Source of the DNA: a virus
Taxonomy: Duplodnaviria > Caudoviricetes
Reading direction: 5' to 3' (one strand)
IMG/VR virus record: IMGVR_UViG_3300020171_000036
Location: 1 to 53,183 of that record
DNA length: 53,183 nt
Each line of letters opens with the position of its first letter. Positions within the stretch are counted from its first letter, which is position 1. The notes beneath the pieces were generated by a model. The model was not told the origin of the DNA. It searched no databases and saw only the letters and a list, made by a program, of their open reading frames with translations. The position numbers and the translations under genes are program-made. Positions 1 to 53,183 of the stretch are shown one piece after another.

Positions 1-38
1 CGACATGGTGGGAGGGTAATTCGACAAGAGTTTGGCGC

Positions 39-230
39 ATGAGCGTTCTTATTTTTATAGGACTTTTATCTTTTCTATCTGCTTATGTTTTTAATGAGGT
101 TACTTCTATACCAAAACTATATCCAAATAAGACAGAGGTTTTTGCTATGAAAAAGGATATAGTTGATCGTCTTGGAGAATTAGTTGGAAAGGTTGATGAG
201 ATTAATCGTTATTTGAGGGATAAGAAGTAA
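39..230 (+). CDS. small membrane protein upstream of lysis genes
   Basis: N-terminal hydrophobic helix followed by coiled coil; adjacent to lysozyme. Confidence 0.45.
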   Translation: MSVLIFIGLLSFLSAYVFNEVTSIPKLYPNKTEVFAMKKDIVDRLGELVGKVDEINRYLRDKK

Positions 231-381
231 ACCATGAGATGTGCTTCCTGGAAATGCTTTAAAATTGCAACTTGGTTAGTAGTTGAGCATATCAGTAGGG
301 GTAAATGTGAGGTGAATGGGTATTGTGATGAGTGCCTGAATGAAATCTCGGAAGGAAAGATTATAAAGAAAGAGAGAATAG

Positions 382-801
382 ATGAAGATAAATAATGATG
401 AAACTATGTTAGAGATGCTTAAACGCCATGAGGGATTCAGAAATAAACCATATCTTTGTTCTGCTGGACGAACTACTATTGGATATGGGCGTAACTTAAC
501 TGATGTGGGTATATCTGAAGATGAGGCGATGACTTTGTTGGTTCACGATATGGTAATAGCTTTTCGTGATGTAAGATTAATTTTTCCTGAATTCTCGAAG
601 TTTTCAAATAACAGAAGAAACGCTCTTACAGATATGATATTTAATCTTGGTAAGACAAGATTTCTTGGATTCAAGAAAATGATAACTGCTATTAAAAAAG
701 GCGACTGGGAAGAAGCAGCAAAAGAAGCTCAAGATAGCAAATGGCATAATCAGGTCGGGAACAGAGCGATTGAAGTAGAAAGAATGTTGAATGGAGGTTA
801 A
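382..801 (+). CDS. phage lysozyme / endolysin (GH24-like)
   Basis: LKRHEGFRNKPYLCSAGRTTIGYGRNL (E-x8-C/D-x5-T triad), MIFNLG, SKWHNQVGNRA motifs. Confidence 0.92.
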   Translation: MKINNDETMLEMLKRHEGFRNKPYLCSAGRTTIGYGRNLTDVGISEDEAMTLLVHDMVIAFRDVRLIFPEFSKFSNNRRNALTDMIFNLGKTRFLGFKKMITAIKKGDWEEAAKEAQDSKWHNQVGNRAIEVERMLNGG

Positions 802-803
802 AA

Positions 804-1244
804 ATGGGGTTTGATATTACTGGCATTTCCTCGGTTGCCGATTTAGCTAAAGGTTTGGTTGACCGTTTTCTTCCGCCTGCAATGACTGGAGAGCAAAAAG
901 CACAGGCTCAAATTCAGATGCAAGAAATACTTGAGAAACGTGAAACAGCCCTTATTGATGCACAGAAGTCTATTATTGTATCAGAGATGCAGCAGTCAGA
1001 TAATTTCACTAAGAGAGCCAGGCCTTCCCTTTGCTATGCTGGTCTTGTATTCATCTTTCTGGTGCATGTAGCCTTCCCGATAATAGCCTTCTTTACATCA
1101 AAGCCTATGCCCTCCTTAACACTTCCTACCGAGTTCTGGTATGCCTGGACGGGTGTTTGTTCTGCTTGGATTATAGGTAGGTCGGCAGAGAAAAAAGGGG
1201 CTACAGGAAGTGTTATAAGCCTGATAACAGGGAATAAATCATAA
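804..1244 (+). CDS. holin (3TM / GTA-holin-like)
   Basis: Follows lysozyme; 'DNFTKRARP' and 'GRSAEK' motifs with two hydrophobic segments. Confidence 0.8.
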   Translation: MGFDITGISSVADLAKGLVDRFLPPAMTGEQKAQAQIQMQEILEKRETALIDAQKSIIVSEMQQSDNFTKRARPSLCYAGLVFIFLVHVAFPIIAFFTSKPMPSLTLPTEFWYAWTGVCSAWIIGRSAEKKGATGSVISLITGNKS

Positions 1245-1341
1245 CCACCCGAACCTTTCCAGAAATCTTATAAGTCCATACATGCCAAAGAAAACCCAAG
1301 CCATAGCGAATAGAAAGGCTATGGTTGATATTAAGGTTTCT

Positions 1342-1683
1342 TTAAGCATCAGTTATCACCCTTTGCCCCTGTTCCTTAGCCTCATCCACCCAGTTATCAG
1401 GGCGTAGTTGTCTTTTCTGCCCTCTCATCTCGAATACTTTCAGGCTTGATTTTTTATTCATTACCCAATCCCAGATTCTCCTGAATATTGATTTCCTGGC
1501 ATATACGATAAAGCTATCCGCTGAAAATTCATTGCCTGGAATATCAAGATTTAATTCAACTATAGCGTTCTTCAGATTCACACATGGGTAAATAACTCCG
1601 TGTTGTTCTTTGCCATTATCGTCTATAGTGAATAATTTAAAGTTGCCTCTTTTGGTGTTTAACGATGTGATTTTGATTTTCAT
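1342..1683 (-). CDS. hypothetical protein
   Basis: 113 aa ORF with GAGG RBS in the leftward operon. Confidence 0.6.
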   Translation of the reverse strand: MKIKITSLNTKRGNFKLFTIDDNGKEQHGVIYPCVNLKNAIVELNLDIPGNEFSADSFIVYARKSIFRRIWDWVMNKKSSLKVFEMRGQKRQLRPDNWVDEAKEQGQRVITDA

Positions 1684-1732
1684 ATCTATTCCTCTTCAAA
1701 TTTTTTCTTTTCTATTATCGTAAGAGCTCCAT

Positions 1733-2065
1733 TTATATTATTTTATAATGGCCTTTCAGTTTATCAAAGATAAGTTTGTTATATGTTGGAGGATTATCTG
1801 CAGCCGGAAAAATATTTGCTATTCGATATCCCTTGTTCATATATCCTCTCCAAGTCTCATACTTTTTATTTTGCCAAATGTCATACTTTTCTAATTCTAT
1901 ATTTTCTTTTTTTAACTTTTTTATTTCATGTTCTCCAATATAAACAACAATCCAACTCCACGCAGAAAAAGCCCAGACATAAGATTCAACCCAGCGTTCT
2001 AAAAATAGCGCACAAATAAAATTTATTATACAAATAATTATTAATATTATACTTCCAACATACAT
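1733..2065 (-). CDS. hypothetical membrane protein
   Basis: Two N-terminal hydrophobic helices; GAGGAGG RBS. Confidence 0.6.
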   Translation of the reverse strand: MYVGSIILIIICIINFICALFLERWVESYVWAFSAWSWIVVYIGEHEIKKLKKENIELEKYDIWQNKKYETWRGYMNKGYRIANIFPAADNPPTYNKLIFDKLKGHYKII

Positions 2066-2123
2066 AAGCTACCTCCTCATTTTAACTCCTTCTGGAACTG
2101 AATCGAGTCATTTTTATTCATAT

Positions 2124-2408
2124 CTAATATCTCTCTAAAATTCCCTTAACTGCTTTGGCAAACAATGTTTCATTCTGGTCGAAATTATCCCAATGTATGC
2201 TGTCTTTAGTTATATCGAAATCATCAGGAACTTTCTCTTTTCCTATTATTGTATAAACTCCGTCTTCACATTTCTCGGTAATGATTTCTTTAGTTTCAGA
2301 GTCATAATATTGAAGAGTAAAATTTACAAGGGAATCTTCAGTTATATCATCAAGATTACGAAATATAGCGCCAAGCCTTTCTCTTAATTCTTTTAAAGTT
2401 TCCATCAT
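2124..2408 (-). CDS. hypothetical protein
   Basis: Acidic 94 aa ORF coupled to the upstream gene. Confidence 0.6.
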   Translation of the reverse strand: MMETLKELRERLGAIFRNLDDITEDSLVNFTLQYYDSETKEIITEKCEDGVYTIIGKEKVPDDFDITKDSIHWDNFDQNETLFAKAVKGILERY

Positions 2409-2854
2409 GCCTCCCGCTGTGCATTTTCAAGTAATTTATCAACACTTATTTTTAGTTTCTTTGCCATTACAACAAAAGCACGATCAAAAAATCGGCAAGC
2501 CATTATATGTGGTAACTCTGCATACGAAATAGACCTATACCATAAATGCACATTACCCTTAGAATCAACTATTGTTTTTTCCATATCAACGAATTGCAAT
2601 TCAACTTTTATCTGAAATGCAACCTTATCCTCGTCGTTCCAATGCTGATCTTCATTGTTTGCCGCTACTGTCCTACAACAACCCCAGAACAGTTTTAATT
2701 GCTGATATGATCTGGGCTTATCAACTCCATAGGTCTTACATCTAATTAACTGGTTAGGTTTATATTCGTTCCATTTGTCTTGATCTTCCCGGGAGAACGG
2801 GGCGCCGATTTTATCTTGTTTTTGGAGGACGATCTCTTTCATCTTCCCTCGCAA
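2405..2854 (-). CDS. DUF1367/NinB-like recombination-associated protein
   Basis: 'KPRSYQQLKLFW' and 'RSISYAEL...FFDRA' resemble this family; recombination-gene context. Confidence 0.6.
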   Translation of the reverse strand: MRGKMKEIVLQKQDKIGAPFSREDQDKWNEYKPNQLIRCKTYGVDKPRSYQQLKLFWGCCRTVAANNEDQHWNDEDKVAFQIKVELQFVDMEKTIVDSKGNVHLWYRSISYAELPHIMACRFFDRAFVVMAKKLKISVDKLLENAQREA

Positions 2855-3024
2855 TCAACCACAGCGGGTGTTAAATAACGTAGCTCAACAAAAACACCTT
2901 TTCCCCAATGTATATCCTCGCAATCTGTAATGGACACAACTTCGTATTTATCACCAACTTTAGGCAAGTCAGCCATTTGATCGGGATAAATCATAAAGCC
3001 TTTGTTTTTCATATTAATCATCAC
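2839..3024 (-). CDS. hypothetical protein
   Basis: 61 aa ORF overlapping neighbours in the operon. Confidence 0.5.
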   Translation of the reverse strand: MMINMKNKGFMIYPDQMADLPKVGDKYEVVSITDCEDIHWGKGVFVELRYLTPAVVDCEGR

Positions 3025-3355
3025 TCATGCCCACAAACAATGAAAAATATTCCTGCAACAGTAATCCCAATTCTTTTAAGAACTTCTGTGCCTGCTGTGC
3101 CTCGTCCTTACTTAGCTGTGATGGATAGTCCTCTGACCTGCGGAGGAGCGTGTCCATCTTATTTCGTGTGTTTTCAAGGGCGAAATAAGAATTACCAAGT
3201 TTAGTTCTGTAGTCTAAAAATACATCAGGCTCCAAATCTCCCAACAAATAATCTTCTAACTTGTAATCTTTAGGCATATTACACCTCACATTGGGTTTAA
3301 ATCGTTCAGTTTCATATTTATAGTCATCATTCATATCACACCTCATCATAAGCAT
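3014..3355 (-). CDS. hypothetical protein
   Basis: 113 aa ORF in the operon; true start probably slightly downstream. Confidence 0.5.
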   Translation of the reverse strand: MLMMRCDMNDDYKYETERFKPNVRCNMPKDYKLEDYLLGDLEPDVFLDYRTKLGNSYFALENTRNKMDTLLRRSEDYPSQLSKDEAQQAQKFLKELGLLLQEYFSLFVGMSDD

Positions 3356-3899
3356 CTAAGGGTATTTCATCTGTGTTAAAAGCAGTAGAGGCTGGCTCTG
3401 ATATATCCGGCTTCTGTAATATCCTCATGCTCATTTCAGCAAACTCCTCCGCCATTGATTCAAGTGCTTCTATGCCTGTACCCTCCAGCTCATTCTTTAT
3501 CCAAGGCACAAATGCTTGCTGAAGAAATCCGAATTTACACTTACCAAAACTCTCAGCATGAAAATCTCTGCCCTGTGGTTTATTCTGTATAATGGTATCA
3601 GGTGGCTCGGACAATCCTACAGGCTCTTCGCTAACTTTAAGCTCATCTATAGTGTAATTGGTATAAGTTTTGCCGTCTTTCTTTGATACTTCCTGTTTCT
3701 CGCTATACTTCATGTAGCCTATCTTCATTCCCGCGAAAGGCTCTGGCTTCTTACCACTTGTAAAATATAAAAACTTTTTATCATTTCCTTCAAGATAAAT
3801 ATTCCACATTCTCCATGTCCATGTTTTTCCCTTACCATCATTACCTACGCCATCTTTTACATGATACGCCTTTGAAACTGTTTGTCCGTATTTCTCCAT
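3336..3899 (-). CDS. putative single-stranded DNA-binding protein
   Basis: Aromatic/basic beta-rich N-terminus (OB-like), acidic tail DEIPLDAYDEV; near exonuclease. Confidence 0.45.
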   Translation of the reverse strand: MEKYGQTVSKAYHVKDGVGNDGKGKTWTWRMWNIYLEGNDKKFLYFTSGKKPEPFAGMKIGYMKYSEKQEVSKKDGKTYTNYTIDELKVSEEPVGLSEPPDTIIQNKPQGRDFHAESFGKCKFGFLQQAFVPWIKNELEGTGIEALESMAEEFAEMSMRILQKPDISEPASTAFNTDEIPLDAYDEV

Positions 3900-4277
3900 T
3901 TATTCCCCCTTATATTTTAGTAGTTCTTTCTTTCCTGTCTGGTCATAACTATAATAATAAACTGTTTCTTTCTTATTAATAGTATTAGCATCAATCACAG
4001 CTTGAGGCACTCCCCATATAACCGAAAAAGGCCATGTTAATAAGTTCAGAAATCCAAATAACCATTGGTCAGATTCAGTAGTTCCTATGGCAAGGTAGAA
4101 GTTCCCAAAGCCTGGGAGAATATTCAGCGCACCGGCAAGCGCAGGGTGTTTTAGCTGTACTTCAGCCTGAGGTATGCCATAAGACCTTAACTCATTTAAA
4201 GTTGCTCTATCGCTTCGTGAGAGAGTTGCACAGCCTGTTAAAAGTAATATAGCTATAATACAGGTTAGTTTTTTCAT
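3900..4277 (-). CDS. lipoprotein with TM2-like membrane segment
   Basis: Lipobox LLTG-C; 'LNILPGFGNFYL' and hydrophobic hairpin. Confidence 0.65.
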   Translation of the reverse strand: MKKLTCIIAILLLTGCATLSRSDRATLNELRSYGIPQAEVQLKHPALAGALNILPGFGNFYLAIGTTESDQWLFGFLNLLTWPFSVIWGVPQAVIDANTINKKETVYYYSYDQTGKKELLKYKGE

Positions 4278-4294
4278 GGCTTCTCCTTAAATAG

Positions 4295-4320
4295 TATGGC
4301 TTAATCATTTCTTATTCCAA
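4295..4320 (-). repeat. junction repeat copy 1 (TTGGAATAAGAAATGATTAAGCCATA)
   Basis: Reverse complement of 4291-4320 is identical over 30 nt to 14574-14603. Confidence 0.9.
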
Positions 4321-4349
4321 TTAAAGATATACCGGTTTTAAGTGCTGCG

Positions 4350-4583
4350 TTATGCAAATTTTGGCGTTGGCAATGTCTTAATGGCTTCTACGGCTTCAGC
4401 GTACCAGTGTTTAACGGTTGCAAATCCTCCATCTACAGAACCATTTACAAGAACATAGCAATGGTCATTTTCAATGATATGGGATATACCGCCGTGCTCA
4501 TTTTTCAAGGTGGCTACTGGTGTTTCCACACTACCGTTTCGTAAAGTAACTTTTTCATCTGGTGTTTCTTGGATTTTATACAT
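4350..4583 (-). CDS. hypothetical protein
   Basis: 77 aa ORF with AAGGAG RBS between repeat copies. Confidence 0.6.
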   Translation of the reverse strand: MYKIQETPDEKVTLRNGSVETPVATLKNEHGGISHIIENDHCYVLVNGSVDGGFATVKHWYAEAVEAIKTLPTPKFA

Positions 4584-4617
4584 TTTTTAATCTCCTTTCA
4601 TTTTTCTTATAGTATTA

Positions 4618-4634
4618 CTTAATCATTTCTTATT
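4618..4634 (-). repeat. junction repeat copy 2 (AATAAGAAATGATTAAG)
   Basis: 17-nt core match; supplies the stop of ORF 4619-4804. Confidence 0.8.
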
Positions 4635-4804
4635 AGTTTTAATTCTTTGGGGTCTAAACAAAATACAGGTCCACGAAATCCGCAAGCGCACCAAACACCA
4701 TACGAATCCTGATACCCTTCAGGCCCGTGTAATTCATGGCCACAATCTTTTTTAACGTGCGAATATGGACATTTAAATCTCGAATAATCTACTAAATTTT
4801 TCAT
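4619..4804 (-). CDS. small Cys/His-rich protein
   Basis: CPY...CGH...CACG putative zinc binding; ends in the repeat. Confidence 0.6.
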   Translation of the reverse strand: MKNLVDYSRFKCPYSHVKKDCGHELHGPEGYQDSYGVWCACGFRGPVFCLDPKELKLIRND

Positions 4805-4836
4805 GGCTTTCTCTTCTTTACCTAAATAGTTTAAGT

Positions 4837-4858
4837 TGGCTTAATCATTTCTTATTCC
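4837..4858 (-). repeat. junction repeat copy 3 (GGAATAAGAAATGATTAAGCCA)
   Basis: 22-nt exact match; supplies the stop of ORF 4852-5037. Confidence 0.9.
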
Positions 4859-5037
4859 TGCTTATCTTCAAAGTCTTCAAGTGGACACCATTCAGGGAAA
4901 TCTTTAAGCAATCTAAGCGATTTGCTTTTATAAAAACCACAGGGGATAGGCATAAGACGACAACGTAAGTCTAAGCTGGTAAAACTCGCATGATGACATT
5001 CTCGACAGCTTTTAATAAACAATGGTAATATTTTCAT
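4852..5037 (-). CDS. small Cys-rich protein
   Basis: SCRECHH...C...FPEWCPL pattern typical of small phage proteins. Confidence 0.65.
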   Translation of the reverse strand: MKILPLFIKSCRECHHASFTSLDLRCRLMPIPCGFYKSKSLRLLKDFPEWCPLEDFEDKQE

Positions 5038-5050
5038 TTCTTATTCCAGT
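5034..5050 (-). repeat. junction repeat copy 4 (ACTGGAATAAGAAATGA)
   Basis: 17-nt match to 14342-14358; ATGA stop/start overlap. Confidence 0.8.
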
Positions 5051-5195
5051 TATAGTCGTGAAAATGTTCCCATATAGGCGCATCTGTAGGTCTTTCTACC
5101 TCAGCACCACACTCAGGACAGCGGGAATATTTTGTATCTTCGGAGATACCTTCCCACATACATTTAGTGCATACCCATTCGATTTTAGTTGTCAT
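5034..5195 (-). CDS. zinc-ribbon protein (53 aa, not in ORF track)
   Basis: MTTKIEWVCTKCMWEG...RCPECGAEVERP...WNKK*; AAGGA RBS. Confidence 0.6.
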   Translation of the reverse strand: MTTKIEWVCTKCMWEGISEDTKYSRCPECGAEVERPTDAPIWEHFHDYNWNKK

Positions 5196-5232
5196 GGTTT
5201 TTATCCTTTGGGCGCAAATCTTTCAAGGTTAC

Positions 5233-5592
5233 TTATAAATACATTCTTTTTTCTTCTAACATCTTTAGATATTTTATAAACTTCTTAGATACATCTCTTT
5301 CAACAACATCTAAAATACCAGATATAGTTATATTACGCTTATTATCAAGAAATTGTTTTAATTCATAATCAGGTTTAAACCATTCTCCATGTTTACGAAG
5401 ATGCTTAAAATATATATGTAAAACATTCTCTAAATATAGACCACCTTGAACAACTTTTTTTATTGTTAATGGAACTGGCGAGCCAGTTTGCAATGTCTTT
5501 AGTCTGGATTTAGGATTTTTACTTTTGCCTATTTTAAATAATCCGTTTGGTGCTTGAATAAAATATATCTTGTTTTGTTTTGATTTACTCAT
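5233..5592 (-). CDS. GIY-YIG nuclease family protein (T5orf172/MUG113-like)
   Basis: IYFIQ...FKIGKSKNPKSRLKTLQTGSP...E..LH..F...GEWF. Confidence 0.88.
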   Translation of the reverse strand: MSKSKQNKIYFIQAPNGLFKIGKSKNPKSRLKTLQTGSPVPLTIKKVVQGGLYLENVLHIYFKHLRKHGEWFKPDYELKQFLDNKRNITISGILDVVERDVSKKFIKYLKMLEEKRMYL

Positions 5593-5628
5593 AAATTTCG
5601 CTCAAAATCTGGCTTCTCGGATGAATCA

Positions 5629-6483
5629 TCATATCCCCAAGTACACGGAACATACCACGTTGCAACTACAGTACGAAAGACATCTGACAGCTTCACCCTT
5701 ACGTTCTTCTATGTAGTCGCCCTTATTAGCTTCCATCCATGCCTGAGCTTCTACTTCGGTATTTAAGAGCCTGAATGCTGATTTACGATTCTTACCCATT
5801 ACCGCCCATTGGGTTACCTTCTCCCAGCGTTCGTCAAAGGAACAGGGCAATAAGGCATCGTCAGGCGTATTCTCTGCCTCCTGATGCAACCTTACCCTGT
5901 CTTCTATCCATGCCTGAGATTTTTCCAGCGACCATAACGGTATGTCCTGAACTACCACTTGGCATGATGGATAGTTGTGTTCTTTAGCTTTATGCTTAGA
6001 CCAATCACGCAGGAAGTTTACCACTTGCAGTTTTTCAGGACGTATGCCGTTCACTGTCATTAGATATGAGTTTATATTTAGCTGTTGTTCATGTTCAGGT
6101 TTAATTCCTGCAAGAACAGCCCATACACTTGTGATCTTGTAGTCAGATAGGATCTTTGGTATTTCTTCATACAGGTCTATTTTCCCCCCTATTCTCCAGC
6201 CCCAAACTTCTGTATAATATCTTTTTTCTTTAATGCAGTTCGGAGTTTTAATGCGCTCTAAAATATAATGAGTGTTTGAACCTATCAGCTTATAAATGTT
6301 ATCAGAAACGTCTTCATATATCTTATGCCCATGTCTTTTGGTTAACTGTACTATGCGAGGCGGAAGAACTAATGACGTGGTTGATATATTACTATCACCT
6401 GCTGTATAAGTGTCGTTCTCTACCACCGAAACTAAAGGCTCAGGTAAATTATAACGGTTTTTATATTGCATCTTTAATCTCAA
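5629..6483 (-). CDS. Cas4-like PD-(D/E)XK exonuclease
   Basis: G..TH..LE, GKIDLYE...DYKITS, QLNINSYL, C-terminal CxxxCxxxxxC cluster. Confidence 0.8.
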   Translation of the reverse strand: MRLKMQYKNRYNLPEPLVSVVENDTYTAGDSNISTTSLVLPPRIVQLTKRHGHKIYEDVSDNIYKLIGSNTHYILERIKTPNCIKEKRYYTEVWGWRIGGKIDLYEEIPKILSDYKITSVWAVLAGIKPEHEQQLNINSYLMTVNGIRPEKLQVVNFLRDWSKHKAKEHNYPSCQVVVQDIPLWSLEKSQAWIEDRVRLHQEAENTPDDALLPCSFDERWEKVTQWAVMGKNRKSAFRLLNTEVEAQAWMEANKGDYIEERKGEAVRCLSYCSCNVVCSVYLGI

Positions 6484-6511
6484 CTCCTGTAAAATTACGC
6501 TTATGCTATAT

Positions 6512-6790
6512 TTACTTATTACTTTTTCTTTTTATAAGTTCTTCTTCAAAATAATCAATAAATAGGTTTGTAGGGCTTTTAAGAACATTATCTAATTCTT
6601 GTTCAAAAGCGTAATTTGCCATATCACCATTTGGTGGCTCACAGGTCAGATAGAAAGACAGGGTTTCGTGTGAAATAAATCCTTTTTCTAAAAGCATATT
6701 TAAGGCGTTTTTTATATGCGATGTTTCCATATTTTTTATTTCTTTTTGCCTGCCGTCTTTAGTTGTCCATATTTTAGTCTGTTTTCTCAT
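6512..6790 (-). CDS. hypothetical phage protein
   Basis: WTTKDG...I.NMETSHIKNAL motif common in phages. Confidence 0.65.
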   Translation of the reverse strand: MRKQTKIWTTKDGRQKEIKNMETSHIKNALNMLLEKGFISHETLSFYLTCEPPNGDMANYAFEQELDNVLKSPTNLFIDYFEEELIKRKSNK

Positions 6791-7037
6791 TTATCCCCAC
6801 CATAGTTGTAAGCCTTTTATGTTGTATAAATCTGCGTATCTTTTGCATTTCTGCCGCTGTGTATAACACCCCAATCTCGGTCAATTCTTTTGCGAGTAGT
6901 TCCGCAACTTCGAGGTCATTATCTGTGTAAGGATACTGCGCCTGTTGCGGAATTATCTGCCCTGCCCCGATTGCCTCTGGAAAAAGGTTCTTCAGGTCGT
7001 TAATTGCCTGTTCTTTTAGATATGTTGCTAAGTCCAT
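6774..7037 (-). CDS. hypothetical protein
   Basis: 87 aa ORF with AGGAGG RBS. Confidence 0.6.
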   Translation of the reverse strand: MDLATYLKEQAINDLKNLFPEAIGAGQIIPQQAQYPYTDNDLEVAELLAKELTEIGVLYTAAEMQKIRRFIQHKRLTTMVGINEKTD

Positions 7038-7045
7038 AATGCCTC

Positions 7046-7270
7046 CTATCCATCAATGTCTAAAATATCTGGTTTAATTTTACCCATTCCCTCTTTTGCT
7101 TTAAGAAGGGCGTTTTCAAAAGTAGGCGCAGAAAAATGACCAAACTCTTGAAGATAAATATCGCATATAATTTCTATTTCTCCAATATTGTGCCGATTCA
7201 TTTCATACGAAACACAGAAATATTTATCGGTCATCTTTTCAACTTCTTCATAAACCTCTTGGATTTTCAT
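7046..7270 (-). CDS. hypothetical protein
   Basis: 74 aa ORF with AAGGA RBS. Confidence 0.55.
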   Translation of the reverse strand: MKIQEVYEEVEKMTDKYFCVSYEMNRHNIGEIEIICDIYLQEFGHFSAPTFENALLKAKEGMGKIKPDILDIDG

Positions 7271-7458
7271 TTTGTAAATTCCTTTCCTTCGCCAAATAAT
7301 TTAGCAGGAACGTCCACCCAATAATTACTAAATACTGTAACCTCGCCATCTTTTTCTGCCGAGACTATGTATTCTTTGCCCTTTTTTAATTCCAAACAAT
7401 TACCTGCGTCATCTTTAATATCAACATTTTTAGTGCATATTCTTTTAAATGTTTGCAT
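7267..7458 (-). CDS. hypothetical protein, first gene of the leftward operon
   Basis: 63 aa ORF with AAGGT RBS. Confidence 0.55.
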   Translation of the reverse strand: MQTFKRICTKNVDIKDDAGNCLELKKGKEYIVSAEKDGEVTVFSNYWVDVPAKLFGEGKEFTK

Positions 7459-7470
7459 CTTTTACCTTTA

Positions 7471-7518
7471 GGGGGCGGGGTTAAAGATTTAATTGGAGGT
7501 AAGACATTGCCCGCCCCC
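7471..7518 (-). promoter_or_regulatory. GC-rich stem-loop in the leader of the leftward operon
   Basis: GGGGGCGGG (7471-79) pairs with CCCGCCCCC (7510-18). Confidence 0.5.
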
Positions 7519-7610
7519 GATGATTTTATCACTTAGCATAGTTTATTTTTAATTGCAAGAACTTTTTTTCATCTGGCAATAAATATTTTCCTTGACTTTT
7601 ACTTTGGTTT

Positions 7611-7838
7611 ATGATAGGCATTGTTGAAAGGAGATATAAACCATTGAACACACTCGCAAAATATAAAAAGAAACATAGGCTTACACTAACACAAATGGCA
7701 AAGAAAGCAAAGGTAACACCGAGCACTTTGTTCAAACACATTAATAATCAGCGTGCTATTCATTCGAGTATTATTATAAAATACATAAAGGCTTTTGATA
7801 TTCCAGCGCATGAACTTTTAAAGATAAAAATGACTTAA
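7611..7838 (+). CDS. Cro/XRE-like helix-turn-helix regulator
   Basis: LTLTQMAKKAKVTPSTLFKHIN; first gene of the divergent rightward operon. Confidence 0.75.
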   Translation: MIGIVERRYKPLNTLAKYKKKHRLTLTQMAKKAKVTPSTLFKHINNQRAIHSSIIIKYIKAFDIPAHELLKIKMT

Positions 7839-7839
7839 G

Positions 7840-8127
7840 ATGATAGAAATTAAAATCAACGCACTGCGGGGCATACCACCTGGTATCAGAAAAAGGAGAA
7901 TAATGAATAATCCATCAAAGCCTAAGCCACGCAGACCCATTAAAACAGATATTCTGGAAAAACTTCTCTGCGAGGGGAAACAACACTATTCAAAAGTAAT
8001 GGATCTGCTCAAGGTTTTTCCTGAAAGCATAGAATTGCTGGAAAAAGAAACTCAAATGGAAAATATCATTAATCAATTAAAAAAACAACTTCAGGTTAGA
8101 AATGAGAAGAATAAGAACAAATATTGA
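7840..8127 (+). CDS. hypothetical protein
   Basis: ORF; likely start at MNNPSK after AAGGAG. Confidence 0.5.
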   Translation: MIEIKINALRGIPPGIRKRRIMNNPSKPKPRRPIKTDILEKLLCEGKQHYSKVMDLLKVFPESIELLEKETQMENIINQLKKQLQVRNEKNKNKY

Positions 8128-8252
8128 GGGCTAAATGAAAAGCGGATGCGTTAAAGGTGGCGATCATGAGTGGGGCGTCGAGGGTACGCATCAAAACGAA
8201 TATTGTAAAAAATGCTTTGTTTCAAAACCGTACCACTGAACTATAATGTTAG

Positions 8253-8486
8253 GTGACTAAAATGGCAAAAAAAGGAATACAACGAGCATTGGACTTCGCA
8301 CGGCAAAAAGTTAATGAAACAATAAAAATGAATGCCCGAAGTTCATTGGCTTATGGTAATGGGGCAATGGCGGGAGAAGGTTATAATGGTGGATATTTAG
8401 CGGCACTAAATGATGTTGACCAAGCCATGAATGGATCGCCACCCTTACATAGCAGATTTTGGCCGAAGCCGAAGGATAAGCCATGA
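8253..8486 (+). CDS. hypothetical protein
   Basis: 77 aa ORF ending in the GAAGGATAAGCCATGA repeat. Confidence 0.6.
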   Translation: MTKMAKKGIQRALDFARQKVNETIKMNARSSLAYGNGAMAGEGYNGGYLAALNDVDQAMNGSPPLHSRFWPKPKDKP

Positions 8487-8762
8487 CTGAAGAGCATAAA
8501 TTACATAAATTACATACACATCCACAACTTGAGAAAAAGCTTGGATTAAGTCCAGAATATGTAATTATAGATACGGAAACATTCCAATATTTAAAGTGAG
8601 GGCGAAATGATAGATAACTTTCGTGAAATTTACAATGAAGTTCTTAGCCGCTATGAAAGTTTGGAAAAACTTATTTTAAACTCCAAAGAAGTCAGGATGT
8701 TTGTTTATGAAATATGTGAACATTGTATAGAAGCAGAGTATAAGAAAACTAAAGAGAACTAA

Positions 8763-8963
8763 ATGAAAATTATAACCAAAGACAAAAATATTCAATTCAT
8801 GCCAGAGCATGATAAAGATTGTTTCGATCTGGGATGTTTTGCGATACAAGTAGGGGAGATATTAAACATGACGTCTAACACAGACAAACCGATGCCCAAA
8901 ATCAATTTAATGGAAATAACGACAGATGAATTGTGGGCATTTATTGTGACTAAGGTTTTGTGA
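8763..8963 (+). CDS. hypothetical protein
   Basis: 66 aa ORF in the small-gene array. Confidence 0.55.
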   Translation: MKIITKDKNIQFMPEHDKDCFDLGCFAIQVGEILNMTSNTDKPMPKINLMEITTDELWAFIVTKVL

Positions 8964-8973
8964 GGGGGATTAA

Positions 8974-9183
8974 ATGAGAACTTCAGAAGAATTAGACGAC
9001 ATTATAGACAAGGTGAAACGCAATGACATTGTGTGTGATAGCATAAACAGATGCAAAGGCTGGGAGCAGAGTTATGAGCAGATTATGGAAATGATAGAAG
9101 ACTCAGCGTATGAATATACAGGCTTGCCTTTTCGATTCTGCCCGTTCTGCGGAAGTAAGATAATCTGGAAGGATAAGCCATGA
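8974..9183 (+). CDS. small zinc-finger protein
   Basis: FRFCPFCGSKI motif; GAGGGG RBS. Confidence 0.6.
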   Translation: MRTSEELDDIIDKVKRNDIVCDSINRCKGWEQSYEQIMEMIEDSAYEYTGLPFRFCPFCGSKIIWKDKP

Positions 9184-9500
9184 CCAAGAACAGAAAGATA
9201 AAATTAAAGCATCAATCGACCTTGTGACTGATAGTTTAAACAATCTATACAGTCAAGAATATAAGTTAGAAAAAACAATCAAATTATTGTCAGTTTGGCT
9301 GTCTGTGGCAGGAGACTATTGCAAAGAAGTGGCGGAAGAATTAAAGAAACGCTGAGGTGGCGATATATGAAGAGGAAAAACTCAAAGGTGAACTATGATA
9401 TTAGCTAAATGCAAAGACTGCGGCAACCTTTTCTATGCTGCTGTAATGGGCGAGGTTGGTTGCCCGAAGTGCGGTACTAAGAATACTTGTGTAGCGATAT

Positions 9501-9824
9501 ATGAAGAACCCAAGAACGAAGGTAAATAATTTTATAGGTTGGGAGGTTTATGGAATACGTTGAGGCAATCGGGAGAAACCCAGGGGAAGAATTACAGCAT
9601 TCTCATTTATATGCTGTTGACGAAACACACAATTATATTCCAATGTGTATTTATGGCTGGAATCGTAGCGATGGTAAACGATTATCAATTTTTCGTGGAC
9701 ATAGTGGAGCGAAGGGTCTTTGTAAGATATGCGAAAAACGAGCTAATGCAGGATTATCGCCAGTAAAATCTGAAAATGCACAGCATAAAACAAAATGGTT
9801 ATAATGAAGAACCCAAGAACGAAG
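9501..9824 (+). repeat. 21-bp direct repeat ATGAAGAACCCAAGAACGAAG at 9501-9521 and 9804-9824
   Basis: Exact copies flanking ORF 9550-9804. Confidence 0.85.
9550..9804 (+). CDS. hypothetical protein
   Basis: 84 aa, GGAGG RBS, H/C residues. Confidence 0.65.
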   Translation: MEYVEAIGRNPGEELQHSHLYAVDETHNYIPMCIYGWNRSDGKRLSIFRGHSGAKGLCKICEKRANAGLSPVKSENAQHKTKWL

Positions 9825-9861
9825 CCAGATGATAACTCTTAACAGTTTAAAAGGAGGCTAT

Positions 9862-10014
9862 ATGAAATATAAAATTGGTGATCTGGTAGCAGATGAAGAT
9901 GGGAACTCTGGTATTGTATGTATTAAATGGGATGATGGCGATCTGTGCGAGCTTGAGAATGATGCAGCACACCCCAACCCGATTATTGTAGGGGAGTGGC
10001 CTCCTGAAAAGTGA
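9862..10014 (+). CDS. small SH3-like hypothetical protein
   Basis: AAGGAGG RBS before MKYKIGDLV...CIKWDDG. Confidence 0.55.
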   Translation: MKYKIGDLVADEDGNSGIVCIKWDDGDLCELENDAAHPNPIIVGEWPPEK

Positions 10015-10194
10015 TTTATGAAAAAAATAGACATTATTACAAACTGTTTAGAATGTTCATGGTTTGTTGTGACTAAGAATTTCTGTGGACTCTCGCAGAG
10101 AACAATCATTTTAGACGGCGGTGGGTTTCCTAATTGGTGTCCATTGCCAGATGCGACTAACCCAGCAGAAGAACCTGAAGCCAGATAATAAATC

Positions 10195-10223
10195 TTGACA
10201 TAAGTTTATAAGTAGGATAGGGT
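10195..10223 (+). promoter_or_regulatory. sigma70-like promoter
   Basis: TTGACA-17 nt-TAGGGT. Confidence 0.55.
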
Positions 10224-10291
10224 AGTGGAAAGGATAAAATTCTATGAGAAGAAGTCTCGGCTCTCAAATAATCACATTTAAAAATAGAAAT

Positions 10292-10355
10292 GGCGTTTTG
10301 ACAATCAGACAGCGCAATGCTGTTTGTGAAGACCGAGACCTTCAGTCAAAGCGCC
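10292..10355 (+). ncRNA. C4/CI-like antisense RNA candidate
   Basis: Outer stem GGCGTTTTGAC/GTCAAAGCGCC, two inner hairpins, loop ACCGAGAC complementary to upstream GTCTCGG (10254-60). Confidence 0.5.
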
Positions 10356-10387
10356 TTTTGTGTTTTTAAGCGAGGTTGATATTATGA

Positions 10388-11386
10388 TTGAAAGGAATGT
10401 TTATGGAATTAATTAAATGGAATAAAGCAAAGCAAGCTATTATTGAAGCTAAAACGATTGATGAGATAAAAGACATACGAGATAAGGCACAAGCTATGAA
10501 AGCCTATGCAAAGCAAATAGGTGAATCGCTTGAAGTACAGAACGATATTGCCGAAATTAAGATTAGGGCAGAGCGTAGAGCTGGTGAGATATTACAAGAA
10601 ACCGAAAAAGCAAAAGGTTCTGATTATGCTGGAAGATTAGATTTAGATGGTAACAGAGTGTTACCGTCTAACCCACCACCCACACTTGAAGAAATAGGTA
10701 TTACTAAAATTCAATCTTCACGTTGGCAAGCAACTGCAAGTTTGCCAGAAGATGTTTTTGAAAAACATATTGTTGAAACTAAAGGCGGTGGAAAAGAGCT
10801 TACAAGTTCAGGTGTTTTAAAAATAGCTTTAAAAGAAAAAAAGGCTCAAGAAAAAGAGGAATTAAAAGAAAATCCAATACAATTACCAGCCAACAAATAC
10901 AATGTTTTATTGTGTGATCCGCCCTGGGAATATAGAAATACTGGTTTTGAAATGAGTGCCGAAGGCCAATATTCAACTATGAGTATTGAAGAATTGCAAA
11001 CATTAAAAATTGAAGATTTGGCTTATGAAAATTCTATTATGTTTATGTGGGCTACAAATCCACTTTTAAAAGAAGCTATTGAGCTTTTGGAGTATTGGGG
11101 TTTTAATTATAAAACTAATTTTGTTTGGATTAAAACACGTCATACTGCTGGCTTCTATGTTTATGGCCAACATGAATTATTGTTAATAGGTGTTCGTGGA
11201 AGCATGTTGCCAATGGGAGAAAAATATAAAAGTATAATTCAAGGAGAAAATATAAAACATAGCAAAAAACCAGACATTGTGTATGAAATAATTGAAACTA
11301 TGTATCCACAAGCAAAATATTTAGAATTATTTCATCGTGGCATTAAGAGGAAAAATTGGGAGGGATGGGGTTTTGAGAGCGAATAA
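10388..11386 (+). CDS. MT-A70 family adenine methyltransferase
   Basis: DPPW motif, FMWATNP, WGFNYKTNFVWIK, HSKKP, LELF. Confidence 0.9.
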   Translation: MKGMFMELIKWNKAKQAIIEAKTIDEIKDIRDKAQAMKAYAKQIGESLEVQNDIAEIKIRAERRAGEILQETEKAKGSDYAGRLDLDGNRVLPSNPPPTLEEIGITKIQSSRWQATASLPEDVFEKHIVETKGGGKELTSSGVLKIALKEKKAQEKEELKENPIQLPANKYNVLLCDPPWEYRNTGFEMSAEGQYSTMSIEELQTLKIEDLAYENSIMFMWATNPLLKEAIELLEYWGFNYKTNFVWIKTRHTAGFYVYGQHELLLIGVRGSMLPMGEKYKSIIQGENIKHSKKPDIVYEIIETMYPQAKYLELFHRGIKRKNWEGWGFESE

Positions 11387-11894
11387 AAATTATAATGGTA
11401 GTTTAATGGAAGCTGGTAAAATAGCAGAGGAAATTGTCTTTAAATGGCTTAAAGAAAATCCTTATGGAAAAGAAGTTATAGATACCAGAGAATTTAGATT
11501 TTCACAAAGACTTGATGTTGATTGTGGTATAGAAGATATGCACGGCAGGATTGTTTTAGGAGAAATTAAATCTGATAAGTGGCTTGGTAAATCACAAAAC
11601 ATTCTTTTTGAAACCAACAGAATTAATCATTTTGTACCGCCATATTTTTATTTAGGTTGGGGATGGCGATCCCCAGCGGAGCGTCTTTATTATTATTCTC
11701 CACATCTAAATGCAATATATGTTTTTAAATTTACTGAATTAAGAAAACAAATAGGGATTATTATTAGCCAAACATCTCCAGAAATACTTCACGGTTGGAT
11801 AAAAATAGTTACAACCGATAAGCAAAAAACTACTTTTAATTTTGTTATTCCAGAAGAGTTATTAATAAACTGTTTTAAAATATACAAATTATAG
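11337..11894 (+). CDS. PD-(D/E)XK nuclease-like protein
   Basis: G..AE, DVD...GEIKSD, NILFE, GW...S.A..L.YY. Confidence 0.6.
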   Translation: MALRGKIGRDGVLRANKNYNGSLMEAGKIAEEIVFKWLKENPYGKEVIDTREFRFSQRLDVDCGIEDMHGRIVLGEIKSDKWLGKSQNILFETNRINHFVPPYFYLGWGWRSPAERLYYYSPHLNAIYVFKFTELRKQIGIIISQTSPEILHGWIKIVTTDKQKTTFNFVIPEELLINCFKIYKL

Positions 11895-11905
11895 AGTGTT
11901 AAATT

Positions 11906-12637
11906 ATGGCTAAAGGACGCATGTTACAGAATCGTATTTCTAAGAGCCAAAAGTTAGCCAGTCTTTCTAATGACACAGTTCGCCTTCTTTATACCTGGCT
12001 ACTTTCACACCTCGACATTAACGGCAATTTTTATGCTGATCCTGTAATGGTTAACAATTTGGTTTTCACTCGGCTTGGACATTCTGTTAAAACAATTTCC
12101 AACTCACTTGATGAAATGGCAGAAAAAGGATTGATTGTAAGGTATAAGATTAATGGTGAGGTTTACCTTAACTACCCTGATTTTAACGAAAAACAACCTG
12201 CCTTAAACCCTGCGAGAGAAACAACTCCTGAAATTCCTAATATAACTCAAGAGTCAATCTTACATGACGCAAGCGTTACTCCTGCACAAATTAAGATAAG
12301 TAAAGATAATATATATAACGTCAAAAACAGCGTCAAAAAAAAAGAGCATGACGCAAACCTTGAACAGAGTTTTACAGAATTTTGGAATGCCTACCCCAGA
12401 AAGGTAAATAAAAAAGAAGCTAAGCAAAAATGGTTTAAAGCTAAATTACCTAACCTTTCCATTATTTTAAAAGCTCTTGCAATACAAAAACAATCCGAGT
12501 CATGGCAAAAAGACGGTGGTAAATATATACCACATCCAACCACATGGTTGAATCAAGAACGTTGGAACGATGAAATAACTATTGAGAGAATAGAACCAAA
12601 CGGATATCAGCCACCATTGGAGGAAATCTTAGCATAA
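11906..12637 (+). CDS. phage replication initiator
   Basis: N-terminal wHTH-like region; FTEFWNAYPRKVNKKEA and YIPHPTTWLNQERWNDE; upstream of DnaB. Confidence 0.85.
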   Translation: MAKGRMLQNRISKSQKLASLSNDTVRLLYTWLLSHLDINGNFYADPVMVNNLVFTRLGHSVKTISNSLDEMAEKGLIVRYKINGEVYLNYPDFNEKQPALNPARETTPEIPNITQESILHDASVTPAQIKISKDNIYNVKNSVKKKEHDANLEQSFTEFWNAYPRKVNKKEAKQKWFKAKLPNLSIILKALAIQKQSESWQKDGGKYIPHPTTWLNQERWNDEITIERIEPNGYQPPLEEILA

Positions 12638-13995
12638 TGGATGAATTATACAAAGTTCCTCCGCAGAACCTACCCTATGAAGAAAGTATTATCGCTGGAT
12701 GTTTGTTGTTTCCCGATGTTTGCGAAGAAACCTTAGACATTCTAACACCAGAAGACTTTTATAAAACAGCTCATCAAAAAATATACAAAGCCATTCTCGA
12801 TTTAAAATTCAAAAAAGAACCTGTTGATTTATTAACTGTTTCTGAAAAATTAAAATCACTTAAAACGCTTGAGGATTGTGGGGGAGCTTATTATTTAACT
12901 AAATTAACAGATGAATGCCCAGTCCCAACACATACTGGGCATACCATTCAAAAAATAAGAGAATGCGCTGTTTTAAGAAAAACCATTGAGATTTGCAGTA
13001 ACACAATTCAAAATTGTTTTAATCTTGAGGATGAACCAGAGAAGGTTATAGACCAATTCCAAACTGATGCTTTAAAAATAGATATAAAAGTTAAAACTGA
13101 GAGTTATATAAGTTTAAAGCAACTTATTATGGAAGGCGAGGATCGGCACGAGCTTATTTATAATAATAAATCAAACATAACTGGTATGCCTGCCGGATTT
13201 AAAGATATTGATGCTGTTACTTGTGGCTTTCAAAAGGGTGATTTAATTATAATAGCTGCGCGGCCATCCATGGGAAAAAGTGCTTTGATGCGGGCAATGA
13301 GCATTAATATGGCTAAAGCGGGTTTTTGTAATTTAATAATTTCCTTGGAAATGTCGAAAGAACAGCTTTGCGATACTATTATTTCAAGCGAAAGCGGAAT
13401 AAATTCAGTTAAATTTAGAAATGGATTTTTTTCAAAAGAAGATTGGATAATTAAAACAGAAGCATCAAGCCGATTGTATGAACTAAATAGTTTTCTTATA
13501 GATAAAGATTGTTTTAGGTTGTTAGATATTTGCCGGATAGCCAGAAGGTTAAAAAAGAAAGAAGATATAGGGGCTGTTTTTATTGATTATTTACAATTAA
13601 TTGAAGGGGATCAGTCAAAGAAAAAGAATTATGAAATTGGCGAAATATCCAGACGATTGAAAATATTAGCAAAAGAGCTTGAAATACCAATAATTTTATT
13701 AAGCCAGTTAAATCGTAAATGCGAAGAAAGAACTGACAAAAGACCACTACTTGCAGATTTGAGGGATTCGGGTTCGATAGAGCAAGATGCCGATATTATA
13801 ATGTTTATATATAGGCATGAAGAATATTTAAGAAAAAAATACCATGAAGACGGCTCAAAAACAGATGAAATGGAAAAATGGGAGGGTAGGGCGGAGCTGA
13901 ATATAGCTAAGCAGAGGATGGGGCCAACACGTCGAGTGAATCTGACGTGGTTAAAAAAGATTGTAACATTTAAGGATGCAACACATGACACATGA
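12637..13995 (+). CDS. dnaB: replicative DNA helicase
   Basis: AARPSMGKS, SLEMS, IDYLQL, LSQLNR, DLRDSGSIEQDAD, KQRMGP. Confidence 0.97.
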   Translation: MDELYKVPPQNLPYEESIIAGCLLFPDVCEETLDILTPEDFYKTAHQKIYKAILDLKFKKEPVDLLTVSEKLKSLKTLEDCGGAYYLTKLTDECPVPTHTGHTIQKIRECAVLRKTIEICSNTIQNCFNLEDEPEKVIDQFQTDALKIDIKVKTESYISLKQLIMEGEDRHELIYNNKSNITGMPAGFKDIDAVTCGFQKGDLIIIAARPSMGKSALMRAMSINMAKAGFCNLIISLEMSKEQLCDTIISSESGINSVKFRNGFFSKEDWIIKTEASSRLYELNSFLIDKDCFRLLDICRIARRLKKKEDIGAVFIDYLQLIEGDQSKKKNYEIGEISRRLKILAKELEIPIILLSQLNRKCEERTDKRPLLADLRDSGSIEQDADIIMFIYRHEEYLRKKYHEDGSKTDEMEKWEGRAELNIAKQRMGPTRRVNLTWLKKIVTFKDATHDT

Positions 13996-14341
13996 AAAGC
14001 CCATAAGAGAAACAGATAAAGACTATCTTGCATACATAAAATCTCAGCCATGCTTGGTATTGAATAGCGAATGTATCGGGGATATAGTAGCACATCATAC
14101 ACTTAGTCGTGGGTCAGGTGGATCTGATTATGGGGCGGTTTGTTTGTGTATGAACCACCACAATAACGTGCATTCTCTGGGCAAAAAAACCTTTCAAGAA
14201 CTATATAATATTAATTTTAATAAGGAAATCATACGGTTATTAGTTGGCTATATAAAAAAGATAAAGTGCAATAAAGCAAATAAAACGAGAAAAGCCATAG
14301 AAAAAGCCCGGTCCGATTCTGAAAGCTGGTCCCGGATATAA
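13976..14341 (+). CDS. DUF968/HNH-like nuclease
   Basis: YLAYIKSQPCLV...AHHT...SDY..V.LC..HH..VH..G..TF. Confidence 0.7.
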   Translation: MQHMTHEKPIRETDKDYLAYIKSQPCLVLNSECIGDIVAHHTLSRGSGGSDYGAVCLCMNHHNNVHSLGKKTFQELYNINFNKEIIRLLVGYIKKIKCNKANKTRKAIEKARSDSESWSRI

Positions 14342-14603
14342 ACTGGAATAAGAAATGATTAAGCCATAGGAGTTGAGGAGAAACAGTCGTCCTAAAAAAT
14401 CGGACAACTGGAATAAGAAATAATATGGAGGAGTGGCGGAATTGGCAAGAAGTTATTTTGATAAATATGCTTGTCATTGATAGACGTATCGGAATTTAAA
14501 GCTGAAGCAGCCCTCGACTTATAATCGAGTTTTCCTAAAGATGCAGGTTTGAATCCAGCCTCCTCCAACCAAATTGGAATAAGAAATGATTAAGCCATAC
14601 TAT
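14342..14603 (+). repeat. junction repeat copies 5-7 (14342-14368, 14406-14421, 14574-14603)
   Basis: TGGAATAAGAAAT(GATTAAGCCATA) three times, flanking a short spacer and the tRNA-like element. Confidence 0.9.
14426..14571 (+). ncRNA. expanded tRNA-like RNA (UAU anticodon-like loop)
   Basis: Acceptor TGGAGGAG/CTCCTCCA + ACCA, D-arm-like GGCGGAATTGG, T-arm GCAGG-TTTGAAT-CCAGC, hairpin CTCGA-CTTATAA-TCGAG. Confidence 0.65.
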
Positions 14604-15728
14604 GAAACAGCAGAAGGCAGTATTTACTGCGGTGATGCTCTGGAGGTATTAAAGAGTATGGAGGATAAAAGTTGCCAGTCGGTGATTACAAGTCCTCCAT
14701 ACTGGTGATGAGGCTTACGAGACTATGAAACTGCTACATGGGAAGGTGGGGATAGTGATTGCAAACATACAATAAGTAGTGGAGATACTGACCCAAAAAA
14801 GATTGGGCAGGAACGAGTTTTTCGTGGCAATAGAAGTGTATGTAGGAATTGCGGGGCTAAAAGAATAGACAATCAACTCGGTCTTGAAAAAACTCCTGAA
14901 GAATATGTCGAAAAAATGGTTGAGGTGTTTAGTGAGGTTAGAAGAGTATTGAAAGATAATGGGACTGTTTGGCTGAATTTGGGGGATAGCTACTTGAGTG
15001 ATGGTAAAAAAGAAATGTCGGTAAAAATAGGGAGTGGAATACAAGCAGATCAACGGGCAAAGAATGAAAACTATAAAGATACAACACCGTCAAGAAATGC
15101 TCGATATTATAAGAATACTAATTTAAAAAGAAAAGACCTTGTAGGCATTCCCTGGCGAGTAGCCTTTGCCCTTCAAGCTGACGGCTGGTATCTCAGGCAG
15201 GACATAATCTGGGCAAAACCGAATCCGATGCCCGAAAGCGTAACAGACAGATGCACTAAAGCACATGAGTATATATTTTTACTGAGCAAGAATGCTAAGT
15301 ATTATTATAATGCTGAGGCGATAAAAGAGCCATTCGTAGACAATAGAATGGGAAATCCTATGGGTGGGGGGCAATATGCGACAGATGCCTTTAAATTATT
15401 AGGAACTCAACATGGTCTCGCAAAGGGCAAATGGAATGAAGATGGAGAAATAATTGGCAGGAATAAACGCTCGGTCTGGACAGTAACCACCAAGCCATAT
15501 AAGGAAGCGCATTTCGCAACATTTCCAATAGCTCTTATAGAACCATGTATATTAGCAGGAACAGATAAAGGAGATACAATACTCGACCCGTTCTTTGGAG
15601 CAGGCACGACAGGCGTGGCAGCTTATAAGCATGACAGGAAGTTTGTAGGTATCGAATTAAATCCTGAGTATGTAGAGATAGCGGCCAAGCGTATAGAAGC
15701 AGAAGCAAGCCAGTTAAAGCTGTTTTAA
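14586..15728 (+). CDS. N4/N6 DNA methyltransferase (beta class) interrupted by in-frame TGA-TGA; recoded gene or pseudogene
   Basis: MIKPYYE..GDALEVL..VITSPPYW**GLRDY...in frame with ORF 14916-15728 (WLNLGDSY, IIWAKPNPMPES, HFATFP, DPFFGAGTT). Confidence 0.8.
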
Positions 15729-15830
15729 GGGGGCTGAGAGACTCAAGGTTCAACTTTAACTTGGAGGGGCATAGGTAGGTAAGGGGGTAATAATATGTCC
15801 TCATTGTGGAGTAAAATTTGGGATTAAATA

Positions 15831-16127
15831 ATGGCTAAAAAATCACTTTTTACAACCAACTCACAAATTCGGTCAGCGCTTCGCAGATTGTTCCTTCGTT
15901 CCAGAGAAAGAGCAAAGCGACTCAAGGACGATAAATATACTTGCCAGAAGTGCGGCGTAAAACAGAGCAAGGCTAAGGGTAAAGAGGTAAAGGTCGAAGT
16001 GCATCACAAAATCGGCGTAGAAAACTGGTCAGCTCTTTATGATGCAGTCAGGAAATACTTACTTTGCGATCCTGACCATCTTGAAACACTGTGTAAAAAA
16101 TGTCATAAAAGCGAGGAAAAGCCATGA
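15831..16127 (+). CDS. HNH endonuclease-like protein
   Basis: YTCQKCG...VEVHHK...LETLCKKCH. Confidence 0.8.
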   Translation: MAKKSLFTTNSQIRSALRRLFLRSRERAKRLKDDKYTCQKCGVKQSKAKGKEVKVEVHHKIGVENWSALYDAVRKYLLCDPDHLETLCKKCHKSEEKP

Positions 16128-16399
16128 AATGTAGAAAAGAATTAAGCAACGCCTGCTGCTGCGAGTGCGAATTTCAGTTAAAAATTCGTGTTTGCAGTTG
16201 CGGGCGGTGTTCAACCGTAAAAGGGTACGTTTGCATTATGTTTCACGTTCAAGACCATAGCTATTTATGCAGTTATAAAGTAAACAAACATGGTCTGTGC
16301 GAAATGTTCCTAAAGAGGAAAGGAGAAAAAAAGAAAACTGGTATAGCTGGTAAAGAATTAGTTAGAAGATTGAATAAAAAACTTAGTCAAAAGGTTTAA
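16124..16399 (+). CDS. Cys-rich hypothetical protein
   Basis: CCCEC...CSCGRC...HGLCE. Confidence 0.55.
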   Translation: MKCRKELSNACCCECEFQLKIRVCSCGRCSTVKGYVCIMFHVQDHSYLCSYKVNKHGLCEMFLKRKGEKKKTGIAGKELVRRLNKKLSQKV

Positions 16400-16555
16400 A
16401 TATGAAAAAAAGACTTGACAAGTCCCCAGTAATTTAGTATAGAACTTGTCATGTCTAATAGTAATATAAAAGAATATATTTTTGAGTTGCCCGTATTCGT
16501 GAGGATCGGGACACCTATTAGGAATACCTATAGGTCTATTAGCAGCTCAAAAACA

Positions 16556-16599
16556 AAGAACCCTCATGGAGTCGCTAAGCGAGTTTGTGGGGGTTTTTT
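16556..16599 (+). terminator. intrinsic terminator
   Basis: AAGAACCCTCA...TGTGGGGGTTTTTT hairpin with T tract. Confidence 0.6.
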
Positions 16600-16999
16600 A
16601 TTGCCTTTTAAGAAGTGCTGAATTTTCAAGGTAAAAAATAGCACCAGTACCGTCTTGATTAGGAATTTTCAAGAAAATACCGCCTACCATACAGGCACTT
16701 GTGGTGTGGAAAACAACAGTGAGGGCAACGTCTTCCTTGACGACCTTCGACCTGATCCCCCAAAGGGGTCGCCTTCAGGATCAGACTGGCGTATCACCAA
16801 TAAAACATCAATCTGATGTGTCAGGGCAAAGTGACACGATATGACTGGTTAAGATACTTAATGGATAGCCAGGGTGGTTAATGACCACGAGGACACCCGA
16901 GTAATATTCCGTTGTAGAGCATCTTATTGGACTGTAAAAACAACACGGAAAAGCAGGAAACTGTGAACCGATCAGGGATATAAAAGGAAATTATTGCGC

Positions 17000-17185
17000 T
17001 TAATCAGGCCGAACAATAGTATCCTCAAATCCAGTTGGTATTTCGAAATCAAGGTTAAATCCAGCCTGATACACAGCCTCTTTATGTATTAGCTCTCTAT
17101 TGCCTATGTCTACCCAAATCAGCCCGAAAAAGATTATAAAAAACAGGATCATCAGCTCGATAATTTCCTTTTTAATCTCGTTCAT
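17000..17185 (-). CDS. small membrane protein
   Basis: GGAGGT RBS; one hydrophobic helix. Confidence 0.55.
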   Translation of the reverse strand: MNEIKKEIIELMILFFIIFFGLIWVDIGNRELIHKEAVYQAGFNLDFEIPTGFEDTIVRPD

Positions 17186-17378
17186 ATTTCACCTCCATAA
17201 AGTGAGCCACAAGCTCAAGCTCTCCGAGCTGTGAGCATTCAGGGCATAGGCAAGCTGTCAAAGTGCTTGCCGGACTCAGCTGGACTGTAACTCGATATTC
17301 TGCTTCATGTTCGCGGCATCTAAGGCACGGGAACCCGACCGGTGGTAATACTATCCAGGATATTGGTTTTATTTGCAT
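17172..17378 (-). CDS. small zinc-finger protein
   Basis: CLRC...LCPEC; GGAGG RBS. Confidence 0.55.
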   Translation of the reverse strand: MQIKPISWIVLPPVGFPCLRCREHEAEYRVTVQLSPASTLTACLCPECSQLGELELVAHFMEVKYERD

Positions 17379-17562
17379 GATTTATTCCTCCGCGTTATCG
17401 TGCTTCCAACGATACAATAAGTTTGGCTTCTTTGCTTAAATAATTAATTCTATGATCTTTTTCAAGTTTATCAGCATCGGAATTCATACCAATAAGCCTT
17501 AATTTATTAACTAATCTTTGTAGTTCATATCCTGTGTATTCTTTCATGTTTCCTACCTCCTC

Positions 17563-17760
17563 TTAGTTGTTTACTTGTGGCCAGATAGCTCTATACAGAG
17601 CGGTCGGCGTAAAAACTTCCTGCCCCTGCCTTAGCATACTTAATACTGTTCCAATCTTCCAGTATCCTGCGCCCTCTGTAGATTTTAGGCAGTCTTCTTC
17701 TGTTGTGATTTCCCATTTCGCGCCCTTCTCTTTTAGTTTTTTCAAAATTATTGGTTTCAT
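17563..17760 (-). CDS. hypothetical protein
   Basis: AAGGAGG RBS; 65 aa. Confidence 0.6.
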   Translation of the reverse strand: MKPIILKKLKEKGAKWEITTEEDCLKSTEGAGYWKIGTVLSMLRQGQEVFTPTALYRAIWPQVNN

Positions 17761-17961
17761 AGTCCTTCCCTCCTTTTAGTTGTCCTCTATATCACCTCTT
17801 AAACTATTTAACGTTTCTAATACCCTTGCAACCGCATTACAACCAAATCCCATATCCTGCAAATCAACCATTTTGTCGATTGCAATTTCAACCTTTTTTA
17901 TAGCTCGGTCTTTTTCTGTTTGTGTATATTTCATGTTTTTACCTCCCTAAAACCAAACCTG

Positions 17962-18234
17962 TCAGGCCTTTTCAAACCAGTAAGATAGCTCACTGGCGGG
18001 GCCGCCTTCAACACCAGCGATAGACGGATTCCCCGCCGGTGCGCCCTCAATTGTTATCTCTTTATTGAGATATTTGAGGGCGTAATTAATGCCCCCAAAT
18101 CCCTTCTTTGTTGCGACACTTTTGCCTCCCCTGCTGCAATAGCCATGAGCAGGGTGGTACTTCATTTCAAGCGGGGTTGTTTCAACCCAGCCCAGAAAAA
18201 ACCTTTTGTTCGTGTTGGTTTTTATTTTATACAT
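17962..18234 (-). CDS. hypothetical protein, first gene of leftward cluster
   Basis: GGGAGG RBS; 90 aa. Confidence 0.6.
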   Translation of the reverse strand: MYKIKTNTNKRFFLGWVETTPLEMKYHPAHGYCSRGGKSVATKKGFGGINYALKYLNKEITIEGAPAGNPSIAGVEGGPASELSYWFEKA

Positions 18235-18289
18235 GTTTCAATCCTCCCTTTTTTTGGTTAATAATTTTTTGGTTGTTTATAATGTATAT

Positions 18290-18306
18290 ATCAAGTTTTG
18301 TGCCAA
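18290..18306 (-). promoter_or_regulatory. sigma54-like promoter
   Basis: Minus strand TTGGCAC-AAAAC-TTGAT versus consensus TGGCAC-N5-TTGC. Confidence 0.5.
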
Positions 18307-18550
18307 GTTTAAAAATAACTGCAAAATAGTTTGTAAGTGCTGAAGATGTAAGGAAATAATAATTTTAGGCAGAAAAAAAACGGAAAAACATGAAAGTTTA
18401 CAGGCTGATTATCATAGGCACAAACATATTGCAAATATGCAAGAATAAGCTAAAAACAAGAAGAATATGTAATAAAATCATAGGCTACAAAAGTGTATCA
18501 AATTAGCAAAGAATGTAATTTAAAGGTATTTTATCAACAAATATTAAAAT

Positions 18551-18580
18551 AGTTGACATAACTTGGGTGTTATGTTAACT
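18551..18580. other. dif/Xer-like recombination site
   Basis: AGTTGACATAA-CTTGGGTG-TTATGTTAACT; right arm 10/11 to the XerD arm TTATGTTAAAT. Confidence 0.55.
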
Positions 18581-18642
18581 TTTTGCATTGTTTGTGTTTT
18601 TTTCTATTGACATATACTGCATATTGTGCAAGAGTATATTGG

Positions 18643-19323
18643 ATGGAAGAAGACACTAAAAAATGTATAAAAGATTATAATAAAGCCTATTATGAAGCTA
18701 ATAAAGAAAAACTATTAGCTCGTCATAACACATGGAATAATGCAAATAAAGAAAGAGTAAAAAAGAACGAGAAAGCGTGGAGAGAGGCTAATAAAGATAA
18801 AATTAAAATTGTGCGTGCTCTTTACCTTGAAAGAAATAAAGCTAAAATAAGAATTAAGAGAAAAATTTACTATGAAGCCAATAAAAAGAGAATACTCGCC
18901 AAGGCGAAAGCTTGGGTGGCATCTAATAAAAAGAAGGCTGCAATTTATTATAGTGCATGGCATAAACAAAAACGTAGAATAGATATTAAGTTCAGATTGG
19001 GTCGGAATATGTCTAAGGCTGTAAGTGAGTCATTAAGGGAGAATAGAAATGGTCGTTCCTGGGAAACCATCATTGGATATACACTTAACGATCTTAGAAA
19101 ACACCTTGAAAAGCAATTCGTTAATGGTATGACGTGGGAGAATTATGGAGAATGGCATATTGAACATAAAATACCAATTAGTGTTCATAACTTTACGAAA
19201 GTGGGACACCAAGACTTTAAGAAATGTTGGGCGTTAAGTAACCTACAACCAATGTGGGCGAAAGAAAACTTATCAAAAGGCACAAAGATAGATAAGCATT
19301 TTCAACCCTCGTTATTAATATAA
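18643..19323 (+). CDS. HNH endonuclease with basic helical N-terminus
   Basis: HLEKQF..GMTWENYGEWHIEHKIP...CWALSNLQPMWAKENLSKG. Confidence 0.85.
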   Translation: MEEDTKKCIKDYNKAYYEANKEKLLARHNTWNNANKERVKKNEKAWREANKDKIKIVRALYLERNKAKIRIKRKIYYEANKKRILAKAKAWVASNKKKAAIYYSAWHKQKRRIDIKFRLGRNMSKAVSESLRENRNGRSWETIIGYTLNDLRKHLEKQFVNGMTWENYGEWHIEHKIPISVHNFTKVGHQDFKKCWALSNLQPMWAKENLSKGTKIDKHFQPSLLI

Positions 19324-19598
19324 TGAAAATAAAGCTTGCTTTTTGTTTCTTAGTATGATACAGAGTATTAAATATCCATACACTTTTTAACTGCGGGAGT
19401 CCCTCTGACCTAAGACAACATATAATAGGATAACAGGAGGTTGTATTACAACCATTATACAAAAATCACTTAGTCAAGACTGCCCCTTTGAAGTATGGTG
19501 GAAGGAAAACCGCCGTGATTTCGAAAAGCTGGCTATGATTAATGCTTTTTTAGCAATACACGAAGCCGCAGAAAGAGCGTGGGACGAAAGGGGTTTAC

Positions 19599-19811
19599 AT
19601 GAACAGCTTTGATCTCATCCAGTGCATTGATTCCATCGCCAATAACTATAACTGCCGAACCGTCCTGATTGACTTTGACAACTTCACAGTGAACATAGAA
19701 GGAAGAGAAGACCAGAGAACTGCCTGTATGATAGACATCAAAAAACAACTCGGAGAATACCTCTCCTACGAACAACAATACATTACTACACTATACGGAT
19801 GGCCTGTATGA
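19599..19811 (+). CDS. hypothetical protein
   Basis: 70 aa ORF before the terminase genes. Confidence 0.5.
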   Translation: MNSFDLIQCIDSIANNYNCRTVLIDFDNFTVNIEGREDQRTACMIDIKKQLGEYLSYEQQYITTLYGWPV

Positions 19812-20068
19812 GATTATTATTTATTCTTATACTATTAATTTCTGTCCAAGCTTTTGCAGCCGACCTCCCCTTTTTTATGGACCCCGTTCAACACGAACAC
19901 GAACAACAGCAATACGAAAAATCACGCCAGCAAGCGGTAGAAGAACAGGCCGCACGAGACCGCAAAGAAATGATAGAGAACCAGCGAGAGATTATAAGAC
20001 AACAACAGGAAGAATCCACACGCAGGGAAAACCAGAGAATCTGGGACTGGAATAATAATGGCAGGTAA
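19799..20068 (+). CDS. secreted protein with signal peptide
   Basis: MRLLFILILLISVQAFA signal followed by Q/E/R coiled coil. Confidence 0.55.
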   Translation: MACMRLLFILILLISVQAFAADLPFFMDPVQHEHEQQQYEKSRQQAVEEQAARDRKEMIENQREIIRQQQEESTRRENQRIWDWNNNGR

Positions 20069-20465
20069 AAAAACTAAAGTTGGAGGACAACCAGGGAACA
20101 AGAACAGGGAAATATACACACTTGAAGTGGCGTTCGACCTATTTGAGAAAGCTAAGGATATATTAGTTATTGATAAAAATATTATTACAGAGACAGAATT
20201 AATGGTTAAATGTAAATATGAGTTATCATTACCGATGTCATCTTATTTATATCTAAGAGACGAGAAATTCCCCATCGAATTAGAAGACTATAAAAAAGAA
20301 ATTGAGTCAATCCTTGAATCACGGGTTATGAGATGTAAGGAAATGTATCCAGGTATAGCTGCTATGACGTTAAAGAACAAGCATCGTTGGAAAGACCAGC
20401 AGGACATTAACCAAAACATTAAACTACCACCAGGGTTAAAGGTGTCTTTTGGTGCAGAAGAATAA
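20058..20465 (+). CDS. terS: terminase small subunit
   Basis: GGQPGNKN N-terminus, LKNKHRWKDQQ C-terminus, directly upstream of TerL. Confidence 0.75.
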   Translation: MAGKKTKVGGQPGNKNREIYTLEVAFDLFEKAKDILVIDKNIITETELMVKCKYELSLPMSSYLYLRDEKFPIELEDYKKEIESILESRVMRCKEMYPGIAAMTLKNKHRWKDQQDINQNIKLPPGLKVSFGAEE

Positions 20466-22623
20466 AGAAATTGAAATCAAACTACCACCTAAATTTAAAG
20501 GACTGTTTAAGCCGGCACGATATAAGATATATTACGGCGGAAGAGGTGGTGCTAAGTCTTTCTCGTTTGCTACAGCCCTAATAATAAGGGCATATTCACA
20601 GCCGTTACGGATACTATGTACAAGAGAATTTCAGTCATCAATAGCAGACTCAGTGCATCGGCTCTTAGCCGACAGAATACACGATTTAAACCTTGACCAG
20701 TGGTTTGACGTAACAAACACAGCCATTACAAGTAAAGCGGGGTCGTTGTTTATTTTCAAGGGGTTACGCCACTCAATACAGGAGATAAAGTCCACAGAAG
20801 GTATTGATATTGTATGGGTAGAAGAGGCTCAGGCCATATCTCAAAATTCATGGAAGATACTTATTCCGACCATCAGAAAAGAAGAATCGCAGATATGGAT
20901 ATCCTTCAACCCAGAGGAAGAAACAGACCCGACATATCAAAGATTTGTAATAAATACACCACCTAACAGTATTATAAAAAAGGTTGGGTGGGAAGATAAT
21001 CCGTATTTTCCAAAGGTGCTTAATGACGAGCGCCTGTATATGTTACAAGTTGATCCCGAAGCATACGAGCATGTATGGGGCGGGGATTGCAGGCAGATAG
21101 GAGATGCGGTAATATTTAAAAACAGGGTATCGGTAGAAACATTTAATGAGCCATCAGATGACACACAACTATATTATGGAGCAGATTGGGGATTTTCTAA
21201 TGATCCCACAGTATTGATTAGGTGTTGGGTGAAAGATAAGTGCCTTTATATAGACAGGGAAGCGTATGGAATGGGGGTGGAAATAGACGACCTTCCAGAG
21301 CTTTTTGATAGTATTCCAGGGGCGAGAAAATGGAATATAAAAGCCGACAACTCACGACCGGAGACCATCAGCCACATGCAGCGACAGGGGTTTAATATCA
21401 GCGCAGCCCCCAAGTGGCAAGGTTCAATAGAAGACGGTATTACAGTTATGAAAGGATTTCAACGCATTATAGTCCATGAGAGATGCCAGCACACAGCCAA
21501 AGAGTTTAGACTATACAGTTATAAAACCGATAGATTAACGGAAGAAGTGCTACCAATTATAATAGACAAACACAATCATTGCTTTATAGCTGGAACAAAA
21601 ATATCTACGTCAAGGGGCAATGTCCCGATTGAAGATGTAAGAGTAGGTGATTTTGTTTTAACAAGGTTTGGATTTAGAAAGGTTTTATTTTCTGGTGTTA
21701 CCGGAGTTAATAAAAAGGTTGTCAGCGTTAATATCGGAGAAAAAACAATTGTTTGCACCCCAGGCCATAAAATTTTTATTAATAAAAAAGGCTTTACATT
21801 TGCCAATGCTTTAAGATATAATGACTCAACTATAACATTAAAGGAGAATGAGTCATGGTTGAAACAACAGAGTATAAGGGAAAAACTTACAGAAGATATC
21901 CAAGCAGCAACAACAAGGCAGATCGTACTTATTTTACAAGATCGTATGCAAATCATAAAACACCTATTAAATTACATAGGCAGATATGGGAAGACCATTA
22001 CGGATCAATACCTATCGGACACCATATCCATCATAAAGATGGCGATTCTTCCAACAATGATATTACAAACCTCGCCTGCCTTTCCCCATCAGAACACGCA
22101 AAAAAGCATGAATGGGATGATGCCCGGAAAAGATTTCAACGAGAACATTTGGACAAGATCAGACATCTTACAAAGGCATGGCATTCAAGCCCAGAAGGAA
22201 AAATTAAACATAGAGAAATTGGTGCAATTGCATATAAAAAATTTATTCCAATACCCAAAATATGCAAACATTGTGAACAGTTATTCCTACCTAAGAAAAT
22301 TGGGAACGCTGATCTTTTCTGCTCTAATAAATGCAAATCAGCTTGGCGCAGAGCCTCTGGGGTTGACAACATCACAAGAGAATGCGAGGTATGCGGAAAG
22401 CAATTTAAAACAAACAAATATAGTAAAACCAAAAGTTGTTCTAGAACGTGTGCAAAGCGTGTGTGTGGTCGGGACAGCAAAGCAAGTTTATGACCTTACA
22501 ATAGAAGGAGATCATGAGTTTTTTGCCAATAGCATTCTTGTACACAATTGTTTAGACAGTATTCGCTATGGTATTAGTAGTTTAATACGAGTTGGGTTTT
22601 TTGCGGGAGCTGACTTGGCATGA
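20449..22623 (+). CDS. terL: terminase large subunit (PBSX/Terminase_3-like) containing an intein
   Basis: YGGRGGAKS Walker A, WVEEA Walker B, SFNP, GADWGFSNDP, DKHNH|CLDSIRY. Confidence 0.95.
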   Translation: MVQKNKEIEIKLPPKFKGLFKPARYKIYYGGRGGAKSFSFATALIIRAYSQPLRILCTREFQSSIADSVHRLLADRIHDLNLDQWFDVTNTAITSKAGSLFIFKGLRHSIQEIKSTEGIDIVWVEEAQAISQNSWKILIPTIRKEESQIWISFNPEEETDPTYQRFVINTPPNSIIKKVGWEDNPYFPKVLNDERLYMLQVDPEAYEHVWGGDCRQIGDAVIFKNRVSVETFNEPSDDTQLYYGADWGFSNDPTVLIRCWVKDKCLYIDREAYGMGVEIDDLPELFDSIPGARKWNIKADNSRPETISHMQRQGFNISAAPKWQGSIEDGITVMKGFQRIIVHERCQHTAKEFRLYSYKTDRLTEEVLPIIIDKHNHCFIAGTKISTSRGNVPIEDVRVGDFVLTRFGFRKVLFSGVTGVNKKVVSVNIGEKTIVCTPGHKIFINKKGFTFANALRYNDSTITLKENESWLKQQSIREKLTEDIQAATTRQIVLILQDRMQIIKHLLNYIGRYGKTITDQYLSDTISIIKMAILPTMILQTSPAFPHQNTQKSMNGMMPGKDFNENIWTRSDILQRHGIQAQKEKLNIEKLVQLHIKNLFQYPKYANIVNSYSYLRKLGTLIFSALINANQLGAEPLGLTTSQENARYAESNLKQTNIVKPKVVLERVQSVCVVGTAKQVYDLTIEGDHEFFANSILVHNCLDSIRYGISSLIRVGFFAGADLA
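21580..22548 (+). mobile_element. intein in TerL (323 aa)
   Basis: Starts CFIAGTKI, block B CTPGH, block F VYDLTIEGDHEFFAN, ends VHN followed by Cys. Confidence 0.93.
21855..22493 (+). CDS. HNH homing endonuclease nested out of frame inside the TerL intein
   Basis: LHRQIW...HIHHKDGDSSNNDITNL..L...EH...H plus CxxC zinc ribbons; AAGGAG RBS at 21841-46. Confidence 0.88.
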   Translation: MVETTEYKGKTYRRYPSSNNKADRTYFTRSYANHKTPIKLHRQIWEDHYGSIPIGHHIHHKDGDSSNNDITNLACLSPSEHAKKHEWDDARKRFQREHLDKIRHLTKAWHSSPEGKIKHREIGAIAYKKFIPIPKICKHCEQLFLPKKIGNADLFCSNKCKSAWRRASGVDNITRECEVCGKQFKTNKYSKTKSCSRTCAKRVCGRDSKASL

Positions 22624-22660
22624 GGTGGTTTGATGACGTTTAGAGAGTGCTTATATCATT

Positions 22661-22837
22661 ATGCAGGATAAAAGATGGCAAAACGGTAAAGGTTACCATA
22701 AATATTATTACACAGTAAAAGACATAGCACAAATTACAGGAAGGGCGATTGGAACGATTCGGAACGACATGAGCAAGGGTAAATTAGAAATGAGCGATTT
22801 GTTAAGTGTGATAAAGTACATTAAAAAGTTTACATAA
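22661..22837 (+). CDS. small HTH DNA-binding protein (58 aa, not in ORF track)
   Basis: YTVKDIAQITGRAIGTIRNDMSKGKL, excisionase/MerR-like HTH. Confidence 0.55.
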   Translation: MQDKRWQNGKGYHKYYYTVKDIAQITGRAIGTIRNDMSKGKLEMSDLLSVIKYIKKFT

Positions 22838-23371
22838 TATGGCAATAATTATCAAAACTAACCTAAATATAATAATAACAAATAATTATCAACGTCCATA
22901 TTTTAATATTATCAGACGTTGTAAAAAGAGCACCAGTTATATCAGCGCAATCCTGGTGCAGCCGAAAGGAAAGATTGAGGGCTGATGTAATGTCGTGGTG
23001 ACATCGCGGACAAAAAAAGGAATGACCGATCTATACGGGCGGATTCAAGTATGATAAACAGGCTAATACAAATTGCATCCAAAGGAACTATTCTTACGAG
23101 GATAGTCAGGTTTCTGTTCATACCTAAAGACCAGAGCAGGGCGCTTAGGCATAGCGATATATGTCGCCTGATAAAGCGATTTCCTTTTCCATGTGACTTT
23201 ATGGTTTTTGTCGGTTCTGGATTCCCCGCTAATTAACTAAAGGCAGGGATGCAAGGAGACATGCCCGTAAAACAAACCAGAAAGTTTACATAATATCATG
23301 ACCACCTGGTCATTATTGAAATAAACTATTGATATACAACAAAATGCGGTGATAATTAGGTAAGGACATAC

Positions 23372-23572
23372 ATGACAACCAAAGCCTGTAAAAAGAAGGG
23401 TAAAAAACACACGCCAATAACTTCAGAAGCCCAAAGAGGCCTTATGGGTGCGGAGCTCGCTCGCAGGCGAAAAGGCGGCAAGGGACTTTTATCCAGCATC
23501 ACGACGGACGAATTAGAGAGTCACCTAAAGGAGTCTGCCGGTAAAAAATTACCCAGAAGGGTTAAGAAATGA
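23372..23572 (+). CDS. DUF3008-like small basic protein
   Basis: SEAQRGLMGAELARRR...ELE...KLP pattern. Confidence 0.55.
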   Translation: MTTKACKKKGKKHTPITSEAQRGLMGAELARRRKGGKGLLSSITTDELESHLKESAGKKLPRRVKK

Positions 23573-23666
23573 GAGAATATTTAACAGTTCTTAGGTGTGT
23601 TCTTGTGGTGATATTGGTTATTCCAATAATAGTTTTATTTATGATTATGGGGCGATATAATTATTT

Positions 23667-24332
23667 ATGATTATTATTGAAAAGAAACATTTTGAGACAC
23701 CACTTGGTCAGAAAAAAACCTACTATTATGATGCAATAGACCAGTCAGAGTACAGAAGGATAGCGGGCGGGATTGGATTTCCCTATGGAGACCAACCAGG
23801 ATTTATTATAGTAATGGCAGAGGACTTCCCAGAAGACCCCAGGCTAAAGAAAAGAAGATTAAGACTCTTAACAGAGCATACAAACAGTGATATTGAAAAA
23901 CTCGTTAAAGCGATATATGATTATCAAAATAGATACTTAGTTGAAACATGGCATGGAGAGACAGACAATTTGATAATGATGCACTTCATAGACAAGTTTA
24001 ATCAAAAACTTTCAAAAAAGAAACGGGGTATTTATATAAATGACGCCCCTTTCTCAGATGACCCGCATAATCTCAGGCTATATTCACACCAGATTAAAAA
24101 CCTATTATTACCCACAAAAAAGGCTATGCACTTTGGCGACAACAGCCAAATACCAGGATATCTTTCTGGGCTTTCAGCCGACCAGGTAAGACAAGACCCA
24201 GCGCAAAAACATCCTATCATAGCGGCGTTGGGTTTTTTAGTAGCGGGATTAAGCGAGCCATATTATGATGTAAATAAGGACAGAGAACTTCAGGAAGCAT
24301 ACATACAAAAACGAACAGTAGTAGGACTATGA
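23667..24332 (+). CDS. hypothetical protein, possibly RNase H/terminase-nuclease-like fold
   Basis: GGIGFP...PGFIIVMAE beta-strand pattern; packaging context. Confidence 0.5.
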   Translation: MIIIEKKHFETPLGQKKTYYYDAIDQSEYRRIAGGIGFPYGDQPGFIIVMAEDFPEDPRLKKRRLRLLTEHTNSDIEKLVKAIYDYQNRYLVETWHGETDNLIMMHFIDKFNQKLSKKKRGIYINDAPFSDDPHNLRLYSHQIKNLLLPTKKAMHFGDNSQIPGYLSGLSADQVRQDPAQKHPIIAALGFLVAGLSEPYYDVNKDRELQEAYIQKRTVVGL

Positions 24333-24429
24333 GCAACCGACAAGACTCCTATCAACGACAATGGTTGAATTTTATGGGTCAGGGTAGCGATGACAGGAAA
24401 TTCACATTAATAGGATAGGAGAATAAATT

Positions 24430-26319
24430 ATGGGACAATTATTAGCAGAAATATTAAATGACATGTCAGATGGACGTGAACGTAGAGCAATATATACTAT
24501 GTTCACTAAACTTTTAAACAACGATGCTACATCCACACATGCAGCTATTGTGTGTGGTGCATCGGCAACCCCAATATCGGTAGCTGGGGCATTCACGACC
24601 GGCCTTGAAATATCGGCAGACGGCACCACCGGAATCTCGATCACGTCTGGATTTTCCGGTGTAAACATGCTTTCGCTGGCTGGAACTGGAAGCACTTCAG
24701 GTATTTTGATTTCTGGAGCTTGTGCTATTCCGCTGAACATTACTGGAGCTTTCACCACCGGCTTGACCATAGCCGCTGATGGAACGACAGCAATTTCGGT
24801 AACAAGCGCATTTAGTGGTACAACCGGACTATTATTTGCAGGAACAGCCACCAACGGGATTTCACTTACTGGGGCATGTGCGACAGCAGCGATCAGTATA
24901 TCTGGTGCGGAAGCTATTGGTCTGAGTATTCTAACCTCAACTCCTACCGATGGTATCAACATTGCCGCAGCTTGTGCTAATGCAATCGCTATTGGTGGAG
25001 CAAACACCACTGCAGGTATCAACATTACGGGAGCGGAAGCAGTCGGCATACAGATTGCCACTTCAACCCCTGTGGACGGTATTCTGATATCAGCCGCTTG
25101 CGCTGATGGTATTCAGTTGTCAGGTGCTAATACTGCAAACGCAATCAATATTTCAGGAGCTTCCACAGCGGTTGGGATAGGTATAAGCGGAACTTGTGGA
25201 ACTTATGGAGTAAGCATATCTGGTGCATGTACGACAGCCGCTATTGGTATCACGGGCGCTGAAGCAGTCGGGCTTCTAATTGCCACATCTACACCGACCA
25301 GCGGTATTTCAATCACCGCAGCTTGCGCCGATGGCGTAGCGATTTCAGGAGCAAATACTACAGCAGGTATTAACATAAGTGGAGCGGAAGCCGTTGGATT
25401 AAGCATTAACACCTCAACGCCTGTGGATGGTATCCTGGTTTCTGCGGCATGTGCAGATGGTATTCAATTATCTGGAGCAAATACAGCCAATGCCATTAAT
25501 ATTTCAGGGGCAAGCACGCTTAACGCTATAACTATAAGCGGGACATCTGGTGATACAGGTATTGAAATCAGTGGCACAGCGGCAAACTTTGCCATAGACA
25601 TTTCAGGTGCTCAGACGGCAGTAGGACTATCTGTATCTGGTGCATGTGCAACTGGTATTTCTATTTCTGGGGCTTGTTCAACGGCTGTAATGCAAATGGG
25701 TTCTACTGGCACACCTCTTGTTAATGATACAGCAATAGCTGGGTTTGTTTTAGGTTACTTTGATAGCGGTGTAACAAGTGGATGGCCATGCGGCGCTTTT
25801 TTCAACACAAATGTCACAGCAGCAGGCGGAAGTTTTACAGCCCTTCAGGGCGATGCTGTTTTAACCGCTGCGAAAGCTACCGTAACAGGTGTTGAGAACT
25901 GGATGCAGGTTAATACGGGCGGACGTGTAACTGGAGCTTGTCGTTCACTTCAAGGCACTATCGACTTTAGTAATGAAGATAAAGGTAGTGGGGGCGTTTA
26001 CTCGGGTGCTTGTCTTAATATTAAAGGCGAGGGAGCTGCATGTGATATTGGAACTACTCAGAGAGTTTCTTGCCTTGAGCTTAAAACAGAAGGCACTTGG
26101 AGCGCTGCCGCTGGAGAGGATTTTGATACAAAAGCAGCAGGCTATGCTATTTACTTTAACGGATTTACAGCGGCGGCAGGGGTTACAAACATTCTGTCCA
26201 GCACAAGGCTTGCGGAATTGCCAGCAAGTACAATCGGTATTAGGGTAGGTGTTGGCGCAGACGGAGCATCTGGAGCAGCTTATTATATTCCATTAGTATT
26301 AGCATCTGAATGGAACTAA
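24430..26319 (+). CDS. repetitive G/A/S/T/I-rich virion fibre or beta-solenoid protein
   Basis: Many ~11-aa 'xIxISGA' repeats in ~33-aa super-repeats; AGGAG RBS. Confidence 0.75.
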   Translation: MGQLLAEILNDMSDGRERRAIYTMFTKLLNNDATSTHAAIVCGASATPISVAGAFTTGLEISADGTTGISITSGFSGVNMLSLAGTGSTSGILISGACAIPLNITGAFTTGLTIAADGTTAISVTSAFSGTTGLLFAGTATNGISLTGACATAAISISGAEAIGLSILTSTPTDGINIAAACANAIAIGGANTTAGINITGAEAVGIQIATSTPVDGILISAACADGIQLSGANTANAINISGASTAVGIGISGTCGTYGVSISGACTTAAIGITGAEAVGLLIATSTPTSGISITAACADGVAISGANTTAGINISGAEAVGLSINTSTPVDGILVSAACADGIQLSGANTANAINISGASTLNAITISGTSGDTGIEISGTAANFAIDISGAQTAVGLSVSGACATGISISGACSTAVMQMGSTGTPLVNDTAIAGFVLGYFDSGVTSGWPCGAFFNTNVTAAGGSFTALQGDAVLTAAKATVTGVENWMQVNTGGRVTGACRSLQGTIDFSNEDKGSGGVYSGACLNIKGEGAACDIGTTQRVSCLELKTEGTWSAAAGEDFDTKAAGYAIYFNGFTAAAGVTNILSSTRLAELPASTIGIRVGVGADGASGAAYYIPLVLASEWN

Positions 26320-26417
26320 TAATTAAACACTCACGGGATAGAGACACGTGCTTGAAAGGTTGCTTCCTGGGCGACTTTCCCGTGATAACCCCAGGGATAT
26401 TTACAGGAGATATTATT

Positions 26418-26660
26418 ATGGATGAAAATGATAGGATTACAATTTCTCAAGCGGAAAGTAAAAAATGTAATAAATGCGGCAAGGAGACGACATTTGATGA
26501 AGGGACAAATTATAGTGGACTTTTTGTGAAACTGGATACTTCTTCGGCTATGAGTAAATCAGAAATTATATTCTTACAAAATCAGATGGGTAACTATCAA
26601 CTTAAAAAGCAGTATTGTATTTGTTATGAATGTTTCCTTGATACGTTTTTAAAACCTTAA
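26418..26660 (+). CDS. small zinc-finger protein
   Basis: CNKCGK...ICYECF; AGGAG RBS. Confidence 0.55.
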   Translation: MDENDRITISQAESKKCNKCGKETTFDEGTNYSGLFVKLDTSSAMSKSEIIFLQNQMGNYQLKKQYCICYECFLDTFLKP

Positions 26661-26669
26661 CCAGGAAAT

Positions 26670-26990
26670 ATGACAGGAGATATTATGACTTTAAATGTTT
26701 TGGAAAGGCTATTGTTACTTAACTTACTTCCGGCAGAAGGTTCATACACAAACCTGAAATTAATGCGGAAGGCGAAAGAAAACCTATCATTCACAGAGGA
26801 TGAGAACAAGCTGCTTAATTTTAAACAGGACGGGGATTCTTTAAGGTGGGCAGATAATGTTGTCCCGGACAAAGAAATCGACATAGGTGAGATAGTAACA
26901 CAGATAATCGTTAAGGCGTTAAAGAAACTTAACGATGAGGAAAAGCTTAAAATTGAGCAAGCAAGCCTATATGAAAAGTTCGTGGGATAA
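26670..26990 (+). CDS. hypothetical protein (possible fibre chaperone)
   Basis: LNVLERLLLLNLLPAEGSY...; follows the fibre-like gene. Confidence 0.6.
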   Translation: MTGDIMTLNVLERLLLLNLLPAEGSYTNLKLMRKAKENLSFTEDENKLLNFKQDGDSLRWADNVVPDKEIDIGEIVTQIIVKALKKLNDEEKLKIEQASLYEKFVG

Positions 26991-26996
26991 AATATA

Positions 26997-29900
26997 ATGG
27001 CATCATCTAATCTATCACACGAAGAAATAGAGCGTCTTGTAGAAATTGAAATTAAAGATGCCGAAGAATATTCCGGTATTCGTTCAGGTAAGCGTGAAAC
27101 AAACTGGGATCGGTATTATGGCCGTAAGCTCGGTAACGAAGTTAAAGGCCGGTCTCAGTTTATGACACGAGAGGTGCTTGATACTATTGAATGGATGATG
27201 CCGTATTTTATTCGCACCTTTGCTTCAGGCGACCCCAAGATTGAGATAGAAATTAAAGGTCAGGAGTCCTGGGTGGGTAAGGCAATGATGGACAGGATAC
27301 AACTTGACCTCGGAGAAGGCACGCCAAACCTGTTTCTTATATTTTATCAATGGTTTAAAGACTCTCTGGTATCAGACACAGCTTTTACAAAACTGGCATG
27401 GGATTTAGACCAGGAAAATATATCTGTAGAATTTGACGAACTTCCGGCAGCACGATTACAACAGCTTGCCACAGACCCCGATGTAACTATTATTAATGCT
27501 GGTGAGATGGATATCGGTCAGGGGGGGATTTCGTTTAAGAATATCTCAGTCAAGATAAAGAAAACAATCAAGGATTCAATCTATGCTGAGAATGTACCTC
27601 ACTGGGAATTTCTTGCAAGCTCAAAGTCAAGAAGCGTTAATGACGAACACGGAAAAGGACATAAGACCGAAGTAACAGTAGATTATATAAAAAGAATCAA
27701 CAGGGCACGAACCGAAGGAAAGAAACCATATTTTAAAAACATAGACAGGCTTGAGTCGGGAGAAAGTAAATCAGAAATATCCGAAGGTGAAAAAACAAGT
27801 TACATGGGTGAAGATTCTCCTCTCCAGACAGACACGGAAAAGGGAGCTAAATCAGCGGTAACATTTATTGAATGGCATACAAGACTCGATGTAAACGATG
27901 ATGGTTACCTTGAGAATGTTATCTGTTTTATGGGGAATGGACACCTTTTAAGATGGGAAGAAAACAAAGATGAATTTATTCCGTTCTCTGCGCTTTCTCC
28001 TATAATTGACTGCTATAAGTTTTTTGGCATTTCGTATGCAGACCTTTTAGTAGAAATACAAAATCTCAAAACTATGCTATTCAGAAGAATACTTGATAAC
28101 TTTGATTTTCAGAACTCCGGCAGGTGGTTAAGAGACCCCAACAGTATGATTGACACCTATGCTCTTTTAAATAACATTCCCGGAAGTGTAATTACTGGAA
28201 AAGTAGATGGACTTAAAGACATCACTCCAGCGCCGTTCAACCCTGGGAATTTGACTATATTAGAATACGTTGATACGATAAAAGAGAACAGAACTGGAAT
28301 AACTCGTTATAATCAAGGGACAAGTGCTGATACACTTAATAAGCGTATAGATATTAACACTCCAGTCCCTATGGCAGATGGGACGTGGAGTTTTTTAAGC
28401 GAGATACAAGATAGAGATATGATTCTTGGCGGCGATGGCACTCCGACTATGGTTGTAAAAGCTCACGAAATAGCGCTGAGCGACAATGCCTATAAGGTTG
28501 AATTTAATGGCAGTGGGGCTACTAAAATAGATGAAATAGTTGCCGATGCCGAACATTTATGGGGTGTTTATATAGGAAGGCATTGGAAATATAAAATTTT
28601 AAACACCAAGCAAATTTTTAAGTTATTAAAAAGTGGTGAGAGAGTAAGTGTTCCTAAACCTAAACATATTGCCTCTGGACAAGAAAACGATTTGCCTATT
28701 AATCCTTATGTTTTTGGCGTTTGGTTGGGAGATGGTAGTAAGTGGGATACTGTAATAACTACGGCGGATGAAGGAGTTATACGTCGAGTAAAAGAACGGT
28801 GTGAGGAAGAAGGATGGCAAGTAAAAAAAGATGCCCATCCGCAAGGCATTTCTTACCGTATTACCAGTTGTTTTGAAAAGAAGAGAACTAAGGACAATCG
28901 TTTCTTTGCTCAACAAGATAGTCTTTTCCATAGATTATCTTCTCTGGGTGTATTCCGTAGAACAGGGGGGGATCCTCATATTCCTGCTGTTTATTTTAGA
29001 TCGTCTTATGGGCAAAGGCTGGAATTATTAAGAGGTTTAATGGACTCAGATGGTTTTTTTAGTCAGGGGATTTGTTTTTTTGGTAATTCTAATTATCGGT
29101 TAATTGAAGATATATCAAAACTTATTAGAAGTTTAAGCGGAGTTCCTAATATTAGAAAGGTTAGGACAAAAGGTAAAAAGTGGGTTAATGGGAAGAATTG
29201 TAACACGAAAGATTTTTGGTTAGTTGGATTTAATTTAAATGATTGTCCTTTTGCCCTTGAACGAAAGGCTGAGGTTTGGAGGCCTACACGCAAAAAAGCT
29301 TACCGCATAGTTGCTGTAAAAAAGGTTGAACCAAGATTAATGCGATGCCTGACAGTTGATAACCCTGATGGGTTATGGTTGATTGGGGAGCATTATATTG
29401 CCACGCATAATACCGCAAGAGGCATTATACAAATTCAGAATGCTGCCATGCAAAGGCTTGAATTAATTGGAAGAATATTCGCAGAAATAGGACTTAAAGA
29501 CTTTTATCGCAAGTGTGTTTTGTTATATCAAAAATATATGAGAAAACCATTTACTGCAAAGGTATTAGGGCAGGATAAAGAAATTATGCCAGAAATGATA
29601 CAGGGTAGGGTAATTACAAGGGTGAATATGGGTGTGGCTGCTTCAGTAGGTGCAGAAGAAGCCGGTAAAATAGAACACATGCTCGGAGTATTATTTAAGC
29701 TCAACGAATATTTCCCTGGACTTTTAACTCCTGAAAAGATACACAACCTTTCAAAGAGATACATCACTTCGCTTGGTTTTAAAAACGCAGACGACTTTAT
29801 AGAGGATGCTCAAAGTTATTTAGAGAAAGCCGAACAGATGCAACAGCAAAATGCTGAGATGCAAAAGATGATGGTCGAGTTACAGCAGAAATTCAAAGAG

Positions 29901-30137
29901 ATGGAGCTTCAGATTAAAGGACAGAGTGTTCAGGTTCAGGCTCAAAAAGCGCAGGCGGATGCGACCATATCTCAGGCTGAATTAAAACAGGAAAGCATTT
30001 TAGCAGGACAGGAACTTAAGCAAGATAAAGAAATAGCAATGGCAGAGATAGCGCAGAAAGAACGAGACTCAAAAAGAGACCATGCGCTTGGATTATTAAA
30101 GATGGCAACCGAAGGACAGCGACCGACAGGAGTATAA
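26997..30137 (+). CDS. portal protein (P22-like) containing an intein
   Basis: YYG..LGNEVKGRSQ, PF..L.P.....FFG.S..D, TGITRYNQG..ADTLNK|TARG, Q-rich C-terminal coil. Confidence 0.9.
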   Translation: MASSNLSHEEIERLVEIEIKDAEEYSGIRSGKRETNWDRYYGRKLGNEVKGRSQFMTREVLDTIEWMMPYFIRTFASGDPKIEIEIKGQESWVGKAMMDRIQLDLGEGTPNLFLIFYQWFKDSLVSDTAFTKLAWDLDQENISVEFDELPAARLQQLATDPDVTIINAGEMDIGQGGISFKNISVKIKKTIKDSIYAENVPHWEFLASSKSRSVNDEHGKGHKTEVTVDYIKRINRARTEGKKPYFKNIDRLESGESKSEISEGEKTSYMGEDSPLQTDTEKGAKSAVTFIEWHTRLDVNDDGYLENVICFMGNGHLLRWEENKDEFIPFSALSPIIDCYKFFGISYADLLVEIQNLKTMLFRRILDNFDFQNSGRWLRDPNSMIDTYALLNNIPGSVITGKVDGLKDITPAPFNPGNLTILEYVDTIKENRTGITRYNQGTSADTLNKRIDINTPVPMADGTWSFLSEIQDRDMILGGDGTPTMVVKAHEIALSDNAYKVEFNGSGATKIDEIVADAEHLWGVYIGRHWKYKILNTKQIFKLLKSGERVSVPKPKHIASGQENDLPINPYVFGVWLGDGSKWDTVITTADEGVIRRVKERCEEEGWQVKKDAHPQGISYRITSCFEKKRTKDNRFFAQQDSLFHRLSSLGVFRRTGGDPHIPAVYFRSSYGQRLELLRGLMDSDGFFSQGICFFGNSNYRLIEDISKLIRSLSGVPNIRKVRTKGKKWVNGKNCNTKDFWLVGFNLNDCPFALERKAEVWRPTRKKAYRIVAVKKVEPRLMRCLTVDNPDGLWLIGEHYIATHNTARGIIQIQNAAMQRLELIGRIFAEIGLKDFYRKCVLLYQKYMRKPFTAKVLGQDKEIMPEMIQGRVITRVNMGVAASVGAEEAGKIEHMLGVLFKLNEYFPGLLTPEKIHNLSKRYITSLGFKNADDFIEDAQSYLEKAEQMQQQNAEMQKMMVELQQKFKEMELQIKGQSVQVQAQKAQADATISQAELKQESILAGQELKQDKEIAMAEIAQKERDSKRDHALGLLKMATEGQRPTGV
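28344..29411 (+). mobile_element. class-3-type intein with LAGLIDADG endonuclease in portal (356 aa)
   Basis: Starts RIDINTPVP; ADAEHLW; PYVFGVWLGDG and LLRGLMDSDG; MRCLTVD; IATHN followed by Thr. Confidence 0.9.
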
Positions 30138-30422
30138 ATGACAGAACAAGAATCAGCCGAAAAAACCCGTAAACTTCACATGGCGAATGAAGCAAAGAGG
30201 CTTTTGTCAGAACCGCTTATTGACGGATTTTTCAAACATCAGGAATTGCAATGTTTTGAAGCTATGAAAAGATTGCCACTTGGCACGAAACTCGAAGAAT
30301 ATCAAACAGTTCATCACGACCTTATGGCTGTGTTAAGATTAAAAACTACCCTACAGACATACATACAGGAATATGACATGATGATTTTGACGGAAAGACA
30401 AGGGCAGGCAGAGGGGATATGA
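30138..30422 (+). CDS. portal-adjacent hypothetical protein
   Basis: A..LL..P motif; conserved position after portal. Confidence 0.65.
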   Translation: MTEQESAEKTRKLHMANEAKRLLSEPLIDGFFKHQELQCFEAMKRLPLGTKLEEYQTVHHDLMAVLRLKTTLQTYIQEYDMMILTERQGQAEGI

Positions 30423-30718
30423 GAGATATTATTAAGTTTAGACAATACAAGACTTTACCGATTAACATAAAGCCAATAATCGAAGGACAATCTGCTGATA
30501 TTATTATTAAGCGGCAGAAAGGATGCGTTCGGGTTATGGCAAACAGTGCTATAAGAAATGACGGCTTATTTAATGTTAGCTTATGGAATCGGAAAACTGA
30601 TAAATATTTCTCTAAATTAATGACTAAATCTCAATTAACGAAGGCTATTAGGAACGATGGAGTTGAACTTGTTTGGGTACGGGATAATTTTAAATATGGA
30701 GAGATTTGTGAGCTATAA
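30419..30718 (+). CDS. hypothetical protein
   Basis: 99 aa ORF coupled by ATGA overlap. Confidence 0.5.
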   Translation: MRDIIKFRQYKTLPINIKPIIEGQSADIIIKRQKGCVRVMANSAIRNDGLFNVSLWNRKTDKYFSKLMTKSQLTKAIRNDGVELVWVRDNFKYGEICEL

Positions 30719-31010
30719 ATATTATATAGGTGGTAAGGAAATTACACAGTCTGAAAAAGACAAGATTATTGGCGGGACTGCCGAAAAAACCTTATATTCT
30801 CCAAAGGGTCAACCTGGGATACCGTTTGCAGTATCGGGAGAACATTTTAAAGTTCGAGGCGGTAAGCTTGATATTAATGACCAATTATTAAGGGAATGCC
30901 TTAATACTATTAAACTGGATATTGAAAGGACATTTATAATTCAGAGGTTTACAGATAGCGAGGATAAATTGATAATACCACAGAAAGGCGCAATCTATGG
31001 ATGTTGGTGA
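30657..31010 (+). CDS. hypothetical protein
   Basis: ORF; true start probably further downstream. Confidence 0.45.
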   Translation: MELNLFGYGIILNMERFVSYKYYIGGKEITQSEKDKIIGGTAEKTLYSPKGQPGIPFAVSGEHFKVRGGKLDINDQLLRECLNTIKLDIERTFIIQRFTDSEDKLIIPQKGAIYGCW

Positions 31011-31209
31011 ACAAATTATGAATAATTTATTACCGTGCCCATTTTGTGGGTATAAAGAAGTTGCTATTAGTAAAACATATAAACGAGTTGATAATAATAA
31101 AATGATTTGGGACGGCGGGTATTCAGCCAATTGTCCTAATTGCAAAATTGGAACGTCTTCTGGGCCTGACCCAGAATATCAAAGGTCGTTATGGAACAGA
31201 AGAGTATAG
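30997..31209 (+). CDS. Lar-family restriction alleviation-like protein
   Basis: LLPCPFCG...CPNC...WNRRV. Confidence 0.65.
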   Translation: MDVGEQIMNNLLPCPFCGYKEVAISKTYKRVDNNKMIWDGGYSANCPNCKIGTSSGPDPEYQRSLWNRRV

Positions 31210-31376
31210 ACACAGAACAACTTATCAAGGCGCTGATAAAAGGTCTTGGGTTTCTTGTGGGACAATTAAAGAAAGTATTAAAAGGTGAAAAGATTTAACA
31301 TACTATAATTACATAACAATCTAACGTCTCTCTTAGGAAGCCCGTTAGATAAAAAGCTGGAAGCCTTTAGAACATC

Positions 31377-31424
31377 AAAGCCTCTTCAGATTCGGAACAA
31401 AAACCGAATTTGGGAGGCTTTTTT
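31377..31424 (+). terminator. intrinsic terminator
   Basis: AAAGCCTC..ATTCGG / CCGAAT..GAGGCTTTTTT. Confidence 0.7.
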
Positions 31425-31512
31425 ATTTTGGCGATGAGCCGACAAAAACATCGTAGCGACAAGGGCTACAAAAAACCAAAAACACTAAACTAAAAAGAAA
31501 GGAACAAATAAA

Positions 31513-32196
31513 ATGAATGAGCAATTAACACTACTTGCACAGGGCACAGGAGCAGCGATTTATTTTAATCTCGGCTGGTGTCCTGCCAAGGTAATAATTC
31601 AAGGTTCAGCAGAGGAAGATTCGGTTGTTTGGACTATAGACATGGCTGCCGGATATGGTGTCGAGTCTATAGACACAGATGGTATTTCAACCTTAACTAC
31701 CGCTACTGGCATCACCCTTGTCAAGTTTACTAATGCTTCAAATGCTTTTCCTACAGCAGCGCCAAGTTCAGTAGAGCCAGGCAGATGGTGGGAGGCAAAC
31801 GGTATCGGGATTGGGGCATCAGCAGCGGCAAATGTAGATGGTAATCCATTTACCGTACAGGCGTTCAGAATGAACGTGCCTATCGTTAGAGCGGTACATG
31901 ACGGAACTACAAGTAGCAATACTTATTTTGAGGACAGTTCGATTGATTTCCTCAGCGCAGGTATTTCTGACAACGGACAATTCATTCTCATCAATGAGAG
32001 CAATGATAATTATGCGTTTGTTGGAGCTATTACCAAGCCGGCAGGAAAAGACAAATATTGCAGGATTTACACTTACGAGAATGCTGATTTATCAACTGCA
32101 ACAGCGGCAGCAGACTTCGATACATCGGATGTCTGTTTCATAATCCCGATGCAGTATGTTCAGTATCCCCTAAGTGGTGTTGGATTGATGACATAA
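31513..32196 (+). CDS. putative head decoration/minor capsid protein
   Basis: GTGAAIYFNLGWCP.KV N-terminus; beta-rich; head module. Confidence 0.55.
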   Translation: MNEQLTLLAQGTGAAIYFNLGWCPAKVIIQGSAEEDSVVWTIDMAAGYGVESIDTDGISTLTTATGITLVKFTNASNAFPTAAPSSVEPGRWWEANGIGIGASAAANVDGNPFTVQAFRMNVPIVRAVHDGTTSSNTYFEDSSIDFLSAGISDNGQFILINESNDNYAFVGAITKPAGKDKYCRIYTYENADLSTATAAADFDTSDVCFIIPMQYVQYPLSGVGLMT

Positions 32197-32252
32197 CAAG
32201 TGGTTATACCACGACAAATTTAACGCAGCGACAATAGCTGCAAGGAGGACAA

Positions 32253-33053
32253 ATGTCTGAAAAAGCTAAAAAAGAAGAAATAATTGAGGAAGAAGAGGTC
32301 GAGGAAGTTGAAGAAGAGGAAGAAGATATTGAAGAAGGGGCAGGCGACAAAGAAGAAGAACCTGTAAGGTTTGAACTAAAACAACCGGAGGTAGTTGAAG
32401 AAGAGGAAGAAACAGTTGAAATCATTCATAAAGGTCAGCCCTATAAATTCACAAAAGACAAAATTATAGAGCTTGCTCAGAAGGGTTTTGACTATGATTA
32501 TAAGGTGGGGCCTCATGGTAAACTTGTTCAAATGATTGAAGCCGATCCTGAAATAGCGGAACTGGTAAACAAACATTGGCAAAAAAAGCTGTCAGGTCAA
32601 GAACAAACCTTTAAAGTTAAACCCATTACAGAATATGAAGATGAATCTGAATGGCTACAGGACAATATAAGCCAAGCTCTATCTCAATCACTTAAAAACT
32701 TCAAACCTGTTCCAGCTATTCAACCTCAAGATCAAGGGAAAACAGTAGAGAACGCATTAAAAATGCGAGACCCTGAATACAGTAATATGGTTATACCAAA
32801 ACTGGGTCAGTATGCGTCTCGATTAAGTGTATCTGATTACAAAAGAGTTGATTCAGACATGGGAGCGCTTTGTCAGTTTTACGATTTTGTAAAAGCTCAG
32901 GAGCTGGCAAAAGTCCCGCAGAGAAAAACTGAGCAACCTGGATTTAGAGTTAAATCCGGCGGAGGAGATGCCCCAGGCGCAGACACTAAAAGCGTATGGA
33001 ATCTCTCAAAAGATGAATTTCAAAAACAATTAGATCGAATCAAAGGATTCTGA
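32253..33053 (+). CDS. capsid scaffolding protein
   Basis: Acidic N-terminus, ELAQKGFDY, directly upstream of MCP. Confidence 0.8.
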   Translation: MSEKAKKEEIIEEEEVEEVEEEEEDIEEGAGDKEEEPVRFELKQPEVVEEEEETVEIIHKGQPYKFTKDKIIELAQKGFDYDYKVGPHGKLVQMIEADPEIAELVNKHWQKKLSGQEQTFKVKPITEYEDESEWLQDNISQALSQSLKNFKPVPAIQPQDQGKTVENALKMRDPEYSNMVIPKLGQYASRLSVSDYKRVDSDMGALCQFYDFVKAQELAKVPQRKTEQPGFRVKSGGGDAPGADTKSVWNLSKDEFQKQLDRIKGF

Positions 33054-33074
33054 AAATAAGAAAGGAAGGACAAT

Positions 33075-34076
33075 ATGGCGCTTATAACTGGCACAAGTGA
33101 TGTCGCTGTAAATTTACAGGGATATTACGACAGGAATCTATTAGAGCGAGCTGTGCCCGCCCTGATTCATTCGAGATTTGCCCAAGTACGGCCACTCCCG
33201 AAGAATGCAGGAACAAGAATTAATTTTAGAAGGTACGGTTCTCTTGCGGTTAATACCACCCCGCTTACTGAGGGGTCAACCCCTACAGGTAAAAAGCTGA
33301 CTACCACCGATATCTATGCACTCGTTAAACAGTACGGAGACTTCATTACTCTTTCTGACTGGGTGTCGATGACAGGGTTAGACCCGATACTTGTAGAGGG
33401 TGGAGAAGTCCTATCTGAGCAGATGGGGCTTTCAGTGGATACGCTTGATAGAGATGTTTATATCGCTGGCACAAATGTCAGGTATGCGGCTGGAGTAGCA
33501 GGAAGAACAAGCGTGGCAACGGCAGTAGCAGTATCTGATGTTAAATCAGCAGTCAGGACTCTGGAAGGCGGAAACGCTAAGAAGGTCAGAAGTATGGTTA
33601 TGGCCGGAGCGAAAATTGCAACCCGACCTATAGCCCCTGCATATTATGGGATTACCCACACATCATGCAGGCAGGATTATGAGGCTCTTTCAGGCTTTAC
33701 CAAAGTTGAAGAGTATGCAAGCCAGAAAGACGTTATGGAAGAAGAAATTGGTGCATGGGGGAATTTAAGAATCCTCGTAACAACCAATTCTAAGATTTAT
33801 CTTGCCGGCGGTGTTGCAGTAGGAGTTACTGGTTGCGTAGCTGCTGACAGTACGACCACAGATGTTTATACTACATTGATTTTTGCTTCCAATGCAGTAG
33901 GTTCAGTTCCGCTTCAAAAGGGAAGTGTTAAAAACATCATCAAGAAAATGGGTAGTGCTGGTACAGAAGACCCGTTAGACCAGAGGGCAACCTCAGGCTG
34001 GAAAGTAGCTCAAACAGCCAAGATTCTTAACGATGATTTCTTGGTAAGAATGGAGCATCTTTGCACCGATTTATAA
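33075..34076 (+). CDS. major capsid protein (N4-gp56 family)
   Basis: YYDRNLLERA, LPKNAG..INFRRY, LTEGSTP, QYGDF, EIG, DPLDQRATSGWK. Confidence 0.92.
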   Translation: MALITGTSDVAVNLQGYYDRNLLERAVPALIHSRFAQVRPLPKNAGTRINFRRYGSLAVNTTPLTEGSTPTGKKLTTTDIYALVKQYGDFITLSDWVSMTGLDPILVEGGEVLSEQMGLSVDTLDRDVYIAGTNVRYAAGVAGRTSVATAVAVSDVKSAVRTLEGGNAKKVRSMVMAGAKIATRPIAPAYYGITHTSCRQDYEALSGFTKVEEYASQKDVMEEEIGAWGNLRILVTTNSKIYLAGGVAVGVTGCVAADSTTTDVYTTLIFASNAVGSVPLQKGSVKNIIKKMGSAGTEDPLDQRATSGWKVAQTAKILNDDFLVRMEHLCTDL

Positions 34077-34091
34077 AGTTAATTAACACAA

Positions 34092-34117
34092 GCTAAGGGG
34101 TAACAGTACCCCTTAGC
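34092..34117 (+). terminator. stem-loop after MCP (terminator or stabiliser)
   Basis: GCTAAGGGGTA-ACAG-TACCCCTTAGC; no T tract. Confidence 0.45.
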
Positions 34118-34159
34118 AAACCAAGCTGACGACAGGTTAGCGACAAAAAGGAGATTAAA

Positions 34160-34639
34160 ATGGAAATAAGAAAATCAGATGGAAGTGTATTTGGTAATAA
34201 AGGTTCTTTGGCAATAGCATTAAATCAGAAGGGACTGACCGATTCTTATGACATGATTGAGAAAGATGGAGGCTGGATAGGTGTGCCAAAAACTGAAGCC
34301 AAGCCTGAAAAATTAATTAAATGCCGAGTACACAGGTCAAATTGCGACCCTGATAATAGGGACATGCCTATTTCGGTAACAGTAAACTCCATCTCTAATA
34401 AAAAGGTATTCTGGCCTGGTGAGGAAGTTCTATTAACTCAGGCGCATATCAACGTATTAAAAGATTCAGTTGAAGAAAACAGAATACTAATACCGCCAGA
34501 GTCAGGAATATACGCAAGCAAAGACCCGATTGCAGTAGCCAGAAATTTTTATCCGGCTATGAGGCCAGAGGTTAATCCATCAGACAATACGATCTCGATG
34601 ATAAGTAAAATACCTAATTATATCATTGAGTTGGTATAG
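34160..34639 (+). CDS. hypothetical virion-associated protein
   Basis: AAGGAG RBS; after MCP. Confidence 0.65.
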   Translation: MEIRKSDGSVFGNKGSLAIALNQKGLTDSYDMIEKDGGWIGVPKTEAKPEKLIKCRVHRSNCDPDNRDMPISVTVNSISNKKVFWPGEEVLLTQAHINVLKDSVEENRILIPPESGIYASKDPIAVARNFYPAMRPEVNPSDNTISMISKIPNYIIELV

Positions 34640-34973
34640 GTTAAAGACAGTGGATGATGCAGCCATAGAGAATATTCTAACCCAGAATAAAAGCAAAAAT
34701 TTTGTTCAGAGAATACTAACTCCTGAAAAATATCCATCTATAGATATGGGTAAAGGTTATAAGGCTACTCATTTAATGTCATGGGGCAGTTTTAATGGTA
34801 AAAATATAGTGTTCCCGACTATAATATATGATGGGAAAAATTTACAACAGTATAAACCTGACGATGCTTTTAAACATGCAATAAAAACAGGTGAGTTTAT
34901 AGAATTTGATTACCCAGAAGATGCTGATGCTTTTTCAAAAGAATATAAAAAGTTTTGGCAAAAAGGAAAATAA
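34626..34973 (+). CDS. hypothetical protein
   Basis: ATHLMSW...VFPTI...AFKHA..TGEFIEF. Confidence 0.6.
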   Translation: MSWYRLKTVDDAAIENILTQNKSKNFVQRILTPEKYPSIDMGKGYKATHLMSWGSFNGKNIVFPTIIYDGKNLQQYKPDDAFKHAIKTGEFIEFDYPEDADAFSKEYKKFWQKGK

Positions 34974-35621
34974 ATGGGAACTCTCGCAACAGCAGGTAAT
35001 AATGCAAGGATAAAATTCAGAGACACTAATTCTCTTCAATTTTCAGATACTCAACTAATCGGTCTTGTAAACACTATCCTTGAGGACATATATCAGACCC
35101 TTGTTAATGTATCCAGTAACCTTGTTTATGCGGTAGGAACTGTAACTACCGTAGCCAGCACTGCCGAATATACACCCGACTTTACACACAATGGCTTTCT
35201 TAGAGATGGTTCATGGGTGGACGGAGAAGATTCATACCTTCAGGAAGTTTCTGAAGCGGATAAAATTAAGTGGGATTATGATTCAACCACATCACAACCC
35301 GAGGCGTACTATCTAACAGAAGACAGTAAGGTTGGTTATTTATGGGTTCCCGATGATGCATATACAATATATCATACATACTGGAAGCCGATAACCGCAA
35401 TGGCGACATACGCTACCGATGCATTACCCTGGGGTGGTATATTCAACAGGTTTATTGAAAGGATGCTGGTTGTTGAGTGCCTTGAGATACTGGAAAGAGA
35501 CAGCTCAAGGCAGGCCACCCTTGCCGAAATAGAACACAATAAAGTGATGAACCTTGTATATGCGAGAGGGGTAAGGCGAGAAAAACAAGTGAGTGATATG
35601 TTTAACATAGGGTGCATTTAG
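34974..35621 (+). CDS. head-tail adaptor / tail tubular protein
   Basis: Size, position, and motifs PEAYY...WVPD..Y. Confidence 0.65.
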   Translation: MGTLATAGNNARIKFRDTNSLQFSDTQLIGLVNTILEDIYQTLVNVSSNLVYAVGTVTTVASTAEYTPDFTHNGFLRDGSWVDGEDSYLQEVSEADKIKWDYDSTTSQPEAYYLTEDSKVGYLWVPDDAYTIYHTYWKPITAMATYATDALPWGGIFNRFIERMLVVECLEILERDSSRQATLAEIEHNKVMNLVYARGVRREKQVSDMFNIGCI

Positions 35622-37957
35622 TGCTTATAAACTACAGCCACATACAGCCAAGACAACCTAAAAATCTAAAGCCATTGGTGCTGGACAGGTTTAATCTTGG
35701 CTTGAACACTTCTCTTTCTGCGGCAGCTATTCAGCAGAACGAAGCTTCAATGCTGGTTAATTTTAAGTTTCTACCTACTGGGGGAATAGAAACAAGAGAA
35801 GGCTTGACGAGATATACTACAAGTGCTCTCGCTAACGATATTACACACATAGCCTTTTTCCCTTTCGATATGGACCTTAGCAATTTAAGAATATTTACAG
35901 ACACAACTACCGGAAACAGGGACTGGAAAAATGCGGCAGGTAGAGAATGGGTTGTCGAAGTTCCAGCATCAAGTGGTACTGATGAATTAATCGTAACACA
36001 ACCCGATAATATTCTATATTTACTGGATAGCTCAAAGGCTCCAGTAGAAAAAGCTACACTTAAAGGCGATGCAACCATTATTCCCTTTGGTGATAAGGCG
36101 TTAATTTGCGATGGAAGTTATTTAAAATACTGGGATAAAAACACAGATACAGTAAAAATAGCTTATGATGACGGTTCTGGTTCAGACGGTTATCAATATA
36201 ATAACACCGCTTTAACTCCTGACACCGCAATAAAACTTTACAGCGGTGGGAACACCAAAGCCGGCGTTAGTTTTGAAACACAGGACTGGGACAGCGGATA
36301 TACAATAACGATAACGACAGTAGAAATATATGCCCTAAAGTCAGGAAGCCCAACCGGAAATGTGGGATGTGAATTATACCTCGACAGTGATGACTCGTTA
36401 GTGGCTACAGCGACTACCACATATTCAGCGGCAGATATAGGCACAGCATCTGAAAAGCTTACATTTACATTTAATTCAGGTTCTTTATCTCCTCTTACTA
36501 TTTATAATGCTGTTTTAACTTATGCCGGCGGAGATGCTTCAAATTATATCCAGCTCGAGTGTGATACTACAACAGCTTCCGGTGATGCAAAATATTACGA
36601 TGGTGCATGGAAAGAAGATGCTTTAAAATATGCGGTTGTAGGAGTAAAACCAGGTCGGCCACCAAGTGCAAGATATGGTATTGTTCAGGACAACAGGATA
36701 TTCTTAGCAGGCGACCCTTATAATAAAGGTGTAATGTGGTATTCAAACCTGAACACCCCCTTTGACTGGTCAACAACAAATGGTGGCGGATGGATAGGAG
36801 TAATCGACGATAATACAACCAACTATCCTACCGGCGGAATAGTTTCATTTTATGGGGTTATTTATATATTTGGTCAGCAGTCTCAGCCGTATCTATGTAA
36901 ATTAACAGGCAGTTCCCCGACTGACTATGCTATTTCTCCAATATTTCAAAGGGTTTATTCAACACATAAAACAGCAATTAACATAGTAAACGATTTATGG
37001 TTTGGAAATGAAAGCGGAGTCAATGCTCTTTCTGGCGTAGAACAATATGGAGATCTTCGTTCATCTTGTGAGTCAGACCCTGTTGATGACAGGATAAAAA
37101 ACTATTGGACAGATGACGATGCGTTTGCCGGATATTATGGAGCTACCGGGCAGTATTTCTTAAAACAGAAAAACTATGCAAGATGTTTAGTAGCTCATAC
37201 AAAAAGCCCATCTCTTAGTCAAGGACGGGTTAGGTATCCATGGACAGAGTATATTTTTATTAAAGAGGATTTGTCATCAGCTACTTATAAATGGACAGCA
37301 AGTGCAACCTCTAACGAATATTATGTAGAGCTAACTGGCGGTGGCAATCCCTCTCTATCAGAACCATCTTATTTATTATTTCAAGACTCTATCTCGGCGA
37401 ATGGTACAGTTGGGTCTCTTGCAGATCACGGATGGGATTATGGAAACAATGATACCCTTGGATATAACACCATATACATAAGAGATGATTCAGGTGACCC
37501 TGATACAACAGAAGTTAGAATACAGACCATAATAGAGGCGACAGCCTTTGCCAATTACAGAAACGATTTTTTCATAGCTTGTGATGATGGGTATATTTAC
37601 ACTCTCGACACGACAGTCGAGCAGGACAACTCAGTTGACGTTCCGTATGTTCTGGGCGGAAAGATGTTTGAAAGTCCGTATAATGAAGTATGCCTTGAAA
37701 GATATGATGTTTCATGCGGAACAGAGGCAACAGGGGCAACCCTTGATTTTGAGGTATATGATTCTGATTTGGACATTGATACACTACACTCAGCATCCAC
37801 AAATGCAAGTTTTTCAATTACTGTAAATTCTGACTTTAACAGGAATTTAAACGCAAACTATAAGAAGTTTTTACCCATTATAAGAAATTTCAGCTTAGAC
37901 GGAGAACCATTAAGAATTAATAATATTTCATTGATTATGCGTTCATTAAATATGTAA
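35612..37957 (+). CDS. tail nozzle / stabilisation protein
   Basis: 781 aa; F..GLN..., NRIFLAGD...WYS...PFDW beta-propeller motifs. Confidence 0.7.
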   Translation: MHLVLINYSHIQPRQPKNLKPLVLDRFNLGLNTSLSAAAIQQNEASMLVNFKFLPTGGIETREGLTRYTTSALANDITHIAFFPFDMDLSNLRIFTDTTTGNRDWKNAAGREWVVEVPASSGTDELIVTQPDNILYLLDSSKAPVEKATLKGDATIIPFGDKALICDGSYLKYWDKNTDTVKIAYDDGSGSDGYQYNNTALTPDTAIKLYSGGNTKAGVSFETQDWDSGYTITITTVEIYALKSGSPTGNVGCELYLDSDDSLVATATTTYSAADIGTASEKLTFTFNSGSLSPLTIYNAVLTYAGGDASNYIQLECDTTTASGDAKYYDGAWKEDALKYAVVGVKPGRPPSARYGIVQDNRIFLAGDPYNKGVMWYSNLNTPFDWSTTNGGGWIGVIDDNTTNYPTGGIVSFYGVIYIFGQQSQPYLCKLTGSSPTDYAISPIFQRVYSTHKTAINIVNDLWFGNESGVNALSGVEQYGDLRSSCESDPVDDRIKNYWTDDDAFAGYYGATGQYFLKQKNYARCLVAHTKSPSLSQGRVRYPWTEYIFIKEDLSSATYKWTASATSNEYYVELTGGGNPSLSEPSYLLFQDSISANGTVGSLADHGWDYGNNDTLGYNTIYIRDDSGDPDTTEVRIQTIIEATAFANYRNDFFIACDDGYIYTLDTTVEQDNSVDVPYVLGGKMFESPYNEVCLERYDVSCGTEATGATLDFEVYDSDLDIDTLHSASTNASFSITVNSDFNRNLNANYKKFLPIIRNFSLDGEPLRINNISLIMRSLNM

Positions 37958-37969
37958 AATGAGGTAGTT

Positions 37970-39118
37970 ATGGCTCTTAAAAATTATAGTTCGACTTCAC
38001 TAACAGGTGGCGGAAGTGGTGCGTTAGATTCCATAGACGGTACAAATTTAACCGATCTTGACTCAGCGTTGGTTTTTACTGCCGATACTTTTTATTTCTA
38101 TATCCTTGATGATGACTCTGCTGCGGCTGAAAGCTCACCGGATGTAATAGCCATGGATGCTAACGGAGGAAATAAAAGGTGGATTTTAATATTCAGCATG
38201 GGCACTTCAGGCACAATTACATTAAGCAATACAGGACTTCATCTCTTAGACACAGGCGGAAACCATGACCTTATTATAAAGCCAGGCTCAGACGTAACTG
38301 CCGACAGGACATTGACCCTTACTACGGGTGATTCCGACAGGACAATTACCTTATCTGGCAATCCAACTTTAGCAGACTGGTTCGACCAAGCAGTGAAAGC
38401 AGCAAGTTCTCCGACATTTGCCAATGCGACCATAACGACTATACTCACGCTGGCTAATTCAGGTCTCCATGTTCTCGATACCAATGCTTCCCACGACCTT
38501 ATTATAACCCCTGGCAGCGATTTAACCGCAGACAGAATACTCACAATCACCACAGGTGATGCAGCAAGAACCATTGCCTTGAGTGGCGATACTACCCTCG
38601 CAGACTGGTTCGACCAAGCAGTGAAGGCGGCTTCATCTCCTACTTTTGCAGGATTGTCTTTAACCGCAGACCTCGCAGTAACCGAGGGCGGAACTGGGGC
38701 TTCGGATGCCGCTGGCGCTAAGACAAATCTTGGATTTATGACAGATGTTTCAGATGACACAACCCCTCAACTTGGTGGCGAACTCGACTGTCAGGCGCAT
38801 TCAGTAGGGTTCACATTACAAACAGCCACAGGAGATGGTACAACTACTATTGATTGGCGATTAGGGAATAAATTCAAATTCACATTCGGAGCTGCTAACG
38901 AAACCTTTACTTTCACAGCTCCCACTAAGCCATGCAACTTAATGCTCATACTAATCCAAGATGGAGTTGGGTCAAGAACAGCGACATGGCCAGGAACAGT
39001 CAAATGGGCTGAAAGAACAGCTCCGACATTAACTACAACAGGAGCTTATATTGATATTGTTTCTTTTTTTTGGGACGGGGCAAATTTTTATGGGCAGGCT
39101 GGCCTGAATTTTGGCTAA
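37970..39118 (+). CDS. tail fibre protein
   Basis: LTGGGSGALDSID N-terminus, duplicated ~77-aa module, EGGTGA and DTTPQLGG motifs, C-terminal QDG.GSRT.TWP..VKW domain. Confidence 0.8.
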   Translation: MALKNYSSTSLTGGGSGALDSIDGTNLTDLDSALVFTADTFYFYILDDDSAAAESSPDVIAMDANGGNKRWILIFSMGTSGTITLSNTGLHLLDTGGNHDLIIKPGSDVTADRTLTLTTGDSDRTITLSGNPTLADWFDQAVKAASSPTFANATITTILTLANSGLHVLDTNASHDLIITPGSDLTADRILTITTGDAARTIALSGDTTLADWFDQAVKAASSPTFAGLSLTADLAVTEGGTGASDAAGAKTNLGFMTDVSDDTTPQLGGELDCQAHSVGFTLQTATGDGTTTIDWRLGNKFKFTFGAANETFTFTAPTKPCNLMLILIQDGVGSRTATWPGTVKWAERTAPTLTTTGAYIDIVSFFWDGANFYGQAGLNFG

Positions 39119-39127
39119 GGAGAAAAA

Positions 39128-40069
39128 ATGCCTAAAACAGAACTCGATTACATGGAAAACTATAGTTCAGATGCTTTAGCGCAGGCGGCTTATGTCAGTG
39201 ATGGCGCTTATTCTGCCGACAAAATTCCAGATATGACATCTAATATTGCTCCGGCTGGAGTTGCAAGTGGTAGTGTGGAATATATTCCAGCATGGTTGGC
39301 CATGAACGATTCTGTTTTAGGCTGGGATGATTGGTGGAACACTTATAATCAACCACCTCCTCAGTGGTTAAAATATCAATTCGCTTCAGGAAAAATCATA
39401 CAAAGATATACTATAACAGCAAGAGATGGTGGTGGCTATGGTACACACCACCCGACTGCATGGACATTGCAGGGGAGCAATAATAATAGCGACTGGACAA
39501 CTTTAGATACACAGACAGGGCAATCTTTTACAAATGCAGAGAAAAAGACATATAGTTTTACTAATTTTACCTCTTATGTTTATTATAGAATATACATTAC
39601 AGCAAGCGCAGTCTATTATGTAGGAATAGGAGAGTGGGAATTAATAGAAAGAGCGCTTCAATGTGGTTCTGAAGCTACTATTAAAACTCAAGGCACTTAC
39701 GCATTAAAAGCATTTGCTGATACAAATGCTATTAATGACACTCTCACCAGAACGGTTTCACCAACAATAAACTTGTCTGGTATAACTCGAATTAAATTTG
39801 ATATTAGGTCATCAAGAACTGGAAGCAATATTAAAATAGGTTTTCATGATTCAGGCGGTACGACTACTGAGCATACGGCAAATATAGCTTCGGCTAATGT
39901 TTTTCAAACAGAAACTATAAGCATGTCTCCCGTAGCCGATGCCAACAAAGATGCAATAGATAGCATTATAATAACAATCGTAAACGCTGATGCAACAAAC
40001 ACGTTTTATATAGACAATATATATGCGGAGGCTGTTTCCGGTGTAATTTTTTTTGGATGCAATTTCTAA
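39128..40069 (+). CDS. receptor-binding protein with discoidin (F5/8-like) domain
   Basis: PQWLKYQF...PTAWTLQGSNNNSDWTTLDT...YYRIYIT. Confidence 0.75.
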   Translation: MPKTELDYMENYSSDALAQAAYVSDGAYSADKIPDMTSNIAPAGVASGSVEYIPAWLAMNDSVLGWDDWWNTYNQPPPQWLKYQFASGKIIQRYTITARDGGGYGTHHPTAWTLQGSNNNSDWTTLDTQTGQSFTNAEKKTYSFTNFTSYVYYRIYITASAVYYVGIGEWELIERALQCGSEATIKTQGTYALKAFADTNAINDTLTRTVSPTINLSGITRIKFDIRSSRTGSNIKIGFHDSGGTTTEHTANIASANVFQTETISMSPVADANKDAIDSIIITIVNADATNTFYIDNIYAEAVSGVIFFGCNF

Positions 40070-40089
40070 TCTAAAAATGGAGAAAAATC

Positions 40090-40566
40090 ATGGCTGATAA
40101 CATTCCAATCGGATTTTGCCAATGTGGTTGTGGGAGAAAGACTAATCTTGCCACTAAAACGTGTGCTAAGTTTGATCGCAAAAAAGGCGAGCCAGTTAGA
40201 TTTATTTGGGGGCATCACAGGCGAAATAAAAAACATACTAAGGAATCAATTTTAAAAATGACTGGCGAGAATCATCATATGTGGAACGGTGGACAGAAAA
40301 AGCATAATGGTGGATATGTTTTAATTTACAATCCATTACATCCGACCGCAAAAAAATATCCTTATGTTTTAGAACATGTCTTGATTGCCGAGAAAGTTCT
40401 TGGAAAATATATACCACCAAAAGCTATCGTTCATCATATAAATGAAGACAAAAAAGATAATATACCATGTAATTTGGTAATTTGTGAGGATAGAGCTTAT
40501 CATAATTTTATACATATGAGGATGAGAAAAATGAAGAAAGAAATGGAGGCCAAGCATGGCAGATGA
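40090..40566 (+). CDS. HNH homing endonuclease
   Basis: CQCGCG, EHVLIAEKVLGK...VHHINEDKKDN...NL. Confidence 0.88.
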   Translation: MADNIPIGFCQCGCGRKTNLATKTCAKFDRKKGEPVRFIWGHHRRNKKHTKESILKMTGENHHMWNGGQKKHNGGYVLIYNPLHPTAKKYPYVLEHVLIAEKVLGKYIPPKAIVHHINEDKKDNIPCNLVICEDRAYHNFIHMRMRKMKKEMEAKHGR

Positions 40567-41092
40567 CTCAATATTTACGTTTCCACTCGACAAATTTCCC
40601 AAGTCATATTCAGGCCCCACGCCAGAGTATCAGGGTATGCTTACAGGCTTATTGCCTCAGATGCAGCAGGCATTCCAGCAGTTCCCCGGGCAACAGGAAC
40701 AGTTTTATAATCAAGCAAGAACTGGCATCGAGCAGGGGTATGGTGGAGCTATTGCTGATGTTGGAAAGACTTATCAGAATCAGCTACAGCCAGCCTTACA
40801 ACAGACCATGAACGAACTTGCAAAGCGTGGCATGTTAAGTTCTAAAATTACCGGCGATACTATGGCTGGAACTGCACGAGGAATAGGGCAGGATATTATA
40901 GGGCAGCAATCCCAACTGCAACTTGCAAAACAATTAGCACTTGCTCAATTAGCAGGCCAGCAGGGGCAAGCTGCATATCAATATCCTCAGTTGCTTTCTA
41001 ACTTATTGTCTCAGGGGCAGATTTCGACAAGCACTAACGAACTTGCGCCATATCAGGCAGCTCTTGGCTTTTTACAGTCGCTTATGGCTTAG
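40556..41092 (+). CDS. putative ejection/internal virion protein
   Basis: Q-rich helical protein with KRGMLSS motif. Confidence 0.6.
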   Translation: MADDSIFTFPLDKFPKSYSGPTPEYQGMLTGLLPQMQQAFQQFPGQQEQFYNQARTGIEQGYGGAIADVGKTYQNQLQPALQQTMNELAKRGMLSSKITGDTMAGTARGIGQDIIGQQSQLQLAKQLALAQLAGQQGQAAYQYPQLLSNLLSQGQISTSTNELAPYQAALGFLQSLMA

Positions 41093-41100
41093 GTGAATAA

Positions 41101-41610
41101 ATGACACAAATTGTTGAGGTTTCACACGAAGTAGATTCACTATCTATCCGTGAGAAAATTCTTACCATCGAAGATAAGATGCGAGAGCATCCTGATGCCA
41201 TGATTGGGGATTGCTGTCCGCTTAAACATACCTTTGTTGATGGGGCCTATGTGCGTGAAATAACTATGCCAAAGGGGATGCTGCTTACAAGCAAAATCCA
41301 TAAAATTTGTCATCCATATTTTGTCTTAAAGGGTGATGTTTCAGTATTGACAGAAGAAGGAGTCAAGAGAATTAAAGCTCCTTATTCGGGGATTACTCAG
41401 CCAGGGACTAAACGAGTTCTTTATATGCACGAAGAAACAGTATGGACAACGGTGCATGTAACAAAAGAAACAGATTTAGAGAAAATAGAGAAAGAAATCA
41501 TTGCTGAAATCTATGATGAAGTTCCAGATTTTAACGGAAAAAAGCTCGGAGATATTGAAATATTAGATTTTATTAAAGAGATAGCGGAGGAAAAGATATG
41601 TCTTGGATAG
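41101..41610 (+). CDS. cupin-like protein
   Basis: HTFVDGAYVREI.MPKG...SKIH...H, PGTKR...HEETVWTTVH. Confidence 0.7.
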   Translation: MTQIVEVSHEVDSLSIREKILTIEDKMREHPDAMIGDCCPLKHTFVDGAYVREITMPKGMLLTSKIHKICHPYFVLKGDVSVLTEEGVKRIKAPYSGITQPGTKRVLYMHEETVWTTVHVTKETDLEKIEKEIIAEIYDEVPDFNGKKLGDIEILDFIKEIAEEKICLG

Positions 41611-42710
41611 CAGTAGCAATAGGTGGGGCAGCGGTGGTTGGAGCAGGCACAGCGGTATATTTAGACTCTACAAGCGGCGGCGGCGGCGGAGATGGAGGGT
41701 ATAGTGGTACTCAAACGGTACGCTCAAGTTCTACTGCTATGCCTCGTGCTCCAGAATACGACCAGATATTTGGCGAATTTATGGATAAGTATTTTGGGAA
41801 GCAGGTAAATACTGAAATAAGAAATAGTATTAATTCTCAGCTTGAAAACGCAAGGCAAGAATTAGCTTCTTATGAAGAAGCCGTTAAATATCCTGACAGC
41901 CAAACCGCAAGTAATTATTCTCACATTGCGGCACTTAAAAAAGGAGTAGCGCAACTTGAAGCTCAATATGAGGCGGTCAGCGTAGGTGAAGCACCATATA
42001 AAACAGAGCTCGATATCCTACTAAAAGAGCAAGATGCTGCCAAAAAAGCCTATTTAGAACAACTCACAGGTCTAAAAGAACCTTTATTATCCACCGTCGA
42101 AGCCGCTATGGGTGAACACGCAGGAACTTTAGACGAAATAATAAATAAACAAATGGCAGGTGAGGCAGTCGGCCCCTATGGAGCAGATATTGATAAATTA
42201 TTAGCTGAACGAACAGGGGTAAGTTTTGGTGGTGCTACTCCTATGCAGTTTATTACCGGCTCACAACAAAGGCTTCTTAGCGATTTGATGGGTGCTCAAG
42301 AAACAGGACTTAGTAATATTGCTCTTACATCATTAGGCAGATCAGAGGCAGAAAAAGAACCATCGGCGCTCAGATATGGCATGGAAAGAGAATTGGCTGA
42401 TCTTGGACTTGCCGCATTTACACCAAGTAATGTTACTGAACTCGCTTACCTGCAAGACCTTAGAGGCATGTGGGAGCCTATGGAATTTGCAAGATATACA
42501 GCGCAGCCAAGCACATCTACTACTACCACAGGACTTCCTACGGCACAACAGCCAAGTTATTTAGACCAATTACAACAAGTAATGAATATGGGGCAGGGTG
42601 TTGGGAATTGGGCGAGTCTGCTTAAAAGTTTTACTCCAACATCAACACCATATAGTGCGCCATCTGTACCAACAAGTACGTTTCCAACAAGTTTTAGCAT
42701 AGGAGGATAA
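41598..42710 (+). CDS. putative DNA ejection/pilot protein
   Basis: MSWIAVAIGGAAVVGAG hydrophobic N-terminus typical of ejection proteins. Confidence 0.6.
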   Translation: MSWIAVAIGGAAVVGAGTAVYLDSTSGGGGGDGGYSGTQTVRSSSTAMPRAPEYDQIFGEFMDKYFGKQVNTEIRNSINSQLENARQELASYEEAVKYPDSQTASNYSHIAALKKGVAQLEAQYEAVSVGEAPYKTELDILLKEQDAAKKAYLEQLTGLKEPLLSTVEAAMGEHAGTLDEIINKQMAGEAVGPYGADIDKLLAERTGVSFGGATPMQFITGSQQRLLSDLMGAQETGLSNIALTSLGRSEAEKEPSALRYGMERELADLGLAAFTPSNVTELAYLQDLRGMWEPMEFARYTAQPSTSTTTTGLPTAQQPSYLDQLQQVMNMGQGVGNWASLLKSFTPTSTPYSAPSVPTSTFPTSFSIGG

Positions 42711-42711
42711 A

Positions 42712-44088
42712 ATGCAAAGTCTGCTTAATACCATGATTGACCCTTCACTGCTTACATCAAATTATCCAAATCGTGAAGCATTGTTATCTCAAGCTATGTC
42801 TCGACAACCCCAGAGAACACAGATACCTTCACCTGTTACAACACCACCACCACAACAGCCAATGATGCAGTCAACAGCTTCTGATACAGGCTTGCAGAGT
42901 TTAATAAAAAATCAGGAAACAAAAGATGCTCAAGTAAAAATTCAGGCAGCCCTTAAAGAAATAGTTGATACAAGGGAAAAGTCAGGCAAGAAATTCCTAA
43001 CCCCCACACAAAGACTTGGGATATTTACAAAACATGGCCTTCCGAGTTTTGCCGCTAAGATGATAAACGATGCCATAACTGACCAGCAAAAAGAGTTAGA
43101 ACCAAAATATCATACAGTAACTCGACCTACGCCTGAGGGCGGAAAAATAACCGGCCTTGAAACAGAAGAAGAATTAAGAAAAAGCCCCATTGAGGAAAAA
43201 CCTGACTGGAAAACAAGAGAACTTGGCAAGCTACAGAGAAGGGAAACAACGGAAAAAGATTACACAGATACACAATTAGCCCTGCTTGGACTTAAAAAAG
43301 ATATTCCTAAAACAATGAAGTTTGAATACTACGATAAGGCAGGTAAAAAGAAAGTAAGGCTAATTTCAGAAGATAGAATGAACGAGTTTGCTTTACAAGT
43401 AGAACAGGCTGGTGGTTCTTTGGAAAAGCCAGAAAAAGAATTTGCGACCCTTAATAAAGACAGGCTTGAATGGACTGAAAAGGTAATGAAAGACTGGCGT
43501 GAACATAATCTTGATTTTACACCCGAACAGGAAAAAACACAATATGACACATTTAATGCTCAATACACAGGAGCTATTAAAGGATGGACACCACTTAGAA
43601 ATAAAAAAACGGGCGAGTTTATCTTTAGAAATCAAGAAGACAGGCTTGTAGATGAGAGAGGAAATGAAATAAAACAAGAGATTACTACACCTGCTTCTCA
43701 ACCAGGAGCCGAAGTAACCCCAAAACCTAAAGCAGTTTCAAAGCCCAGGGCAGTTTCAGAGCCTAAAGAAGTTCCTACTCTTACGAAAGAAGAATTGTCT
43801 AATATCTTAAACAAACCAAAAACATATCAAACTGGATTTTATAAACCAGAGAGTTTTGCTCCAGGAGGAACACCTTCATTTAAAGAACAGCTTCAATCTT
43901 GGGCAGGTAAAACTACTCCGAAAGGATTTTCTAAGTTTGGAGAAGGCAGTCTTGAAACTGCTATTCGACAGGCTGGATTAGGGAAAAATTTAGCGCAAGT
44001 AAAAGATATGGCTGATAATCTTAGAAGAAAATATCCTGAGTTTACAGATGATAACCTTATTAAACTAATACAGAAAACAAATGCCTGA
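42712..44088 (+). CDS. putative ejection/internal virion protein
   Basis: 458 aa, Q/P-rich N-terminus, position before giant gene. Confidence 0.6.
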   Translation: MQSLLNTMIDPSLLTSNYPNREALLSQAMSRQPQRTQIPSPVTTPPPQQPMMQSTASDTGLQSLIKNQETKDAQVKIQAALKEIVDTREKSGKKFLTPTQRLGIFTKHGLPSFAAKMINDAITDQQKELEPKYHTVTRPTPEGGKITGLETEEELRKSPIEEKPDWKTRELGKLQRRETTEKDYTDTQLALLGLKKDIPKTMKFEYYDKAGKKKVRLISEDRMNEFALQVEQAGGSLEKPEKEFATLNKDRLEWTEKVMKDWREHNLDFTPEQEKTQYDTFNAQYTGAIKGWTPLRNKKTGEFIFRNQEDRLVDERGNEIKQEITTPASQPGAEVTPKPKAVSKPRAVSEPKEVPTLTKEELSNILNKPKTYQTGFYKPESFAPGGTPSFKEQLQSWAGKTTPKGFSKFGEGSLETAIRQAGLGKNLAQVKDMADNLRRKYPEFTDDNLIKLIQKTNA

Positions 44089-47000
44089 GCTATTAAAATA
44101 TAGCCCTGATGAATGGGAAGAAGTTCCGTTAGGTGTATTAAGCGTACCTACCGGATTACCTGTTGGATTTGACCCGAACGAATGGGAAGAATTACCAATG
44201 GGTGCATCTATTCAACCACCTGCTGAAAAAGAAGAACCTGGTATGCTTGGAACTATCGGTCGTGGGTTAACGCATGGCATAATAGGGCTGGGCGAATCTA
44301 TTGGAGCAGGAACGCAATGGCTTGGAGAACGAATAGGAAGCGAAACTGTTGCAAAAGCAGGTGAAATAGCAAGTAATTATTATGAGAAGGTAGCAGAGCC
44401 TTTTGGCCCGCCAGAATCAATCGCAGGGAAAAACGTAATCGACGACCCAGGTCTTTTAGCGGATGCTACCTACTGGTTATACAATGTCCCCGAAATGCTT
44501 CCAGCCTTCGGAGCCGCAATAGCATCTTCTCTTTTTATGCCAGAAATAACTGTAGCTAAAAACGCCCCGAAAATAATATCGTCTTTGGCAAAATTAAGTA
44601 AATATTTTCCAGCCTTTGTAACGGGTGGTGGCCTTGAAGCAGCGCAAACATATAAGCAAACCTTAAAATCTGGAGCATCTGAGGAATCAGCAGCAAGGTC
44701 TGCCGAATTAATGTTTTTAGGAGCAGGTGTTCTTAATGCGATTGGTACAGGAAAAATACTTGAAGCTGCAGGAGCAGGCTTTAAGGGTCGGGTATTAAAA
44801 ACACTTGGCGCTGGTGTATGGGAAGGAATAACAGAAGGGTTAGAAGAACCCACAGAAGTTTTCTCAAAGTATATAGGTAAATATTTAGCTGGCGAAAAAC
44901 TGCCGAATGACCTTAAAGCTCAACTTCTTGAATCATTAAAGTCTGCTGCAACAGTAGCCCCAATAGCAGCCGTAACTGGCTTTGGCGGTAGCACTTTAGG
45001 TGGAACAAGGGTAGGCAAGCCAACCATAGACGAAGTAGATACTTTTAAAAAGGCAGTTGACTCTGGAGAATTTGAAAAAGGCATAACTGGTGGCGACATA
45101 ACTCCAGAAATAGTAGAAGACATAGCCACCAATATTGAAAAAACAGACGCTGAACTTGCCGATAAGGTAAGGAGCTTTTTAACAAAACCCGAAACTCCAG
45201 AAGGTTACGAAGAAATTGCGCCAATAGAAAGTGTGTCTCCAGAATTTCAAGAAATGCGACGTGCTAAAAAAGAAGAAGCAGACAAATCATTTGAAGAACT
45301 GCAAAGAAGAATCAATGTTTTAAACCTTAAAAAAGGTCGAGCACTTACCGATGAAGAACTTTTACAGGAAAGAGTTGCCGTATTAGCAGAAAAAGAACCA
45401 TCAAGAATCGAACAGGCCGTTGATGCTTTTGAAGAACTGCCTATGACAGAAGGCATGAAACGTGAAGTATTAATGCGTAAATTCCAGCCTTCACCTAAAG
45501 AAGTTTCTGCCGGTAAAGAACAAATCCTTGCTAAAGTCCAAGAAGTCAAAGACCAGAAGCTACAAGCCAGAACCATAACCGAAGGCATATTTGGAACAAA
45601 AGAAGGACAGGCATTTAAGAATAAAGGTTCAGCTTCTCTGAATAAAGTTCGCATGGAAAAAGACCATGGTGTTGAATTTGAGCCGGTTGAGGTTGAAGGC
45701 GGCTGGGGATTACAGAGAAAAGAAGTTGCCCCTGAGAAAGCGGAAGCGGTGAAAGAACCTAATCTTAATCAGCCAATATCTGCGAATAAAGGAAATATTC
45801 GTGCATGGTTTAAAGAGCCAAAAAATTGGGAGAATAAAGAACGATTAACATATAAAGAAGTTGTTGAACAAATCGCAAAAGATAAAAGCATAGAAATTAG
45901 GAAAACAGAAAAAGCTATTGATCCGTCAAGGCCACTTGGAGATATTGAAACAAAATATTCCATATATGTTGATGGTAAATATGCAAGGGATTTGCCTGAG
46001 TTTGCATATAAATATTATGAGAAGGTTGCAAAGCCACAGCCCACAGCAATCCCCGCAGAGGCGAAGCCAGAGGCCGCAGGATTGACGATTGAGGGTAAGG
46101 CAATACCAGAGGCTAAGGCTAAAGCATGGAAAATTGAATTTGATAAGACATATAAGAAATCTGAGTTCACAGAAGCTGAAAGGTGGGATGAATTTAAGGC
46201 ATTTTCCCAAAAAAGCTATGCAGATGATTTCCCAATTTCTGAACATTTTGAAATGTGGATGAAAAAGCCTGCCCCAAAAGAAGCAAAAGCCGAAGTTGCC
46301 GAAAAAACAGAAGGTAAAGTTGAAATCGAAACCACACCTGAAGGCAAAGAAGTAACAGTTGACCTTACCAAAAAAGAAGAGACTGCTTTAACCCCGAAAC
46401 AGCAGAAAGAATATTTGCTGGCTGAGATTGATAAGGCTATTGAGAGTGGATTAAAAGAAGCTGGTTTTGATAATACGATGGAGGTAGCAAAAGAGTTATT
46501 AAAAAAGAATATTAATGCTTTGCACGGTGTTGAAACTGTTTATATATTTGAAGTCCCCAATGACGGAACATTTGAGATAGTTGGTAGCCAATTATTTGAA
46601 TTTCAGAAACAAGTTACAAAAACATTTCCATCAACAATCATAAGTCCAAAGTTCAAACCATCTGCACCTCCAAAAAAAGCTGTTCCCGCAGCTAAATATA
46701 AAAATATAATAGACAGAGCGTATGGGGTAACTTCTGAAAAGTTAAAACCAGAGAATATAGATGGTTTATTTGAATCGGTAGCAGATACAGAAGTCAGGGG
46801 CACAGACAGGGCAATACATTTAAACGCTTTTCAAAACTGGTTACTTTCTCAAGATATAACTCAATCGGTTAGAGATAGAATTAGGTCTGTAGCTGGAAAA
46901 GATTATATAGAGGAAGCCCGTGTAAAGATAGAGACTCAAGATTTGGGTTACGCAATGTCTATGGTTGAACATAGAAGAGAAGCGGCATATGAGCTTCAAG

Positions 47001-50000
47001 ATTATGTAGATAGTTATAAAGCAAAAACACTTACTCTTGGGCAAATAAATAAAGAAACCGGAATTAAACGTTCAGGTCGTGAATTAGAAGTTGCCTTGAG
47101 TGATGCTAACCATGATTATACTGTGGCTTTAAAACATCTTAGGGAGCTTGAAGAAGCCAAAGAAGCCAAGCCTGCTGAAAAACCAACAGAAAGAATAAAT
47201 AAAGATACAATAATTTTAAAAGCTAAAGATACTCCTCGCAAAACATCAGACATTCCAGGCGTATATTTATCTGCCGATAAAAAATATGCAGGGGCTTACG
47301 CTAATGGTGAGGTTAAAGCAGCCCATCAGCGTGGCACATTAACACCAGAAAACGGTGCAATAATAGAAGTTAAAATTGATTCAGAAGAATCTATTGGCTT
47401 TGGTGATGTTATGCAAAGCCTTGAAAAAGACGACGTATATGACCTGCTAATTGAATCTGGAGTTGATGAAGAAACAGCCGAAAGATTATCTACAGAACCC
47501 AAAGATGCAGCGGATTATATTGACGTTGCTTCTGGAACTTCTTGGATGCAGAGAGGAATGGGCTATGATGAAGTCTTTAGAAATAATATTAAATGGGGCG
47601 ATATTGTTAAAATAGAAATCTTTAAAGATGGCAAGCTCGATAAAACCATAAAAGGTGGAGCTGAAATTGAGGCGGGCGAAATAACTTTTTATACTGGCAC
47701 TCCATACACAGAACATCTTGAAGTATTAGAAGCCAAGCCTGCCGAAAAACCAGCCGGAGAAAGGAAGCCTTATGAAGTTGCCGGAAGAGAAGCCGAAGCC
47801 AAAGAAGCCGTACCCAGTCCCGAAGGAAGGGTTGATTATACCAAAGGGCGAGCTGAAACAGAGTACCCAGAAATCGTATCCGATAGAGCAGGAAGTTATG
47901 AGTCAGGAGTAAAGACTATTGTTGCTCCACAAGATGCCGCTGCTTTTGCTCACCTTAATTTGTCAAAATATCCACAAGAACATTTAGCTACTCTAATACT
48001 TGATAAAGACCATAAGATAATATCAGTACATAGATACAGTATAGGTACGGCTGGCAGGTCGTTTGCTACACCTTCAATATTGGCAGGACATGCTTTAAAT
48101 ACTCCGGATGCTGCAAGCATTATAATTGTGCATAATCATCCATCTGGCGATCCGTTTTTATCTAAGGCAGACGATATGGTATTCAGGGCATTAAAAAATA
48201 CCCTAAAGGGAACTAAGGTTAAAGCACACGACATGATCGCTGTGGGCGTCAATGAATATAGTTCCTATATGGAAGGTTCTCCTGCAAGGCAAACAATACC
48301 AGAAGTCAAAGCAAAATATGAAATCCCAATGGTTGAAAGGGTCTTTAAACAAAAAGGTAAAAATTTATACCGTCTTTCTTTTCCGCAAGAGGTAAAGGAT
48401 TTTGGAAAGAACAATCTTCCAGAAGGCGGCTTGATTCTTCTTAATAATGCTAATGATGCAGTCGGGACATTACCTATTTCAGATTATTCACGTCTAAGAG
48501 AAGGTATGTCGGAAACCATTCTAAAACAAGTAGATGCTACAAACGCTATAAGCATAATAGCCTATAATTCTAACATTGAAATTCCAGCACTCGACAAGAC
48601 AAACCTCAAGAAGTTTGCCAATGCAACAGGGCTAAAATTACTTGACGTTATTGATTCTAAGGGTTCTTGGCAAGAACAAGGATTGATGCCGGTTACTGAA
48701 GATGAGATTTTCTACTCGACCAAGCAACAAATATCCGACTCAGAAATAACCCTATCTCAAGTACGTAATCTATTCAAATCACCATCCGGTTTATCCAAAG
48801 ATGGCAACATCTGGGTAAGGCTTTCATCCGGTTACGGCTTCCAAGTCAAAAGTGTACAACACATAAGCGAAAACAAGCTGGCCTTTGAGACAGCACGTGG
48901 CCGGATGAGGCTTGACGGCGAAATGATAGCAGGTAAGTTTGAGGACGATACTATTGAGATAGTTCGAGGAATAGGCGATAAATGGACTCTATATCACGAA
49001 TCAGAGCACATGGTGGAAAAGGCAGGTCTTATTACGCCATTTGAAATTAACGTGCTTAAGCGTAAGATTAAAAGCCTTACTGAGCAAGGAAAGTTTAAGA
49101 CACAGAACGAAAAAGATATAGGCGGTCAGGAAGACCGGGCGTACTTTATTGAGACAGAGTTAAATAAGAGATCATCTTATGCCGGAACAGTACAGCGTAT
49201 CTTAAATAAGATTGCTGATTGGATTGACTCGCTGGTGAATTTGTTTACTGCTACTTCACGAGGGGTAACAAGAGCCTTCGAAAGTGGCAAAATCTTCCAG
49301 AGAAAAGCCGGCGCAGAAACTTCAGGCATTAATCAGTTCGCTCAGGATGTGAGTTTTTCTTTGAAGAAGGCTGTTGCTAATATTCGAGATAATCCTAAGT
49401 TCAATAGATGGTTTAAGAAGAGTCAGGTTGTGGATGAGTATGGTAATCCATTGCCGGTTTATCATGGAACGAAAGCTATAATTGACAGATTTAAGCATGA
49501 TGAAAAAAGGTTTGATGATAGATTAATATTCTTTACTAAAAGTGCAGATTTTGCAGAAGAATGGGCAAGGGGCAGACAGGCTAATAAACCACCCAGAAAT
49601 TATAGCTGGACTGAACAAGACCAAAAGAAATTAGATGATCATTGGAAAGATTTCCATAAGATTTCAGATGAATTATATAAAACAGATAAAGCTAAGTGGA
49701 CTGAAAAATATGACAAACTAAAAGCAACTGAACCAAGAAGAAAATATACCGAAGAAAGAGAAGCCGATGTTTCCATATATCCTGTATATATCTCAGCTCA
49801 AAATATATTTAATCCAGTTGAAGATTATAAAGCTATTGAACCATTGCTCAAAACCATGGAAGGGATGCAGGGTGTTATAGAAAAAGGACTTCATAAAGAA
49901 GGGAATTGGCTTATATATGAGAATAAAACCGTCATAGATTGGCTTGAATCAAAGGGTTATGACGGAGTTTATATAAAAGAATCAGCATTTACTGGAGCAC

Positions 50001-53000
50001 CACACGATACAATAGCGGTATGGAATCCCACCCAAATAAAATCCATATTCAACACAGAATTTGACCCAACTAACCCTGATATAAGATACGCAATGGCAGG
50101 CGAGAAAGCCATAGGCGCACCTACTGGCGCACTTGCTAAAGCTCAGGAAATGCTTGCTGAAGGTAAGAGCGAGAAAGAGGTTTGGAAGGAAACCGGATGG
50201 CTCAAGGGCGCTGAAGGAAAGTGGAAGTGGGAGATTGATGATAGTGGAGCAAAGTTAAAAGACTTAGGACTTGGTAAGCAGATACATAAACTGGGTGATG
50301 TCCTTGATCATAAAAAATTATATGATTCATATCCTCAATTAAAAGAAATTCGTATTCATTCAAACCTTGACCCTAAAGATACATGGGGAAGTGGTTCTTA
50401 TTTTCATGGCGAAGGATTAGAGGGGGAAATTCTTTCAAGAAACAGAATAATGCTTGATGGCAATCCTAATAAAGCAGAGGAATTTCTTTTTCACGAAATC
50501 GCACATGCCATTCAAAACATCTCAGGTTTTGCTAAGGGCGGAAGTCCTGAAATAGCCTCAGCAGATGCAGTCATGCCTTATGATAACACAATGCGAGATT
50601 TCCAAAAACAAATAGATGATCTTGCTTTTGATAAAGGATTAGATTGGGATTCTCCTGAAGTAAAAGATATTCGGGACAAAAGAGAGGAGTACACTAAAAC
50701 ATTTTTAATAAAAAAATATGGTGAAGATTTTGGCATGGAAATGTATCATAATCTTGCCGGTGAAATAGAAGCCAGAGACACAGCCGCCCGTGCTAAATTA
50801 ACCGCTGAAGAACGTAGAGAAACCATGCCTTACGAAGCGCAGGGCATACCTCGTGAAGACTGGATAGTGACTGATGGGAAGGGGACGAGTTTTAGTATTG
50901 AACTGAAGGAAGCGCCTAAATTCGCTACAAAAGAACTTAAAGCATACAACGAGCAACACGCAACACCATTAGTTGACGACCTAATAAATAGAACAAAAAC
51001 AGATAATCTTGATGCTGTAAAAAGCGACCCCGATGAAACAAAGTCGTTTATTCGAGATGTTAGAGAGTCGGTCGGTAAGGCTACTGGCAGGTTTAGTTCT
51101 GAGGTTATATCTATTCGTGATATGAAATGGTATCATGTAGCATTAGAAACGCCTTATGTATTGGCTAAGAAGTTTAAGAGCATGAATAGTGCTGTAAAAA
51201 CAGAAATCAAACGGCATGAAAGTCGTGCTAAAAAACTGTTTAAATACTATCATGGCGAACTCGATGTTCTCCAAAAACACATGCAAAAAAACCCAGAAGA
51301 TTTAAAGGCTTATGAAGATTTAATCTGGAAATGGGAAGACAAAAGAATGCCTGAATCAGAAGTACCTACAGACTGGTATTCTATTGAAGATGGCGATTTA
51401 AAAATCAATCCACGGCATTATGTTGAGGTTAGAAACTACCTAAAGAAACAAGGTGTTAAAGATGCTGTTGCTGATGGGTTTATAACTATAAGAAAGATAC
51501 TTGATAATGTATTGGTAGAAGCTGACTCGGTTATGAAGGGTTCTAATGTTGATGAAAGCGACTTGCAGGAATTTAGGAAAAGCATAGGCAAAACCCATAA
51601 CTATTTCTCACATACTCGTGATGGGGATGCGTATATCAGGATAAAGGATAAAAATACAGGAAAAACAGTTTACAGAGAACACTTCTACAAAATTAAAGAA
51701 CGTCTGTTGCCTTTGAACAAAATGGCAAAAGCAAGAACAATAAGCTGGCTTAAAGAACAACTTTCTTCTGGTGAATTAAAAGGCTCGATGTCTGATTATG
51801 ACATTTCACCGGCAAGAGAGGTTACTAAACTTCCAGATGAGATTTTCTTTCAGATTCCGGTAGAAGCATTAAGCCAGATTTCAATGGAAGCTGGAAAAGG
51901 ACTTGCTGCATCGAGGACTCATTATGAAGCATTACGGTTAATGAAAAAGGAAGGTCTTAGCGAAAAAGAAGCTCATGCAAAAGCGAACAAAATACTTACC
52001 GCTGATATGGAAAGACATCTTGCCAGAGCTATTGCCGATGTTTTAAAGACACGAGGTTGGGGTGCACATGCTATTGCGAGGCAAGGTACGCCAGGCTTTA
52101 AAACGACTGATACTTTTGATACATTATTCCAATATCTATCAGGTTACTCAGGGTTTATAACTAAAATTGAAGCTACAAAAGAACACAGCAAAACTCTGCA
52201 AGCAATGAATGCAAAGCAAACTCCGAATGAGTACAGATATACGTCAGACTATATCAGAGACATGCTTGCCAACACAGATAAAACAGACCAGATGGTTGAC
52301 AGGTTAAGGGGTATCTTTTTCGTTAAATATTTAGGTGGTGTGGTTAAATCAGGAATTGTCAATCTCACACAAAACGTTGTTATGGCGGGGCCTATATTGT
52401 CACAATACACAAAGGGGTCTCATTTTAAACTTGCCAAAGCAATGAGAGATGTCCGCAAGGCTGTTACCGGAAAGAACGCATGGATGGGGAAAGAAACACA
52501 GTATGGCCAACTGGCAGAGAACGAACAAAGAGCGTTGACTGAAATGGTTGAAACTGGAGCAGCACAGGACTTATTCCTTCGGGAATTAAAGGGTGAAATC
52601 CCTGGAACAGGCTGGGGCAAATACGTCAAAAAGGTTATAGACAAATCTGGTATTTTCATGCAAGTCGCTGAAAAGTTTAACCGAGCAAGCACAGGGTTGG
52701 CGGCATACAGAATAGCTTTTAATGAGGGCGTAACTTTCGAGGAAAAACAAACTAAAGGAGACCATAATTTATCAGTAGAATTTACTAAAAAGGCAATCTA
52801 TGATTCTCATTTCCTCTACGGCAAGTCTAATCTTCCGGCTGCGTTCAGGGGCGGGGACTTCCGTAAGGTCGCAAGGGCAACATATACATTCAGGTCATTC
52901 ACCCATAACTATCTTGATATAATGGCTGATTTAGTTGCTAATCAAGGCACGCAAGGGTTAAAGGTGGCAGGCAGAAGCCTAATAAACATAATGGCTCTTG

Positions 53001-53183
53001 GAGGATTAACTTCAATACCGTTTTTTACCGCCTTATCTTCAGTAATTATGTCTGCCATGGGGGATGATGATGAAGATGCTTTAACTAAAATTAGGGGCAT
53101 GATGCCGAATAAGTTTATGCAGGACATGATGGTGTATGGTCTCTCTGGTGCTGTTGGCGGTGTTGATTTATCTGGTTCTTTAA
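44081..53183 (+). CDS. giant polyvalent internal virion protein (>3030 aa, truncated by window end)
   Basis: Same frame from MPELLKYSPDEWEE to the end at every point checked; RadC/JAB HNHPSGD (~48130), HESEH (~48995), ART YHGT (~49460), LPD23-like EVWKETGW...WEIDD with HEIAH (~50490). Confidence 0.88.
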   Translation, partial: MPELLKYSPDEWEEVPLGVLSVPTGLPVGFDPNEWEELPMGASIQPPAEKEEPGMLGTIGRGLTHGIIGLGESIGAGTQWLGERIGSETVAKAGEIASNYYEKVAEPFGPPESIAGKNVIDDPGLLADATYWLYNVPEMLPAFGAAIASSLFMPEITVAKNAPKIISSLAKLSKYFPAFVTGGGLEAAQTYKQTLKSGASEESAARSAELMFLGAGVLNAIGTGKILEAAGAGFKGRVLKTLGAGVWEGITEGLEEPTEVFSKYIGKYLAGEKLPNDLKAQLLESLKSAATVAPIAAVTGFGGSTLGGTRVGKPTIDEVDTFKKAVDSGEFEKGITGGDITPEIVEDIATNIEKTDAELADKVRSFLTKPETPEGYEEIAPIESVSPEFQEMRRAKKEEADKSFEELQRRINVLNLKKGRALTDEELLQERVAVLAEKEPSRIEQAVDAFEELPMTEGMKREVLMRKFQPSPKEVSAGKEQILAKVQEVKDQKLQARTITEGIFGTKEGQAFKNKGSASLNKVRMEKDHGVEFEPVEVEGGWGLQRKEVAPEKAEAVKEPNLNQPISANKGNIRAWFKEPKNWENKERLTYKEVVEQIAKDKSIEIRKTEKAIDPSRPLGDIETKYSIYVDGKYARDLPEFAYKYYEKVAKPQPTAIPAEAKPEAAGLTIEGKAIPEAKAKAWKIEFDKTYKKSEFTEAERWDEFKAFSQKSYADDFPISEHFEMWMKKPAPKEAKAEVAEKTEGKVEIETTPEGKEVTVDLTKKEETALTPKQQKEYLLAEIDKAIESGLKEAGFDNTMEVAKELLKKNINALHGVETVYIFEVPNDGTFEIVGSQLFEFQKQVTKTFPSTIISPKFKPSAPPKKAVPAAKYKNIIDRAYGVTSEKLKPENIDGLFESVADTEVRGTDRAIHLNAFQNWLLSQDITQSVRDRIRSVAGKDYIEEARVKIETQDLGYAMSMVEHRREAAYELQDYVDSYKAKTLTLGQINKETGIKRSGRELEVALSDANHDYTVALKHLRELEEAKEAKPAEKPTERINKDTIILKAKDTPRKTSDIPGVYLSADKKYAGAYANGEVKAAHQRGTLTPENGAIIEVKIDSEESIGFGDVMQSLEKDDVYDLLIESGVDEETAERLSTEPKDAADYIDVASGTSWMQRGMGYDEVFRNNIKWGDIVKIEIFKDGKLDKTIKGGAEIEAGEITFYTGTPYTEHLEVLEAKPAEKPAGERKPYEVAGREAEAKEAVPSPEGRVDYTKGRAETEYPEIVSDRAGSYESGVKTIVAPQDAAAFAHLNLSKYPQEHLATLILDKDHKIISVHRYSIGTAGRSFATPSILAGHALNTPDAASIIIVHNHPSGDPFLSKADDMVFRALKNTLKGTKVKAHDMIAVGVNEYSSYMEGSPARQTIPEVKAKYEIPMVERVFKQKGKNLYRLSFPQEVKDFGKNNLPEGGLILLNNANDAVGTLPISDYSRLREGMSETILKQVDATNAISIIAYNSNIEIPALDKTNLKKFANATGLKLLDVIDSKGSWQEQGLMPVTEDEIFYSTKQQISDSEITLSQVRNLFKSPSGLSKDGNIWVRLSSGYGFQVKSVQHISENKLAFETARGRMRLDGEMIAGKFEDDTIEIVRGIGDKWTLYHESEHMVEKAGLITPFEINVLKRKIKSLTEQGKFKTQNEKDIGGQEDRAYFIETELNKRSSYAGTVQRILNKIADWIDSLVNLFTATSRGVTRAFESGKIFQRKAGAETSGINQFAQDVSFSLKKAVANIRDNPKFNRWFKKSQVVDEYGNPLPVYHGTKAIIDRFKHDEKRFDDRLIFFTKSADFAEEWARGRQANKPPRNYSWTEQDQKKLDDHWKDFHKISDELYKTDKAKWTEKYDKLKATEPRRKYTEEREADVSIYPVYISAQNIFNPVEDYKAIEPLLKTMEGMQGVIEKGLHKEGNWLIYENKTVIDWLESKGYDGVYIKESAFTGAPHDTIAVWNPTQIKSIFNTEFDPTNPDIRYAMAGEKAIGAPTGALAKAQEMLAEGKSEKEVWKETGWLKGAEGKWKWEIDDSGAKLKDLGLGKQIHKLGDVLDHKKLYDSYPQLKEIRIHSNLDPKDTWGSGSYFHGEGLEGEILSRNRIMLDGNPNKAEEFLFHEIAHAIQNISGFAKGGSPEIASADAVMPYDNTMRDFQKQIDDLAFDKGLDWDSPEVKDIRDKREEYTKTFLIKKYGEDFGMEMYHNLAGEIEARDTAARAKLTAEERRETMPYEAQGIPREDWIVTDGKGTSFSIELKEAPKFATKELKAYNEQHATPLVDDLINRTKTDNLDAVKSDPDETKSFIRDVRESVGKATGRFSSEVISIRDMKWYHVALETPYVLAKKFKSMNSAVKTEIKRHESRAKKLFKYYHGELDVLQKHMQKNPEDLKAYEDLIWKWEDKRMPESEVPTDWYSIEDGDLKINPRHYVEVRNYLKKQGVKDAVADGFITIRKILDNVLVEADSVMKGSNVDESDLQEFRKSIGKTHNYFSHTRDGDAYIRIKDKNTGKTVYREHFYKIKERLLPLNKMAKARTISWLKEQLSSGELKGSMSDYDISPAREVTKLPDEIFFQIPVEALSQISMEAGKGLAASRTHYEALRLMKKEGLSEKEAHAKANKILTADMERHLARAIADVLKTRGWGAHAIARQGTPGFKTTDTFDTLFQYLSGYSGFITKIEATKEHSKTLQAMNAKQTPNEYRYTSDYIRDMLANTDKTDQMVDRLRGIFFVKYLGGVVKSGIVNLTQNVVMAGPILSQYTKGSHFKLAKAMRDVRKAVTGKNAWMGKETQYGQLAENEQRALTEMVETGAAQDLFLRELKGEIPGTGWGKYVKKVIDKSGIFMQVAEKFNRASTGLAAYRIAFNEGVTFEEKQTKGDHNLSVEFTKKAIYDSHFLYGKSNLPAAFRGGDFRKVARATYTFRSFTHNYLDIMADLVANQGTQGLKVAGRSLINIMALGGLTSIPFFTALSSVIMSAMGDDDEDALTKIRGMMPNKFMQDMMVYGLSGAVGGVDLSGSL

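Follow-up and report, generated by a model that had tools for sequence, protein, structure and literature searches.

A Short Gene-Junction Repeat with Three-Frame Stops, a Start Codon, and a Methylase-Derived Right Half in a Groundwater Phage Community

Introduction

Regarding the described systems closest to the repeat reported here, the PeSLs (promoter-early stem-loops) of T4-type phages consist, in the available portions of the reports, of a sigma-70 promoter plus a stem-loop terminator, and have been proposed to act via homologous recombination between copies, small circles being formed when adjacent copies recombine (PMC2839356, PMC4122927). For cluster K mycobacteriophages, the accessible part of the source proposes a role in translation initiation for the start-associated sequences (SAS/ESAS), of which the SAS measures 13 bp, contains an AGGAG core, and is positioned 3-7 bp ahead of the start (PMC3203893). 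The stoperators of cluster A are presented, in excerpts of the respective reports, as repressor sites of 13 bp at which elongation is halted in lysogens (PMC9283540, PMC6550527).

In the present study, we describe a linker of approximately 30 nt at gene junctions of a phage record (IMGVR_UViG_3300020171_000036, estimated to be 74% complete), the whole 53,183-nt stretch of which is referred to as the window. The linker resembles PeSLs and the cluster K sequences but differs from them in its make-up. A first-pass annotation had regarded it as a frame-independent cassette site analogous to that of an integron; the underlying observation was confirmed, and the interpretation was partly supported.

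Results

Motif Copies and Neighboring Genes

In the window, (TT)GGAATAAGAAATGATTAAGCCATACTAT occurred seven times, distributed over two early-gene clusters that diverge from each other; each copy was oriented as its flanking genes and located at a gene boundary, as previously annotated. All were restricted to early, accessory regions.

4291..4322, minus: copy 1, full; exact 22-mer; 32-nt inverted match to 14572-14603
4609..4636, minus: copy 2, degenerate, CTAATAAGAAATGATTAAGTAATACTAT; two mismatches in the 23-mer
4837..4865, minus: copy 3; exact 22-mer; contains the TAA of ORF 4852-5037, with ORF 4619-4804 next
5034..5051, minus: copy 4, left half only, AACTGGAATAAGAAATGA; exact 12-mer
14340..14368, plus: copy 5; exact 22-mer; directly after the stop of the DUF968/HNH-like gene 13976-14341
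14406..14424, plus: copy 6, left half only; exact 12-mer; immediately 5' of the tRNA-like element
14572..14603, plus: copy 7; its ATG at 14586 is the DNA methylase start codon

The exact 22-mer GGAATAAGAAATGATTAAGCCA occurred four times (4297-4318 and 4837-4858, minus; 14345-14366 and 14576-14597, plus) versus none in 100 dinucleotide-preserving shuffles. The exact 12-mer GGAATAAGAAAT occurred six times, adding 5036-5047 (minus) and 14410-14421 (plus), and allowing up to one mismatch gave eight sites in total versus 0.98 expected; the one-mismatch sites at 33737 and 41814 were intragenic and at chance level. The reported 30-nt identity between 4291-4320 and 14574-14603 held but was too short, because 4291-4322 and 14572-14603 were 100% complementary along 32 nt.

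The units between copies were, as the ORF list bears out, single small ORFs (4350-4583, 4619-4804, and 4852-5037) and a 140-nt tRNA-like stretch (14427-14566). The principal features near the copies were as follows.

3900..5195, minus: five small cassette genes (5034-5195, 4852-5037, 4619-4804, 4350-4583, and 3900-4277), separated by copies 1-4
5629..6483, minus: exonuclease (PHROG match, phrog_2139)
14427..14566, plus: tRNA-like RNA unit between copies 6 and 7; eight copies in the window and contigs
14586..15728, plus: N6/N4 DNA methylase (PF01555), starting at the motif ATG

None of the five cassette genes had a PHROG match at E<=1e-5, and ORF 5034-5195 gave one sub-threshold Pfam zinc-ribbon match. 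Their homologues in other contigs adjoined different neighbors, with the matches stopping at motifs (4837-5048 in L059 and L041; 5034-5221 in L050; 3902-4320 in L085). The methylase frame is broken by an in-frame TGA TGA at 14706-14711.

Anatomy of the Junction

The left half, TTGGAATAAGAAATGA, contains TAA and TGA stops and an ATG, while the right half reads ATT AAG CCA TAC TAT and supplies another TAA in the third frame. Three ORFs in the window stop within the motif in three frames, as annotated: ORF 4852-5037 at TAA 4854-4852 (..QE*), ORF 5034-5195 at TGA 5036-5034 (..WNKK*), and ORF 4619-4804 at TAA 4621-4619 in copy 2 (..IRND*). The motif ATG also opens the two genes named in that annotation, namely, ORF 4852-5037, the ATG of which (5037-5035, copy 4) overlaps the TGA of ORF 5034-5195 as ATGA, and the methylase, the frame of which begins at 14586 with MIKPYYETAEGSIYCGD. 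The motif itself offers only a weak GGA eight bases 5' of the ATG. The lipoprotein-like gene 3900-4277 has its Shine-Dalgarno sequence and ATG 14 nt 3' of copy 1, those of ORF 4350-4583 follow copy 2, and the mini-ORF of copy 5 (MIKP*) precedes a gene-less Shine-Dalgarno-like stretch and a short hairpin.

The exact 23-nt core was present in 69 copies in 51 metagenome contigs with three record-name prefixes, as well as in two other IMG/VR contigs. When the window was searched along with the contigs (145,524 nt), 56 copies with 1-6 mismatches were found besides the 69 exact ones, and a 14-nt core with one mismatch allowed yielded 106 copies in the window and 51 contigs. Over a hundred gene junctions in this groundwater phage community carry the linker, and some of the genes are anti-restriction genes. 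The 23-mer was absent from representative bacterial genomes, in which the 19-mer had six single, scattered matches, as by chance.

An upstream ORF (at least 40 open codons) stopped inside the motif in 64 of the 106 core copies, and all three frames were used (TAA at -6 in 20, TGA at +1 in 36, and TAA at +5 in 12). The motif ATG opened an ORF of at least 60 aa in 27/106 copies, and eight more ran off the contig end. In 65 of the 106, a short mini-ORF was followed by a gene start within 160 nt, with a Shine-Dalgarno-like sequence in 52 of these 65 and with the mini-ORF stop at -25 to +10 nt from the next gene start in 38. The families headed by the motif ATG were PF01555 methylases of two types, PF01507 PAPS-reductase (domain from residue 15), PF14354 Lar (domain from residue 7), and a 63-aa protein that matched no known family. 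Proteins of several families genuinely start at the motif ATG. The claim of a frame-independent gene junction is supported, whereas the integron analogy does not hold as its mechanism: no site-specific recombinase was found among the 76 and 46 ORFs scanned, and no attC-like hairpin was found in the motif.

Origin of the Right Half

The sequence M(I)KPYYE is the usual N-terminus across the methylase family at large; among the best 120 methylase homologues, PYY occurred within the first 25 residues in 34, with 12 starting MIKPYYE and 10 MKPYYE. The right half of the motif is methylase coding sequence, being the native 5' end of a phage DNA methylase gene (MIKPYY). This identity did not appear in the first-pass annotation.

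Flanks and Breakpoints

The flanks were diverse, with 85 upstream clusters from 106 flanks and 65 downstream clusters from 102. All 12 upstream clusters with at least two members joined different downstream clusters, and all 16 such downstream clusters joined different upstream clusters. The annotation had proposed examining whether gene content varies beside a conserved motif, and it did so on both sides. Among 752 internal ends of inter-contig matches, 168 (22%) fell within 15 nt of a motif center versus 3% for random positions, and only 3 of 206 matches of at least 150 nt crossed a motif. Contigs L048 and L049 were 99.9% identical for 3,055 nt beginning exactly at the motif and unrelated 5' of it, while a 197-nt cassette was shared at 97.5% identity between L055 and the otherwise unrelated 43-kb L007, in which it is motif-flanked.

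All contigs are short-read assemblies, on which the upstream-downstream pairing across the identical 23-32-nt core rests. The reads must contain words that link the motif to each flank taken singly, and Logan contigs from four runs of four studies contained joints at motif positions, the shorter side measuring only 21-33 nt. None of 100 junction windows recurred in a second contig, which is odd for real, stable genomes when three record-name prefixes are represented. Mis-joins, a dereplicated collection, or extreme diversity might explain this.

It is conceivable but improbable that the copies are passive 5' stubs of replaced or deleted methylase genes with no present role, and that the reassortment largely consists of assembly mis-joins. 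The origin of the right half and the zero recurrence are in line with this explanation, as are methylase stubs of 25-85 nt before other genes (L038, L042, L054, L061, L071, and L087). However, independent truncations are expected to leave a broad range of stub lengths, whereas the downstream edge of the conserved block, apart from longer methylase stubs, had modes at 14 nt (16 of 101 copies) and 18-20 nt (39 of 101). The left half with its stops is also conserved, including on its own as a start module (20 of 78 copies were left-only, approximately 13 of them at gene or tRNA-like starts), and the use of all three stop frames likewise argues against passive stubs. Moreover, the counts of distinct flanks do not depend on flank pairing. 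Metagenome assemblers generally use large word sizes, longer than the 23-32-nt repeat, which argues against mis-joins insofar as this practice extends to the present records.

Discussion

The most probable account of these results, in our judgment, is that the repeat is a composite translational stop/restart linker that provides short, perfect homology for cassette exchange. An upstream gene in any frame terminates no more than 6 nt from the ATG, so that ribosomes could restart there and produce either the downstream protein itself or a mini-ORF of 4-17 codons ending beside the Shine-Dalgarno sequence and ATG of the next gene. Many junctions, and otherwise unrelated phages, share the central 19-32 nt without a single difference; this stretch thereby provides a patch of perfect homology at which phage annealing recombinases may exchange, insert, or delete whole motif-gene-motif units during co-infection, each product being potentially expressible at once. 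The annealing proteins of lambda Red and RecET act on homologies of a few tens of bases. Annealing genes were present in related contigs (RecT, YqaJ, and SSB in L049; ERF in L065); among the window ORFs scanned, no annealing protein was found, only the exonuclease. This exonuclease is possibly part of a phage recombination function and may in that capacity be connected with the motif. The motif may have been retained for these translational and recombinational roles. Homologous exchange alone cannot account for the first arrival of new genes between copies with sharp edges.

With greater reservation, we suggest a doubtful extension in which the motif would be a "plug-and-play" adaptor that originated from a methylase start and is actively maintained across the community. 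Unrelated phages sharing a habitat would use it as a standard stop/restart joint to trade anti-restriction and orphan genes in ready-to-express form, and the rate of exchange might be increased by a motif-directed nuclease or annealing system. If true, nature would here provide an example of the linker sequences that were at one time put forward to explain phage mosaicism.

Comparison with Promoter-Containing Repeats

As far as the consulted portions of the reports extend, the motif and PeSLs are both short conserved gene-junction repeats with an upstream stop and a downstream start, both cluster in variable regions where small genes of unknown function abound, and both lie at points of insertion, deletion, or replacement between relatives, the pairing here being derived from short-read assemblies. 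The motif differs as a translational joint with three-frame stops and a used ATG, half of it being methylase coding sequence, and it is common to otherwise unrelated contigs and resides in a lambdoid-style phage, whereas PeSLs belong to T4-type phages.

We regard it as highly improbable that the motif serves as a promoter, alone or combined with a terminator as in PeSLs, or as the target of a neighboring free-standing nuclease, the cut of which would trigger repair from a co-infecting phage. The motif does precede many genes and may resemble promoters of phage-type RNA polymerases; genes for HNH, T5orf172, endonuclease VII, and PD-(D/E)XK nucleases are common in motif contigs, and two adjoin the window clusters (DUF968/HNH, 13976-14341; T5orf172, 5233-5592). 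Nevertheless, consensus scans found a sigma-70-like promoter (-35/-10) at none of the seven window copies, and a terminator or attenuator stem-loop was found at none of them, folding being no better than that of shuffles. No conserved position was detected upstream of -13, and a putative -10 in the methylases would fall after the start codon. An RNA polymerase gene was not found among 76 window ORFs, and some units have their own TTGACA-type box 3' of the motif (L050, L051, and L070).

Comparison with Regulatory Repeats

Similar to SAS in the available part of the cluster K report, the motif is an asymmetric, single-orientation repeat at the start codons (mostly ATG) of different gene families, is confined to the non-structural part of the genome, and in some cases contains the upstream stop. 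It differs from SAS in being approximately 30 nt long and including the ATG and first five codons, with a weak GGA and three-frame stops; the 13-bp AGGAG consensus 3-7 bp before the start was not found in the motif. In the same part of the source, reassortment at SAS sites is not described for cluster K (PMC3203893). Stoperators, in the portions of the literature considered, resemble the motif in that a single asymmetric site recurs many times in short gaps between genes and follows the direction of transcription. The motif differs from them in being partly coding and in having no copy at the early control region, and no link between it and a repressor was found.

A primarily regulatory motif, namely, an operator, a stoperator-like roadblock, or an mRNA translational operator, with shuffling as a by-product of repetition, appears rather unlikely. 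A phage or host factor would in that case bind the copies and control many early or anti-restriction genes together. The core is near-invariant along approximately 19 nt and, judged by sequence conservation, could equally mark factor binding. Copies follow gene direction (all on the same strand in 28 of 29 contigs with at least two copies; median spacing, 272 nt) and, in the window, lie in early, accessory regions. The motif is unstructured and covers the start of translation, the expected binding place of a translational repressor, and, within the portions of the sources available, the cluster K sequences offer a precedent (PMC3203893), as do the cluster A stoperators (PMC9283540, PMC6550527).

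However, a common regulator gene was not found, and the motif is present in contigs without window-shared proteins (none was common to the window and L007 or L024 in the contig parts compared). In stoperator systems, the immunity repressor also binds the site at the early lytic promoter, where the site acts as operator; the divergent control region next to the HTH gene 7611-7838 (7459-7610) contained no motif copy with up to six mismatches. The left half varies according to the upstream gene, without matching changes in the right half and without co-varying two-fold symmetry, and methylase coding sequence accounts for the right half. A regulatory role is compatible with the linker explanation and does not exclude it.

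Comparison with Integrons

The attC sites of integrons are defined by structure, not primary sequence, whereas primary sequence is conserved here and no folded structure or integrase was found. In both systems, a recurring site delimits the single-gene cassettes of an array, and phages have been reported to carry integrons and attC sites (PMC9892861, partial text). We consider it very unlikely that a dedicated site-specific recombinase acts on the copies as attachment sites, cutting and joining them at a single fixed point. In favor of this reading, many downstream sequences diverge sharply after CCATA or after CTAT, and a recombinase could be encoded outside the window because the record is incomplete.

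On the other hand, no integron integrase (tyrosine recombinase) was present in the 76 window ORFs, 46 early-region ORFs compared with Pfam, or 66 proteins of cassette families from the contigs, in a record approximately 74% complete. No attC-like imperfect inverted repeat folding as ssDNA and no hairpin was found in the motif (minimum free energy, -0.2 to -2.2 kcal/mol; z-scores, -1.0 to +0.8 versus shuffles). The site lies inside the coding sequence of real genes, and stubs of many other lengths occur; this variable downstream edge fits homologous exchange on a short identical patch, as in the linker explanation, better than one fixed cut point. The integron-like mechanism previously proposed was, accordingly, not upheld.

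The tRNA-like Unit

ARAGORN with default settings made no call on 14427-14566, and the Rfam tRNA model scored 18.5 bits, under the 29-bit gathering score. A variable insert is enclosed in the unit by an acceptor-like stem and a T-arm, the unit ends in ..A-CCA just before the motif, and its eight copies show compensatory changes in both stems. A left-half copy precedes the tRNA-like element in L039 and L053, as copy 6 does in the window.

Genome context and motif copies

The window, a complete IMG/VR virus record, is linear, 53,183 bases long, with an estimated completeness of 74% and a G+C content of 38.8%, and PHROG and Pfam scans gave it a lambdoid-style gene layout, as listed below.

Features of the window in PHROG and Pfam scans
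Left end: endolysin and holin
1342-7458, leftward: small-gene block
5233-5592, in the leftward block: T5orf172 nuclease-like gene
5629-6483, in the leftward block: exonuclease
7611-7838, where the coding strand switches: HTH gene
Rightward block: MT-A70 methylase and replication initiator
12637-13995, rightward block: DnaB helicase
13976-14341, rightward block: DUF968/HNH-like gene
14586-15728, rightward block: N6/N4 methylase, starting at the motif ATG at 14586
After the rightward methylase block: terminase, portal, major head protein and tail genes

The first-pass annotation had described seven copies of the motif at gene boundaries in two oppositely oriented clusters, and all of them were located: an exact 22-mer occurs four times in the window compared with none in 100 shuffles, the 12-mer of the left half has six exact copies, and the seventh copy, at 4609-4634, is degenerate. 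Each copy is co-oriented with its own genes; the leftward block holds four and the rightward block three. The longest identity between copies, previously given as 30 nt for 4291-4320 and 14574-14603, extends to 32 nt (4291-4322 against 14572-14603, inverted). That small ORFs end in the motif in three frames and that its ATG starts genes was confirmed by reading the sequence, so that the earlier description holds throughout: ORF 4852-5037 stops at the TAA of GGAATAA, ORF 5034-5195 at the TGA of ATGA, which overlaps the start of ORF 4852-5037, and ORF 4619-4804 at the TAA of ATTAAG, and the methylase frame is opened by the ATG at 14586.

Neither a sigma-70-like promoter nor a terminator was called at any of the seven window copies, and the control region beside the HTH gene holds no copy. 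A possible likeness to promoters of phage-type RNA polymerases was set aside, since the PHROG and Pfam scans of the window contained no RNA polymerase gene. An integron-like mechanism was not supported: no integrase was present among the window ORFs or the contig proteins scanned, and a hairpin or attC reading was rejected because the motif copies, folded as single-stranded DNA, performed no better than shuffles.

Occurrence in other contigs

Among viral contigs, the 22-mer was found in one other contig, L007, and a 17-mer scan returned 30 loci, only two of which, in L007 and the viral contig L024, represent the real element, the remaining 28 being coding matches in unrelated phages. In the parts compared, these two contigs have no protein in common with the window and match it over 30-32 nt only. 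The DnaB helicase had a single relative among viral contigs, a locus at 37% identity without the motif, and none of 50,697 phage records matched 3800-15800 by megablast.

A scan of metagenome records with the 23-mer AAGAAATGATTAAGCCATACTAT retrieved 51 contigs under three record-name prefixes, two of which contigs correspond to the L007 and L024 records. In the window and 145,524 nt of contigs, the 23-mer has 69 exact copies and 56 near ones, and a 14-nt core (one mismatch at most, ATG kept) has 106 copies; the contig set encodes 336 ORFs in 246 families, 198 of which are singletons. Counted from the G of the ATG, conservation spans approximately -12 to +23, with no conserved position further 5'. 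Retrieval of the contigs with this same 23-mer exaggerates the profile from -7 to +15. In representative bacterial genomes, the 23-mer had no match and the 19-mer had six single, scattered matches at chance level, and no host is indicated. The 16 runs holding parts of the window, from 10 studies, are labelled groundwater metagenome and list no RNA run; at least half of the sampled window words are present in only one of them.

Stops and starts supplied by the motif

An upstream ORF with at least 40 open codons stops inside the motif in 64 of the 106 copies, and each frame has a single site: TAA at -6 (20 copies), TGA at +1 (36) and TAA at +5 (12). The motif ATG opens an ORF of at least 60 aa in 27 of the 106, and eight more run off the contig end. 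In 65 others of this total, a mini-ORF, most commonly of 13, 4 or 8 codons, is followed by a gene start within 160 nt; 52 of these 65 carry a Shine-Dalgarno-like sequence, and the mini-ORF stop lies -25 to +10 nt from the next gene start in 38. Six copies had no gene call. The proteins that begin at the motif ATG are of several kinds, as follows.

Proteins beginning at the motif ATG
PF01555: methylases of two types
PF01507: PAPS-reductase proteins, domain from residue 15
PF14354: Lar restriction-alleviation protein, domain from residue 7
No family: 63-aa protein

All of these kinds have MIKPYYE as their N-terminus. In a search of public data with one methylase, M(I)KPYYE..GKLYHGDC was the ordinary N-terminus of the methylase family, with 12 proteins starting with MIKPYYE and 10 with MKPYYE among the best 120 matches; therefore, the right half of the motif is methylase coding sequence. 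This half now also heads other genes or sits unused before them, and methylase stubs of 25-85 nt lie 5' of foreign genes in several contigs. The lengths of the conserved block cluster at 14 nt (16 of 101 copies) and 18-20 nt (39 copies). The left half occurs alone in 20 of 78 copies, about 13 of which are at real gene or tRNA-like starts, including the window copies at 5034-5051 and 14406-14424, and is by itself a stop-plus-start module.

Apparent exchange of flanking genes

The sequences that abut the motif are highly varied, with 85 distinct sequences among 106 upstream flanks and 65 among 102 downstream flanks; these counts are independent of assembler pairing because the reads must contain words that bridge the motif to any one flank. 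Among the 99 copies with both flanks, the pairings of which all derive from short-read assemblies, every upstream cluster with at least two members (12/12) was joined to different downstream clusters, and every such downstream cluster (16/16) to different upstream clusters. One upstream gene end has three successors: contig L039 continues with a PAPS-reductase-like gene, L079 with a methylase and L074 with a different gene. The upstream flank common to contigs L043, L045 and L083 precedes two methylase types and an unrelated gene.

Matches between contigs also break at the motif. Of their 752 internal ends, 168 (22%) fall no more than 15 nt from a motif centre, as opposed to 3% for random positions, and only three of 206 matches of at least 150 nt run across a motif. 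Contigs L048 and L049, which differ in record-name prefix, are 99.9% identical over 3,055 nt from exactly the motif and are unrelated 5' of it. Parts of the window recur in other contigs, with matches that end at motifs (4837-5048 in L059 at 96% and in L041 at 99%, 5034-5221 in L050, and 3902-4320 in L085); contig L063 is 97% identical to the window helicase and has different units downstream, and a 197-nt cassette flanked by two motif copies in L007 is 97.5% identical in L055.

All of these comparisons derive from short-read assemblies, in which no junction window recurred in a second contig (0/100). This is unexpected if stable genomes were repeatedly sampled; some pairings may be mis-joined, the collection may be dereplicated, or diversity may be extreme. 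Metagenome assemblers generally work with large word sizes that exceed the length of the repeat. Logan contigs, from four runs that each belong to a different study, have joints at motif positions (14383 to 14580; the methylase 3' end back to 14574; an opposite-strand joint 5149/14574; a skip 4320/4819), and since their short sides measure only 21-33 nt, they do not prove an inversion, a deletion or a flank pairing.

Proposed mechanism and relation to known linkers

The best-supported reading is that the motif acts as a stop/restart linker in translation and, at the same time, provides perfect homology over a short patch at which motif-gene-motif units are exchanged. Such units would be exchanged by homology at the identical patch through annealing recombinases, the action of which here is inferred. 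Genes of this type are present in contigs L049 (RecT, YqaJ and SSB) and L065 (ERF), and the window has an exonuclease. It is established for the lambda Red and RecET systems that such proteins need homologies only some tens of bases long. Homologous exchange leaves the first entry of new genes between two motif copies unexplained.

Phage mosaicism has long been debated as either exchange at conserved linkers or random joins sieved by selection. The closest system in its working is that of the PeSLs (promoter-early stem-loops), which are described as conserved junction repeats that mediate modular shuffling in variable regions of T4-type phages (PMC2839356, PMC4122927); the two parts that define PeSLs, a promoter and a stem-loop, are both absent from the motif. 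The closest in appearance are the start-associated sequences of cluster K mycobacteriophages, which have another length and another position, whereas the motif itself holds the start codon and coding sequence (PMC3203893).

Beside PeSLs, one documented type of linker, the motif is a second type with a different logic, a translational joint that works with an upstream gene in any frame and provides the start of the next gene, and it originates from the 5' coding end of a methylase. It was observed at more than 100 junctions of one phage community, with 85 and 65 distinct flanks. Since the genes that start at its ATG include methylases, PAPS-reductase-type proteins and Lar, a faster turnover of counter-defence genes may be one consequence. 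As a short and concrete sequence, it may be used to measure exchange rates and translational coupling.

Additional observations

The methylase at 14586-15728 contains an in-frame TGA TGA at 14706-14711, after SPPYW and before GLRDY, that resembles a 6-nt insertion relative to L043 (SPPYFGLRDY), and could mark a pseudogene, a site of readthrough or a variant. Logan joints end at 14712 and start at 14706. The window methylase is itself mosaic: over the first ~85 nt (window 14579-14670), identity to L043, L058 and L054 is 94-98%, whereas over the last 269 nt (15456-15724) it is 84% to L043, with only 48% identity in the middle at the protein level; in L054, the methylase 5' part runs into unrelated sequence. 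L007, a 43,424-nt record estimated to be 5% complete, has two motif copies only, and the unit between them, shared with L055, is a small ORF of 47 codons, rich in G+C, with the appearance of one cassette acquired by transfer.

The unit between motif copies that had been described as a tRNA-like RNA exists, and it is the label that is weak by standard tools. Sequences of 140-220 nt occur in the window (14427-14566) and in contigs L042 (two copies), L053, L055, L056, L065 and L069, with an acceptor-like stem and a T-arm that show compensatory changes between copies (GCAGG/CCTGC, GCTGG/CCAGC, GTAGG/CCTAC; G1:C to A1:T). Between the acceptor-like stem and the T-arm lies a variable insert, which a GACAAG/CTTGTC stem closes, and the 3' end of the unit, ..A-CCA, lies directly 5' of the motif. 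ARAGORN at default settings called no tRNA in the window or in 52 loci, and the RNA was not called as a tRNA or tmRNA at standard settings; relaxed ARAGORN called four of eight copies as tmRNA, an identity that was rejected on the mutually unrelated "tag" peptides. An Rfam scan of the whole window at gathering scores gave nothing.

A second recurring junction module, (AATAT)GGGAGTTGAGGAGAAATG, combines a strong Shine-Dalgarno sequence with a start and is often located 3' of the motif in many contigs. After the window copy at 14340-14368, it lacks a start codon (14369-14405) and is followed by an 8-of-9-bp hairpin at ~14385-14411; this startless block with its hairpin is also present in L053.

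The large terminase (724 aa, 20449-22623) and portal (1,046 aa, 26997-30137) are oversized. Portal residues 5-448 and 808-1027 match portal profiles and the middle, 423-818, matches "terminase large subunit" PHROGs, a pattern that suggests an inserted element. Several HNH genes are dispersed across the genome, and one frame of more than 3,000 codons is open from ~44081 to 53182 and runs off the window end.

Follow-up and report, generated by a model that had tools for sequence, protein, structure and literature searches.

A 146-nt tRNA-like element of probable leucine tRNA descent in an uncultured groundwater phage: a possible non-decoding tRNA look-alike

The oversized tRNA-like gene occupies positions 14426..14571 (+) of a Caudoviricetes record, IMGVR_UViG_3300020171_000036, the whole 53,183-nt stretch of which was analysed and is called the window below. 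The element is 146 nt long and is present in a single copy in the 53-kb record. It lies in the replication-gene block, on the strand shared with its neighbours, and is made up and surrounded as follows.

13976-14341, + strand: HNH/DUF968-like endonuclease gene, 121 aa (PHROG HNH endonuclease, E 4.7e-07; Pfam DUF968)
14340-14368, + strand: junction repeat copy 1, beginning at the stop codon of the HNH-like gene
14384-14410, + strand: 9-bp hairpin with one mismatch, in the 37-nt unit separating repeat copies 1 and 2
14406-14424, + strand: junction repeat copy 2 (truncated), stopping 1 nt short of the element
14426-14433, + strand: acceptor 5' strand, TGGAGGAG, mean pair probability 0.90
14434-14445, + strand: U8, G9 and the 5' half of a leucine-type (class II) D arm, TGGCGGAATTGG, including A14 and G18 G19
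14446-14480, + strand: A+T-rich D-loop insert of 35 nt, a hairpin with mean pair probability 0.92
14481-14487, + strand: 3' half of the leucine-type D arm, TAGACGT (TAGACG is 14481-14486), D-stem pair probability 0.001
14488-14512, + strand: 25 extra nt at tRNA position 26, with ATCGGAA, TTTAAAG and a mini-hairpin
14513-14529, + strand: anticodon-arm-like hairpin CTCGA-CTTATAA-TCGAG, perfect 5-bp/7-nt, pair probability 0.89
14530-14542, + strand: variable region of 13 nt, poorly paired, aligning with the long variable arms of class II tRNA-Leu
14543-14559, + strand: T arm GCAGG-TTTGAAT-CCAGC, with one A.A mismatch and T (U) in place of C56
14568-14571, + strand: discriminator A (14568) and CCA (14569-14571), directly 3' of the acceptor 3' strand
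14571-14599, + strand: junction repeat copy 3, beginning at the last base of the element and spanning the methylase start codon at 14586
14586-15728, + strand: N4/N6 DNA methyltransferase gene (phrog_67, E 1.9e-82 for the read-through translation), separate from the tRNA-like RNA

The direct repeats comprise a 19-nt sequence in three copies (14341, 14406 and 14572) and a 29-nt sequence in two (14340 and 14571). An earlier note, made from the letters of the window, had the element bracketed by junction repeats. Repeats are present on both sides, but they belong to a genome-wide intergenic junction repeat and are not a feature of the element; the companion idea of a cassette holds, the element being a discrete module between repeats. 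The motif GGAGG follows other junction-repeat copies as a ribosome-binding motif. A promoter role for the repeat was rejected: it resembles TTGGAA-N18-TACTAT, but at 8/12, under the scan threshold, and 6 sites were counted against 3.2 expected. The only terminator-like site within 13800-15000 is the 5-bp hairpin of the element itself. On the minus strand, Rfam places a chance-level NsiR4 match at the 14384-14410 hairpin, and none of the three minus-strand ORFs that overlap the element has a PHROG match at E up to 0.1. Five homing-endonuclease-type genes are found in the window. No RNA ligase, CCA-adding enzyme or tRNA-modifying enzyme was seen among its 64 ORFs, and ARAGORN found no tRNA genes in this phage.

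Canonical tRNAs fold as cloverleaves some 72-95 nt long, the acceptor having 7 bp and the T stem 5 bp. The parts that the earlier note had recognized in the element, namely an 8-bp acceptor with an encoded ACCA end, a T arm with one mismatch, a Leu/Ser-type D arm split by the hairpin GGCAAG...CTTGTC and a perfect anticodon-like hairpin with UAU, are all confirmed. The acceptor joins TGGAGGAG to CTCCTCCA (14560-14567) by 8/8 Watson-Crick pairs and contains no G.U pair. The 35-nt insert that splits the D arm is a 7+5-bp hairpin with GGCAAG/CTTGTC at its base, where it borrows G18 G19; the D stem itself has 3-4 bp. UAU takes the anticodon position (14520-14522) in a hairpin that also has U33 and A37. 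U8, G10, A14, G18 G19, G53, T54 and A58 are all present, and among the canonical invariants U8, A14, G18 G19, G53, T54, Psi55, C56, A58 and C61 only C56 is missing (U). In the 25 nt upstream of the anticodon-like hairpin, TTTAAAG is a second anticodon-loop-like stretch, and the 4-bp mini-hairpin GCTG-AAG-CAGC (14501-14511, pair probability 0.63) is aligned as a D arm by Rfam. The extended arm ATCGGAA...TTCC-TAAA-GAT of the earlier note stood in part: this outer pairing can form, but it is weak (mean pair probability 0.27).

ARAGORN reports 0 genes in the element, including with the intron option and with lowered thresholds, so there is no ordinary tRNA call. Rfam gives nothing at the gathering score of 29 bits, only a partial RF00005 match of 18.5 bits (E 0.44) over model positions 9-63. 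tmRNA was rejected, none being called by ARAGORN and nothing by Rfam, and the acceptor is without a G.U pair, where the tRNA-Ala-like ends of tmRNA have G3.U70; tmRNA is also marked by pseudoknots and a reading frame for a tag. An intron-bearing tRNA was likewise rejected: no group I/II intron family was found by Rfam, at 35 and 25 nt the inserts are short, and the ARAGORN intron option returned nothing. No archaeal bulge-helix-bulge motif, with its 3-nt bulges spaced 4 bp apart, was recognized either, because the boundaries of the D-loop insert, read by eye, sit within a continuous helix. The 8/5 acceptor/T count of tRNA-Sec is matched by the sequence, but membership of that class fails on the anticodon (UAU, not UCA), the D stem (3-4, not 6 bp) and the poorly paired variable region. 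In the portion of the literature consulted (PMC5389517), tRNA-Sec and the allo-tRNAs are described with 8/5, 8/4 and 9/3 acceptor/T-stem designs. Their acceptors exceed 7 bp, as in the element, and they were found by similar phage and metagenome searches; unlike the 146-nt element, they are cloverleaf-shaped and about 90-100 nt long. The sequence evidence supports an element that is tRNA-derived and much too long and irregular for a tRNA call.

The parentage can be suggested more closely. Class II tRNA-Leu is marked by a leucine-type D arm, a long variable arm, discriminator A73 and a Leu anticodon. The two D-arm halves of the element are together identical, 18/18 nt, to the ARAGORN-called tRNA-Leu of the locus L129, and a MAFFT alignment matches the element, part for part, to the L129 tRNA-Leu(tag) and the T4 tRNA-Leu, from the acceptor through the D arm, anticodon arm and variable region to the T arm, interrupted once by a gap of about 59 nt. 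The anticodon-like loop, CTTATAA, is one base apart from CTTAAAA of the T4 tRNA-Leu(UAA). For the 3' part (14542-14575), 12/12 of the best blastn matches listed overlie annotated phage tRNA genes, these being weak matches of E 0.7-2. The element shares with the L129 and T4 genes U8-G9, a 13-nt variable region in line with theirs and the discriminator A. It differs from class II tRNA-Leu in its 59-60 or so extra nt, in UAU in place of UAA/UAG, in the poorly paired variable arm, in the T-stem mismatch and U56, and, if CCA is the real end, in an 8-bp acceptor. Descent from a class II tRNA-Leu(UAA)-type gene appears to be the best explanation of these likenesses. The chimera of two tRNAs that the earlier note had considered, here taken as Leu + Ile, is not needed, because the element is collinear with tRNA-Leu apart from a single gap of about 59 nt and its loop is one base from that of T4.

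Folding gives a mixed picture. The whole element is more stable than shuffled sequences by a modest margin (z = -2.04, 6/200 shuffles equally stable). The thermodynamic ensemble favours a 13-bp closing rod, in which the D-arm 5' strand pairs with the T-arm 3' strand in preference, and leaves pair probabilities of 0.001 for the D stem and 0.003 for the T arm; the minimum free energy is -39.2 kcal/mol, versus -33.1 kcal/mol for the cloverleaf-like fold. The window was also scanned for T-arm motifs that precede a 7-nt acceptor strand with its complement 20-170 nt upstream. Two such sites turned up, more than chance would give: 300 dinucleotide shuffles averaged 0.043 (at least one in 12/300). The second site, at about 5978-6118 (+), was set aside as chance: it is antisense in an exonuclease gene (phrog_2139) and has no D arm. 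When single deletions were introduced, 164 of 6974 led to an ARAGORN tRNA-Ile(tat) call, and single and double deletions together yield calls of tRNA-Ile(UAU), tRNA-Leu(UAA) or a UUA suppressor. Shuffles of the whole element gave 0 calls in 15/15. Interior-only shuffles that kept the acceptor and T arm gave calls in 15/20 (single deletions) and 16/20 (double), and they matched the native counts in 2/20 and 1/20, respectively. Because interior-only shuffles so often pass, the deletion scans were downgraded as evidence that one tRNA lies within another.

Contigs from four sequencing runs (X1-X4), all of them DNA contigs, were compared with the element; a search for RNA runs carrying 14200-15000 listed none, a result that counts neither for nor against a transcript. 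A Logan contig of run X1 covers 14415-14556 with 0 mismatches, and one of run X3, from another groundwater study, covers 14418-14573 (156 nt) with 1 mismatch. The element is not an assembly chimera, because these independent contigs carry it. The other 91 nt of the X3 contig are unlike the downstream sequence of the window, and therefore the module has a different downstream flank there. The only variant listed within the element is 14448 A>G (run X4), which keeps the pair as G.U. The near-identity across samples may reflect one phage strain. Contigs of X1 and X2 branch at 14453, and their differing 30-letter continuation ends in the six letters of 14471-14476, the 3' base of the hairpin; this could point to an allele whose hairpin has a different tip, although 30 letters were not counted as evidence. 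Among the four groundwater runs, contigs also branch at 14449 and 14542. Joints between contigs that leave out 179-217 nt from one copy of the repeat to another were considered as an empty site and rejected: their sides are shorter than 35 nt at 80% likeness, and they were therefore treated as other repeat copies.

Relatives of the element were sought in several collections. The 321-nt locus has no blastn match in INPHARED. In IMG/VR, an exact pattern of the 3' end gave 0 matches and one of the 5' end likewise 0, a looser pattern there found only a tRNA-Leu + tRNA-Thr array, and a pattern search of GTDB gave 7 matches, 0/7 of them tRNAs. The T-arm/acceptor scan of 223 retrieved loci (1.37 Mb) produced 0 oversized candidates. 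Protein anchors were used as well: the best 80 of 295 methylase relatives in IMG/VR and the best 80 of 493 in metagenomes were examined, together with 44 capsid loci and 2 DnaB loci. The element is absent from these methylase, capsid and DnaB relative loci, the best blastn-short matches being 13-15 nt long with E of at least 0.14. The records of five capsid relatives contain no match to the element, and no tRNAs were found in five records (four capsid relatives and the genome G006). The capsid protein is at most 35.5% identical to that of any INPHARED phage, and the HNH-like protein has no INPHARED match. The element is an orphan without known relatives, yet it is real DNA.

The adjacent DNA methylase gene has a peculiarity of its own. 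It carries an in-frame UGA-UGA (TGA TGA, 14706-14711) directly after SPPYW and is otherwise open. In its closest relative, in the contig L130, the corresponding codons are UGG-UAG-UGG, again preceded by the conserved hairpin, and no tRNA-like element was found in the ~100 nt upstream of that gene or in the rest of the 3.9-kb contig. The methylase site is, from its sequence, a candidate natural stop-hop, and it may matter more than the tRNA-like element; as far as the relevant part of a 2016 review goes (PMC5009743), in-frame stop hopping was known in synthetic constructs only, with no natural cases. A suppressor tRNA or stop-codon reassignment was tried as an explanation and rejected: the loops of the element read UAU and UAA/UUA, not UCA or CUA, and L130, with its TAG, has no tRNA. 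Reading TGA as sense lengthens few ORFs, and TGA terminates 14/46 long ORFs.

Several explanations of the element compete. It could be a dead relic: unequal recombination, or an insertion, at a recombination-prone junction would have damaged a phage tRNA-Leu gene, which would now be neutral DNA and serve no purpose as RNA. This is quite possible, if on balance doubted, and it stays a strong rival because no database homologue was found: the element is an orphan in all collections searched, and the signs of decay named in the earlier note, no homologue keeping the extra arms and no transcript, come close to what was found. The T-stem mismatch, U56, the missing ARAGORN and Rfam tRNA calls and a thermodynamically favoured fold other than the cloverleaf point the same way, as do the mobile-DNA-rich surroundings, with five homing-endonuclease-type genes in the window and repeats on both sides, and the lack of any other tRNA in the phage or in the five records searched (four capsid relatives and G006). 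With the top half intact, moreover, random interiors pass the deletion scans in 15/20 and 16/20. A decayed gene, however, fits poorly with 8/8 acceptor pairs, CCA and nearly all invariant tertiary nucleotides intact and with extra sequence in the form of clean hairpins, and a second study has the element almost unchanged (1 mismatch over 156 nt) beside another downstream flank. A working decoder, an expanded tRNA reading AUA (UAU), or UUA after processing, for heavily used codons, is unlikely. The codons are abundant in this A+T-rich phage (in ORFs of at least 90 aa, ATA makes up 484/1043 Ile codons and TTA is the commonest Leu codon), the UAU hairpin, with its U33 and A37, has the perfect 5-bp/7-nt form of an anticodon arm, and the tRNA-Ile(tat) calls in 164/6974 single deletions would agree with it. 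Such a tRNA would have to lose ~60 extra nt from its D region, but no group I intron, bulge-helix-bulge or ligase gene was found, and we know of no bacterial route for removing such extra nt; with the outer pairing, a 7-bp branched arm displaces the anticodon hairpin, and 2/20 interior shuffles reach the deletion-scan counts.

A third explanation, a cis-acting methylase leader that as a structured 5' element controls translation or stability, is very unlikely. The element does end 14 nt upstream of the methylase start codon at 14586, and the 7-bp TGGAGGA/TCCTCCA is common to the acceptor (14426-14432 with 14561-14567) and an mRNA hairpin (14659-14665 with 14693-14699), through which shared helix sequence the leader could possibly interact with the recoding-site hairpin. 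L130, however, has the same hairpin and in-frame stop without the tRNA-like element, and the shared helix may be coincidental, because GGAGG is a ribosome-binding motif elsewhere and TCCTCCA is set by the SPPY codons. It is also very unlikely that the RNA is made, CCA-trimmed and charged by leucyl-tRNA synthetase, placing Leu at AUA or serving as bait for LeuRS or an anticodon-directed nuclease. Bacterial LeuRS is not known to read the anticodon, and charging is argued from this and from the leucine-type D arm and discriminator A, which are kept. If charged with Leu, the RNA would be a phage tRNA misinserting at AUA, the commonest Ile codon of the phage, or a bait scaffold with exchangeable inserts.

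The reading that is tentatively preferred, though held short of conviction, takes the element as an optional cassette for a tRNA-like RNA that descends from tRNA-Leu and does not decode, comparable to T4 RNA C. The tRNA 'top half' is kept (acceptor helix, CCA end, T arm and elbow nucleotides of the D loop), and the middle is disrupted by ~60 extra nt, the 35-nt D-loop hairpin and the 25 nt at position 26, the anticodon being UAU. The element would be co-transcribed with the DnaB, HNH-like and methylase genes. RNase P could recognize the top half at the 5' end, and 3' tRNA processing could act at the CCA end, to yield a stable RNA of ~146 nt, presumably unable to decode, because a fold with the outer pairing places the anticodon hairpin on a branched arm that is ~7 bp longer than it should be. 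Cleavage at these two ends would also split the upstream message from the methylase message, the latter retaining 14 nt of leader. Once released, the RNA would act as a non-decoding tRNA look-alike in the manner of T4 RNA C, a possible target being a tRNA-directed host enzyme or defence nuclease. The intact, well-paired inserted parts (0.92, 0.63 and 0.89 in the folding model) count for this reading and against random decay, and the other downstream flank in X3 counts for mobility. The T-stem mismatch, U56, a z of only -2.04 and an ensemble preferring a non-cloverleaf fold were counted against it, as were the failure to find homologues in the collections searched, the lack of the element in L130 and the absence of RNA ligase, CCA-adding and tRNA-modifying enzymes among the 64 ORFs.

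The closest known system is T4 RNA C (species 1 RNA, rnaC; AF158101 70908-71046), together with the species 2 RNA (rnaD), although neither has meaningful sequence similarity to the element in alignment. T4 RNA C is 139 nt long, the element 146 nt, and both are phage-encoded. Toward its 3' end T4 rnaC carries a canonical T arm, its closing stem is acceptor-like, and long extra hairpins replace its normal D/anticodon region; it is annotated as a small stable RNA and adjoins tRNA genes and the homing-endonuclease gene segB. In the parts of two papers that touch on it (PMC3014915, PMC9697503), its role is stated as unknown. What RNAs of the T4 RNA C class do is a decades-old question, which an orphan element alone cannot settle. 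The two also differ in setting and in strength of fold: T4 RNA C lies within a cluster of eight tRNA genes, whereas the phage of the element has no tRNA genes; the fold of T4 RNA C against shuffles gives z = -4.57 compared with -2.04; and T4 RNA C is a demonstrated transcript, whereas the element is known from DNA. By architecture the element belongs with T4 RNA C, in a type made up of phage genes ~120-170 nt long whose top half (acceptor-like stem plus T arm) is that of a tRNA and whose middle consists of non-tRNA hairpins. Insertions into a tRNA gene at a recombination-prone junction are a possible origin of such genes. If its RNA is made, the element would be a leucine-tRNA-based addition, from an uncultured groundwater phage, to the few oversized phage tRNA look-alikes.

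The element is present in a single copy in the window (53,183 nt, estimated completeness 74%), and all the sequence features that the earlier note listed for it are confirmed:

14426-14571, plus strand: the 146-nt tRNA-like element, defined by sequence
14446-14480, plus strand: the 35-nt D-loop insert, defined by sequence

The 8-bp acceptor is entirely Watson-Crick (14426-14433 pairs with 14560-14567) and is followed by A and the encoded CCA. The T arm, GCAGG-TTTGAAT-CCAGC, contains one mismatch, A.A, and has U at position 56. The D arm is split: TG and GCGGAATTGG come straight after the acceptor, the insert follows, and TAGACGT completes the arm. The anticodon-like hairpin CTCGA-CTTATAA-TCGAG (14513-14529) is perfect.

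ARAGORN finds no tRNA or tmRNA gene in the window, and none in the element region when introns are allowed and thresholds lowered. At the gathering score Rfam has no match to the element; in a permissive search 14500-14559 matches the tRNA model only in part (positions 9-63), at 18.5 bits and E 0.44, the tRNA cut-off being 29 bits. The element does not qualify as a canonical tRNA, tRNA-Sec, tmRNA or intron-bearing tRNA. Its D-arm pieces, when joined, match 18 of 18 nucleotides of the D arm of an ARAGORN-called tRNA-Leu at locus L129. A scan for the T-arm motif followed by a 7-nt strand with its complement 20-170 nt upstream found two sites in the window, compared with 0.043 on average over 300 dinucleotide shuffles, of which 12 had at least one site. 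On these two grounds the element is, beyond reasonable doubt, tRNA-derived. The other site, at about 5978-6118 on the plus strand, has its complementary strand 117 nt upstream, lies antisense within an exonuclease gene and lacks a D arm; it is probably due to chance.

The minimum free energy fold (-39.2 kcal/mol, z = -2.04, equalled by 6 of 200 shuffles) retains the acceptor, the D-loop hairpin and the UAU hairpin with pair probabilities of 0.90, 0.92 and 0.89. The D stem and the T arm have probabilities of 0.001 and 0.003, GGCGGA being paired instead with TCC.GCC; a cloverleaf-like fold has -33.1 kcal/mol. Energy models often misfold real tRNAs, and the preference for a non-cloverleaf is therefore not decisive. 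The T stem is nevertheless weakened, and this defect is real.

In a MAFFT alignment with the L129 tRNA-Leu(tag) and T4 tRNA-Leu, the acceptor, D arm, anticodon arm, variable region and T arm all align, with a single gap of about 59 nt, and the loop CTTATAA differs by one base from CTTAAAA of T4 tRNA-Leu. The simplest origin suggested by these findings is one class II gene of the tRNA-Leu(UAA) type, enlarged by about 60 nucleotides, of which 35 lie in the D loop; the other 25, at position 26, include a 4-bp mini-hairpin and another loop-like sequence, TTTAAAG. The interpretations offered in the earlier note, among them a chimera of two tRNAs, are partly supported: tRNA descent is borne out, and a two-tRNA chimera is not needed. 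ARAGORN called 173 of 6974 single-deletion variants (164 as tRNA-Ile(tat)) and 2352 of 21168 double-deletion variants, including 803 as tRNA-Stop(tta) and 575 as tRNA-Leu(taa). Shuffling the whole element abolished the calls in 15 of 15 cases. When positions 11-117 alone were shuffled, calls persisted in 15 of 20 shuffles for single deletions and in 16 of 20 for double ones, and the native counts were matched by 2 of 20 and 1 of 20. The deletion scans do not demonstrate a second tRNA within the first, as interior shuffles mostly pass too; the calls are mostly an effect of the intact top half.

No relative of the element was found in INPHARED, IMG/VR, GTDB or the fetched loci. Blastn of 14300-14620 against INPHARED gave no match, and neither end of the element has an exact match in IMG/VR, where a loop-based pattern found only a tRNA-Leu and tRNA-Thr array. 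Seven pattern matches in GTDB genomes included no tRNA and had no likeness outside the pattern. The 223 fetched loci (1.37 Mb) contained 21 normal-sized candidates and no further oversized one, and five records (four capsid relatives and the IMG/VR record G006) had no tRNAs. The 3' half has weak matches (E 0.7-2), and among the matches listed 12 of 12 lie under annotated phage tRNA genes; the 5' half has no useful matches.

Persistence of the element is observed in independently assembled DNA. In Logan contigs from X1, a groundwater run that may be the source sample, 14415-14556 is covered with no mismatch. Run X3, from another study, has a 252-nt contig that spans 14418-14573 with one mismatch; the other 91 nt of this contig are unlike the window downstream. 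The sole variant listed within the element, 14448 A>G in run X4, converts an A-U pair to G.U. The module is therefore real DNA, and it occurs almost without change beside at least two distinct downstream sequences.

Immediately around the element lie repeats, and the neighbouring genes are all on the plus strand. The bracketing by junction repeats seen earlier is real, with three 19-nt and two 29-nt copies, and is not special to the element, since copies occur elsewhere:

14340-14368, 14406-14424 and 14571-14599: junction repeat around the element
4307-4319, about 4620-4640, 4847-4859 and 5036-5048, minus strand: junction repeat
about 500-530 and 690-730 of locus L210: junction repeat

Allowing up to two mismatches, the core TGGAATAAGAAAT is found 14 times, against 4.53 expected; none of 100 shuffles reaches 14. 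Exact core copies are also found on the minus strand (4307, 5036), always between small genes, and G006 has two more copies so placed. At full length, about 29 nt, the repeat reads TGGAATAAGAAATGATTAAGCCATACTAT and lies between small genes in both phage arms. The repeat bins of four groundwater runs stand at 20-100 times the flanking depth. The repeat is an intergenic junction sequence of wide occurrence, and two of its copies enclose one cassette slot, filled by the element; the repeat may act as a promoter-like element, serve gene cassettes as a recombination site or be a homing target.

Five homing-endonuclease-type genes in 53 kb amount to an unusually high load of mobile DNA. They are listed here with the neighbours of the element:

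12637-13995, plus strand: replication initiator and DnaB helicase
13976-14341, plus strand: HNH/DUF968-like endonuclease gene
14586-15728, plus strand: N4/N6 DNA methyltransferase gene, beginning 14 nt past the element
5233-5592, minus strand: T5orf172/GIY-YIG-like endonuclease gene
15831-16127: HNH endonuclease gene
18583-19323: HNH/EndoVII-like endonuclease gene
40090-40566: HNH_3 endonuclease gene

The portal ORF (26997-30137, 1046 aa) matches portal families at residues 5-448 and 808-1027 and other PHROG families at about 423-818, which suggests an inserted domain, possibly an intein. On L132 (positions 1-300), a 66% methylase relative, an HNH endonuclease frame lies directly upstream of the methylase C-terminal part, in a different frame, and the contig shows no N-terminal part bearing SPPY. 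This arrangement suggests that mobile endonuclease genes target the methylase gene.

The methylase frame itself is open over 380 codons save for TGA TGA (14706-14711), right after the SPPYW codons. The window reads TGG TGA TGA (within 14655-14714) and L130, the closest methylase relative, TGG TAG TGG at the equivalent site (within 197-256) and otherwise has 403 open codons. Among 160 related loci, 151 of 152 motif rows have SPPY[WYF]-x-LR[DN]Y without two extra codons, the exception being L130; skipping 6 nt regains the canonical motif in both genes. Identity between the two is 76 of 78 nt upstream of the insert, 3 of 6 inside it and 30 of 39 downstream. At synonymous sites they differ by 0.13 (2 of 15) over the 26 codons preceding the stops and by 0.66-0.70 elsewhere. 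Over the 13 codons that come next after the stops, pS is 0.70 and pN 0.07, and this stretch is therefore, as judged from these rates, under in-frame protein constraint (purifying selection). The 60 nt up to TGG fold at -25.0 and -26.1 kcal/mol in the interrupted genes, compared with a mean of -8.55 (sd 4.28, minimum -19.1) in 112 distinct uninterrupted homologues; the hairpin ending at TGG has 12 bp with an inner stem. One X4 contig is without the 6 nt.

Recoding of some kind is slightly favoured at this site. A 6-nt hop specifically, which would make it a candidate natural in-frame stop-hop, is a more doubtful reading, and readthrough, a split gene or recent recombination are possible with two genes only. 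A stop flanked by matched codons is the 'stop-hop' design of synthetic constructs, of which natural cases are not known according to a passage of PMC5009743; a search for later reports listed none. For bypass of the T4 gene 60 type, the abstract of bioRxiv 10.1101/2022.08.31.505936 names RNA structures and a stop at the take-off site as features and a mobile element as its origin. No link between the stop site and the tRNA-like element was found, and the site merits separate follow-up.

We tentatively regard the element as a non-decoding tRNA look-alike, at rather less than even probability. It would be transcribed together with the operon, and its tRNA-like ends would be cut by RNase P and 3' processing, which would free a stable RNA of about 146 nt that may have a binding partner; as a by-product, the upstream message would be split from that of the methylase. 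What the data show is its anatomy, its surroundings and its persistence as DNA, transcription, processing and a partner being inferred. That the element is a dead recombination relic is nearly as likely. A working decoder of AUA or UUA would serve a phage in which 484 of 1043 isoleucine codons are ATA and the top leucine codon is TTA; it is improbable because the 60 extra nucleotides have no visible route of removal. No recognisable RNA ligase, CCA-adding or tRNA-modification enzyme is present among 64 scanned ORFs of the window. Still less probable is a cis-acting leader of the adjoining methylase gene, because L130 (76%) is without the element both in the approximately 100 nt upstream and in the rest of its 3.9-kb contig.

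The closest known system to the putative look-alike is T4 RNA C, the product of rnaC, with which the element has no common sequence. Its role is given as unknown in the passages of PMC3014915 and PMC9697503 that mention it. T4 RNA C is an annotated small stable RNA of 139 nt, adjoins tRNA genes and the homing-endonuclease gene segB, and combines a canonical T arm with long extra hairpins.

Follow-up and report, generated by a model that had tools for sequence, protein, structure and literature searches.

The stretch of viral DNA analyzed here (the window; 53,183 nt) carries the large terminase gene terL on its plus strand at positions 20449 to 22623. The ORF list gives terL as a single ORF of 724 amino acids (aa), continuous and thus not a fractured gene, in which the host gene is split into two ORFs. 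The start is uncertain between TTG at 20449 and GTG at 20452, the latter being used in a 723-aa database copy (P0004). Pfam matches to Terminase_3 (2e-41) and Terminase_3C (2.5e-12) place the product among the large terminases of the Terminase_3 family. According to Pfam and to the identity with the TerL of Nitratiruptor phage NrS-1, the N-extein (20449 to 21579, plus strand) encodes the ATPase and most of the RNase H-like nuclease. The C-extein (CLDSIRYGISSLIRVGFFAGADLA plus the stop; 22549 to 22623, plus strand) was delimited by alignment to the same protein. NrS-1 TerL, the closest relative, is intein-less and 57% identical to the window N-extein, and no HNH gene adjoins terL in NrS-1.

A class 1 intein of 323 codons (21580 to 22548, plus strand) lies between ...DKHNH and CLDSIRY... 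of the TerL nuclease motif, as located by motifs, profiles, and comparison with NrS-1. It is inserted in frame and has the sequence features of its class: C1 of block A (at 21580), the TxxH of block B (T60-P-G-H63), VYDL at residues 303 to 306, and a terminal HN followed by Cys. Pfam scores exceeded the cut-offs for Hint_2 (33.1 bits; cut-off, 28.4) and Intein_splicing (50.3 bits; cut-off, 35.8), with only the two ends of the intein covered. The N-terminal splicing (HINT) region comprises approximately residues 1 to 89 (21580 to 21846, plus strand); the Hint_2 match spans residues 1 to 43, and the block B Thr and His lie at 21757 and 21766. The C-terminal splicing region (22432 to 22548, plus strand), recognized by its motifs, holds blocks F and G and ends in ...VYDLTIEGDHEFFANSILVHN followed by C. 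Across 82 aligned inteins, C1 and H63 do not vary, and T60 is at least 90% conserved. NrS-1 TerL reads DKNNHCIDAIRY at this site without interruption; removal of the intein restores the host motif, and the +1 Cys belongs to TerL itself, as the NrS-1 alignment shows. The TerL precursor is probably splicing competent. The portal gene of the phage represented by the window seemingly contains a canonical in-frame LAGLIDADG intein.

Between the splicing regions, a second ORF of 212 aa plus TGA occupies positions 21855 to 22493 (plus strand) in the -1 frame (offset +2) relative to terL. This shifted frame matched the HNH_3 family (PF13392; 62.3 bits; cut-off, 24.8; 3.4e-17) and phrog_15471, "HNH endonuclease" (1e-32). 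The HNH_3 catalytic core (residues 39 to 82; 21969 to 22100, plus strand, from Pfam) precedes two Cys4 zinc ribbon-like modules (22263 to 22451, plus strand), which were defined by Cys conservation (C137/C140/C156/C160 and C177/C180/C195/C199) and presumably bind DNA. All 83 aligned homologues matched HNH_3, none matched Endonuclease_7 (Pfam, E ≤ 0.01), and a minority had weak treble-clef/zinc-ribbon Pfam hits. In these 83 sequences, H41, H59, H60, and H81 are invariant, D62, N67, N68, N72, and H85 are at least 90% conserved, and the module cysteines are either invariant or at least 90% conserved. The window ORF is intact, with every conserved catalytic His, Asp, and Asn and all eight Cys. The only solved structure matched by the HNH family profile was I-HmuI (1U3E; E = 3.6e-4), over the core and the following helix region. 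We infer that the HNH protein is a metal-dependent DNA nuclease and a homing enzyme. Frame analysis showed that the intein frame continues through the HNH gene as a stop-free read-through linker of about 191 codons (21856 to 22428, plus strand), in which no nuclease family was matched in the window and no Pfam family in any of 82 members.

The HNH ORF seems to have its own translation signals. A Shine-Dalgarno sequence, AAGGAG (21841 to 21846, plus strand), is separated by 8 nt from the ATG at 21855, and a TGA in the HNH frame (21849 to 21851) stands one codon before this ATG. Motifs, Pfam profiles, the scan of the intein frame, and the HNH_3 and phrog_15471 matches thus agree with the initial annotation, which had described, from the letters alone, an intein with C1, TxxH, VYDL, and HN|C interrupting DKHNH|CLDSIRY, the lack of an endonuclease at the center of its frame, and a shifted-frame HNH endonuclease with zinc ribbons and its own ribosome-binding site. 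Such start signals recur in homologues. Among 99 loci with an aligned N terminus, the HNH start is ATG in 86, GTG in 8, and TTG in 4, the codon being missing in one (L062), and most loci have an in-frame stop a few codons upstream. Of 98 nested HNH starts, 55 are preceded at a distance of 3 to 13 nt by an SD-like core of at least 4 nt, compared to 15% of 4,621 control positions; a recognizable core is absent from the remaining 43. These signals suggest that the HNH is translated separately from its own start. A search for conserved RNA structure around the HNH start found none.

A sigma-70-like promoter match (TTTACA-18-TATAAT, 11 of 12; 21793 to 21822, plus strand) sits 33 nt upstream of the HNH ATG and serves as a lead only: the region contains, in total, as many promoter matches as expected from shuffled sequence, and coding constraint may explain the match because its -10 box falls on intein codons that are conserved (RYND). 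Promoter-like matches with a score of at least 9 were present upstream of the HNH starts of 34 of 98 relatives and in 5% of 1,684 control windows. The RNA runs searched for the window sequence gave no match.

To describe the layout in relatives, we collected 166 loci with HNH hits. At least 150 residues were aligned in 144, and in 112 of these, the HNH was nested in a long ORF (not an unbiased frequency of nesting; of 533 viral hits, the best 80 were used together with 79 genome hits, all of them picked by likeness to nested queries). The 112 nested loci form 104 clusters at 90% HNH identity. The terL frame was the +1 frame of the HNH in every nested locus, and in none was the HNH in the terL frame. 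A longer protein with this HNH in frame was likewise absent from 152 candidates, although this is weak evidence. The 36 loci in named genomes span 14 phyla, with 5 of the 36 being archaeal. The named or isolated phages with the nested layout are LS06-2018-MD07 and the plaque-forming phages Highwayman, TJE1, and phiCDHM19, the last three with the same layout in terL. The HNH ORF is intact in 111 nested loci, the exception being a premature stop in L041. Both Cys1 and the terminal Asn are present in 112 of 112, and the +1 position is occupied by C in 100 loci, by S in 8, and by T in 4. The HNH stop in the window (TGA, 22491 to 22493) falls within the Tyr-Asp codons of VYDL, and in 34 of 94 nested loci, the stop overlaps YD or YN. 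At E ≤ 1e-3, a profile of the linker alone retrieved 3,616 representative proteins, and the count at E ≤ 1e-10 was 2,175; the top 10 hits, when scanned, all had HINT domains and no in-frame HNH.

Next, we focused on how the two frames constrain each other. Synonymous-codon shuffles of the HNH ORF produced a mean of 4.46 stops in the intein frame and were stop-free in only 1 of 300 cases, so that the two open frames pointed out in the initial annotation exceed chance; the third frame over the window's HNH region has 22 stops. The intein frame had no stops in any of the 112 nested loci (the other frame had 2 to 41), whereas 30 nonnested homologues had 3 to 13 stops in the +1 frame (mean, 6.7). 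Methionine was followed by I, M, T, N, or K in 0 of 137 cases in nested HNHs and in 22 of 89 cases in nonnested ones. Nested HNHs avoid these dipeptides, each of which forces a TGA in the terL frame. NTA and NTG codons are also fewer in nested HNH genes. On this comparative evidence, the HNH protein sequence is adapted to keep the terL frame open.

Selection at the amino acid level was estimated as naive NG86 dN/dS, which is biased on overlapping frames and was available for just 7 to 14 sufficiently close pairs. In the 7 closest pairs, dN/dS was 0.07 to 0.19 in the HNH frame, 1.06 to 4.85 in the linker frame, and 0.09 to 0.29 in HINT; the medians of 14 unsaturated pairs were 0.18, 1.14, and 0.23, respectively. 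The homologue comparison proposed with the initial annotation therefore came out as predicted, with both frames open at the same offset in 112 of 144 loci and the HNH frame constrained. At matched HNH identity, the linkers were as similar to each other in amino acid sequence as free homologues are when read in the untranslated +1 frame (e.g., an identity of 0.216 versus 0.212), and only one column was invariant across 82 linkers. Given the constraint on the HNH frame and the high dN/dS of the linker, the linker appears to be merely kept open. Its hydrophobicity (ILVFMWC) was 0.291, compared to 0.333 in the untranslated frame of free homologues (P = 0.0035), and a weak constraint on composition may therefore exist. 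Purifying selection on both amino acid sequences, which would define dual coding, was not found; stop avoidance alone is selected in the linker, and true double constraint is confined to about 20 codons where the HNH tail runs over the C-terminal splicing region. The comparative evidence (the conserved nesting and frame offset, the selection pattern, the start signals, and an intein-less allele) supports the initial proposal of a selfish element whose nuclease would be translated separately while the intein keeps a nonsense linker open. The overlap described as an endonuclease overprinted on the intein is real, but its direction is the reverse: the HNH frame is ancestral, since free-standing homologues exist, and the linker read-through was laid over it.

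Several observations concern mobility. Contigs from two groundwater runs of two studies (X1 and X2) matched the window with 0 differences and no indels (record 5 of X1 spans 21552 to 22700, and X2 spans the region piecewise). One further X1 contig, whose shorter flank measures only 26 nt, joins 21577 to 22547 and skips exactly 969 nt, at a depth of 42.6 versus 107. An intein-less allele, seen in this one contig, thus coexists in the same sample, giving a presence/absence polymorphism at the exact borders; the site is empty in NrS-1 TerL as well. A variant upstream contig in X1 has 10 differences, 9 of them at third codon positions. Moreover, in 30 of the 252 pairs whose HNHs are at least 50% identical (e.g., L014 versus the window clade), the N-exteins are at most 25% identical, an incongruence that comes from identity comparisons and not from a formal tree test. 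As judged from these identities, the element has been transferred between unrelated TerL families. Both the presence/absence polymorphism and the incongruence between element and host are marks of a homing gene.

The element also occurs in other forms. Mini-inteins at the same site (P0025 and P0036) have neither linker nor HNH. In about 17 to 19 relatives, terL is fractured into an ORF with the N-extein and IntN, an HNH gene, and an ORF with IntC and the C-extein (L096, L102-105, L077, L081, L084, L088, L110-114, L117, L125, and L140); IntC is in the +1 frame in 16 of 17 such loci. Nonnested HNH homologues are almost always linked to terL. An intact, intein-less terL is directly followed by the HNH gene in L025, L040, L072, L080, L082, L086, L045/46, and L132, and likewise in phages CL2, PAE1, and vB_EauM-23. 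In BP10, an HNH homologue is found upstream of terS.

We consider it likely (probability of about 0.8) that the locus belongs to a large family of mobile terL inteins, with a separate HNH_3/zinc-ribbon ORF in the -1 frame placed between the splicing regions and outside the intein polypeptide. Ribosomes translating terL would cross the HNH gene out of frame, producing a linker of about 190 residues. As the linker sequence would be irrelevant, selection would remove only stop codons from the intein frame. The two HINT parts would then fold around the linker loop and splice, yielding TerL with its native ...DKHNH-CLDSIRY... The endonuclease would be made independently, probably sparingly, from its own SD and ATG, with either the terL mRNA or a transcript from the possible internal promoter as the template. 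Its predicted target is the intein-less terL of coinfecting relatives, and repair of the cut allele would copy the intein and the HNH gene as a single unit.

The nested HNH might instead, or also, be an accessory nuclease of the terminase, of the type that HK97-like phages require for cos cleavage, and be retained beside or within terL on account of acting together with TerL; Kala and colleagues reportedly described an HNH-terminase partnership in 2014. The nearly constant terL linkage of nonnested homologues fits this idea, but free-standing homing genes show the same linkage toward their target gene. We regard an accessory role as unlikely, because an HNH is missing beside the intein-less terL of NrS-1, from the mini-intein TerLs, and, by construction, from the intein-less X1 allele. 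The nearest solved relative is, moreover, the intron homing enzyme I-HmuI, and the element crosses unrelated TerL families. It is less probable still that the window ORF is a silent relic in a fixed, immobile intein, with the terL frame alone under selection. The lack of a matching RNA run, the premature stop in L041, and the missing start codon in L062 would be in line with decay. However, the window ORF keeps its catalytic residues and eight Cys behind a strong SD and ATG, the family dN/dS is 0.07 to 0.19, and the intein-less allele in the same sample is the condition that maintains a homing gene.

It is very improbable that the center of the intein frame is a functional domain of unknown type, which would make both frames useful. 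The linker does align from end to end in 59 of 83 TerLs retrieved from the database, its profile retrieves thousands of proteins, and it is slightly more polar in composition than free homologues are in their untranslated frame. Alignability, however, is predicted by shared DNA under HNH-frame constraint, and the linker resembles that noncoding +1 frame in identity, has a dN/dS of 1.06 to 4.85, a single invariant column, and no Pfam match, and is dispensed with in mini-inteins. Production of the HNH as a fusion by programmed -1 ribosomal frameshifting, in place of internal initiation, would suit the constant -1 relation of the 112 loci but is highly improbable: the TGA before the ATG closes the HNH frame with no slippery heptamer there, and relatives mostly have an upstream stop, a conserved start, and SD enrichment, with no conserved RNA structure. 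Finally, an assembly or sequencing artefact, in which two compensating indels hide an in-frame HNH, had been named at the outset as what would overturn the annotation. We looked for it and found no support, and it is effectively refuted by the identical contigs of the two runs, by the recurrence of the layout, both at 112 independent loci and among finished phage genomes, and by the lack of an in-frame HNH in any nested locus or (weakly) among the 152 candidates.

Inteins are classically single polypeptides with a homing endonuclease, LAGLIDADG or HNH, fused in frame. In-frame HNH domains in inteins were reportedly described by Dalgaard and coworkers in 1997, in work that the 2025 preprint discussed below cites. 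The window intein resembles canonical inteins in its class 1 splicing domain, which interrupts an essential gene at a conserved catalytic site, in the insertion point of the endonuclease gene, and in the presumed homing cycle. It differs in that the endonuclease is outside the intein polypeptide, and no in-frame member of its HNH family was found. The statement in the initial annotation that canonical inteins carry the endonuclease in frame holds for the textbook case but is not general, as out-of-frame and antisense intein endonucleases were reported in actinophages in 2025 (bioRxiv 10.1101/2025.01.02.630785).

That preprint, a survey of PhagesDB actinophages, calls such architectures extremely rare and proposes their origin from a free-standing endonuclease gene (bioRxiv 10.1101/2025.01.02.630785). 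As far as its accessible text goes, the window shares with it a same-strand ("frame 3") endonuclease ORF between splicing blocks with the intein frame open, terL among the host genes, and an intein-frame center without a recognizable fold. The nuclease described there is endonuclease VII-like (IPR004211), whereas here it is HNH_3 with two zinc ribbons, and the family here has thousands of representatives in bacterial and archaeal viruses. The same portion of the preprint contained no selection analysis, and neither "ribosom" nor "start codon" occurred in it. The out-of-frame intein endonuclease is thus known since that preprint, the one same-strand report that we found in the literature; what appears new is the HNH_3 family and its very wide spread.

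Other systems share some features with the window. ShiLan is a hidden HNH domain that lies out of frame within the DNA methylase of a mycobacteriophage (Arsenault et al. 2025, PMC11855218), with the host frame open and a homing-like distribution as here. Unlike the window, ShiLan has no splicing domains, so the read-through is kept in the mature protein, whereas here a class 1 intein would remove it. ShiLan also starts with GTG and has no detectable ribosome-binding site, in contrast to ATG with AAGGAG. In fractured genes, a free-standing homing endonuclease gene separates the two parts of a split intein (Dassa et al. 2009, PMC2677866). As in the window, this gene occupies the endonuclease insertion point of the intein, has its own translation signals, and overlaps the C-terminal intein coding sequence with its 3' end. 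The window intein is, however, contiguous, and the endonucleases of those genes are GIY-YIG and Vsr-like, not HNH. I-HmuI, the nearest solved relative, is an HNH homing endonuclease encoded by a group I intron of a Bacillus phage and has other DNA-binding modules; the nested HNH, in contrast, has two Cys4 zinc ribbons and resides in an intein. Free-standing homing genes beside their target, and the route of "collaborative homing" into introns, were reportedly described by Bonocora and Shub and by Zeng and coworkers, both in 2009. The HNH relatives directly downstream of intact, intein-less terL are similar, as expected of a nuclease targeting terL. The nested form differs from collaborative homing in that the self-splicing partner is an intein and the gene has come to be overlapped by a translated frame.

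A broader reading, for which we put the odds just short of even, is that these loci form an ancient terL-homing family of bacterial and archaeal viruses (more than 2,000 clusters at 50% identity) in which the HNH was never found in frame and the open linker is a stable selected state and an evolutionary hub. If so, one nonsense mutation in the dispensable linker would create a natural split intein, as in fractured terL, a deletion in the read-through state would leave a mini-intein, and the nested form would arise from, or give rise to, free-standing copies next to terL. Such a reading would offer a general and testable route to the gain of endonucleases by inteins and to the origin of split inteins. 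HNH_3 with zinc ribbons uses the out-of-frame arrangement on a very large scale, in the essential terL of viruses from many bacterial and archaeal phyla. The family also amounts to a natural experiment, with more than 100 diverged sequences of about 190 codons selected at the amino acid level only to be stop-free. It bears on the tolerance of arbitrary polypeptides at the HINT endonuclease insertion point (and so on intein engineering and split-intein design), on how overlapping frames constrain a functional gene, and on the order of intein evolution, as one element can be compared directly across its empty-site, free-standing-adjacent, nested, split, and mini states. Gene callers overlook the nested HNH gene, and the read-through is stored in databases as "terminase large subunit" or "hypothetical protein" (e.g., phrog_35162 and phiCD119 ORF3).

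The large terminase gene of the phage (terL, 20449..22623, plus strand; 724 aa) matches Terminase_3 (2e-41) and Terminase_3C (2.5e-12) in Pfam and contains a class-1 intein of 323 residues (21580-22548, plus strand). The intein splits the protein as ...IIDKHNH/C...HN/CLDSIRY... (slashes mark the splice junctions) and carries C1, T60xxH63, VYDL, and a terminal HN followed by Cys. Only its two ends match Hint_2 and Intein_splicing, which score 33.1 and 50.3 bits against cut-offs of 28.4 and 35.8, respectively. Inside the terL ORF, at a frame offset of +2 (= -1), lies a second ORF (21855..22493, plus strand; 212 aa) that clearly encodes an HNH_3 endonuclease (62.3 bits; cut-off, 24.8; phrog_15471, 1e-32) with two Cys4 modules C-terminal to the HNH_3 match. 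Among relatives with solved structures, I-HmuI (1U3E) is the nearest; HNH_3 was matched by all 83 homologues and Endonuclease_7 by none. A Shine-Dalgarno (SD) sequence, AAGGAG, sits 8 nt 5' of the HNH ATG, a TGA one codon before this ATG closes the HNH frame upstream, and in block F (VYDL) the codons for Tyr and Asp supply the HNH stop (TGA, 22491-22493). The initial annotation had described a complete terL intein with an HNH gene in a shifted frame and its own ribosome binding site; the coordinates and the profile scans of both frames bear this out, and the feature as a whole is real and was rightly interpreted. Rfam at the gathering threshold gave no matches across the window, so nothing points to a group I or II intron; the tRNA scan found none, and a blastn search of phage records with the intein DNA returned no match. 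The window spans the whole 53,183-base record (CheckV completeness, 74).

A tblastn search of phage records with the HNH revealed full-length relatives beneath the annotated terL of Acinetobacter phage Highwayman, Tetrasphaera phage TJE1, and Clostridium phage phiCDHM19, all with an identical frame offset. An HNH alignment was also scanned against IMG/VR (533 relatives confirmed; the best 80 of 533 kept) and against contigs representing one genome per species (79 confirmed). HNH hits were obtained at 166 loci, of which 144 had at least 150 aligned residues; the 22 below 150 were set aside, and L001-L004 were omitted from alignments A2-A4 (A2, intein; A3, HNH). The HNH was nested in a long ORF at 112 of the 144 loci, a proportion that is not a population frequency because the sample was picked by likeness to nested queries. 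The open intein frame first noticed in the window extends to these homologous TerL inteins: at all 112 nested loci the terL frame was the HNH frame +1 and had no stops over the match, and the third frame had 2 to 41. Cys at intein position 1 and the terminal Asn were likewise universal (112/112), with Cys (100 loci), Ser (8), or Thr (4) as the +1 extein residue and a median intein length of 322 residues. By HNH identity, the nested loci group into 104 clusters at a 90% threshold and into 47 at 50%. Loci in named genomes numbered 36 and spanned 14 phyla (5 of the 36 were archaeal; MAG labels may be unreliable).

None of 152 candidate longer proteins carried the HNH in frame, although this evidence is weak. 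A profile of the linker only (the intein-frame read-through of the HNH gene, with the splicing blocks excluded), searched against 1.84 billion representative proteins, gave 3,616 matches at an E value of ≤1e-3, 2,175 at ≤1e-10, and 452 at ≤1e-30. Ten of the top hits were scanned: all had HINT domains, seven had recognisable terminase domains, and none had an in-frame HNH. Among database proteins, P0123 (1095 aa) is a TerL with two inteins: near the N terminus a canonical LAGLIDADG one, and within the nuclease domain one of the nested-HNH type. Several HINT matches but no recognised terminase domain were seen in P0097 (1412 aa). The finished Allohahella sp. A8 chromosome holds two identical terL-intein-HNH copies about 52 kb apart (L127 and L128), presumably two related prophages. 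In phiCD119 (L172), ORF3 (1897-2595), annotated "hypothetical protein," is the intein frame and comprises the linker and the C-terminal splicing part. The window intein also matches phrog_35162, "unknown function." Database entries such as these are probably read-through pieces of the element (the intein plus its HNH gene). Finding the nested HNH corrects existing annotation, because this gene usually goes uncalled.

Selection differed sharply between the two frames. In the seven closest non-identical pairs, NG86 dN/dS was 0.07 to 0.19 in the HNH frame (median of 0.18 over 14 unsaturated pairs), 1.06 to 4.85 in the linker frame over the same bases (median, 1.14; 14 pairs), and 0.09 to 0.29 for the HINT parts in the intein frame (median, 0.23; 14 pairs); overlapping frames bias the naive NG86 method, yet HNH and linker remain far apart. 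Substitutions ranked third, first, and second by HNH codon position in nested and non-nested sets alike. At matched HNH identity, linker amino acid identity between nested pairs was about that of the untranslated +1 frame between non-nested pairs (e.g., 0.216 versus 0.212 and 0.240 versus 0.231). As judged from these patterns, the HNH frame behaves as a normal gene and the splicing blocks as a normal protein, with the roughly 190 codons between the blocks appearing to be translated nonsense that is merely kept open. Only some 20 codons are under true double constraint, at the overlap of the C-terminal splicing region with the HNH tail, which is poorly conserved. The initial annotation had anticipated both constraint on the HNH frame and an open nonsense linker, in agreement with these ratios and with the lack of stops at 112 of 112 loci.

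Synonymous-codon shuffles of the window HNH ORF had a mean of 4.46 terL-frame stops, and only 1 of 300 was stop free. The +1 frame of 30 analysed non-nested homologues contained 3 to 13 stops (mean of 6.7; shuffle expectation, 6.3), whereas the nested HNH genes' own codon shuffles averaged only 1.98 terL-frame stops. Dipeptides that force a TGA in terL (M[IMTNK]) accounted for none of the 137 Met residues in nested HNHs versus 22 of 89 in non-nested ones. Nested HNH genes carry changes that make stops less likely. L125 and L140, which have stops in the HNH frame, were excluded from the pair, shuffle, and tree analyses.

Among 99 nested loci with an aligned HNH N terminus, the start codon was ATG in 86, GTG in 8, TTG in 4, and missing in 1 (L062). 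SD-like cores lay 3 to 13 nt 5' of 55 of the 98 starts, compared with 15% of 4,621 controls from the same terL ORFs; the internal ribosome binding site noted in the window is thus mirrored by enrichment in homologues. At most nested loci the HNH frame is shut a few codons before the start, which, together with the start and SD signals, argues for internal initiation as the way the HNH is made. A sigma-70-like match (11 of 12) lies upstream of the window HNH start at 21793-21822, in a region where the count of promoter-like matches equals the shuffle expectation. Promoter-like matches scoring at least 9 occurred upstream of 34 of 98 HNH starts and in 5% of 1,684 control windows. The -10 element overlaps conserved intein codons (RYND/RYGD), which may account for the enrichment in relatives, and we therefore regard the candidate promoter as a lead only. 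The sequencing runs listed as containing the sequence include no RNA run. A hairpin sequestering the SD sequence was rejected: the RNA fold around the window HNH start had a z value of -1.0, and a search for conserved structure found no consensus pairs in 10 relatives.

The closest TerL, from Nitratiruptor phage NrS-1 (398 aa; 57% identical over the N-extein), is uninterrupted at the insertion site (...DKNNHCIDAIRY...), so the intein borders and the native +1 Cys are exact. In the groundwater sequencing run X1, a contig joins 21577 to 22547 without the 969 nt of the exact intein, a joint that has four ambiguous letters and is seen in a single contig with 26 nt on its short side. The depth of this contig is 42.6 versus 107 for the intein form, and downstream of 22607 it passes into unrelated sequence. 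A variant X1 contig just upstream (21432-21580; depth, 46.5) shows 10 differences, 9 of them at third codon positions. Given the skipping contig and the divergent upstream contig, a related strain with an empty site appears to coexist in the groundwater sample. N-exteins were at most 25% identical in 30 of 252 nested pairs sharing at least 50% HNH identity; at L014, an example of such a switch, the HNH is 53 to 57%, the HINT parts 41 to 52%, and the extein 14 to 16% identical. These comparisons indicate that the element has been transferred between TerL families. The window intein is slightly AT richer than its exteins (GC of 0.32 to 0.39 versus 0.40 to 0.45).

We assign a probability of about 0.8 to the following mechanism as a whole. 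Ribosomes on terL would translate the HNH gene in the wrong frame, and the HINT halves would fold round the resulting loop of about 190 residues, splice, and restore the nuclease motif. The HNH would be produced separately from its own SD sequence and ATG, probably at a low level because terL ribosomes pass over its start site. It would then cleave terL in co-infecting relatives with an empty allele, after which repair would transfer the intein and HNH gene as a single unit. The data here show the anatomy, its conservation, the pattern of selection, the polymorphism, and the switching of exteins; separate translation of the HNH, splicing, and the cleavage target are inferred. Splicing is strongly implied, as the plaque-forming phages Highwayman, TJE1, and phiCDHM19 carry the nested layout in terL.

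The HNH might instead help the terminase, a role we consider unlikely. That it is a silent relic in this phage is very unlikely; 111 of the 112 nested loci keep an intact HNH ORF, the exception being a premature stop in L041, and the catalytic His/Asp/Asn and eight Cys are invariant or nearly so among aligned homologues. There is even less reason to see a functional domain in the linker, with its high dN/dS; its hydrophobic fraction is lower than that of the untranslated frame of free homologues (0.291 versus 0.333; P = 0.0035, uncorrected for relatedness and GC content), a weak hint that its composition is under some constraint. Production of the HNH by a frameshift fusion has a very slight chance of being correct, the HNH frame being closed before the start at most loci. 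An assembly artefact is hardly credible: two groundwater runs, each from its own study, have contigs that match the window sequence with no differences and none of the compensating indels that the initial annotation had considered, and the layout recurs across the nested loci.

Besides the nested arrangement, the family occurs in other states. Almost all of the 32 non-nested loci were terL linked. At about 17 to 19 loci (L096, L102-L105, L077, L081, L084, L088, L110-L114, L117, L125, and L140, with L106 and L143 partial) terL is fractured into an ORF for the N-extein and N-intein, a free-standing HNH, and an ORF for the C-intein and C-extein that overlaps the HNH 3' end. The C-intein ORF is in the +1 frame at 16 of 17 such loci, as in the nested form, and the upstream frame relation varies. 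Bacillota accounted for 11 of the 13 fractured loci in named genomes. Such loci represent natural split inteins whose halves flank the HNH gene; in the portions of the literature covered, we found no published description of a split form with an HNH of this family. At about 10 further loci the HNH lies immediately 3' of an intact, intein-less terL; phages CL2, PAE1, and vB_EauM-23 have the order terS, terL, HNH, and portal, and in phage BP10 the HNH is upstream of terS. Mini-inteins with neither linker nor HNH occupy the same terL site in P0025 and P0036 (49 to 52% identity to the window over the splicing parts). In a FastTree of 142 HNH segments, which is unrooted, has many weak branches, and gives no direction of change, the four contexts interleave with at least 14 state changes (shuffled mean, 29). 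Its starred branches force at least 5 changes for the nested state, and one supported clade holds 12 of the 17 split forms.

Out-of-frame endonucleases in inteins have recently been described. According to the accessible parts of a preprint by Gosselin, Arsenault, and Gogarten (bioRxiv 10.1101/2025.01.02.630785), actinophage inteins, terL among their hosts, carry homing endonucleases either antisense (LAGLIDADG and VSR-like) or "in frame 3" (endonuclease VII-like); these architectures are called extremely rare, and free-standing endonuclease genes invading inteins are proposed as their origin. The window shares the architecture, but its nuclease is HNH_3 rather than endonuclease VII-like. Excerpts of Arsenault et al. 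2025 (PMC11855218) report an out-of-frame HNH in a methylase insertion without a splicing domain, and those of Dassa et al. 2009 (PMC2677866) report split inteins accompanied by free-standing genes of the GIY-YIG or Vsr-like type and the prediction that HNH genes could likewise fracture genes. Full-text literature (subscription journals lie outside its coverage) yielded no paper describing the HNH_3-in-terL-intein layout, and among the few papers listed there, none mentions an intein together with TJE1, phiCDHM19, phiCD119, or Highwayman. Nor did we find there the scale and host range of the nested HNH_3 family, a selection analysis of an out-of-frame intein endonuclease, an HNH protein adapting to its overlap, or the coexistence of nested, split, mini, adjacent, and empty states, points on which the preprint's supplementary tables could bear. 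The kind of architecture is thus a recently described one, to which the HNH_3 terL form adds a variant that is both new and very widespread. This form is chiefly of value because it offers a natural series on the association of inteins with endonucleases and on the origin of split inteins.

Several other features of the window deserve mention. A 135-aa ORF (20058-20465, plus strand) overlaps the terL start in the position of the small terminase subunit and has no Pfam match. The portal protein (26997-30137, plus strand; 1046 aa; SU10_portal, 7e-108 over the 593-position profile) contains an insertion of about 390 residues with an in-frame LAGLIDADG_3 match (24 bits; cut-off, 22.5) and the ending ...YIATHN/T. 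A weak Hom_end_hint match lies at the start of the insertion, where no Cys or Ser is obvious as the first residue. The insertion is probably a second, canonical intein of the same phage. A 629-aa ORF (24430-26319, plus strand) consists of Ala/Gly/Thr/Ser-rich repeats with motifs resembling ISGA..T..GI.I; it lacks a Pfam match, and its GC content is locally raised (0.48 to 0.51). The 219-aa antisense ORF open across it (24402-25061, minus strand) is probably a side effect of this composition. The 3' end of the record cuts off a giant ORF (44081-53182, plus strand) that is at least 3034 aa long.
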